A program made the position numbers and the translations under genes. A stretch of DNA of 37,414 bases from the IMG/VR virus record IMGVR_UViG_3300037420_001267, positions 1-37,414 of that record, one strand, 5' to 3'. Under the pieces are notes generated by a model that worked only from the letters and a program-made list of their open reading frames with translations, ran no database searches and had not been told where the DNA came from. Shown here in pieces: positions 1-37,414 of this stretch. The stretch comes from a virus. Its lineage: Duplodnaviria > Caudoviricetes. How positions within the stretch are numbered: position 1 is the stretch's first letter; each line of letters opens with the position of its first letter.

Positions 1-269
1 AGTGGCCGCCGCGATCCGTTCCTTAACAGCTTGCGGTCAGCTGCCTACGGAAAAGTGACCATAGCCGCCTCAGTGCTGTTTAACCCCAGCAGTGGGCTGA
101 CAAGTTGGCTATGTTGGGCAGGAACGGCGTAAAAATAGGTGTACGTGTGACCGCTAACTCATTTCTAATTTCGCTACAATGCGTTTCTCCGACACCTGGA
201 AACGGGTATCGTTCGTTATTTCGTGTATCCAGCCCGTGAATGGGAGGCATTTCTGTTCTTTATTAAGGG
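1..269. ncRNA. Candidate structured non-coding RNA downstream of terS (runs off window edge)
   Basis: No credible ORF. Nested complementary segments: 16-23/120-127, 60-66/107-113, 74-78/87-91, 27-31/39-43, 182-187/199-204; 33-39 is complementary to 148-154. Confidence 0.4.
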
Positions 270-668
270 TTATTCGCCGTTCGGGTCCACAAAACCGAAG
301 CTGATCTTGGCGTCCATGTCCGTTTTTTGCTCAATTTTGTCAGTTGGCTTGTAGCCGCTGCGGTCCATAATGTCCTTAACCGCTTGGAGGCGCACAGCTT
401 CACTCTCGGCGTTCTTGGCCAGGTCAAAGGCTATTTCAGCCGCTTCTACGGCCATCGACGCTAGACGGCTTTGTACGCGTTCCCTGCGTTCCTTCTCCAA
501 ACCGGCCAGGTATTCCCTTATTCCATCATGTTTCAACAAACGTGGCCCTTGCGAATAAGCGCTGTTTTCGCTGTATCCAGCCTGGATGGCTGCTTGCGTC
601 GCGTTGTTGAGTACAAAATAGAGTTCAGCGAACTTTTGCTGTTGCGGATTGAGTTCTTCCTTTGCCAT
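270..668 (-). CDS. terS: Terminase small subunit
   Basis: LNPQQQKFAELYF..NATQAAIQAGYSENSAYSQGPRLL is the typical Terminase_2 N-terminus. Start moved to the ATG at 668, behind a GAAGGTGG RBS. Confidence 0.9.
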   Translation of the reverse strand: MAKEELNPQQQKFAELYFVLNNATQAAIQAGYSENSAYSQGPRLLKHDGIREYLAGLEKERRERVQSRLASMAVEAAEIAFDLAKNAESEAVRLQAVKDIMDRSGYKPTDKIEQKTDMDAKISFGFVDPNGE

Positions 669-790
669 GTGTCCACCTTCTTTCATGTGGGTTCTTTCTA
701 TATAGGTAGTTCTTATCTTCTCTATTGGGTAGTTACCCTATCTTGGGTTCTTAGGGGCTTGAGTACATCCTGGAGTTTCTTCTTCTTTGG

Positions 791-832
791 TTTTCCCCCG
801 AAAAAATTTTCCCCCGTTTCGTTTTTCCCCCG
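791..832 (+). repeat. Three TTTTCCCCCG direct repeats with 16-bp period
   Basis: Copies at 791-800, 807-816 and 823-832, in the divergent intergenic region upstream of terS. Confidence 0.85.
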
Positions 833-1012
833 ATCAAATTCTCCTGGACCAAAAGGAAAAGGACCAAAGCTCTCGCCGTGGTCCCCTGCTGGATTGGAGG
901 TATTAGTCCGGTGTCGGGACCTCTACAACTACATTTTATCATGAATAACCGCCTCATATTCTGCACGTTTTCGTCATGTTTTCTATTATTCAGAATAAAA
1001 TTTAGCTTTTAC

Positions 1013-1042
1013 TTGAATAATCGTCCCGTATTCCCGTATAAT
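1013..1042 (+). promoter_or_regulatory. SigA-type promoter for the + strand early block
   Basis: TTGAAT-18 bp-TATAAT with an AT-rich upstream tract. Confidence 0.75.
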
Positions 1043-1083
1043 AGGGTTATAAGGTAAAAAATAGAAAATAAGGAGTGGGGCTA

Positions 1084-1296
1084 ATGACGAAAAAGGAAGT
1101 TCTAAACGACATCATGTACGACTTGAAAATGAAGGATTCCGTTTATTTCGAAGCGGACGATGATTCTTACAGCGCTGGCAAACTTTTAAACGGCGGGTAC
1201 GTGATCGAGGGTGTGAGCAGATACATTGAGGTTCCAAACCTAACAGCCGCCCGCAAGGAAATCGCAAAACTAGGAAGTAAACTCCTTTGGTTATGA
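1084..1296 (+). CDS. Hypothetical early protein
   Basis: AGGAG RBS before ATG 1084; first gene after the promoter. Confidence 0.75.
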   Translation: MTKKEVLNDIMYDLKMKDSVYFEADDDSYSAGKLLNGGYVIEGVSRYIEVPNLTAARKEIAKLGSKLLWL

Positions 1297-1325
1297 CCGA
1301 ACTCAAAGTACAAGGAGGAAAATAA

Positions 1326-1460
1326 ATGAAAAAGAATTGGTTAGAAACTTTAGGATGGGCGATGTTCTTCATCGTCCCATTCGGATTCATGGCTTGGTTT
1401 ATCACCTGGATGTCATTTTTCAGCCCGCTGGCCAAAGGCTTGCGAGAAATGGGGTTGTAA
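1326..1460 (+). CDS. Small membrane protein, 44 aa (MKKNWLETLGWAMFFIVPFGFMAWFITWMSFF...)
   Basis: Not in the ORF track. AAGGAGG RBS; hydrophobic segment. Confidence 0.75.
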   Translation: MKKNWLETLGWAMFFIVPFGFMAWFITWMSFFSPLAKGLREMGL

Positions 1461-1462
1461 AT

Positions 1463-1693
1463 ATGGATGTGAATGTAGTAAGGGAGTATTTGGAACGGGA
1501 AGGGTTCACCGGAATCAATTTCATCAAAACGATTGGCGAGAAACTTTACTTCAGGGCTTTGGATGAGGATAACGAGCGCATTTACATCGAGCTGGAGCCG
1601 GTAAGCGATAAGGTGTTTGTCAGTACCACCAAAGACTTCTATTTCCTGTCAGGCGAATGGACGATATACGAAGTCCTTTATTCGGACCAATAA
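1463..1693 (+). CDS. Hypothetical protein
   Basis: ATG 2 nt after the previous stop; GGGG RBS. Confidence 0.7.
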   Translation: MDVNVVREYLEREGFTGINFIKTIGEKLYFRALDEDNERIYIELEPVSDKVFVSTTKDFYFLSGEWTIYEVLYSDQ

Positions 1694-1762
1694 GAACAAA
1701 CGGCGCGTATCCGCATAGGGTAGGCGCCCTAGCTGGTAAAAGAATGAAAGTGGGGCAAAACC

Positions 1763-2203
1763 ATGAATTGTATCTATTGCGGCCAGCCCGCCAACCTGCA
1801 AGTGGAATTTAAAAATATCTCCATCGCCTTTCAATATGGCGTATGCAACGAGCATTTCGAACAGCATTGTAACGAGAACCCGTTAAAGCCAGGTGACCTA
1901 ATCGCCCGCCAGCTTCCGATCGTCGAGGAAATCGAAAAAAGCCAGCGTCGGGAACAGATTCATCAAGAGGTCGAAGCATTATGCGAGGCAAGAGGCTGGA
2001 CCAACACCGACATACCGGAACTACACGACGAGGAACCGGCTGAAAACGAGGAAGAATACCTAACATGCGATAAATGCGGGAACGATGAGCGCTTTATCAA
2101 CATCCACGAAGCCCACGGGTATCACCTTTGCGTCGAATGCGAAGATACCTTGGATACAGTCATCGACGAGCAAGTGGCATCTTGGGTGAACTGGAGAGAC
2201 TGA
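1763..2203 (+). CDS. Acidic protein with two Cys/His metal-binding clusters
   Basis: CIYC..CNEH and CDKC..CVEC motifs; D/E-rich. Confidence 0.75.
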   Translation: MNCIYCGQPANLQVEFKNISIAFQYGVCNEHFEQHCNENPLKPGDLIARQLPIVEEIEKSQRREQIHQEVEALCEARGWTNTDIPELHDEEPAENEEEYLTCDKCGNDERFINIHEAHGYHLCVECEDTLDTVIDEQVASWVNWRD

Positions 2204-2260
2204 ACCATTCTAGCAGGGATGCAGCGTGTGCCATTGGCCGCTGGTCCCCCGATGAATGGC
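2204..2260 (+). repeat. Intergenic hairpin, type A copy 1
   Basis: CCATTC/GAATGG, GGGA/TCCC and CAGCG/CGCTG stems; core GCGTGTGCCATTGGCCGCT. Confidence 0.75.
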
Positions 2261-2296
2261 TTATGCCATATCAAAAAAAGAAAGTGGGAATGAGAC

Positions 2297-2494
2297 ATGG
2301 GTGTGTTTGATTTACCGACAACGGAATGGCATTGTAACGATTGCGGCGGCGATTGGTTCCAAGATGGGCGCCCTAAACACTGCACCTATTGCAAATCCGA
2401 GAATATTGCGGTCAATTGGAACCGTTCGGAGAAGATCACCGTCACCATCGTTGACAACAAGCCAAAGAAGAAGAAAAAGGGGGCTTCAAAATGA
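2297..2494 (+). CDS. Zinc-ribbon protein with Lys-rich tail
   Basis: CNDC..CTYC; ATGA overlap with the next gene. Confidence 0.7.
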   Translation: MGVFDLPTTEWHCNDCGGDWFQDGRPKHCTYCKSENIAVNWNRSEKITVTIVDNKPKKKKKGASK

Positions 2495-2853
2495 GTGAAG
2501 TGTTGAAGCGCGTGGAAGCTGAAATTATCGAAAAAAAGGAACGGACTGCCATCTGCCACAAATGCGGAACAGGTTGGGGAATTGTTCCAGGACATTTCAA
2601 TCACGACAAACACCTAGCTTTAATCGGCACTAAGCATACATGCGGCGAAACTATCGAGGATTATCTTATGCCGGAAATCTACAAAACACCGGCTTACACC
2701 CTCGTCAAATGCGATTGCGGCAGAAAGGTTCAATGCTCCGGCTTCACAACTACATGCGATTGCGGCAGGGATTATAACTGGAACGGCACCCAATTAGCGG
2801 ACCGTTCCCAATGGGGCGAGGACACAGGGGAGCATTGGACCGACTGCTATTGA
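2491..2853 (+). CDS. Cys-rich hypothetical protein
   Basis: CHKC, HTCG and two CDCG motifs; GGGGG RBS. Confidence 0.75.
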   Translation: MSEVLKRVEAEIIEKKERTAICHKCGTGWGIVPGHFNHDKHLALIGTKHTCGETIEDYLMPEIYKTPAYTLVKCDCGRKVQCSGFTTTCDCGRDYNWNGTQLADRSQWGEDTGEHWTDCY

Positions 2854-2855
2854 CC

Positions 2856-2907
2856 ACCCTAGACGGAATGAGCGTGTGCCAATGGCCGTTCGTTCCCTCC
2901 CTGGGTA
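2856..2907 (+). repeat. Intergenic hairpin, type A copy 2
   Basis: GGAATGAGCG/CGTTCGTTCC stem; core GCGTGTGCCAATGGCCGTT (17/19 identical to copy 1). Confidence 0.75.
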
Positions 2908-2943
2908 GAACAATACCCAAACTTTGAAAGTGGGGCGAAGTAA

Positions 2944-3402
2944 ATGAGTAAAACACGGGTGAGCTTCTTTAGTGTGAAGCTGGTCAAGGAAAAGGCAGGG
3001 CTGTATGACTTAAACGAGGTTATTATTCGTTCGCCGGAGGATGCGGCATTCGCCGCTCGAAAGCTGTTGGGCTACGATGAGCTGCCGAATGAAAACTTTT
3101 GCATCTTTACGTTGAATACGAAAAATAAGATTGTTGGGGTTCATACCGTCTTTGTCGGCACCCTGAATGCCAGCATTGTTCAACCTAGAGAAGTATTCCA
3201 GGCGGCGCTTTTAAACAATGCGGCCAGCATCGTCTGTTTCCACAACCATCCTAGCGGTGATCCATCACCAAGCAAGGAGGACATTTCGGTAACAAATCGC
3301 CTGGTAGACTGCGGCCAGCTAATGGGCATACCGGTGTTGGACCACGTTATTTTAGGCGATAATAGATTTGTCAGCTTGAAAGAAAAGGGATATATCGGAT
3401 GA
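2944..3402 (+). CDS. radC: RadC-like JAB/MPN domain protein
   Basis: GTLNASIVQPREVF..HNHPSGDPSPSKED..G..VLDHVI signature. Confidence 0.92.
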   Translation: MSKTRVSFFSVKLVKEKAGLYDLNEVIIRSPEDAAFAARKLLGYDELPNENFCIFTLNTKNKIVGVHTVFVGTLNASIVQPREVFQAALLNNAASIVCFHNHPSGDPSPSKEDISVTNRLVDCGQLMGIPVLDHVILGDNRFVSLKEKGYIG

Positions 3403-3551
3403 AATGGTATAACGTCATTGTAGAATGGCCGGACGGTGATTCCATTTCAGACGCCATTAAAGGAACAAGCGAAGAAAATGCGATGGAAAATGCCCGCTGG
3501 AATTGGCCTGACGCGTGTAATATCGTAGTTGGCGAAGCAATAAACGAATAA
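3399..3551 (+). CDS. Small acidic protein, 50 aa (MKWYNVIVEWPDGD...)
   Basis: Not in the ORF track. ATGA overlap with the radC stop; AAGGGA RBS. Confidence 0.7.
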   Translation: MKWYNVIVEWPDGDSISDAIKGTSEENAMENARWNWPDACNIVVGEAINE

Positions 3552-3583
3552 CCATTCTTCCCCCACTCGAAAGGGGGCGATAA

Positions 3584-3856
3584 AGGGAACTCTTAGGGGG
3601 TTCCCTCTTACCAATAAGGAGGTAAGTTTTATGAATGCAGATCAAATTCGCAAAGAGGTAGAAAAGCACATCGGCAAAACCATTCGCACACTATATGGCC
3701 CCAGCTTGGTTGTTGGCATAATCAAGGATGAGGAAGGTGTCGAGTATATCCACCTAAAGGAACGCGGATACGAAGATTATCATGTAAAGCTGGTGGAATG
3801 GGAAACGCTAGTACAATAATTCCCTGTTTCGAGGAACCTCTCGGGGTTCCCTCTTA
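3584..3856 (+). repeat. Two type B intergenic hairpins (3584-3610 and 3833-3856) flanking one gene
   Basis: Both read GGAAC..TCT..GGGGTTCCCTCTTA and lie just upstream of an RBS. Confidence 0.7.
3631..3819 (+). CDS. Hypothetical protein
   Basis: AAGGAGG RBS. Confidence 0.75.
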   Translation: MNADQIRKEVEKHIGKTIRTLYGPSLVVGIIKDEEGVEYIHLKERGYEDYHVKLVEWETLVQ

Positions 3857-3882
3857 TTGCTAAAATAAAGGAGGGTTGGAAG

Positions 3883-4152
3883 ATGGGCTGGATAATTACT
3901 AAGGACCACCTGGAAAAAATGGGCTGGAAAGATTATAAGTCACAGGTTGGAACCGAAAGCGCAGCTGACTATAAAGGCGGCGAAATGGAGGTTCGGGTGT
4001 ATGACGACGACCACGTTCTTTATTACACGGCTAAATGTGATAGTGAAACCAGCGCTGAAAATTTCCATAACTGGGCTATGTATGATTCAGGTTGCACGAT
4101 GTCAGAAATCAGAAATAACGATAAAGCCGAATGGGAGCCGTTTATATCATAG
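3883..4152 (+). CDS. Hypothetical acidic protein
   Basis: AAGGAGGG RBS. Confidence 0.75.
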   Translation: MGWIITKDHLEKMGWKDYKSQVGTESAADYKGGEMEVRVYDDDHVLYYTAKCDSETSAENFHNWAMYDSGCTMSEIRNNDKAEWEPFIS

Positions 4153-4164
4153 GAGGGGAATCAA

Positions 4165-4488
4165 ATGAAAGTACAATTCGGAAATTATGATTGTCATGTG
4201 CTTTTTAGCGAATACGCCGATAACGGAAACACCGCCATTCAGCTCGTCGACGTTCGGGACGGAATGCCGGTTGCCACAGCTACAGTCAATCCAGGCGTGA
4301 AACTGCCGAAGGATATTGTCGCGATCAAGAACTATTCGGAAAATGAAGGAATGTTGGGCGCCCTTATGCAAGCTGGAATCATTTCAAACCCTCAACGCTG
4401 GATGGAAATGGGTTTTGTTATGGTGCCGGTCTGCAAGCTGCTGGTGTCCGTGTTCGAGGAAGATGAACAGGAGGAAATAGAAGCATGA
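4165..4488 (+). CDS. DUF4313-like protein
   Basis: Y.DNGNTAIQL..G.P.ATATVN..IKNYSENEG..L..AGII..GF..P pattern; AGGAGG RBS. Confidence 0.7.
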   Translation: MKVQFGNYDCHVLFSEYADNGNTAIQLVDVRDGMPVATATVNPGVKLPKDIVAIKNYSENEGMLGALMQAGIISNPQRWMEMGFVMVPVCKLLVSVFEEDEQEEIEA

Positions 4489-5315
4489 ACGAGGCGATTG
4501 TTGCCACTATTCTACACGAATTAGAAAATCTGCGTCACAAACGAGAAACGCAATTAACGAAGGAAAGCCCCGACACATACAATTATGGCTATGTAGCTGG
4601 GGAAATTGGTGGTATCTCTAAAGCCATTCGAACAATACAGAGCATGAACGTACCGGAGAACTGGAGGGAAATATGGTCACGGCGCCAAAAGGCGTACCGC
4701 CACGACAAGAAAATAAAAGCTATGTCTTGGGCCGAAAATCACCAACACGAATATGAGCAGCCGTTAAAGGTGGAATGGCATCCGAAAGACGAATGGGTGG
4801 TGTTTTGGCAATTGCCGGAAGAAGTATCGAATAACGAAATCAGCCATTTCAACTGGGTGGTCCACACACCGAAGTATGACACCTGGGAATTCGTGACTTG
4901 CAACGACATTTGGATTGATGAATCTGACATGGAAACGGACCTGTTCCGCCTGTTCATTTGGAAAGACGGCCGTGTGGAGGTTATGGTGGCCAACACACAG
5001 GACTACGACATACATGAGGATGCTTCGTATTTGTTTGATCTCGATGCGATTGAAGCCGCCGCCAAAGCCAGCACACCGGACATTGATGATGCGACCCAGG
5101 AATACATTAACCATTACAAGGTGTATGTCTTTAAAGGCCGCGACGGCGAATTGTTTGGCGTAACTGACAGAGACTTTGATTTGGAGCTTGCCAGCGTTGA
5201 CGAACTGAATCGGGACCTGGAATGGGGAGACTATGTACAAGTGAAGGAAGGTCTTTTCTACTGGGATGACCAAACGAAGGATTACGTAAGGCAGGAAGCA
5301 GGAGAGGATATATAA
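4485..5315 (+). CDS. Hypothetical acidic, Trp-rich protein
   Basis: 276-aa ORF; GGAGG RBS; ATGA overlap. Confidence 0.8.
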   Translation: MNEAIVATILHELENLRHKRETQLTKESPDTYNYGYVAGEIGGISKAIRTIQSMNVPENWREIWSRRQKAYRHDKKIKAMSWAENHQHEYEQPLKVEWHPKDEWVVFWQLPEEVSNNEISHFNWVVHTPKYDTWEFVTCNDIWIDESDMETDLFRLFIWKDGRVEVMVANTQDYDIHEDASYLFDLDAIEAAAKASTPDIDDATQEYINHYKVYVFKGRDGELFGVTDRDFDLELASVDELNRDLEWGDYVQVKEGLFYWDDQTKDYVRQEAGEDI

Positions 5316-5506
5316 TGGCAGATTACATCGCATATGTGTGCCGTGATGTCGGCGGGAACGATGAATATTATGAAATCAAAACCCATCTACTCAACCTACC
5401 GGAAGATATTTCGGAAGAAGAACTGGAAAAACTAACAAGGGAAAAATTCAAAAGGCTGGGTGTGGAATTGAAGGAACACGAAAGTTTCGAATGGGAATTG
5501 TTTTAA
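5315..5506 (+). CDS. Hypothetical acidic protein
   Basis: TAATG overlap; GAGGA RBS. Confidence 0.7.
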   Translation: MADYIAYVCRDVGGNDEYYEIKTHLLNLPEDISEEELEKLTREKFKRLGVELKEHESFEWELF

Positions 5507-5529
5507 ACAAAAAAAGAGAGGTTGCATAG

Positions 5530-5566
5530 AAAAAAAAGCAAGGGGCTGCCTCCTTGCTCTTTTTTT
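5530..5566. terminator. Bidirectional intrinsic terminator between converging blocks
   Basis: A8-AGCAAGG..CCTTGCT-C-T7. Confidence 0.8.
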
Positions 5567-5628
5567 GTCCTGGATAGGACCCCCATTTGCAAAATCGCCT
5601 GATTTCAGCAAATAAATCTCTCAAACAA

Positions 5629-5657
5629 AGGGTAGCACAGCTTTCGCTTTATGTAAA
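5629..5657 (-). promoter_or_regulatory. Possible SigA promoter for a short RNA
   Basis: TTTACA-17 bp-TACCCT with a TGn extension; no ORF before the terminator about 90 nt downstream. Confidence 0.45.
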
Positions 5658-5680
5658 TGGACAATTGATCCGGAATGCGA

Positions 5681-5758
5681 CTAAAACTTACTGACGATAA
5701 AACCTATCAAAAAGCATATACCGCCTACAATGACATAACCCCAGTCATTACTTTTCAT
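5681..5758 (-). CDS. 25-aa hydrophobic peptide MKSNDWGYVIVGGICFLIGFIVSKF
   Basis: Not in the ORF track. GAAGGA RBS; a single TM-like helix. Confidence 0.5.
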   Translation of the reverse strand: MKSNDWGYVIVGGICFLIGFIVSKF

Positions 5759-5783
5759 AATTTTCAATCCTTCGCATTTTGTT

Positions 5784-6209
5784 TCAAATGTCCCGCTTGT
5801 CTCCGGTCAACATGCCCACCCTCAACAAAAAGGCTTTTTTCCAGCGAAGATAGGTAGCCTGGGATATGCTGAATTGGATGCATATGCTCTCTATGGTCTT
5901 TCCTTCCCGCCAATACACATTGATGATGAACATTTTCTTTTCATGGTCCAGTTCTCGTAGCGCCTGTTCTACCGCATTGACATATTGACGTATTTTTGCG
6001 ATGCGGAAGTCGTTCAGCAAGTTAAAGACAATGCTTTCCACCGGACGGCTGGGAAGGTTGCTCCTGCCGCCGCCTGAATCGTCACGTTCCGGTACACGGT
6101 ACGCAATTTCCGCGATCAATTCGTTCAGCCGCTCCTTGTATTGCGGGTACAGCCTCACTTCGTCCTCGATGTATTGAAAATCAGAATCAGACACTTTCCA
6201 TTTCTTCAC
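5784..6209 (-). CDS. ArpU/RinA-family late transcription activator
   Basis: FQYIEDEVRLYP..GGGRSNLPSRPVE plus a C-terminal sigma4-like HTH (ISQATYLRWKKAF). Confidence 0.85.
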   Translation of the reverse strand: MKKWKVSDSDFQYIEDEVRLYPQYKERLNELIAEIAYRVPERDDSGGGRSNLPSRPVESIVFNLLNDFRIAKIRQYVNAVEQALRELDHEKKMFIINVYWREGKTIESICIQFSISQATYLRWKKAFLLRVGMLTGDKRDI

Positions 6210-6215
6210 GTTTTG

Positions 6216-6590
6216 TCACCTTCCAGCCGTGTCAAGTCGTCTCCATCGTCCGTTCTTTTTGGTCAGTATCAGCAGTTCCAGGTCCGGATAGTGATACGCA
6301 AACAGTTTTGCTTTCAAGCGGAACACCGCCGTCGACACCCCTTTTACGTCAATCACCTGGACCCGCCCATCGCTAAGCGTCACTAAAAAATCCGCCACAT
6401 ACTCTATTTTTCTAATCGTGCGACCACTTTTTTTGAAGCTCGGCTGCAACATGTAACGGGGCTGTAGTTCGATAAAACGAACCTCACCTGTCTGCTGCTG
6501 CTCTTTTAGAAGCTGGTAATAGTCCGCTTCCATTTTGGAATCAAAGACAATGCCGTCAATGGCCGTCTTTTTGTTGTTGTATTTAGGCAC
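6216..6590 (-). CDS. DUF1064 family PD-(D/E)xK nuclease
   Basis: KYNNKK..DGIVFDSKMEA..LQP..YVADF..IDVKG. Confidence 0.9.
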   Translation of the reverse strand: MPKYNNKKTAIDGIVFDSKMEADYYQLLKEQQQTGEVRFIELQPRYMLQPSFKKSGRTIRKIEYVADFLVTLSDGRVQVIDVKGVSTAVFRLKAKLFAYHYPDLELLILTKKNGRWRRLDTAGR

Positions 6591-7098
6591 GGTTGACGCT
6601 CGCCTCCGCGCTGAATCCTTCCTTGTAGCGCTTCATCAGCTTGAGGTGGTTGTATTCGCACGCTTCTTCAAAACGAACGCCGTAAAAGGTAAAGATATCG
6701 CCCAAAATGTCCACGATTTGCGTCAAGTGAGCGAGGACCACATCCAAATCAAGCGTATGTTTTTGGCCAACATGCTTTTTGATCTCATCCGCCAGCATCC
6801 CAATGCAGATTTGGCTTTCTTTTTGCAGCAGTCCAGGCTCCTGCCCAAACGATTCATCCGGCGCCACTTCTGCAAGCGGGATGCCCAGCTTGGAACAAAG
6901 ATTGGCAATGTACCAAAGCACATCCCCGCCCTCGTCCTGTATCTGTTCTTGTGTAGGCGGGTAATCGTCGTCTGTCAATGCCATGAGTTCAGCGAATTCT
7001 CCGACAATTCCGAGCATCAATACGGCGAGCTGTGTCTTGTTGTCTAGTTCTTGGTTCATGGTCCGTTTGGCGTGTTTTTGGTACATCTGAAGGTCCAT
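6583..7098 (-). CDS. MazG-like nucleotide pyrophosphohydrolase
   Basis: LGIVGEFAEL..DEGGDVLWYIA..N..KL.KRY..GF. Confidence 0.82.
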   Translation of the reverse strand: MDLQMYQKHAKRTMNQELDNKTQLAVLMLGIVGEFAELMALTDDDYPPTQEQIQDEGGDVLWYIANLCSKLGIPLAEVAPDESFGQEPGLLQKESQICIGMLADEIKKHVGQKHTLDLDVVLAHLTQIVDILGDIFTFYGVRFEEACEYNHLKLMKRYKEGFSAEASVNRA

Positions 7099-7101
7099 TG
7101 C

Positions 7102-7539
7102 TTATTCCCCTTTTTTTACAAATCTATATTTGCCTCTGCTTACTCTCTTGATGGGAAATTCCCCTTTGAGGGCGGCAAAAAAGCGATTGTTTGCTTTGTG
7201 ATTATCCCAGCCCATCGCAAATTCAATCTCAGCGGGCGCCACGTCCCTGTCTACTTTCTCCATGTATTCCAACATAGCCATAATATCCGCATATACCTGG
7301 CCGCTTTGGCTTAACGTTTTCTTTTTTGGTTCAACGGCGTCAGCCGGTACCAGCTCCCTGTCTATAAGGTGCACAATCGCTTCGCCCATTGTCAGTTCCA
7401 AGGCTTTGCAACGGTCCATAAATTCCGTGTATTTTTTCATAGGCATTTCGAACTTTACCCACTTCACCGCATCTTTTGCCTTTTTTGCCTTTGCGATTTC
7501 TTCTAAGTAACCCACGCCGCCATTTCCCCTTCTCGTCAA
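7102..7539 (-). CDS. Probable DNA-binding protein (RHH-like N-terminus, wHTH-like C-terminus)
   Basis: WVKFEMPMKKYTEF..C..LELTMGEAIVHLI and IKRVSRGKY. The true start may be the GTG at 7515. Confidence 0.6.
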   Translation of the reverse strand: MTRRGNGGVGYLEEIAKAKKAKDAVKWVKFEMPMKKYTEFMDRCKALELTMGEAIVHLIDRELVPADAVEPKKKTLSQSGQVYADIMAMLEYMEKVDRDVAPAEIEFAMGWDNHKANNRFFAALKGEFPIKRVSRGKYRFVKKGE

Positions 7540-7595
7540 TTTTATTCACCTTCGGCTATAAGATTATTAAAATTCTATTCTCGCGCGAATTTGCC

Positions 7596-7883
7596 CTATT
7601 TCTTGGCTTCTACGCGCCATCTGTTATCTTTGGATAACTCCATTTGGTCGAGATACCCTAAATGATTCAAAATCTTGCGGTATCGTTTCGGTCCGATGTC
7701 CGGCACCGTCTGCAATGTCTCCAGCGCATCGCAAAACAGGTTGATGGTATCGGCCGCCCCGTCGATTCTCCCTTTGCGGTAGCTGTCTTTCTTTCCGGCC
7801 TCATACCCTTCGGCATAGGCTTCCGCCATCGTTTTCAGCCGTTTAGCCGGTGCTTTTTTCAGTTTCTTCGTCAAGCTGCCCAT
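7596..7883 (-). CDS. Hypothetical protein with a helix-hairpin-helix-like motif
   Basis: LQTVPDIGPKRYRKIL; AAGGTGA RBS. Confidence 0.65.
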   Translation of the reverse strand: MGSLTKKLKKAPAKRLKTMAEAYAEGYEAGKKDSYRKGRIDGAADTINLFCDALETLQTVPDIGPKRYRKILNHLGYLDQMELSKDNRWRVEAKK

Positions 7884-7989
7884 CAAAATCACCTTCGAAT
7901 GTTATTTGCTTTACTCGGGTCCCGCATTGGCATCTGTAAAAATCCCTGCCCCGATATTCCATATCACGCCCGCATTCCGGGCATATCAT
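7843..7989 (-). CDS. Small zinc-ribbon protein
   Basis: MICPECG..YRCQCG; ATGA overlap with the upstream gene. Confidence 0.55.
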   Translation of the reverse strand: MICPECGRDMEYRGRDFYRCQCGTRVKQITFEGDFDGQLDEETEKSTG

Positions 7990-8249
7990 TTTTTCTTCCG
8001 GTCCTGTTTCCATTTGTGTTTTTTCGTCCCCTTCAGTCCGCCTGGGCGCGGTCCAATCCATTCCTCCAGCTCACAATGGATAATCAAAAGCGATACCTCA
8101 TAGATAGCGATCCCGAAATATTCGGCAATTCGGCTGATTGGTTCCCCATCGTTCCACATGGCGATGAATTTTCGTATCTGCCCGTGTGAATAGTCAAACC
8201 GGGCTTCCGGCAGGAGAATAACCCTGCCGCTTAATTTGTTCAAGCCCAT
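7986..8249 (-). CDS. Small HTH protein
   Basis: FIAMWNDGEPISRIAEYFG..EV.LL..IGPRPGGL; AAGGAG RBS before ATG 8249. Confidence 0.75.
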   Translation of the reverse strand: MGLNKLSGRVILLPEARFDYSHGQIRKFIAMWNDGEPISRIAEYFGIAIYEVSLLIIHCELEEWIGPRPGGLKGTKKHKWKQDRKKK

Positions 8250-8262
8250 GCTCGACCGCTCC

Positions 8263-9072
8263 TTAAAACAGCAAATTTTGCAATCTCTTATCCTTGGTTT
8301 CTTTGAAAATGACATAAGTTGCCTGTTTGAGAAGCCGGGAAACGAGCTTGCTGTCATACATCCCAAAAAGGGTTTCGCTTTTTAGATTGGTGGTCGTAAT
8401 GGTTGCCTTATCCTGCCTGGCATTAGCCACGGCATACAATACACGATGGACGAAGTTCGATGCGCCCTTGTCTGAGTCGATGGCCCCTGTTTCCGCTCCA
8501 AGGTCATCCAGCACCAAAAATTCCGCCTCGCTCATGAGTTTCACGAAGTATTCTTCCGTGTATTTGCTGTCCTTATCTTTAAAGGACGCGCGGATTTTTC
8601 GCAGCATGGCATCAACGTCTATAAACAGACAGGTGCGGTCCGGCACCTTCATTTCGTTCAGCTCGTATAAGACGGAATAGGCCAAATGGCTTTTCCCTGC
8701 GCCTGGGTTTCCTTGCAGAAGCATATTAAAGATTTCACCGGCCTTTAACCGTTTTAAAGCCGCCTCGACCTTATGCTTATTTTCGATTTCTTCCGGCTCA
8801 CGGGCTGAATAGTTGTGCAGGCGGGCATTGAGCAGAGTGGCATCTTGCAGAATGCTCTCGTAAAACAGGATGTTATAGTCCTTTCGCTGCAAGGCCTCTT
8901 TGTGGAATGCTTTCATTTCGTCCTCTAAAGCCCTGTCCTGTTCCTCCAGCTTGCACCTGGGGCACACCACTTCGCCGTTAATGACCATCTTCTGCATGTT
9001 ATGAATCTCGCAAACGTCAGAATGGAAGTTCATAGCCGCTCGGAACTTTTCGGGAAGTTTCAGCTTTTCCAT
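8263..9072 (-). CDS. DnaC/IstB-like AAA+ helicase loader
   Basis: CEIH..CPRC Zn site, GNPGAGKSHLA, LVLDDLGAE, TTNL, SRL. Confidence 0.92.
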   Translation of the reverse strand: MEKLKLPEKFRAAMNFHSDVCEIHNMQKMVINGEVVCPRCKLEEQDRALEDEMKAFHKEALQRKDYNILFYESILQDATLLNARLHNYSAREPEEIENKHKVEAALKRLKAGEIFNMLLQGNPGAGKSHLAYSVLYELNEMKVPDRTCLFIDVDAMLRKIRASFKDKDSKYTEEYFVKLMSEAEFLVLDDLGAETGAIDSDKGASNFVHRVLYAVANARQDKATITTTNLKSETLFGMYDSKLVSRLLKQATYVIFKETKDKRLQNLLF

Positions 9073-9928
9073 GTGTTTTCCCCCTGTCGTGTTCTTCCTG
9101 CCAGCGTTTGACTACCCATGACAGGATAGCCCGATAGTCAGAATTATATTTTTTTCCACTTGCACCTTTATAGTTATCTAGCATTTCAATCATTTCGTCC
9201 GTTTGCTGCTGGCCATATTTTTCGATCAGGCTTGCATGTTCATTTTCACTTAGGGAAACAAACTCCCCATAGGGGGTTTTATTCTTTGTTGTAATCTTTG
9301 TTGTAGTCTTTGTAGTATTCTTTGTATTTGTACTACCCTGGGGGGAAGGACCGTCCTTCCCTGGAGGTAATGACCCTCCTTCCCTGGGGGGAATGACGGT
9401 ACTTCCCTGGGGGGAAGGAGGGTACTTCCCTGGAGGTAATGACCCCCCCTCATCATTAGGCGTATCAAGGGTTTCAGCTTCATTCGGAGCTTCTTCAAAC
9501 AGATGCGGATACGTCAATTTGCGGAGATTTTCCGCATTTAACAGCAAAAACATCATGTTTGGCTTCTTTTCTCCGTTAATCACCATTGTCAGGAAATCTC
9601 GTTTGACAAGCCCCTTTTCTTCCAGCCGTTCTAAGGCTTCCCTGATTTGTTTGACCGAAACACCGAACATGGCCGTTAAGTCTTTGTAGCTCTTTTGCAA
9701 AGCATGATGCCGGAATTTCTTTTTCACTTGAAGCACTACGCCGCTTTGTTCGTCCCGCACATAGGTCGGCCGATACCAATACACCACTTCGGACAAAATC
9801 AGCATAGAAAGAAAATCCGGCTGCCCGTTTTGAAATTTGAATTGCGAATACCAAGAGTGAGGGATGATATTTCCCTCCAAATTCATTGTTCCAACTAAAT
9901 CTACCGCTTCGTTCCCTGTTGAATACAC
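9017..9928 (-). CDS. Replication initiator (wHTH)
   Basis: GNIIPHSWY..ILSEVVYWYRP..LQKSY..L..LEEKGLV; internal iterons; directly upstream of the DnaC-like gene. Confidence 0.85.
   Translation of the reverse strand: MYSTGNEAVDLVGTMNLEGNIIPHSWYSQFKFQNGQPDFLSMLILSEVVYWYRPTYVRDEQSGVVLQVKKKFRHHALQKSYKDLTAMFGVSVKQIREALERLEEKGLVKRDFLTMVINGEKKPNMMFLLLNAENLRKLTYPHLFEEAPNEAETLDTPNDEGGSLPPGKYPPSPQGSTVIPPREGGSLPPGKDGPSPQGSTNTKNTTKTTTKITTKNKTPYGEFVSLSENEHASLIEKYGQQQTDEMIEMLDNYKGASGKKYNSDYRAILSWVVKRWQEEHDRGKTHGKAETSRKVPSGYELPF
9281..9450. repeat. Probable replication origin: five 23-bp-period iterons plus an AT-rich tract
   Basis: CCCTGG(A/G)GG at 9336, 9359, 9382, 9405 and 9428; TTTGT/TTGTA-rich repeats at 9281-9333. 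Confidence 0.8.
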
Positions 9929-9948
9929 CCTAATAACCCCCTGTTGAC

Positions 9949-10194
9949 TTAAACGTCTATTTCTCCGTCGACAAACTCAAACAAATCATCAAATTCCAAA
10001 TGAAGGACATTCAGGACCTTCTCGACGCCCTGCGGACGCATCCCGTTTTTCCCCATTTCCACCTTGCCGTATCCCGCCGTTGAATAGTCGATCATGTTGG
10101 CAAAATGCTCCAATGTATACCCGCGAGACACCCGTTCCACCCGCAGCCTTCTTTTAGCCATTACTTTCACTCTTATCGGTCTTGTTTTTACCAT
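9949..10194 (-). CDS. XRE/Cro-like HTH regulator
   Basis: RVSRGYTLEHFANMIDYSTAGYGKVEMG..FDDLF; start placed downstream of the promoter. Confidence 0.82.
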   Translation of the reverse strand: MVKTRPIRVKVMAKRRLRVERVSRGYTLEHFANMIDYSTAGYGKVEMGKNGMRPQGVEKVLNVLHLEFDDLFEFVDGEIDV

Positions 10195-10231
10195 TCCAAA
10201 TCCCTGCCTTTTTTTGTCGAATATGCAGATT

Positions 10232-10260
10232 ATTATACATTCTTGTCGAAATAGACACAA
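10232..10260 (-). promoter_or_regulatory. SigA-type promoter of the replication operon
   Basis: TTGTGT-17 bp-TATAAT. Confidence 0.65.
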
Positions 10261-10368
10261 ACCCAAAATAAGAATGGGCAAAATATACCATGTTTATGTA
10301 AAAAGCGTACTAGGTTTCTAATGCGGCCGTAGTAGAAACTAATACTAAAGTATTATGTAAGTGTTTGC

Positions 10369-10396
10369 ATTATAGCAGAACGCTTGTACTTGTCTA
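10369..10396 (-). promoter_or_regulatory. Second SigA-type promoter
   Basis: TAGACA-16 bp-TATAAT with a TGn extension. Confidence 0.6.
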
Positions 10397-10487
10397 TGTC
10401 AAATCCTGTCGAAAAATAAAATATTTTTTTAGAAAATTCACAATTTGTCATTAATTGTCTGTTATAATAATATATTTGTCGTTTTAT

Positions 10488-10523
10488 ATAAAAAAAGACC
10501 ACCTTTAAAAAGGCGGCCTTTTC
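10488..10523 (-). terminator. Intrinsic terminator after the HNH gene
   Basis: GGCCGCCT..AGGTGGTC followed by T7 on the - strand. Confidence 0.7.
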
Positions 10524-10855
10524 GGTATTCTGTATTTCAGGTTCCCTTCTTCATCCAGGTTCAATTCCACCCAGACGGCAAACCATTCTCTTATTTCTTT
10601 TCGTTCGTGGGCCAGATCATGACAGTTCCGGCAGATGGAGACGCCGTTCCGTTTGCTGCCGTCTCCAAGCTGGCTTCTATATACGACGTGATGCGGGATG
10701 CTCTCCAGCATGTCAGAACGGCCGCAACGGACGCACTCCCAGCCGTCCCGGTCAAATATATCCTGAATCGTCTTTTGCGTAAAATTGGTCCTATCCTTGC
10801 GTTTTGGGACCCGTCGATTGTAGTTCGGCTTCGGGACCGGATTGAATGGCAGCAT
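10505..10855 (-). CDS. HNH endonuclease
   Basis: RDGWECVRCG..HHVVYRSQLG..N..CRNCH. Confidence 0.88.
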   Translation of the reverse strand: MLPFNPVPKPNYNRRVPKRKDRTNFTQKTIQDIFDRDGWECVRCGRSDMLESIPHHVVYRSQLGDGSKRNGVSICRNCHDLAHERKEIREWFAVWVELNLDEEGNLKYRIPKRPPF

Positions 10856-11057
10856 ATTTCTTCCTCGCTTTATCGTAAAGTTCATGCCGCTTGTTCTTTC
10901 CTACTTCTTCGTCCAGCACTTGTATAAGGCAATCATAGCGCACATCCATGCGTTTTGCTTCTTCTTTCCATTTCTTCGCCTTTTCCCATTTCCGCTTGTA
11001 GTCATTCCTGCTTTGTTTCAATTCCTTGATTTCTTTTTCCAGCTTCGCATCATTCAT
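10791..11057 (-). CDS. Coiled-coil hypothetical protein
   Basis: ATGA overlap; GGAGGG RBS. Confidence 0.65.
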   Translation of the reverse strand: MNDAKLEKEIKELKQSRNDYKRKWEKAKKWKEEAKRMDVRYDCLIQVLDEEVGKNKRHELYDKARKKYAAIQSGPEAELQSTGPKTQG

Positions 11058-11677
11058 CGCTTTTCCCTCCTGTCCGCCAGCGCCTTTGCCGCCTCTCTTG
11101 CATAGACGGGATTGGTATAAATCTCCTTGGTAGACGTGCCGTGCGTTTTGGCATGGCGGCTGAAATTCGAAAAGTTCTGCCAGGTCTTGCAGATAGGGCA
11201 ATAGAGTTCATCGTTTAGTTTGTAATCCTTCACTGTGAAGCGGTTGTTCTTCATTTTTACTTCACTTTGAAGAAAGTTTGCATCATTTTTTACTTCACTT
11301 TGAAGAAACTTTACTTCATTTTGAAGAACTTTTACTTCACGTTGAAGAAGTTTTGCATCATTCTGATGCAAGTTTACTTCATTTCTTGCTTCACTTTGAA
11401 GAAGTTTTGCATCATCTTGAAGTAAGGATACTTCATTTCTTACTTCACTTTGATGCAAGTTTACTTCATTTTTTACTTCATTTTGAAGAACTCTTGGACG
11501 AATCCGCTTCATTTCGTTCTCGATTAAGATATAGAGAGCTTCATTCAACGATAGCCCCAGGGCATCGCAATACACCTTAAACTCCTGGTGCAAGTCTTTT
11601 GGTATCCTTGCTGTTATCCCTATGGCGCCTTTTCCGGTTCGCTTCTTCTTTTTCTTGTATTGGTCCAACACCGACAA
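11054..11677 (-). CDS. RHH protein with a repeat spacer and a C2H2-like Zn finger
   Basis: ITARIPKDLHQEFKVYC..SLNEAL; (N/S)EVK.LQ repeats; CPIC..HAKTH. Confidence 0.75.
   Translation of the reverse strand: MSVLDQYKKKKKRTGKGAIGITARIPKDLHQEFKVYCDALGLSLNEALYILIENEMKRIRPRVLQNEVKNEVNLHQSEVRNEVSLLQDDAKLLQSEARNEVNLHQNDAKLLQREVKVLQNEVKFLQSEVKNDANFLQSEVKMKNNRFTVKDYKLNDELYCPICKTWQNFSNFSRHAKTHGTSTKEIYTNPVYAREAAKALADRREKR
11256..11490. repeat. In-frame tandem repeats of 21-nt and 12-nt units
   Basis: Recurrent ACTTCA(C/T)TTTGAAGAA and TTTTGCATCA. Confidence 0.85.
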
Positions 11678-11689
11678 AATCCTTACCTC

Positions 11690-11911
11690 CTATTCATACT
11701 GATCGAGCAGTTCTCCTAATTCTTCCACTTCGCCCTTATACCGGTCCACCAGCTTCTGTAACTCTTTATTCTTGTCGCTCTCCGCCAAGCAGCGTTTCAT
11801 CCAGCGCCCGGCATTGTCCTCCAGCCACGCTGTTTTATCCTTTTCTTCGGCCAGTTCCTTCTTTAGCTTTTCCACTTGTTTTTTCCAAAACTCAAGTTCC
11901 GACACCGCCAT
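11690..11911 (-). CDS. Coiled-coil hypothetical protein
   Basis: 73-aa ORF in operon context. Confidence 0.65.
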   Translation of the reverse strand: MAVSELEFWKKQVEKLKKELAEEKDKTAWLEDNAGRWMKRCLAESDKNKELQKLVDRYKGEVEELGELLDQYE

Positions 11912-12083
11912 ACCACTTTTCCCTCATTTCCCTTATTTTTTTTGTTTGCTCCAATGTCTCCAGCATAGTATCCAAGTTGTCAATTTCATCACAGATGCCG
12001 TTTAAGGTGTTTACGTAATCCATCATGCCTTTTGCTTTACATTCGTCTGACAGACGGGCAAGCGCCTCGTAAATGGATTTCAT
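11892..12083 (-). CDS. Hypothetical protein
   Basis: AAGGGG RBS before ATG 12083. Confidence 0.65.
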   Translation of the reverse strand: MKSIYEALARLSDECKAKGMMDYVNTLNGICDEIDNLDTMLETLEQTKKIREMREKWYGGVGT

Positions 12084-12268
12084 TTGGACCAACCCCTTTT
12101 CAATTGCGGCTTGTTTAGCTATACTAGAAAGTGAATTCAACACATTCAGCTGTGCAAGCTGGCGGAAACCACTTGTATAGCATAAATTCCATGCTGCTGT
12201 GTGTTCCTTGAGAACGTCCAGATGAAAGAAGTACCTAATGGCGAGGGTACTTTTTTCATTTTTAATGT

Positions 12269-12844
12269 CTATCTCGCATGAACCGGTGTTTTCGTGTACT
12301 CATACATCGCCAGCTCAAACAGGTCCTTGCAGCCGCTTCCCGCCTGTTCATAGGCATCGCCTATCCCATGCCAGCGCATGTATTCCCCTTCCCAATAGGC
12401 GGCTTTTTCCTCCAGGCGTCCGCCAACCCTCCGCGCAATCTCCTTGGCATCCGTCGCATTATTCATGCGCTTGTCATACTGGCCCAGGCGCACCCGCTCA
12501 TATTGATTCGATTTCCCCTGTTCGGCCACGGCGAGATAAAACTTCTGCAGATCGCGGCATTTTCCGGCTACATTATAGGCTTCCTTTCGGGCCATACTAT
12601 ACCATATGCGGATTTTCGCAAGCATCCCCGGTCCCAGGAGAATCGCGTCCATTTCCGGGTCGTTGAAGCCCGTTTCGTCAATTAAGGTCAAATAATGGTT
12701 ATGCTGCCCGATAAAGTACTCCATTTCCGGCATTAGCTGGGTCTGATACTGCTTCACGCGCTCCCCCAGCAAATCCAGCTTATTGACTTCTTCCGCCGCC
12801 TTGTCGGTTTCGTTCAGTTCCGCTTGTTCTGTTACCCGCTCCAC
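12269..12844 (-). CDS. Helical hypothetical protein
   Basis: AAGGAGAGGG RBS; GTG start. Confidence 0.8.
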   Translation of the reverse strand: MERVTEQAELNETDKAAEEVNKLDLLGERVKQYQTQLMPEMEYFIGQHNHYLTLIDETGFNDPEMDAILLGPGMLAKIRIWYSMARKEAYNVAGKCRDLQKFYLAVAEQGKSNQYERVRLGQYDKRMNNATDAKEIARRVGGRLEEKAAYWEGEYMRWHGIGDAYEQAGSGCKDLFELAMYEYTKTPVHAR

Positions 12845-12883
12845 CGTTCCCTCTCCTTTATACGAAAAGGGGCGCTAGGCCCC

Positions 12884-13099
12884 TTATGCTAATTCTTGTA
12901 AGTTGTATCGTTCGGCCGTTTGTTTAGGCAATAATAATGTGTTATCGTCTAAGTCGTTTTTTTGGATTTCCAGCGCTTCACTCAGAGAATACAATCCAGC
13001 TTCGGCCAAATTGCTTGTATACCCTCGTTTGTGGGCTTTCCAATAAAAAACCGAACCGCCGCTCTTGTTCGATCTCTCCAAATCAATCAAGTAAAACAT
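12884..13099 (-). CDS. Hypothetical phage protein
   Basis: AGGAGG RBS; YWK...GYT..L.EAGLYS..EA motif. Confidence 0.75.
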   Translation of the reverse strand: MFYLIDLERSNKSGGSVFYWKAHKRGYTSNLAEAGLYSLSEALEIQKNDLDDNTLLLPKQTAERYNLQELA

Positions 13100-13109
13100 G
13101 GCTCCCCTC

Positions 13110-13547
13110 CTAGAAAGGCAGATCATCGTCATTAATGTTAGGCGCTCCGTATTGCCCTGCTCCTGCGTTTGACGGCTGTTTGGAATAGTTAGCTGGCGGC
13201 GCGGTGTTTCCGCTTGAATTTGCGCTGCTTTTAGGCTCCAAAAACTGTACGTTCTCGGCCACTACTTCCGTCACATAGACTTTCTTTCCATCCTGCCCGT
13301 CATAGTTCCGGGTCTGAATCCTTCCGACCACTCCGGCAAGGGACCCTTTTTTCAAGAAATTCGCGACGTTTTCTGCCTGCTTTTTCCACACCACAATATT
13401 GATAAAATCGGTTTCCTTTTCCCCTTGGGGGTTGCTGAAGCTGCGCTGTACAGCGAGGGTGAAGGTAGCGACGGCTACACTTGATGGTGTATAGCGTAAA
13501 TCAGGGTCTTTCGTTAAGCGGCCAACAAGTGTCACGTTGTTTATCAT
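13110..13547 (-). CDS. ssb: Single-stranded DNA-binding protein
   Basis: [20 protein letters not shown] ... DDDLPF tail. Confidence 0.97.
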
Positions 13548-13574
13548 GTTTCTTCTCTCCTTTGAAAAAAAGCT

Positions 13575-14558
13575 CTATTTTTTCTTTTTCCAGGTGAATA
13601 AATCTTCTTTTTCGATGACATCCGGGTAATTGCGTTCAATCTCTTTGATTTGGTTCATAATTACCTCTTGCATTTCCGCAAGGGTTTGAGCCGCTTTTTT
13701 GGCTTCGATTTTGTTCTTCGGCAGCATCCCTCTTATGTTTTTCTTGGCATATCCCATCGAGATCAACTTGCCTTGGAACGTTTTTTCGTTCACGTCAAAT
13801 TCGGCGCGGACCATGATTTCTTCCAATGAAAGCTCCGGCTGCATAAAGAACTCTTTCAGGTCCGATTCTTTCGCTTTCTGCAAATACTCCCGTTTTTTTA
13901 GCGCTTCTTTGTGGATTTTCTTGGTTTCCAATTTCGCAAGGAAACTGCGGCGGATTAAATCCTCACCCAATTTTTCCACAAGGTCCGGGAACAGTTTTTT
14001 GATATCTCGTACCCAAAGAAAAATGTAATGAAGGTTGTAAATGGAATAGGTCTTGTTCCGAAGTCCTGCTTCCACTTCTTCCGTCGGGAAGAAATCCAGC
14101 ACTTGGCAATACTGTTCGACCGCGCGTTTGGCCAATCGAATGTCCGTGGCGAACTTGTGGAAGCTCGGTTTGCCCCATGCAATCCAGCGCTCATAGACAT
14201 ACTTGGCCCACTCATAGGTATCCCAATCCACTTGGTGCGCCTGGGCATCGGCGATGCGCTGTATCTCTTCTTGGATGCTTTTTGGTGCCGGTACGACATA
14301 AACAGGAATCTGCTTCATCCCGGCTTTACGGGCGGCGAACAATCTTCTATGGCCCGAGAGGACCACGAAAATAGACCCTTTTTTATAGGCCGTGATCGGA
14401 ATTTCCCATCCTCGGTTTTTTATCACCTGACCCAGGTCCTCTGATTTCACAGCATCGTTTTTCCTCGGGTTAAGCGGGTTTGGCGCGATATCTGAAATAT
14501 CCACCCATTCTAAATATGAACGCTGGTTGTCTAGTTTTACGATTCCTTCTCTTGTCAT
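13575..14558 (-). CDS. ParB/Srx N-terminal domain protein
   Basis: IAPNPLNPRK..PI..SGHRRLFAA..IPV. Confidence 0.8.
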   Translation of the reverse strand: MTREGIVKLDNQRSYLEWVDISDIAPNPLNPRKNDAVKSEDLGQVIKNRGWEIPITAYKKGSIFVVLSGHRRLFAARKAGMKQIPVYVVPAPKSIQEEIQRIADAQAHQVDWDTYEWAKYVYERWIAWGKPSFHKFATDIRLAKRAVEQYCQVLDFFPTEEVEAGLRNKTYSIYNLHYIFLWVRDIKKLFPDLVEKLGEDLIRRSFLAKLETKKIHKEALKKREYLQKAKESDLKEFFMQPELSLEEIMVRAEFDVNEKTFQGKLISMGYAKKNIRGMLPKNKIEAKKAAQTLAEMQEVIMNQIKEIERNYPDVIEKEDLFTWKKKK

Positions 14559-14614
14559 TGGTACCTCTCCTAGTCGTTAATGGGAAGGGGAAAACTCCCC
14601 CTCCTTTTATGTGT

Positions 14615-15226
14615 TTAGCTTGCTGCTTCCGATTGTTGTTTTTTCTTAATCAGCGCCTCGTCAAGCGCTTTTGAAATATAGCTGTTGTCTCTGCCCTGGT
14701 CCACCAATTTTTGGCGGTAGGCTTCGAATCCTTCCCTTGACCCCATGACCAGCTGATACTTAGCGGCAAGCGCGGCATTGCTGGGTTGCTGCGGCTGGGA
14801 CGGCGCATATTGGTTCGGGTGTTCTGTCAAATCCTCGGCGTCCGAATCCTCCTCGGCTGCTATTCCGCATACGGCCTGAAGCTGATAGCGTTTCGCATAA
14901 GAGGCCGCACTTCCAAATCCTTGTGCATCGGCCGGTTTTCCGCCTCTTGCCGCCGGTATTTTAAGGGGAGACGATTCCAAAAACTCGCCGGATTCATGGT
15001 ACAGGGTCGTAATGACCACCACATGGTCCCCGTCGCTTGATATGTCTTGATGAAAGGATAACCCATGTTTTGCTAAGATCGGGCGCACCGTCTTGATTAC
15101 ATCCGGGAGCGGACAGTATTTGCTCTTGAAATGCGGGTTCGTTGCCGTCAATGCTGGGTTTTGGATTTCAGCTTGGTATTTAGCGAATGCTTTTGAAAAC
15201 TCGCTAAAGGTTTCAGAACGTTTCAT
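14615..15226 (-). CDS. erf: ERF-family single-strand annealing protein
   Basis: NPHFKSKY..HESGE..QGFGSAASYAKRYQL..GIAAEEDSD. Confidence 0.9.
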   Translation of the reverse strand: MKRSETFSEFSKAFAKYQAEIQNPALTATNPHFKSKYCPLPDVIKTVRPILAKHGLSFHQDISSDGDHVVVITTLYHESGEFLESSPLKIPAARGGKPADAQGFGSAASYAKRYQLQAVCGIAAEEDSDAEDLTEHPNQYAPSQPQQPSNAALAAKYQLVMGSREGFEAYRQKLVDQGRDNSYISKALDEALIKKKQQSEAAS

Positions 15227-16260
15227 ATGGCTACCTCCTTAGTTTTCGGTTTTTTTGGCTTGGCGATACTTAACTGCCTGTAACCATTTGTTTCCGACAC
15301 CACATCCAAAAATACATCCGGGTACTTTTCTTCCAGGCGTTTCAGGTCGGCCGTTTTCTTCCCGGCCCGATAGCCCCAAGTGACTTTATACCCCTGCCAC
15401 ATCGCGCCAAGGTCCTCCCCGATGGCATTTTTGATATTGTTCTCCACCAGCGTCAATTCTTTCTCCAGCTCTCCTATTTGCTCTTTTAGCTCCATCCTTC
15501 TTAACAGCCATTCCCCAAACTCATCATTTTCAAGCTCCTTGTAGCTCTCTGTCGGGTCCGGGTAAAGGCTTCCAATTAATTGTTTGCATGTGTCACTCCC
15601 ATTGATTTCAGGAGGGATGCGCATGTCAACCCTTTGGGAAAACAGCAATTCGGTTTGAATCAACTGCTCGATGTAAGCGTCATTTCTCTCTACATAGACG
15701 CTGTACAGTTTGTTCCCGCCGACAAGGCTTCCGAAATACGACCACCCAAGCCCCGTGACAGCCATGTAATGCTGGACCTGGGCGTAATATTTGGCCGGAA
15801 CTTTGCCGTTGCCTGTGCCGTTAGCAAGGATTTCTCCGTTTTGCCATTCGCCGTTCAGGTATTCACTGGCGGTCTTGATTTCAAGAATTCCGAATGAATC
15901 ACCCCTGCGGGCCAATCGGTCGATGTTCGCGAGCATGAAAGGATGTTCTTTTGATTGAAGGAGATAAGCAAACGGTTCAATCTCAATGCCCATCGCTTTC
16001 CCGTACCGCTCATGCCATTTATCCGCCACCACCGGCTCCAAGGTATGGCCCCAATACGCCGCTTCTCCTGCTTCGCTTGGTGTGATCTCTCCTATCTTTT
16101 CAAGGTAAAGGGTATATTCATCTTTGAATGAATTCAACCCCAGGAGAGTTCCAGCGTCACTTCCGCCAATGCCGACTTGCTTCTGTCTTTTTTGTTCCCA
16201 TTCTTCGTGCGTCACGTTGTTGAAATCCTCTAAGATGTTCGCGTATTCGAGGATAATCAA
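15223..16260 (-). CDS. YqaJ-like (lambda-type) exonuclease
   Basis: GIGGSDA..WGHTLE..ANIDR..LEIKT..YYAQVQHYM. Confidence 0.93.
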   Translation of the reverse strand: MIILEYANILEDFNNVTHEEWEQKRQKQVGIGGSDAGTLLGLNSFKDEYTLYLEKIGEITPSEAGEAAYWGHTLEPVVADKWHERYGKAMGIEIEPFAYLLQSKEHPFMLANIDRLARRGDSFGILEIKTASEYLNGEWQNGEILANGTGNGKVPAKYYAQVQHYMAVTGLGWSYFGSLVGGNKLYSVYVERNDAYIEQLIQTELLFSQRVDMRIPPEINGSDTCKQLIGSLYPDPTESYKELENDEFGEWLLRRMELKEQIGELEKELTLVENNIKNAIGEDLGAMWQGYKVTWGYRAGKKTADLKRLEEKYPDVFLDVVSETNGYRQLSIAKPKKPKTKEVAI

Positions 16261-16670
16261 GCGCCTTCCTCCATTTCTACGTTTACTAGTCTTTTAGCCA
16301 GGAGTTCCGCTTGTTTTTTTTGCAGGGCTTCATATTCCTGCTTGGCTTTTTCGGCTTTTTCTTTCATCAATTCAAGCTCATCTTCCTCGGTTGGCCGATA
16401 AGAGAGACGAATGCCTAATTGAGTTCCAGGAACAACATAACTTTTCTCAATGCGGTAGGATTCACGGTCCGTCTTTTCCAATTCGAAACCACCTTCCAGC
16501 AGAACAGCAGCCATTTGGTCCACTTCTTCTTTTGTGTGATTCCAAACGCCTTGTTTAGAATTGACAGTAATCCAGCCGTAATTCACATTGTTACTTTCGT
16601 TCAGGCTCCCAAGAAGCTCAGACGCCTTTGTTAAATGATTTAAAACTTCCTGCCCCACTTTCAATTCCAT
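16257..16670 (-). CDS. Hypothetical protein
   Basis: 137-aa ORF coupled to its neighbours. Confidence 0.75.
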   Translation of the reverse strand: MELKVGQEVLNHLTKASELLGSLNESNNVNYGWITVNSKQGVWNHTKEEVDQMAAVLLEGGFELEKTDRESYRIEKSYVVPGTQLGIRLSYRPTEEDELELMKEKAEKAKQEYEALQKKQAELLAKRLVNVEMEEGA

Positions 16671-16671
16671 C

Positions 16672-16836
16672 CTAAACCACTTCCTTTTCCTGATTTTGGT
16701 CCAAAAATTCCCGAATCAACTGTTCCACAATCACGGTCATGTTCACTCGATTCATGGCGCAATACACCTTTAAGTCTTGTTTGAGTTCAGAAGGTATGTC
16801 TACGGTGAGTTTCGTTTTGTTTTCCGGTGTCGCCAT
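16672..16836 (-). CDS. Ribbon-helix-helix (ParG/CopG-like) regulator, 54 aa
   Basis: Not in the ORF track. MATPENKTKLTVDIPSELKQDLKVYCAMNRVNMTVIVEQLIREFL; GGAGGT RBS. Confidence 0.85.
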   Translation of the reverse strand: MATPENKTKLTVDIPSELKQDLKVYCAMNRVNMTVIVEQLIREFLDQNQEKEVV

Positions 16837-16875
16837 TTAGACACCTCCCTTATTCCTGTATTTACTTACTCCCTT

Positions 16876-16904
16876 ATTATAACATTCCCGGAAACTTGTG
16901 TCAA
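16876..16904 (-). promoter_or_regulatory. Consensus SigA promoter
   Basis: TTGACA-17 bp-TATAAT with a TGn extension. Confidence 0.9.
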
Positions 16905-16912
16905 AATACTTC

Positions 16913-16941
16913 AAAAAAAAGATAGGGATTTTTCCCTATCT
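16913..16941 (-). terminator. Intrinsic terminator
   Basis: GATAGGGA-AAAA-TCCCTATC followed by T8. Confidence 0.85.
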
Positions 16942-17559
16942 CAAATCGTATGGAAGAAACACCACGCAATCCAGGTTTAACTGCTGGCATAAAGCCTTGA
17001 TGTGCTTCTCCCTTGATTCCTTTAAGGTGTAAAAAATAATCACGGGCTTATGGCCTAGATCATATTTCATGACAGGGCTGACCTCCGCATAATTTTCCAG
17101 CTTCTTTTTGTTTTCTCCCATACTTTGGGTTCGGTCCACTTCAAGGAAATGCCATTTTTCTTCGTGGATAAAACGGGCATCCGGCCGTACATATTTCTCG
17201 TTGCCGACAGCAGGCGTAAAGGCTACCTTCCTTTCCACTTCCCACGTTTTTGGGCATCCATAATGAATGTACACCTCATTTCGCATGAGGTAATGTTCCG
17301 CCTGCAAGCTCCATTTGACTTCCTTTTCACTCCCGATCCAGTCCCTACCTTCCTTATTTAGATAGTAAACATTCTTTCCGTTCAGATTTTGGACATTCAA
17401 AAACGATTTCATTTCTCTTAAAACTTTGAGTGCGTTTCTATTCGAACCTAACGCGTGGATTTTTTGAAGCTGCTCCCTTGTCGCGAATCTCAATCCGTCC
17501 AGTGTGTTCAGGATATCCTCCTGCCGGTTCAGCTTTTTCTGGTGCTGGCTCAACCGCAT
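16936..17559 (-). CDS. Replication-relaxation family protein (wHTH plus PD-(D/E)xK, MOBC-like)
   Basis: ATREQLQ..VYYL.KEG..HYLMRNE..RPDA..FLEVDR..K...Y. Confidence 0.85.
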   Translation of the reverse strand: MRLSQHQKKLNRQEDILNTLDGLRFATREQLQKIHALGSNRNALKVLREMKSFLNVQNLNGKNVYYLNKEGRDWIGSEKEVKWSLQAEHYLMRNEVYIHYGCPKTWEVERKVAFTPAVGNEKYVRPDARFIHEEKWHFLEVDRTQSMGENKKKLENYAEVSPVMKYDLGHKPVIIFYTLKESREKHIKALCQQLNLDCVVFLPYDLR

Positions 17560-18826
17560 GGGCTGTTTCTCCTTTCATCAGGACCGGCACCTGGAATTTC
17601 TCCAGCCGTTCCCACATTTCTTCGTCCGTCAATAGCGGCGCTTGCATTTGCCGCAAATCGTGGCTTTTATACAAGGCCCTTCCTTTAATGTCTCCCGGCA
17701 ATTTCTCTGCCCCCCTCATGTCAATCGCAACCTCTGAAGCATAGCCCGTCGGCAGTCGAAACGTCACTTTTGCGTCGCTGTTCATTTTGATCTGGCGCGG
17801 CAGGGTGTCGGCCGTCGGATATTGAGTGCAATAAATCAGCCTGTATCCAAGGCCCCCTCCAAGCCTGGCAATTTCGCTGAAATAATACTGACAAAGGTTC
17901 AAAAGTTCTTTCAAGGTCCCCTTTTTTTGCAATTCTTCCGGAAGCAAGTGGAGGTAAGGCTCCAATTCTGTTATATCTTTCAGCTTTCTCGTCATGAATC
18001 CTTCTGCCGCCAGCTGGGCCGCTTCGTCCACGACAATGAACACCCGCCTGTTGAGAGGGCTGTTTACGATGTTTCTAATCCCCCTTTCTTTGAAAAAGGC
18101 CAAATCCTGGTGCATCAGGTTGTGAAGATACGTAACCATCAAAAATGTCTCAATATAATCACCGGCGACCCCCTTGACTTGCCGCAGGCGTTCGTACTCC
18201 GAAAACTCCAACCCTCCTTTCAGGTCGAAAATATAAAATTCCGCATCATCCGGGTGATGTTCAATCAAATACGTCATTAAGACTTTCAAAAAGACGGTTT
18301 TCCCAAACCTCGTCACCCCGGCCACTGTCATATGGGGGATGTGTTCCATGTTCAGATAAATCACTTCCTCCAGCGTGCGCCCGAGAGGGACGGTCCACTC
18401 GACTTTCCCTGCTTCATCCTTTTTGGGAGCCGGGATTTTCTTATAAGGGAAACGTTCCGGGATATCCCAATTAAATACGCTTATCACCATATGTTTTCGC
18501 AGACCATCCAGCTTCTTGAATTCCACCAAACAAGGACGGTTCAGGCCATCCGAGAAATAAGCGCCCTTCTTTTCCAATTCTTCCAGGACTAACGCTGACA
18601 GTCCAAGCGGCAAATCATATACATACCGCGTTCCGATTTCCTTTTCTTCTTCCATTATGGGCATCTTCTTTTTGAATTTTGGAAGCTCCTTTTCGTCCCC
18701 TGTTCCCGTATAGAATCCGATGTTTTTAAAAATAGTCTGAATTTTCTTTTTATCATTCTTTTTCGGCTGCGGCATCAAGGCGGCGGCCGCTCCTATAAAG
18801 ATGGGCAATAACGCATACTCGATCAT
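17438..18826 (-). CDS. FtsK/SpoIIIE-family ATPase
   Basis: N-terminal TM segment, PHMTVAGVTRFGKT, DLKGGLEF, VDEAAQL, TQYP, GAEKL..GRA. Confidence 0.9.
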   Translation of the reverse strand: MIEYALLPIFIGAAAALMPQPKKNDKKKIQTIFKNIGFYTGTGDEKELPKFKKKMPIMEEEKEIGTRYVYDLPLGLSALVLEELEKKGAYFSDGLNRPCLVEFKKLDGLRKHMVISVFNWDIPERFPYKKIPAPKKDEAGKVEWTVPLGRTLEEVIYLNMEHIPHMTVAGVTRFGKTVFLKVLMTYLIEHHPDDAEFYIFDLKGGLEFSEYERLRQVKGVAGDYIETFLMVTYLHNLMHQDLAFFKERGIRNIVNSPLNRRVFIVVDEAAQLAAEGFMTRKLKDITELEPYLHLLPEELQKKGTLKELLNLCQYYFSEIARLGGGLGYRLIYCTQYPTADTLPRQIKMNSDAKVTFRLPTGYASEVAIDMRGAEKLPGDIKGRALYKSHDLRQMQAPLLTDEEMWERLEKFQVPVLMKGETAHAVEPAPEKAEPAGGYPEHTGRIEIRDKGAASKNPRVRFE

Positions 18827-19009
18827 TCGACTTTCCTCCTTTTTTTGGCGCGCGCCCCCCCGTCATGGGATGCGCCAGCATTCCATAGGGGGATTTGGGA
18901 AGGGACCCAAATAGCTGGGCTAGTCCCGAACCCTGAAAAGTATGCAAAAACCTTGATAGAACAACAAATTCCAGTTCCAATTGCCGATTACCCCCTATGG
19001 CTGGCGGCA

Positions 19010-19258
19010 TTACCCAAACAACAGATGCCGTAACAGACCGGACGTAAGAACGGCCCACAGTACGAATACACAGACGGCCACACGAACGGACCACCGTATG
19101 GCGGCTTTGTTAATCTTGAGGCCCATCTTTTCGGCAAGCACAAGACCCAAAATAGCCACTCCTGTTCCGATAAAAAAGGTCAGACCTCCGTCAACAGCGG
19201 CAATAATTTTAGGGCTTGGCGCTAAAAACAATTTTAGGGGAATCGTTTCGTAAGCCAT
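19010..19258 (-). CDS. Two-TM membrane protein
   Basis: GGAGGT RBS before ATG 19258; two hydrophobic helices. Confidence 0.75.
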   Translation of the reverse strand: MAYETIPLKLFLAPSPKIIAAVDGGLTFFIGTGVAILGLVLAEKMGLKINKAAIRWSVRVAVCVFVLWAVLTSGLLRHLLFG

Positions 19259-19394
19259 GCTGCTCGACCTCCTTCCAAAAGCCGTCCATTTCCTTCGTGA
19301 TTCCCTCGCTCCGCTCAAACCCTGCCATCCACCCTTGCGAATAGCCGATAAACAGCCCCAACCCAAATCCGAAAGCCCCACATACGAATATCAT
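19209..19394 (-). CDS. Small membrane-anchored protein
   Basis: GGAGG RBS; hydrophobic N-terminus. Confidence 0.6.
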   Translation of the reverse strand: MIFVCGAFGFGLGLFIGYSQGWMAGFERSEGITKEMDGFWKEVEQHGLRNDSPKIVFSAKP

Positions 19395-19397
19395 TGG

Positions 19398-19664
19398 TTA
19401 TTCCTCCCACATATGATTGATGATTTTCTTCTCAATCCGACGGTAACTGGAGACTTCCGTGGCATCATGGCGATACATATGGTCCAAAATGGCGTTGTAA
19501 TCATCGTCCGTTTCGGCGTTCTTATAAAGATCATTCAATTCCGCCGATGAAAACAGGTAAGAGGTTCTTTTCATTTCTTCCATCTTTCTTTGATGGGACG
19601 TATCCTTTTTTGCCTCTTTATACCCTTCGAACATCGCCCAAACCAAATCGTTGAATCCCACCAT
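19398..19664 (-). CDS. Hypothetical protein
   Basis: GGGGTGA RBS before ATG 19664. Confidence 0.7.
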   Translation of the reverse strand: MVGFNDLVWAMFEGYKEAKKDTSHQRKMEEMKRTSYLFSSAELNDLYKNAETDDDYNAILDHMYRHDATEVSSYRRIEKKIINHMWEE

Positions 19665-19833
19665 TCTCACCCCCTGTTTAGAATCTTCCGTCTTGTCGCA
19701 TAATGTACTATAATGTAGTAAACGACCCCCTTTCGGCGGCGGTGTATCCGTACCGTTCTCCATATATATGCACGGCGGCCGGAACTCATACGTTGTACCT
19801 AAAAAAGGATGAAAAAGAAAAGGAGGAATAACC

Positions 19834-19998
19834 ATGTTTGGAGATTATGAAACCTACCACACCCCTAGCTGGGATTGGGAAAAATCCGTTTCCCACCATC
19901 CAGGGAAAATTTATAACTGTGAATACTGCGGTGTGGAGTTGTATAATAATGAAGTGTTTTTAGTCGGCGGCAAGCCTTATTGCGGCTGCTGCAAATAG
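19834..19998 (+). CDS. Small Zn-finger protein, 54 aa
   Basis: Not in the ORF track. AAGGAGG RBS; CEYC-x17-CGCC. Confidence 0.75.
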   Translation: MFGDYETYHTPSWDWEKSVSHHPGKIYNCEYCGVELYNNEVFLVGGKPYCGCCK

Positions 19999-20022
19999 AG
20001 AATTTCGGGAGAGTGTAAAGGG

Positions 20023-20535
20023 ATGCACAGCAACAAGAAGGAAATCGTGGATGTGTTGCATGAGGAAATCAAGAAAAGAAACTGGAATATGAGGCAAGCT
20101 GGAGTGTTTTTTGATGTAAATAACACCAATTTATACACTCTTATGAAGGAATATAAGGGTGTTTCTTTTGACCGGTTTATCGACATATTAGATAAGCTGG
20201 ACCTGAAATTGGTCGTCGAGGATAAAGATGCAAAGTGGGGCGAAGATATGGCACGGCTGCGCATGATGCCAAAAAAACTATTTACCACCGAACGGGTGGA
20301 AAACCGGGAGCTGGTGAAAAAACATGGATTCCATCCGCGCGTGGACCTGTTTGCTTCGCCGGAGATCGCGCTTAAATTCATTGGCGTGGATTGTGACGTA
20401 TATGAAATTTCCCTGGGTCTGCTGATGCGCCGGAAATTTGATGTAGTGGAGCATCCGTTTGGCACCATCTACAGCTATACAGAGCATATTCCGGCAGAAT
20501 CCATACGGAACTGGACCACCCACCGGCAAGTATAA
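20023..20535 (+). CDS. XRE-like HTH fused to a possible degenerate ART/Tpt1-like fold
   Basis: N-terminal NMRQAGVFFDVNNTNLY..VSFDRFIDILDKL; C-terminal KLF....EN..V.KHGF.P.V.L...PE.AL.F..VYEI..Y....IPAESI. Confidence 0.6.
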   Translation: MHSNKKEIVDVLHEEIKKRNWNMRQAGVFFDVNNTNLYTLMKEYKGVSFDRFIDILDKLDLKLVVEDKDAKWGEDMARLRMMPKKLFTTERVENRELVKKHGFHPRVDLFASPEIALKFIGVDCDVYEISLGLLMRRKFDVVEHPFGTIYSYTEHIPAESIRNWTTHRQV

Positions 20536-20711
20536 GGCGCTTTTGTGCCTTTTGCCAGGCGGAGCAACCCTCAAAATTCAAATGAAAACGGGGTGAATGC
20601 GCTCCCTAATCGCTGTTCATATGTATTGCGGCTGGAAACCGCAATGCTTGTTGCTCCGTCTGCCAAAGGGCATAATTGAAACGTAAATTTAGACGCAAAG
20701 GAGTGTTTTAG

Positions 20712-20855
20712 ATGGAACCTGAAAAATGTCCTTATTGCGGTGCTGAAGAAGTTGATAGAGAAGGTACTTTTTATGATGAGCAAGAAAAAAGAGAAATTGC
20801 TAAGTTCAGGTGTAATATCTGTAATTTTGAATTTGATGAAGATTTAGAGTGGTAG
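20712..20855 (+). CDS. Small acidic zinc-ribbon protein, 47 aa
   Basis: Not in the ORF track. AAGGAG RBS; CPYC..CNIC. Confidence 0.7.
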   Translation: MEPEKCPYCGAEEVDREGTFYDEQEKREIAKFRCNICNFEFDEDLEW

Positions 20856-20884
20856 TTCGCAATTCGGTTCAACTTATAAATAGC

Positions 20885-20924
20885 AAAAAACCCTGGGTGT
20901 TTGTGGCCCAGGGTTCCTTGTTTT
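20885..20924. terminator. Terminator between converging blocks (strongest for the - strand)
   Basis: A-tract followed by AACCCTGGG..CCCAGGGTT. Confidence 0.8.
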
Positions 20925-21038
20925 CCCAAAATTGAAAGTGGGGCTTTCGAAAATCAGGAAAGTGTTTAGGGTTTCAGTATATCAGAACCAATCCCGCCGG
21001 AGCAATACCCCAGTATCATCCAGCGGTTCCAGGTTCCT

Positions 21039-21710
21039 TCAATCGGTGATAAAACCGTCAAACCCTTTTGCTTTTAACTGTTGCAACAAGGTTTCCGCGT
21101 TGTTTCGGTCGCGAAATGCCCCTACCTGAACGCGATACAGCTTGTCCGATGGCGCTGGCTGCGGGGCCGGTGCCTGTTTTTTGACTAATCCAAACGCTTT
21201 GGCCATCCCGTTCACATAGCCCAGGGCGATCTGCTGCAAGAATGAATCCGATTTCAATTTGTTGGCGTCGGCGCTGTCAATGAACAGGTTTTCCCCAAGC
21301 ATCGCAGGCATGTGCGTTTCCCTTGTGACCGCATGATTCGCCCTCTTTTTGCCCCGGTCCGCCACATTTCCGATGGCTGCCATGACTTCCGGATGGATCA
21401 CATTTTGGTACGCGACTGATTTAGAGCTGGCATTGGTATGGATATACGTCTCAAACCCGGTACCTCCGCCTGCGTTGATATGGATAGAAAGAAAATAATC
21501 CGCATCAGCCCGGTTGGCGATATCTGCCCGTTCAGAAAGCTCCAAAAAACGGTCGTCTGTCCGTGTATACAAAACGTTTACACCCTCATACCCTTCCAAG
21601 AAACGGCCAATATATTTCACGATGGCAAGGGTCAGGTCTTTTTCTTGCAGCCCGTTTCCGACGGCTCCTGGGTCTTTTCCGCCGTGTCCAGCATCCAGTA
21701 TGATTTTCAT
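21039..21710 (-). CDS. Endolysin: N-acetylmuramoyl-L-alanine amidase (Amidase_3 plus SPOR-like, CwlC-like)
   Basis: LDAGHGGKDPGA..EK..SIHINAG..GFE..ENLFID; LYRVQVGAF..NA. Confidence 0.95.
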   Translation of the reverse strand: MKIILDAGHGGKDPGAVGNGLQEKDLTLAIVKYIGRFLEGYEGVNVLYTRTDDRFLELSERADIANRADADYFLSIHINAGGGTGFETYIHTNASSKSVAYQNVIHPEVMAAIGNVADRGKKRANHAVTRETHMPAMLGENLFIDSADANKLKSDSFLQQIALGYVNGMAKAFGLVKKQAPAPQPAPSDKLYRVQVGAFRDRNNAETLLQQLKAKGFDGFITD

Positions 21711-21892
21711 AGTCCATCCTCCTTTCTTTTTCCGTCTGCATATCCTTCACCGAGAATATAAGCTGCCACCATCGACACGATAGCGAAAACGGAATCTCCA
21801 TTCAGGCCAAGGTCGAAATAGTCATTGGCGATAACTGTAATAACTCCGGCAACAGTTACCAAGAATTTACGAGAACTCAGCTTCTTTTTCAT
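21707..21892 (-). CDS. Holin
   Basis: KLSSRKF, two TM segments, AYILGEG; directly upstream of the amidase. Confidence 0.85.
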   Translation of the reverse strand: MKKKLSSRKFLVTVAGVITVIANDYFDLGLNGDSVFAIVSMVAAYILGEGYADGKRKEDGL

Positions 21893-22116
21893 TTAAATCC
21901 CCCCTGCATGGCAAATCCAATAATGGCCAAAATCATTGCCCCAATAATGAGGCGGATAATCCATTGGGTGTTAGACTTGATGGAAGTAATGTCCGCTTTC
22001 ATGTCCGCGATGTTATGCTCCGCCACCGCCATACGTGTTCGAAAATCGTTCATGTCCCGTAACACATCCTTATAATCATCCTCCAGTTTTTTGACGCGAG
22101 CTTCCATTGGCTTCAC
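21889..22116 (-). CDS. XhlA-like hemolysin/holin
   Basis: Coiled coil followed by IKSNTQWIIRLIIGA and a TM segment. Confidence 0.85.
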   Translation of the reverse strand: MKPMEARVKKLEDDYKDVLRDMNDFRTRMAVAEHNIADMKADITSIKSNTQWIIRLIIGAMILAIIGFAMQGGFK

Positions 22117-22127
22117 CCCTTTATATG

Positions 22128-22160
22128 AAAAAAGGAACGCCCCCGAAAGGGCATCCCTTT
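22128..22160 (-). terminator. Intrinsic terminator after the giant gene
   Basis: GGGATGCCC..GGGCGTTCC followed by T6. Confidence 0.8.
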
Positions 22161-22167
22161 AATCTAC

Positions 22168-25100
22168 CTAATCTTCATGTTCAGCATCTTTGTTTTCCCG
22201 CGCGAGTTTGGCGTAATACTCCATGTTGGCATAGTCGAGAGGCTCCTGCCCTGCCCCCAGCCTTGCCATATCCCGGATGGCGCGGTTGATGTTGTCAATG
22301 TGATACCCTTTTCGCTCGCCCGAAAGCGTCTTGTCGGTGCGGGCATAGGTACGCAAGTGCCGCAGCTGGGTCAGGTAATTGGCCGCATCGCGGGCGTATC
22401 TTACCTTGTCGTTTGGCTTGTTTTTAATCCCATTACGGCTGTGCTCCTCCTCCAGTTCATCTTTCTTGTCGTAAAACTTGGTGGTGGAGAACGTGTTGCC
22501 GTCCGCGGCATCCGCCACAAATGAACGCTCCAGGATGCTCCGGTCGCTCGTCGGCTTTTCCCCGTATGGGTTCGGGACAAAGGCGCTCACGCCGCTTATC
22601 GCCATGTTCCCCAGGGTTCCGCCGAGACTGCCCGCAAATTGGTCAATCTTGGTTGGCGGTACATCAAACACACCGCCTAACCATTTCGCGAAATCGGTGG
22701 TATAGTCATTCACCTGTTCTTCCGGCGGCCGGTTGTCATACGGCTGGACTGTATTTCTCCAGTTAGAGAAATCTTTCTCGGCCATCCACTCCAGGAAAGG
22801 AACGAAAGCCGTTGGCAATAAGGACGGCACCATTGAGGTCGCTAAGTTTTTGGCGAACCCTTCGAATGCGGTCCGGTCCTCCCGCATGGATTGGAAGAAT
22901 AGACGCTCCGGTATCACCTTGAACGCAAATCCCCACTCAAACGGAATCGGGATTTTTAAGAATTTTCCGTCCCCGATTGGAATATTCCAGAACAGGTCGC
23001 GTTCCCATTGTTCCAGTTCCCAATAATCATCGTCGTCCCAGTTCAAAGCGGCGAGCAGCATGGTTGGCAGGGTAATGAACAATGAACCCCTCATAAGCGA
23101 ACGCACCGGATGGTTTTTGATTTCCCGCATGAACCGGTCCGGACCTTGAAGGGCCACGTTAAAGAACAGGCTCACCCGGTTGATGTTTTTCGTGCTTTTG
23201 CCGAACCGGCTGAAATCCACGTCCACATCACGGCTTTTAATCGCCGCTTCCACTCGGTCCGCCCCTTTTCTCCGGGCCTGCTGGTATTCGGCAATCCGGA
23301 TGGTTTCGTCCGTCACCTGGGCAACATGGCGCAAGAACTTATAGGCCGGTACGGTTCCCAGCGTCAAGAACGCTTCTTTCAAGACTTTCGAGACATTCGG
23401 CTTAAACAGCATCCGGTTCTTGGCATCCCGGAAATACTCCCGCTCGATGGATAGAATGGTTGACTGGGCGCCGCCCGCGCTCATCCAATCCCAAAAAAGC
23501 GCATCTTCTTTGCCGACCGAATGTTTGACCGCTCCTTTCAACCCTCTCCACAGATCAGGAAGAAGGTGCAGATAATCGCTTGGCTTCGTATAGCTGTCAG
23601 ACTGCATCAGCATGGTTGGCAGCGCCCGGATAGGACCCCTTGGAATAAACGTCGGCGACAGCGTAATCCCGGTCCGCAGGATGTTGTTTGGAATCGCAAG
23701 CAGCTTCATCCAGTCTTTGATGGTTTCGTTGTCCATCGCCGTTAAGGCCCGGAACAATTCTTCATCGCGTACTTCGTACAGCTTTTGTTTGCCGCCGTTC
23801 CACACGGTCACGATGTTTTCGGTCATGCTTGGCGCCACAAACGGGCGGAAAATCCGGGACATTTTATTTAAGTCAAGCTCGGTGTCAGCCAAATCAATGC
23901 CCGCATCGTTCAAGACCGATAAAATATCCTTTTCCAGTTCTTCCAGGTTGAAAGTAGTCACTTTCGTTTTCGGGTCCACTTCCACCATGATATCTGCGGA
24001 ATCTTCCCCTAACAGCTTCGTAAGGGCTACCCCTACATCGTTTCGCTGGGCCAGGTTCAGGTACATGAAGGTGTTCTTCATGATGCTCTCCAGCGGGTCA
24101 ATGATGTTCCTTGCCGAACCGGTTTCTTTCATACGCTTGACCGGGTTCGCTGAATTGGCGAATTGGTGCCGCCTTGTTCCGCTTTGGCCGCCTTCCCGTT
24201 CGCCGGATTCTTCCATGACGCGGTAGAACGGCACGTAAAACGGATACTTGTCGTTCCATTCATCCACGCTCGATTCTTTCAGCACGCCGCTGTCTACGAG
24301 TTCCCTTGTGACATAATCCTGATATTCATAGAGGCTGTCGGCCGCCGCCGCATAATCGGCGCTTTCGGCATCGAGTTCCGCAATCAGCGCATTGGCATCG
24401 TTCACGGAAATCGGCGTCTTGTACTTCCCTTCATCATGAAGGGTCAAGGCGTGTTTTGCTTCCAGATAATAACGGAAGTTTTCAATGTCCGGCACGCTTT
24501 CCAGGATTTCTTTAAAGCTCGGCGCGATCTTCTGCCCGGTCGCTTCGTCGATAACGCCGTATTCCATAAAGGCTTGGATTTTTCCGGAAGTTCCCCTTGT
24601 TCTCCAGGCCAAGAGATACGGATTCTCTTTCCCTTGCAAGTCGCGGTCGCCTTTTAGCTTCTCGGTTGCGTGTTTCAGGCCGACTAATTCCTCTACCCAA
24701 TCGGCGTAATAGTCGCTCGCCTTTTTCTTTTTCTTCCGCTTTTTGCGTACATCCGTCACACCGCTAATCCGCGCTTTTGCCGACTGCCCTGTCCAGGTGT
24801 CAAACATGGCGCCAAGCTGGTTCAGGGCTTCCAGTTTCCCTTCTTCCGTCATTTTCTCGACGAATTCATCGTAAAAATCCATCCCTTGGACAGCTGAACG
24901 GTTGTACAGGTATTCGCGGACGAATTCCGCTGCCCCCTCCATTGCTTTCTCGTCATCCGACATATTGGCCGGAATGACAAGGTTCGCTTCGGCCAGGTCG
25001 ATTAATTCCTGCTGGTTTTGGGCGTTGATCAAGTCGTATTTATTTTCGAGCATATGCCCAAGCTCATGCGCCAGCACCACAAAATCAGCGAAATTCTTGG

Positions 25101-28100
25101 TGCGGATTTCATTGAATATCCGCTTATACAGCCCTTGCACCCGTCTGCGGTAGCGGCCTGTTCCGATTGGCACGTTAAACTCTTTTCGGATGTGGTTTAT
25201 GATATCCGAGCGGGAAACGGTGCCGTCCGTATCGAACGAGTTGGCGTTGTTTTGCTGTCTTGACGGCAGGAACGTGTTTTCTGTGACGCCGCCCCCTCCG
25301 TTTGGCGGTGTAGGGTCCTTGTCAAATGCCGGTTCAGGGTCCCGTTCAAACAGGAACTTCATCCGGAACTGCTCAATCGGGTCGCCTTTCTTTTTGTACT
25401 CTCCGCCGTAACGGTGCATATGCCCCCGGAAGGATTCAAATTGGCTGCTTGGAATGTTCTTTAAGTTTTTCACCAGCCAAATCTCTTTTCCGGTTTGCGG
25501 GTGCGTCGTTTTTTCCACCGATACCGGGATGCCTTTAATGGTTCGCTCGGTCGGCCCGTTGTTTGGCGGTGTATTCTGCGGCGGTGTCTCGCCCTGTTGT
25601 TGCGGTGCCGCTTGTTCCGGTTCGGCTGTTTCGTTTTTGTTCCCAGCTTTCCGTACCCCTTGGCGGCTGGTCAAAAGTTCCGTGGTCTGCGTCGTGTTTT
25701 CGCTCAGGTTCCACTTCACTTCTACCCGTGCAGGAGAACCGTCAGTTTGCGGATACAGCTTTTGGATAGGCGCGGTCACTTCTTCCCCATCGTATTCAAA
25801 AGTGATCTCGTCACCGACACGGACCTTATCGCCATTGGCAAGGGTCAGGGCGTTCTCGGCTTCCTGTCTTTCCCGTTCCGCATTTTCTTCCCTAATGCGC
25901 TCGATTTCCCGAATACGGTTGGCGAAGGTGGTTTCTGTAATGCCGACAATATCAGCCCTCCGCTCGAAATCACGGATAAAGTCGATATCCCTCATTTCGA
26001 TTGGGTTCTCTACTTTGAATACGTTCACCGTGCGGTATTGGTCGTTTTCATCGAGGTATTCCACATTTTCTTTCGTTTCCACGACTTTTGCCGCATAAAC
26101 AGAAGTCACATAATCCGGTTTTTCGTCCTTTTGTTTCTTCTTGTTTTTGGATGGAACCGCCTGGTAGTCAATGCCGACAATCGTGTATAAGTCGCGCCCA
26201 CGCTGGAATACCGTGTCAAAGGAGTTCGTGAGTTCAAACTGGCGTGCTTCTTCCCGAAGGTCCGCCACTTCCGCCATCATTTGGTCGAGCTTTTCAGCGT
26301 CAGCGAACGGCTTGCCGCCTTTTTCCTGCGCTTCTTTCAGCGCTTTTTCATTCTTCGTAATGGTTGCTTCACCGCTTGAAGAATAGGCGTGCCTGGTAAG
26401 CGGGCGAATGGCGTTGCTGATTTTCAGCATGAACCCGTTCATATCGTTTTCAAGCGCCTTGTTTAATGTCTCAGATTGGTATTCAATCTGGTTTCCGTTT
26501 GAACCGGTGAATGACAATGACAGTTTTTTGGATATTTTGGAATTGCCAAATCCATAGAAAAAGGCTTCATAGCGTAAATCCAATCCGCCAATCTTGGCAA
26601 TAAAGTTGCTGGTTTCTCTGGTTTCTTCCACATCCAAAAGCGGCTTCACTTTTTCAATCAAGGCTTCACGGAACGCTTTTCTTGGGTTCCATTCGGACGG
26701 CTTTACATCTTCCGGCTTGTTTTCTTTCGAATATACCACACCGTCCATTTCGGCGATAAAGTCGTCGCCGCTGATGTCCACCGCCGCTTTTTCCGCTTCT
26801 TTCGTCGCTTCCAGCCTACGCTTGTTATTTTCGATGATGCCCGGCATTTGTTTGATGATATTGGCGTAATTCGCCTGTTCCTTGTTATGCTCCGCTTCCA
26901 GGTAACGCAAGTTGCGCAGTTCCTTTTCCGTGGATATTAGTTTTTTCATCGCTTCGTTTCCAGTTGCTTCTGACGAGATTTCGGAGTACGACAAAATTTG
27001 TTCCGCAATTTCTTCCATTGTTCGCACTTTGGAATCCCCGCTCATGACTTGGGCGATGAATTTTGCTTTTCCCTCCAGTGTTTTCCACATTAAAGCGTCA
27101 AAAGAACTCTCTGTTACATAGGTCTTGATTTTGACCTTCGGATTATAGTTTCCTTGGCGGATAATCCGGCCTTCCCGCTGTTCAATGTCCGCAGGGCGCC
27201 ATGTAGGGTCCGCATGGTGCAGCATGGTTAATTTGTTTTGCAAGTTCATCCCGACGCCCATCTTGCCCGTTGAACCGATCAGGACGCGAATCTTTCCTTC
27301 ATTGAACAGTTCGCTCAGTTTTTTCTTTTGGTCCGGCTTGCTGTAATCATGGATAAAGGCAATTTCGTTTTCTTTGACGCCTAGCTGAATCAAACGGTCT
27401 TTCAAGTTTTGGTACATAGACGCGCTTTCTGTGTCTACCCCTTCCTCGTCGGAACCGTCCTCATTTTTATTTTTGGAATCATCGTCAGCTTTTGGCACCC
27501 CAAGGTCCATGAATACAATTTGCGTGCCGTTGTCAAAGGTCTTACCAATCTTTTCATGCATATCTTCCCGCACGGGATTTCCTTTGGCAGTACGGAAATA
27601 TTCATCCGCCACATGCTCGGCCACCATGTTCAGCTTGCTCTCTTTTTCATTTTGCGCTTTGCCGTCAATGATGCGGTAGTCAAGGGCCAGTTTCTTTCCT
27701 TCGCCGGTCAGTTTCAGCATGTTGTCCATGTACGGCTCTACGCCGTCTGCAACCGCCGCTGCCCGTTTAATCATGATTTCCAAATACGTCTTTTGGTTGT
27801 CGCTCATCGTCGCCGTGACGGTTTCGCGCTCCGCTTCCGGACGTTTCAGGTACGGCAGATCATCCGCCATCTTTACGTCCGCCACGTCCTTGAACATGTT
27901 CATGAGTTCCGGAACGTTCGTGAATTCAGCGAACCGGGTCCGTTCTACAAATTTACCGCTGGTATTCAGCTCCACCGAGTTGATGGTGGTTCCGAATTGT
28001 GCGGCCCAGCCGTCGAAATGCTCCATTCCCATTTCTTCCAGCTTCTTCGGGGCCAAATAGCGAAGCATCGTAAACATTTCTGCCACCGAGTTTGCAATCG

Positions 28101-31100
28101 GCGTACCGGTCGCAAAAACCGTTTTCCCGCCCGTTTCATTCATATGGGAGGTTTTCATGTACATATCCAGTGAACGTTTGGCGCTGGAATTGGAAAGCCC
28201 GCCGATACTCCCCATTTTGGACGAATACATCAGGTTTTTAAAGTTATGGGCTTCATCCACAAATACCGCGTCAAACCCGATTTCCTCAAAAGGAATCGCC
28301 ACGTCTTTGAAGTCTGTCTTTTTCGCATTGGCAATCCGTGTTTCCAATCGCTCTATCGCCGCTTCGATCTGCTTGACGGTGAACGAACCGCTTTCGTTTT
28401 CTTCCAGTGCCGTTCTCAGCTTATCGACTTCCCGGCGCAGGAATTCTTCCTCAAATTCCGGTGACATAGGAATGCGCTCAAAGCTCTCATAGGTCATGAT
28501 CACCACGTCATAGTCTTTGTACATCACATCGGCCAGCGACTTGTAACGCAGCATCCGGTTTTTCTCGGAATCTTTTTGCACCTTTGCGATATCTCCCTCG
28601 CCTGTTCCCGTTCCCAACACCTTGATATTGGCGTTTGGATAAGCGTGCTTAAATTCCCGCGTATGCTGTTCGAGCATGAAACTAGGCACGACAAGAACCG
28701 GCTTGCGGATAATCCCAAGTCGGCGGCCTTCCATGATGGACACTTGCATTTCCAAGGTTTTACCGGCCCCTACGACGTGCGCATAAAGGGCGTTTTGCTG
28801 TTGCAGGGTGCGCACCACCGCATCCTTTTGGTGTTTCATCAGCTTGTATTCAGGAATTAACCCTGGGAATTGCTGGCCCCCATAAAACTTTTCTCCGTCA
28901 TATGTGCGCAGAACGTAGCTGTTGAACTTGTTGTTATACAAGTCGGTCATCTGTTTGGACAGCTCCGGTGATGAACGGATGTAATTGCGGAATTCCTGCA
29001 ATAGCTGGTCGCCTTTTCGGCGCAGGACGTTGGTTAAGCGTTCCCGTTCCACTTCTAGCTTTTGGAAACTTCTTAGGTTTTCCTCTTTAATGGATGCCTT
29101 TAACGAACGCTGGTTCATCATTACTTCGATAATGTCAGCGGCACTCCATTTCGCATGGCTTGTTTTGGACCCTCTCGGGCTGATAAGGATATGGTCGTCA
29201 AGACCGTAGGTGACGGTGTTTTCATGACTTCCCCAGCGGTTATAATGGTCCGAATCTGAATCGACCGTCCACGAAGCGGTGTTGGTATTGAAGCTGACCT
29301 TTGGCTCCATGATGTTCAGCTTATCGCGCAGGAAGTCTTGATATACCTGTACCGGAATCCATTGCTGCCCGAAACGGATGCCGTCAACCACTTGGTCGGT
29401 CGTTAACCGCGTCGGCAGGATTTCCTCTAATGCCGCTTGCTGCTTTTGGTATTCAGGCCGCCCCTGAACAAATTGCAGTTTTTGGTAGATATCGCCGGAC
29501 AGATATTCGTCGGCTGGAACGTAATCGGCTTTTTCCGGGTCAAAGTACACAAGGTTCTTTTCGTCCAGTTCGTTGATCACGTTGTCCACGTCTGACTTCA
29601 TCAGGTCGGAAATCAGGAACAAGTCAATTTCCCCGCGGTTGGCAAGGGAGACAGACAACGCATTTTCAATGCTTCCCTTTACGTCAATCGAAATGTCCGG
29701 GAATTGCATACGCTTGTAGAAGAAGTCAATCTTCTCCCAATTCTTTCCTTCCTTGTGTTCCAAGGCACGCAAAGCGACAAGGGTTGCCACGTCTTTTTGG
29801 AGCGGGTCCAGCACTTTTGCTTGGTTGAAATGGCCGTGTGCTTTGACAAACGCGTCATATTGTCTGTTGAGTTTTTCCCGAATCGGTGCCAACTCGCTCG
29901 ATTTTTTGTTTTTGTCACGTTCTAATCGGCGAAGTTCTATAGCTGTATCCCGGACGGACAGCGCCCCTCTTACAAGCGCCTGGTGTTCATCCTTCACATA
30001 GAAAGGAACCCACTTGCCGTAAGTGTACTGGACGAATTTTCCTTCCCGCTCATGAACAGCCCCGTCATGGATGCCTTTTTCATACGTCGCCCAATCTTCC
30101 TCAATGGCGTTTTCCACCTGAATGATGGTATCGTCTTTGACAATCGGCACGAATGCGTTTTTGAATCCAGATAAGACCTTAGACAGCGCCTTTTTGAATT
30201 TGGATGCGAAGTTGTTGGCCACATAGCGCAATTTCTTTTTGCCCCATCGGTCCGTATCCGCTTCAATGTCGCCCGCCACTTGGTCAGGGTTCTCCACGAA
30301 ATACTTGTTAATGCGCCCTTCATCATCGCTGCTTTGCTTTGCCCCTTGATACAAGATGGAACTCTTGATATCCGCTGGTTTTATCCCCATTTGAATTTTA
30401 TCCGGGTCCTTCTTGCGGAAGAAAATAATATCTGTCGCCACGTCTGTTCCGGCGTCTTTAAAGGCTGCGTTTGGCAGGCGCACGACTTCCAGCATATCGG
30501 CATGTTCCATCAGATATTTACGTGTGTTGCTGTTTACCTCATCGGAATTGTCCATTGTATTTGTTGCGGTAATCAATACCCCGATGCCGCCTGGACGAAG
30601 TAAATCCATGCTTCGCACCAGGAAGTAGTTATGAACCTTCCTTGTGACCCATGCCATCTTGATGGCGGCCCTTGTTTTGGTTGCCGCTTTGTCTTTGTAA
30701 TCCATATCCACCACGGGAATATTTTCACCGAATGGCACGTTCCCGATCACTACGTCAAAGCTGTTATGGGCAAAAGATTTCTTTTCAAACGCGCTATGGT
30801 AGTGAACCTGTTTCGGATACAGATACTTCGTAATCAAGTATGTGATGCGGTCGCGTTCGGTCGTAATGAATTTGGTGTTCTTTTTCATTTCCTCCGGCAT
30901 GGACCCGATAAACATACCTGTTCCGACGGACGGCTCCAATACGCGCCCGCCTTTGAATCCGGCTTCTTCCAAGAAGCGGTACATTTCGCTGGCAATCTCG
31001 TAATTGGTGTAGAAAGAAGTGTTCGTCGATTTCCGCATATCGGCGTATTCTTGTTCTGTGAACAGGTCGTCGATATACTGGGCCAGTTCTTTGTATTCAT

Positions 31101-34100
31101 CCTTGGCTTTATCGAAGTATTCAGGCAGCCCGCCCCACCCTTGGTATTTCGCCAATACCTCTTTTTCCTCTGCCGTTGCTTGGCGGCTTTCTTCCTGCAA
31201 GACTTTCAGTAATTTCAGGGCGGCAATATTGTTATTGAAGCGGGTTTTCTTCCCGGATTCATAGATATTGCCCGTAATCACATGGTCTACTGGAATAGGT
31301 TTGCCATCAGCATTTCGAGGACTGTCCGGTATCTCGCCGTTAGTTCCTGCACGTTCTGATGATACTCCTTGCCCAGCGGTTGATTGTTCACGCTCTCCAA
31401 GATCAGCCGGTCCAGTTCCTCCGCCAGATTTTGTTCCGCCTTTAGAAGATACTGTTTCAGGCGTCCCGTCTTTTTGAGTTCCTTGTACATTTCCGGCTGG
31501 CGTTCCTCCAGGTACGCTTCCAGTATTGTTAGGGTTGGAAACAAGGTTTGCACCTTCTCTCTCTTTTAATTTTTTCAGGAATGGCGCTGGGTCGTCTAGC
31601 CATACCGGCCCATAAGTGCCAAATTGGAATTCATCGGCTTCTACCCGTTTGTCAAATTCACCATAAGGCATTTTTTCGCTCGCCTTTTTTGAATTCGGGT
31701 CGTACACGACGGTTACATCGCCGTTTACATCCATTGTCACTTGAATTAAGGTTCCGTCCTCTGTCAATCCCCGGCCCCATCCAAGATATTCCCTTCTCGC
31801 TTCGTTCATATCGAAAGCGCCGAGTTCCTTGTAGCGGTCTTGGAATTCCTTCGAATCATATTCCACCGGCAGGCCGAATTTCACCCGGTTCGCCACATAT
31901 ACATCAAAGGCTGGGCGAGGGTCCTCCATCGGTCCGAGAATGCTCTTTAGGAATGCTGGGTGCGCTCCTTTAGGCAACAATTTAAATAGCTGTGCTTCGT
32001 CTGCTGTGAAATTGAAATCCTTCGCAGAACGGGTTTCCCACGGCTGTTTATCTGTAACCCAGTAACCTGTGTTCGCTTTTCTTCTTAATTCTTCTTGTTT
32101 TTTACGATAACGCGGCGGCACGTTTTCATCCTCGCCCACAATGCGGATTCTGTTCACATCCAGAGGCAGACTGAACACTTTTCCTTTTTCATTCGCCAGA
32201 AGCACTTGCCCGTTTTCGTCAAAATGGTCAATGAAGCCTACCTGTTCGCGCCCGGTCCCGTCCGTGAAGGCGACTAACATATTTTCAGACAAGTCGCTCC
32301 GCTGGGTGTCGTAAAGGACCCTCTTATCCTCTTTTTCTCCTCTTGCCAGTTTCATATGTTCCGGATTGGTCACATCAAAAGGAACCAATACTTTCAATAA
32401 CTGTTCGGCTGGCATTGGGTTTACCCATTTTCCATTCTTTTCTCGGAACGTGCCATATTTTCCGCCTTTTACATCTTCGAACCATGAGGTTTGAACCGGC
32501 TGATCGCGGCGGATAAAGTCAGGCAGGAATGGCATATCCCCTTCCAGTTCCGATATATATTGAGCTTTCGGCTTGTTAAAGCGGTTAAAGTCAATATCAT
32601 CCATCGTATATCGTTCGATTTTATCGCCTGTTTGCGGCAGCTGGCTGATTTCATCGGCCAATTCTTGCAGAAGTTCCTCGTCCGTTTTCTCGGCTGGCGC
32701 TTCTTCAATTTCCGCATCCAAAAACTCGGTTCCGGTCGATTCCAGGTATTCATCCCAATCCGGGTCGTCCCAAGTTGTCATTTCCTGTGACTGCGTATAG
32801 AGGGATTTCAAAGACAAACGAAGTTTCTTGCCGTATTCGTTCATCATTTGTTCGGACCATTCCGCAAAGTCGACCACGCCGTCGGCCATCTTTTTCGCCC
32901 CGACAATGGCCGCCGCCGCATATAAATCAAGCGGTAAGGAGTTCATTCTGTCTTTGTTGTCATTCAGATACTTCTCGGCGTTCTTTGCCAGTTTATCCAA
33001 ACGAGACATTGGCTTGCTGTTACGGATTTTATCGTACTTCTGCGTAATTGGGTCCTGCTTGGTTTCCGGCGCTTTTGGTGCTGGCGCCTTGCCTTTATAC
33101 TTCTTCAAGAACGCCTGCGCTTGCTTGATTTGCTTCGGAATCTCATACGCTTCTATATCAGCATCCGTCATATCACCAAGGTCCATATTCATCCGTTCGA
33201 TGCTCCACTCGACTTCCTTAATCAGTTCTTCCATGCTGTCGAGCTTGGCACCATCGGAAACCACATCATCAAGCTGAATCTGCGTTTCACGAGGGAGTTC
33301 ATTGTAATATTTTTTGTAATCGAATGCTGTTTCTTTTGGCGCTGGTTTCGGCTGTCTTTGTTCAGATGGACGGTATTTGCTGATGAATTTTTTCAGGGCT
33401 TCAATGGCGTCCTTTTGCATTTTTGCTATTTGCTTTTCGGTTTTGCCCTCATCCCTTAATTCATCCAAATCATCGTTATATGTGTCGCCGCCCTCGATGG
33501 AATCTACCGCAAATTCAGCTTGGAAAATCAAATCCTCAATCGTATTTACACCGGCTAAAGGCTGGGTTTCCATCTTGATTAAACGATGTTTTTTCATTAA
33601 GGCTTGCGCTTCATTTACAGCCGTTTTAAACAGATCATTTTTCGGCGCGTCGATATCAAAATCGTCCAGTTCGCTCGGGCTGTCACTCATGATTTCATCC
33701 ATCATGGACGGCACCTTGCCCCCGACAACACCGGTCACTTTCATTTTTTCCGGATAGAACGCAAATACCTGGCTTTGGAGTTCCATAACCTCATACACAT
33801 GATTGTCTTTGAGGTATTGTTCCCAAGCACCATAACGGTCTTGCCCAGCTTTCCATTCAGGCGAACCTAAAGGGAAATCGTTTGAGCTGTCATTCGGGTT
33901 CCATCCTTGCGACTTATAGTAATTGTCATGGGTGAATTTGCGGTCTACATCCACCACAATCGCGTCATATCCGCGTTTTTTCAGTTCTCCGGTTTTTCTG
34001 TCCAGTAAAATAGCGCGGTCAATGCCTAGATCGTTTAAAAGTTCTTGAAGCTCGCTGTCGTTATGAAGCACGATTGGCTTTTCAAAACGCCCTTCGACTT

Positions 34101-37100
34101 GCAGGATTTTATCGTACACCGGCATACGGGCGGCTGCTCCATCAAACCAAGTTGGGTCGTCAAGATTTTGCGCCATATACAGACCGTCATTTCCGAATAG
34201 GTTGTCATGGTATTGGCGGTTGTCGTCGCCTACTGCCTTGAACCCTTCTTTTTCGATGCCTGCATAATTGGCGTTAGTGGTGCCGTGGAACCCTTTGAAG
34301 GTCATAGGCTTTCCTTCATAGCTCTTGGTGCCAAGCACATCCTTGATTTTGTCGGCTGATTTCTGGACCTTTTCATCCCGTGTATTACCTTTATCCTTAT
34401 TCACCCATCCGGAACCGTCTAAGGAATAAAGTTGCGGTACAGCATCCATTAGTTTTTTGTCCATTGTGCCGAGCATATGGAATCGGATTTTCGGATACTT
34501 ATGGACGATTTGATGCGCCCATTGTGTGCGGTTTGGCTTTCCGACAGAATTGCCAAGGGCAATATAGTCCGCGCCACGTTTGACATACCAATCAATCACG
34601 GATTCATCAGCACCATATGGATACACCGGAATAGGGTTCATGCCAATCTCTTTGAATACGTTGTACACAAATTGGCTGGCTGCTACCGCGTCGCCTGCCG
34701 CAGAACGGGAATCAAAGGAAATCACATGACTGACTAAATCCTTGTTCTTTTGCCAGAACTCAATGAAATTATGGATTTTGGTGCGTCCGCTGGAATCTTT
34801 ATCCAAGTAACCCACTTCATCGAGAATTTGTTCAGCCATTTGCTTATAATTCAGGCTGTTATTTACCGCTGTGTCGTGGATATCCAGCAGGCCGATATAT
34901 TCGCCGGTATTTGCGTATGTGAACGCCCCATTATCTAAAATGATTTCCGGCGTGTAACCGATCACGTCGATTAACTCGGTTTGCAAATCTTTGTTTTCCC
35001 AGCGTGGCATTGACAATAAGATGCGGGCTGGTTTTGCTTTTCTTACGGCTTCAATGTCTGTCGCATTTGGAGAAAGGCTGAAATACTTCCGGTCCTCTAA
35101 CAAATGCTGCGGTTCCTGTTTGTTACTATTAGTATTCTCGGATGGCGCTTTTTCTTCCTCCACCAATTCCACTTTATCCTGGTCGATATAGACCCCGCGC
35201 TTTTCAATCCCGGCCGCCACTTTCCGATACACTCGCAGTAAAACGTCGGTTGTTACACCTTCAACCGTCCACACGCCGCCATTCCAGCGGATTTTATCGC
35301 CCTCTTGATACGGGTTATTTAATTGCTTGATGATATCGTCCAGTTCTTGCTTATCCTTAACACCGTATTGAGTTTGCATTTCTTCTATGCTGTTGTCGGT
35401 GTCTTTCAGGAATTCATCAGCCGATTTCCACTTGTTTTCTTTCACTAGCGGGCGCAATTCTTCTTTGAATGCTTTCAGTTTTTTCAAGCGTTCTTTATTC
35501 TGCTTTACAAATTCATCATGTGGCGCACTTGCGTTAATTTCCCAGTCGCGGGTATTGATAGCATATAGTTTGCCATCATCGCCCTTTACAGTAGTTCCCC
35601 CAAATTCGTTTACGGTTTCTACAACCCTTTCGACGCCCGTTTGAATGTTGCGGATATGGTCGCCTGCTTTGAATTTTGGAGTATTCGGCGCTGGCGCGTT
35701 TTCTTCCTGTTCCTTACGAATGCGGCTGACATATTGTTGAAGCTGGTCAAGTTTCTTTTTATTTTTCTCTTGCCCGTAATCCAGCATCTTCCATGCGTTT
35801 GTAAACCCTCCGCCAATATGCGGTATCATACCCAAACGCGACATATATTGTTTTAGACGCTCTGGAATTGGACCATCAAAGGAAACAATATCCCTTGCGA
35901 TTTTGTCAATAGCCGGGAATGATTGGTCGGATGATTCTAATTTAATCGTACCGGCCTGAATGCGTCTTTTTACATCCGGTGCTAGAATTTGTCTCGTACC
36001 CACTAGTTTCGGGTGCGTGTAATCCTGAATGAGCAGTTCCATCGGCTTTTGGTTGGTTAAGATGTTCAGCACTTTTACTGGAATTTCTTGACCAAAGTGC
36101 ATGATATAAATGGTGTCGCCCTTTTTGATACCCTCAATTTCCGGTTCTTTTTCCGGCGCTTTTTCTTCCTGCTGTTTCAATACATCATAGGGCATCCCTG
36201 TTCGGAAGTGTCCAATAATCCCGTCTTTTTCCAAACGCTGGATAAACGCCCCTGCCGTCCAACTATCTAGCTGAAATTGCGTTTTAAGGTCCTCGAATTC
36301 TAGTTTTTCTTGGCCCATGACAAAGGTTTTGACCGTTTCATAGTCAACAGGTGCCGCTTTTTCTTCCTGTTTGCCATTCATCATGTCAAAGGTGGAAATC
36401 AATTCAGGCGCCATGACGCCCTCTTGGTAAAACTCAATCCCCATCTTGTCGTTAATGTCCCCTACACTGACGCCTTTTGGCAAGAGTAGGTCGCTGGTAT
36501 ATTCGCCCTTATTGTTTTTGCCCTTGCGGAATACCCAGGTAATCGGCTTTGGTTCTTCTCTATCCCAATGGCGCTTGATTGGGGTGAAGGTAGCCGCAAT
36601 CTGCGTCTTGGTTTCTTTGTATGCCACTTTCGGCAGCGCTTGGGTTTGGTCAATCACGCCCAGCGGTTTAGCGGTTTTCTTCGGTTCTTCTTGTTGCGGC
36701 TTGGGTTTTTCTTTTGGCGCTGGCACTACATCCCGTTTTTGCTGAACTTCTTTTTTCCATTTTAAAATTTCGCCAATGGACGGAGGTTCGTCGAACCCTT
36801 CTTCCACCATTCTTAGCTGAACATTTTCAGGTGTCACATCCAGCCTGTAACGGTAGATATCCTTAACAAATTGTTCTGCATTAAGTTTTGCTGGGGCTTT
36901 TTCCAATACCGTTATTTCATCGGTGTCCGGGCGAAGGTGTTTAGTAACCGCTTTTTGTCTTTGGTATTCCCCTTCGACTAAAGTCACAATGGTGTCCGCC
37001 GGGCGCTTGGTTCCAGGCTTACCAGCATCCCACGCATGGCCGGATACATAACCTGTTTTCGTTTCTCCGTTTTCCGTCCATTGGATATAATCGCCGCGAT

Positions 37101-37414
37101 GGTAAACTTGATAGTCGTCGCTGTTTTTGGATACCGGTTCGGCATCTACTTCGGTTTCAGAATCATCTGAATAATCGTCTTGTTCCTCAACCGGTTGCGC
37201 TTTTTCCAAAATTTCATCCAGGCTGGAATAATAGGCAAAAAACGGTTTTCCTTGCGGTTCGTCTGCATATCGCGACATAAAGCCCGTATCTTCTTTTGAT
37301 ACCACGATAAGCGGCTCGTTTTTCTTCGTAAACTTCAAGACGACTTTATCCCCAACATCCAATTTCGCTTTATTTGGATGGTTGCGTTCCATTTCGTCTT
37401 TTGTTTTCGGCGCT
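22168..37414 (-). CDS. Giant polyvalent DarB-like protein (N6-MTase, SNF2 helicase, LPD38-like C-terminus and extra enzymatic domains); probably 5'-truncated by the window
   Basis: Frame stays open upstream of ATG 37392 (..APKTKDE). Motifs: EPSVGTG 30916-30936, NVPF 30730-30741, GAGKT 28756-28770, DEAH 28246-28257, QREGR 27166-27180, HELGH 25054-25068, VDFSRFG..IPIPFEWG near the C-terminus. Confidence 0.92.
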   Translation of the reverse strand, partial: APKTKDEMERNHPNKAKLDVGDKVVLKFTKKNEPLIVVSKEDTGFMSRYADEPQGKPFFAYYSSLDEILEKAQPVEEQDDYSDDSETEVDAEPVSKNSDDYQVYHRGDYIQWTENGETKTGYVSGHAWDAGKPGTKRPADTIVTLVEGEYQRQKAVTKHLRPDTDEITVLEKAPAKLNAEQFVKDIYRYRLDVTPENVQLRMVEEGFDEPPSIGEILKWKKEVQQKRDVVPAPKEKPKPQQEEPKKTAKPLGVIDQTQALPKVAYKETKTQIAATFTPIKRHWDREEPKPITWVFRKGKNNKGEYTSDLLLPKGVSVGDINDKMGIEFYQEGVMAPELISTFDMMNGKQEEKAAPVDYETVKTFVMGQEKLEFEDLKTQFQLDSWTAGAFIQRLEKDGIIGHFRTGMPYDVLKQQEEKAPEKEPEIEGIKKGDTIYIMHFGQEIPVKVLNILTNQKPMELLIQDYTHPKLVGTRQILAPDVKRRIQAGTIKLESSDQSFPAIDKIARDIVSFDGPIPERLKQYMSRLGMIPHIGGGFTNAWKMLDYGQEKNKKKLDQLQQYVSRIRKEQEENAPAPNTPKFKAGDHIRNIQTGVERVVETVNEFGGTTVKGDDGKLYAINTRDWEINASAPHDEFVKQNKERLKKLKAFKEELRPLVKENKWKSADEFLKDTDNSIEEMQTQYGVKDKQELDDIIKQLNNPYQEGDKIRWNGGVWTVEGVTTDVLLRVYRKVAAGIEKRGVYIDQDKVELVEEEKAPSENTNSNKQEPQHLLEDRKYFSLSPNATDIEAVRKAKPARILLSMPRWENKDLQTELIDVIGYTPEIILDNGAFTYANTGEYIGLLDIHDTAVNNSLNYKQMAEQILDEVGYLDKDSSGRTKIHNFIEFWQKNKDLVSHVISFDSRSAAGDAVAASQFVYNVFKEIGMNPIPVYPYGADESVIDWYVKRGADYIALGNSVGKPNRTQWAHQIVHKYPKIRFHMLGTMDKKLMDAVPQLYSLDGSGWVNKDKGNTRDEKVQKSADKIKDVLGTKSYEGKPMTFKGFHGTTNANYAGIEKEGFKAVGDDNRQYHDNLFGNDGLYMAQNLDDPTWFDGAAARMPVYDKILQVEGRFEKPIVLHNDSELQELLNDLGIDRAILLDRKTGELKKRGYDAIVVDVDRKFTHDNYYKSQGWNPNDSSNDFPLGSPEWKAGQDRYGAWEQYLKDNHVYEVMELQSQVFAFYPEKMKVTGVVGGKVPSMMDEIMSDSPSELDDFDIDAPKNDLFKTAVNEAQALMKKHRLIKMETQPLAGVNTIEDLIFQAEFAVDSIEGGDTYNDDLDELRDEGKTEKQIAKMQKDAIEALKKFISKYRPSEQRQPKPAPKETAFDYKKYYNELPRETQIQLDDVVSDGAKLDSMEELIKEVEWSIERMNMDLGDMTDADIEAYEIPKQIKQAQAFLKKYKGKAPAPKAPETKQDPITQKYDKIRNSKPMSRLDKLAKNAEKYLNDNKDRMNSLPLDLYAAAAIVGAKKMADGVVDFAEWSEQMMNEYGKKLRLSLKSLYTQSQEMTTWDDPDWDEYLESTGTEFLDAEIEEAPAEKTDEELLQELADEISQLPQTGDKIERYTMDDIDFNRFNKPKAQYISELEGDMPFLPDFIRRDQPVQTSWFEDVKGGKYGTFREKNGKWVNPMPAEQLLKVLVPFDVTNPEHMKLARGEKEDKRVLYDTQRSDLSENMLVAFTDGTGREQVGFIDHFDENGQVLLANEKGKVFSLPLDVNRIRIVGEDENVPPRYRKKQEELRRKANTGYWVTDKQPWETRSAKDFNFTADEAQLFKLLPKGAHPAFLKSILGPMEDPRPAFDVYVANRVKFGLPVEYDSKEFQDRYKELGAFDMNEARREYLGWGRGLTEDGTLIQVTMDVNGDVTVVYDPNSKKASEKMPYGEFDKRVEADEFQFGTYGPVWLDDPAPFLKKLKEREGANLVSNPNNTGSVPGGTPAGNVQGTQKDGTPETVSSKGGTKSGGGTGPADLGEREQSTAGQGVSSERAGTNGEIPDSPRNADGKPIPVDHVITGNIYESGKKTRFNNNIAALKLLKVLQEESRQATAEEKEVLAKYQGWGGLPEYFDKAKDEYKELAQYIDDLFTEQEYADMRKSTNTSFYTNYEIASEMYRFLEEAGFKGGRVLEPSVGTGMFIGSMPEEMKKNTKFITTERDRITYLITKYLYPKQVHYHSAFEKKSFAHNSFDVVIGNVPFGENIPVVDMDYKDKAATKTRAAIKMAWVTRKVHNYFLVRSMDLLRPGGIGVLITATNTMDNSDEVNSNTRKYLMEHADMLEVVRLPNAAFKDAGTDVATDIIFFRKKDPDKIQMGIKPADIKSSILYQGAKQSSDDEGRINKYFVENPDQVAGDIEADTDRWGKKKLRYVANNFASKFKKALSKVLSGFKNAFVPIVKDDTIIQVENAIEEDWATYEKGIHDGAVHEREGKFVQYTYGKWVPFYVKDEHQALVRGALSVRDTAIELRRLERDKNKKSSELAPIREKLNRQYDAFVKAHGHFNQAKVLDPLQKDVATLVALRALEHKEGKNWEKIDFFYKRMQFPDISIDVKGSIENALSVSLANRGEIDLFLISDLMKSDVDNVINELDEKNLVYFDPEKADYVPADEYLSGDIYQKLQFVQGRPEYQKQQAALEEILPTRLTTDQVVDGIRFGQQWIPVQVYQDFLRDKLNIMEPKVSFNTNTASWTVDSDSDHYNRWGSHENTVTYGLDDHILISPRGSKTSHAKWSAADIIEVMMNQRSLKASIKEENLRSFQKLEVERERLTNVLRRKGDQLLQEFRNYIRSSPELSKQMTDLYNNKFNSYVLRTYDGEKFYGGQQFPGLIPEYKLMKHQKDAVVRTLQQQNALYAHVVGAGKTLEMQVSIMEGRRLGIIRKPVLVVPSFMLEQHTREFKHAYPNANIKVLGTGTGEGDIAKVQKDSEKNRMLRYKSLADVMYKDYDVVIMTYESFERIPMSPEFEEEFLRREVDKLRTALEENESGSFTVKQIEAAIERLETRIANAKKTDFKDVAIPFEEIGFDAVFVDEAHNFKNLMYSSKMGSIGGLSNSSAKRSLDMYMKTSHMNETGGKTVFATGTPIANSVAEMFTMLRYLAPKKLEEMGMEHFDGWAAQFGTTINSVELNTSGKFVERTRFAEFTNVPELMNMFKDVADVKMADDLPYLKRPEAERETVTATMSDNQKTYLEIMIKRAAAVADGVEPYMDNMLKLTGEGKKLALDYRIIDGKAQNEKESKLNMVAEHVADEYFRTAKGNPVREDMHEKIGKTFDNGTQIVFMDLGVPKADDDSKNKNEDGSDEEGVDTESASMYQNLKDRLIQLGVKENEIAFIHDYSKPDQKKKLSELFNEGKIRVLIGSTGKMGVGMNLQNKLTMLHHADPTWRPADIEQREGRIIRQGNYNPKVKIKTYVTESSFDALMWKTLEGKAKFIAQVMSGDSKVRTMEEIAEQILSYSEISSEATGNEAMKKLISTEKELRNLRYLEAEHNKEQANYANIIKQMPGIIENNKRRLEATKEAEKAAVDISGDDFIAEMDGVVYSKENKPEDVKPSEWNPRKAFREALIEKVKPLLDVEETRETSNFIAKIGGLDLRYEAFFYGFGNSKISKKLSLSFTGSNGNQIEYQSETLNKALENDMNGFMLKISNAIRPLTRHAYSSSGEATITKNEKALKEAQEKGGKPFADAEKLDQMMAEVADLREEARQFELTNSFDTVFQRGRDLYTIVGIDYQAVPSKNKKKQKDEKPDYVTSVYAAKVVETKENVEYLDENDQYRTVNVFKVENPIEMRDIDFIRDFERRADIVGITETTFANRIREIERIREENAERERQEAENALTLANGDKVRVGDEITFEYDGEEVTAPIQKLYPQTDGSPARVEVKWNLSENTTQTTELLTSRQGVRKAGNKNETAEPEQAAPQQQGETPPQNTPPNNGPTERTIKGIPVSVEKTTHPQTGKEIWLVKNLKNIPSSQFESFRGHMHRYGGEYKKKGDPIEQFRMKFLFERDPEPAFDKDPTPPNGGGGVTENTFLPSRQQNNANSFDTDGTVSRSDIINHIRKEFNVPIGTGRYRRRVQGLYKRIFNEIRTKNFADFVVLAHELGHMLENKYDLINAQNQQELIDLAEANLVIPANMSDDEKAMEGAAEFVREYLYNRSAVQGMDFYDEFVEKMTEEGKLEALNQLGAMFDTWTGQSAKARISGVTDVRKKRKKKKKASDYYADWVEELVGLKHATEKLKGDRDLQGKENPYLLAWRTRGTSGKIQAFMEYGVIDEATGQKIAPSFKEILESVPDIENFRYYLEAKHALTLHDEGKYKTPISVNDANALIAELDAESADYAAAADSLYEYQDYVTRELVDSGVLKESSVDEWNDKYPFYVPFYRVMEESGEREGGQSGTRRHQFANSANPVKRMKETGSARNIIDPLESIMKNTFMYLNLAQRNDVGVALTKLLGEDSADIMVEVDPKTKVTTFNLEELEKDILSVLNDAGIDLADTELDLNKMSRIFRPFVAPSMTENIVTVWNGGKQKLYEVRDEELFRALTAMDNETIKDWMKLLAIPNNILRTGITLSPTFIPRGPIRALPTMLMQSDSYTKPSDYLHLLPDLWRGLKGAVKHSVGKEDALFWDWMSAGGAQSTILSIEREYFRDAKNRMLFKPNVSKVLKEAFLTLGTVPAYKFLRHVAQVTDETIRIAEYQQARRKGADRVEAAIKSRDVDVDFSRFGKSTKNINRVSLFFNVALQGPDRFMREIKNHPVRSLMRGSLFITLPTMLLAALNWDDDDYWELEQWERDLFWNIPIGDGKFLKIPIPFEWGFAFKVIPERLFFQSMREDRTAFEGFAKNLATSMVPSLLPTAFVPFLEWMAEKDFSNWRNTVQPYDNRPPEEQVNDYTTDFAKWLGGVFDVPPTKIDQFAGSLGGTLGNMAISGVSAFVPNPYGEKPTSDRSILERSFVADAADGNTFSTTKFYDKKDELEEEHSRNGIKNKPNDKVRYARDAANYLTQLRHLRTYARTDKTLSGERKGYHIDNINRAIRDMARLGAGQEPLDYANMEYYAKLARENKDAEHED
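31287..31553 (-). CDS. TnpV-like protein nested in the +1 frame of the giant gene
   Basis: YLEERQPEMYKELKKTGRLKQYL...EQ...E.LDRLI resembles TnpV. GAAGGTG RBS before an alternative TTG start at 31544. Confidence 0.65.
   Translation of the reverse strand: MQTLFPTLTILEAYLEERQPEMYKELKKTGRLKQYLLKAEQNLAEELDRLILESVNNQPLGKEYHQNVQELTARYRTVLEMLMANLFQ

Follow-up and report, generated by a model that had tools for sequence, protein, structure and literature searches.

Giant polyvalent proteins of the DarB type combine several DNA-directed domains in one chain, and the locus described here raises the question whether such a protein can also carry a guanine-exchange enzyme and, if so, on which nucleic acid that enzyme would act. 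The window, i.e., the whole stretch of DNA analysed, is an entire virus record of 37,414 bp, linear and estimated to be 67% complete. The original prediction, made from the letters alone, placed in it a tRNA-guanine transglycosylase (TGT)/DpdA-like domain within a giant open reading frame (ORF). As judged by sequence, residues 767–1022 of this ORF are confirmed as a TGT/DpdA-type barrel, and its fusion to giant proteins is real and recurrent, a known kind of enzyme in an unexpected setting.

The Giant Protein and Its Genomic Setting

The giant ORF spans 22168..37414 on the minus strand with its frame open to the contig end and matches the DarB-like family phrog_10089 (E 0). Read from the first ATG at 37392, it encodes 5,074 aa (37392..22168). 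The contig end removes the first 852 residues, which are present in a full-length version of 5,926 aa (P0003) carried by 10 contigs, the longest of 62,540 bp, and differing from the window protein at 1 residue over the common 5,074.

Downstream of the giant gene lie genes for an amidase-SPOR endolysin, FtsK, Replic_Relax, recombination and replication functions and the small terminase (37 pieces, Pfam). The giant gene stands ahead of the lysis, FtsK and Rep genes, which is the slot of gp20 in Bacillus phage Page; gp20 of the Bacillus Pagevirus phages follows the tail genes, precedes the holins, endolysin, FtsK and Rep, and is 24–25% identical to the C-terminal part of the giant. Since the C-terminus resembles Pagevirus gp20 and the gene order is alike, we infer a Bacillales host. 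The FtsK and Replic_Relax genes form a pair after the lysis genes (16936–18826, minus strand), as in Pagevirus phages. A RadC-like JAB gene (2944–3402, plus strand; Pfam) belongs to a short plus-strand block opposing the main orientation, and a ParB-type gene at 13575–14558 is unlinked. The sequencing runs listed as containing window DNA, all possible sources of the window, are soil and rhizosphere metagenomes in 11 of 11 cases, with no RNA dataset among them.

The other domains of the giant also lie on the minus strand. Directly after the barrel comes an ADP-ribosyltransferase-like (ART-PolyVal-like) region with an HGT motif (33730..34320), a lead drawn from an ESM Atlas score of 0.93 to a cluster with PF18760 in 20% of its members; the region has no Pfam match. 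It is followed by an N6-adenine methyltransferase with an NVPF motif (30373..31272; Pfam Eco57I, E 2e-8), both lobes of an SNF2 ATPase/translocase (27151..28803; SNF2-rel_dom, E 4e-11; Helicase_C, E 2e-7), a HELGH zincin-type metallopeptidase motif read from the sequence (25054..25068) and an LPD38 domain (22558..23034; Pfam, E 1.3e-33). A processing role has been proposed for the HEXXH-type peptidase of polyvalent proteins (PMC5512222). An FtsK-gamma-like DNA-binding segment was noted at residues 332–410 (about 36170–36400, minus strand; phrog_13700, E 1.5e-5), and FtsK_gamma occurs also in two related giants (P0006 and P0017).

The methylase-SNF2 dyad, the peptidase and the LPD domains place the giant among the DarB-like polyvalent proteins typified by P1 DarB (PMC5512222), with which it also shares the ART-like domain and the late-gene position. 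It differs from them in the TGT domain, absent from the main text of PMC5512222, the supplements of which may list it as an LPD. As far as that main text goes, this agrees with the prediction that TGT is not a described polyvalent module, and literature searches found no report of a TGT barrel fused into a polyvalent or virion giant.

Sequence and Fold of the Barrel

The barrel cassette (residues 767–1022, 35094..34327, minus strand) takes in a short C-terminal helix; it is supported by sequence, profile and fold, and its ends were taken from variant contigs. The range first proposed, 34390–35092, is two bases out of frame. The motifs reported in TGT order are all in frame in the 5,074-aa minus-strand ORF: ILDNGAF (residues 818–824, 34941–34921; the earlier coordinates, 34935–34921, are exactly those of DNGAF), PIPVY (from residue 920, 34635–34621), YIALG (from residue 943, 34566–34552), FHMLG (from residue 971, 34482–34468, the 34479 given before being the start of HMLG) and YSLDGSGW (from residue 989, 34428–34405).

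The family assignment, which agrees with the one predicted, is carried by profile comparisons. PHROG 887 matches the barrel over its residues 4–231 (E 8.3e-17) and PHROG 7068 at E 2.6e-12. Scored against a profile that left it out and was made from 68 viral DpdA proteins, the barrel reaches 91.9 bits versus at most 8.1 for its shuffled versions (2,000 shuffles, 1,358 scored) and −2.2 for the reversed sequence, by which a chance string of motifs was rejected. In tblastn searches 174–177 of 50,697 phage records match; the rows listed are almost all annotated as queuine tRNA-ribosyltransferase or DpdA, and of 60 rows drawn from all parts of the ranking, 59 are unannotated or DpdA-type loci, the remaining one being a chance helicase match. 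A profile including the barrel finds DpdA 7ui4 in the PDB (E 2.3e-4).

No Pfam, NCBIfam or PADLOC model matches the barrel, phmmer with the single domain found nothing in the PDB, word-indexed protein searches with the isolated barrel returned nothing (the length-matched region search alone gave a match), and pattern scans of viral, metagenome and genome contigs turned up no close relative. PF23859 (ESM Atlas, 0.90) has no Pfam-scan match in the barrel, and a genome search for it was negative with its control positive nowhere.

An AlphaFold2 model made from the DpdA-profile alignment is a barrel (pLDDT 77.7), for which the top Foldseek match is TGT in the PDB and, in a comparison with viral models, a phage queuine tRNA-ribosyltransferase (E 1.7e-9). 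The original prediction had proposed comparing the fold with TGT, arcTGT, DpdA and Cap10. In a VIA-align comparison covering 48,161 chains the best match was arcTGT (Z 12.8, rmsd 3.5, 209 aligned), and DpdA 7ui4 (Z 11.6, rmsd 4.0, 209 aligned), TGT (Z 11.6), QTRT2 (Z 11.2) and Cap10 (9ntn, Z 10.6) were also matched; the unrelated TIM barrel BexX reached Z 11.0, which leaves a thin margin. Because of this margin and the partly circular origin of the model, the family call rests on sequence. A single-sequence model was poor (pLDDT 49.8), with transaldolases ranked level with TGT.

Active Site and Base Pocket

Roles of the residues are those given for DpdA of S. Montevideo in PMC10164549, aligned by motif through phage DpdA1. 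D820 (34930..34935, together with N821) corresponds to the general acid/base Asp95, D894 (34711..34713) to the base-reading Asp130 and D992 (34417..34419) to the nucleophile Asp256, while F824 and L974 match Phe99 and Leu236. All three active-site aspartates are thus kept, and three pocket positions are changed: N821 stands for Ser, P925 (34618..34620) for the base-reading His (His181 of DpdA) and N948 for Gly in the Gly-rich loop that reads the 7-substituent (G947-N948, 34549..34554), where most relatives have Gly-Gly. The retained catalytic aspartates (D820 and D992), the loss of His and the DNG in place of DSG had been predicted correctly; N948, the ART-like domain, the truncation of the ORF and the retention of His and Ser in close relatives had been missed.

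The pocket His is present in 66 of 68 viral DpdA and in 100 of 102 more distant matches. Ser after the first Asp stands in 94 of these 102; the corresponding count in viral DpdA (68/68) is biased, as the scan pattern required Ser. An assembly error behind N821 and P925 was rejected, as contigs of seven runs, possibly the source of the window, give no alternative letter wherever they cover the barrel.

A Clade of Embedded and Stand-Alone Barrels

The length-matched search (297 candidates) found one other barrel-bearing giant, P0002 (5,338 aa), with 41% identity in the domain. A profile built from both giants and run over 1.84 billion representatives gave 833 matches at E ≤ 0.001; the best 150 of these include 6 proteins longer than 4,000 aa, all within the top 15, and among the matches listed barrel copies occur in six other giants of about 4,200–5,300 aa. 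The survey of fusions suggested with the original prediction thus shows the barrel recurring in seven giants.

In full-length giants the barrel lies at residues 1,170–1,620, upstream of the methylase, and in six of the seven a methylase and a helicase-type motor follow it. The motor is of the SNF2 type in two and of the Strawberry-notch type in four; in P0016, which has the barrel, neither methylase nor motor was detected. The predicted combination of methylase, SNF2 and barrel holds for the window ORF, and SNF2 is not constant across the giants, so an obligatory coupling to it was rejected. DdrB-ParB follows the barrel in two giants, and the ART-like domain adjoins it in two.

Residues were compared over 131 of 152 proteins, P0003 and those of <200 or 421–1,000 aa being dropped. 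The positions of D820, D894 and D992 are aspartate in all seven giant copies, four of which keep both Ser and His; Asn appears in the other three, and these same three carry Pro, Gln or Ala in place of His. The 22 near stand-alone proteins have His at this site in 14 cases, Gly in 7 and Gln in 1.

In a quick tree of 71 rows the seven giants form a clade with 16 stand-alone proteins (SH-aLRT 93), separate from the CAjan (100) and mycobacteriophage (96) groups. In a careful tree of 23 rows the window copy (P0001) pairs with P0002 (97/92) and P0016 with P0017 (100/99). Constraining the three Asn copies to a single group gave an AU p of 0.042, to be taken as borderline because the Asn group was named after the first tree and a simpler model was used. 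The pairing of Asn with loss of His therefore probably arose twice, once in P0001 and once in P0016/P0017, a pattern that points more to a change of substrate than to decay. A single origin of the giant fusion was not rejected (AU p 0.155).

The clade is uncatalogued, with stand-alone members on Bacillales mobile elements and others inside giants. One stand-alone member lies in a Paenibacillus element, where its neighbours are helicase, methylase and clamp-like genes (labels read from ORFs). Bacillaceae plasmid copies at L118:9001-9813 and L119:9001-9952 look split by frame breaks, and the latter adjoins Rad52, SSB and ArdC-like genes. The ORFs L055:1445-2611 and L120:8410-9537 represent another DpdA-like group, which is extended at the N-terminus and has no que genes in its vicinity; the L055 protein also shows the His-to-Pro change. 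A protein of 767 aa (P0034) has the same barrel and a weak Phage_tail_S match, possibly another virion-linked fusion, and four viral loci (L029, L044, L045, and L049) hold two DpdA-like ORFs each.

Precursor Genes and the C-Terminal Tail

QueC, QueD and FolE were found in none of five records (the window contig, 67% complete; the Paenibacillus element; and three plasmids, one of which carries a different DpdA-like group), in a search whose controls were positive in 13, 10, and 11 of 14 genomes, B. subtilis included. The result agrees with the predicted lack of folE and queCDE in the window and covers 37 kb of a genome of which about 25 kb lies outside the record. At DpdA1-type viral loci a que or folE gene occurs within the fetched flanks in 73 of 80.

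The tail after the nucleophile measures 25–52 aa in the barrel clade versus a median of 96 in DpdA1, which would reduce the DNA-binding surface of the clade. A QLxLF-like C-terminal motif, QLxLF being the clamp-binding consensus, occurs in 42 of 50 DpdA1 versus 50 of 938 background ORFs; near stand-alone proteins have it in 3 of 14 cases, and it comes after the barrel in none of the seven embedded copies. Several DpdA1 loci (within L001–L091) adjoin a clamp gene. DpdA1 may ride the replication clamp, a link for which no report was found by title or abstract start.

A Cassette Exchanged within the Population

The assembly of run X11 splits into two branches between 35242 and 34297. The branch with the barrel has 946 nt at a depth of 63.3; the branch without it has 469 nt (322 bases of which are not shown) at a depth of 5.65, rejoins at 34326 and is in frame and 159 codons shorter, so that the barrel allele is about 11 times as deep. 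Runs X8 and X9 share the left junction and X7 breaks at both of these points, whereas X1, X6, and X10 give no sign of the fork; all these runs may be one campaign. Read by hand from a loose end of 30 nt, the short allele keeps to the linker as far as about residue 761 before it diverges, from which it appears that the barrel is exchanged as a unit. A second minor allele in X11, further upstream, replaces 889 bases (35517–36407) by 430 others, and the two together indicate that modules in the giant's N-terminal third are being shuffled in the population. Given the minor allele and the two plasmid copies that look broken, the barrel seems dispensable.

Relation to Known Systems

The nearest characterised sequence relatives of the barrel, at about 25–30% identity, are the phage DpdA1 proteins of the CAjan, Rosebush and 9g type (PMC6884629), which have the same motif order, the three aspartates and the Phe/hydrophobic base sandwich. 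The barrel differs from them in its setting inside a giant, its three substitutions (Ser to Asn, His to Pro, Gly to Asn), its short tail without a QLxLF-like end and the lack of folE/que neighbours within 37 kb; membership in DpdA1 was rejected on its separate clade in the quick tree and on P925.

Bacterial DpdA (S. Montevideo, 7ui4; PMC10164549) has the fold and catalytic residues in common with the barrel and possibly the need for an ATP motor. The barrel is by contrast viral, about 250 aa long and in the same chain as an SNF2 motor, and is not beside dpdB-K, no such cluster being named among the window ORFs in the Pfam and PHROGs scan. Neither NF041059 nor the PADLOC DpdA models match it, and membership in the dpd system was rejected on that ground. 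What 10.1101/2023.04.13.536721 sets out of the five DpdA subfamilies mentions no fusion to a virion protein.

tRNA-guanine transglycosylases possess a Cys/His zinc subdomain. Residues 767–1022 contain no cysteine and have no Pfam TGT hit, and membership in that family was rejected. Like the barrel, the CBASS protein Cap10 (9ntn; 10.1101/2025.04.06.647259) is a TGT barrel reused in phage-host conflict; unlike it, Cap10 belongs to host defence, is encoded in a CBASS operon and has Lys where the pocket His would stand, and the window lacks both that context and that Lys, so Cap10 membership was also rejected. A TGT has been placed in a host BREX-related system as well (PMC12839542). The dpdA-only phages Orion and 7-11 (group 3, PMC6884629) likewise have no precursor genes and, if active, would rely on the host; theirs are stand-alone genes, whereas the barrel is a module of a likely virion protein.

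Proposed Function and Alternatives

The reading we favour, with about an even chance of being right, is that the barrel exchanges guanines on entering phage DNA for a host 7-deazaguanine or related purine and so hides restriction sites. The giant would be packaged and injected, as its gene position and the analogy to DarB and to gp47 of phage phi24B suggest: P1 DarB is described as a head protein protecting DNA in cis (PMC5512222), and the LPD38 giant gp47 as virion-borne (10.64898/2026.04.10.717836). D992 would attack C1′ with D820 as acid/base, as in DpdA. The linked methylase-translocase would keep the barrel on the incoming DNA, a tethering role that DpdB or the replication clamp may play for other DpdAs; bacterial DpdA requires its ATPase (PMC10164549). 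The incoming base would be supplied by the Bacillales host, in line with the report that in E. coli the DpdA of 9g suffices to insert host preQ0 (PMC6884629). N821, P925, and N948 may retune which base goes in, and the inserted base may therefore not be preQ0 in the window copy. Against exchange count the lost pocket His, the reduced DNA surface, the dispensability of the barrel, P0016 with neither methylase nor motor detected and the weak modification of dpdA-only phages, reported as none in Orion and 50 per million nucleotides in 7-11 (PMC6884629). In its favour, the same source gives DpdA2 as lacking the pocket His, with nt-1 DNA yet modified at a low level. A bolder version, in which barrels of the clade, moved as a cassette into and out of ejection giants and delivered with the virion, edit the genome at entry using metabolites of the host and the twice-arisen versions with Asn and no His insert or excise a base beyond the known 7-deazaguanines, is speculative and rather doubtful.

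Retention of the nucleophile and acid/base aspartates beside a changed incoming-base pocket would suit removal of guanine or 7-deazaguanine that leaves an abasic site or a covalent adduct, with no base supplied. Such excision or trapping, which would damage host DNA or strip host Dpd self-marks, would also fit the absence of precursor genes with the clade in the records searched and the ART-like effector adjoining the barrel. The base-holding Asp894, Phe824, and Leu974 are kept, however, the pocket is canonical in four of the seven giant copies, and the literature, to the extent covered, yielded no characterised TGT-family glycosylase; this reading, its consequences for host DNA included, is unlikely.

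We hold it similarly improbable that the window copy is a passenger, decaying or without catalysis, that at most binds DNA or a base within a fast-shuffling protein. The three pocket substitutions, the in-frame allele without the barrel, the plasmid homologues L118 and L119 that look split and the match to QTRT2 (Z 11.2), a non-catalytic TGT, point that way, but all three aspartates are intact, Asn paired with loss of His is found in P0001 and, as a separate event, in P0016/P0017 (AU p 0.042, borderline), and the barrel allele prevails in X11 (63.3 versus 5.65).

A tRNA target, i.e., base exchange altering host queuosine tRNAs at the start of infection, was considered because the top solved fold matches are tRNA TGTs and the HEXXH peptidase could, following the proposal in PMC5512222, free the barrel from the DNA-bound part. 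tRNA looks less likely than DNA, given that the nearest characterised relatives are the DNA-acting phage DpdA1 and that a cysteine for the zinc subdomain is lacking; with no Pfam TGT match either, and with few virion copies expected to modify little tRNA, it is very unlikely. Just as improbable is a decoy or sponge against a defence that depends on 7-deazaguanine, e.g., type IV CBASS (Cap10/CdnD) or Dpd restriction, for although Cap10 is described as a TGT fold remodelled to bind a protein-linked base (10.1101/2025.04.06.647259), matches at Z 10.6 (9ntn), and a short tail would suit a non-nucleic-acid ligand, there is no sequence link to Cap10 (no PADLOC hit), the residue at the His position differs (Lys in Cap10) and the context around the giant gives no support.

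Significance

Pocket variants with His, Pro, Gln, Ala or Gly occur naturally in the clade, one natural allele lacks the barrel, and a transglycosylase of 250 residues whose pocket has changed could serve as a compact tool for labelling DNA. According to the literature consulted, phage DNA receives its 7-deazaguanine marks from stand-alone DpdA once it has been replicated. If exchange at entry is true, a virion-borne barrel would instead disguise the DNA as it enters the cell with a base made by the host, base exchange would be added to the methylation already known for DarB-type proteins, and a precursor-less TGT clade on Bacillales phages and plasmids would gain a testable role.
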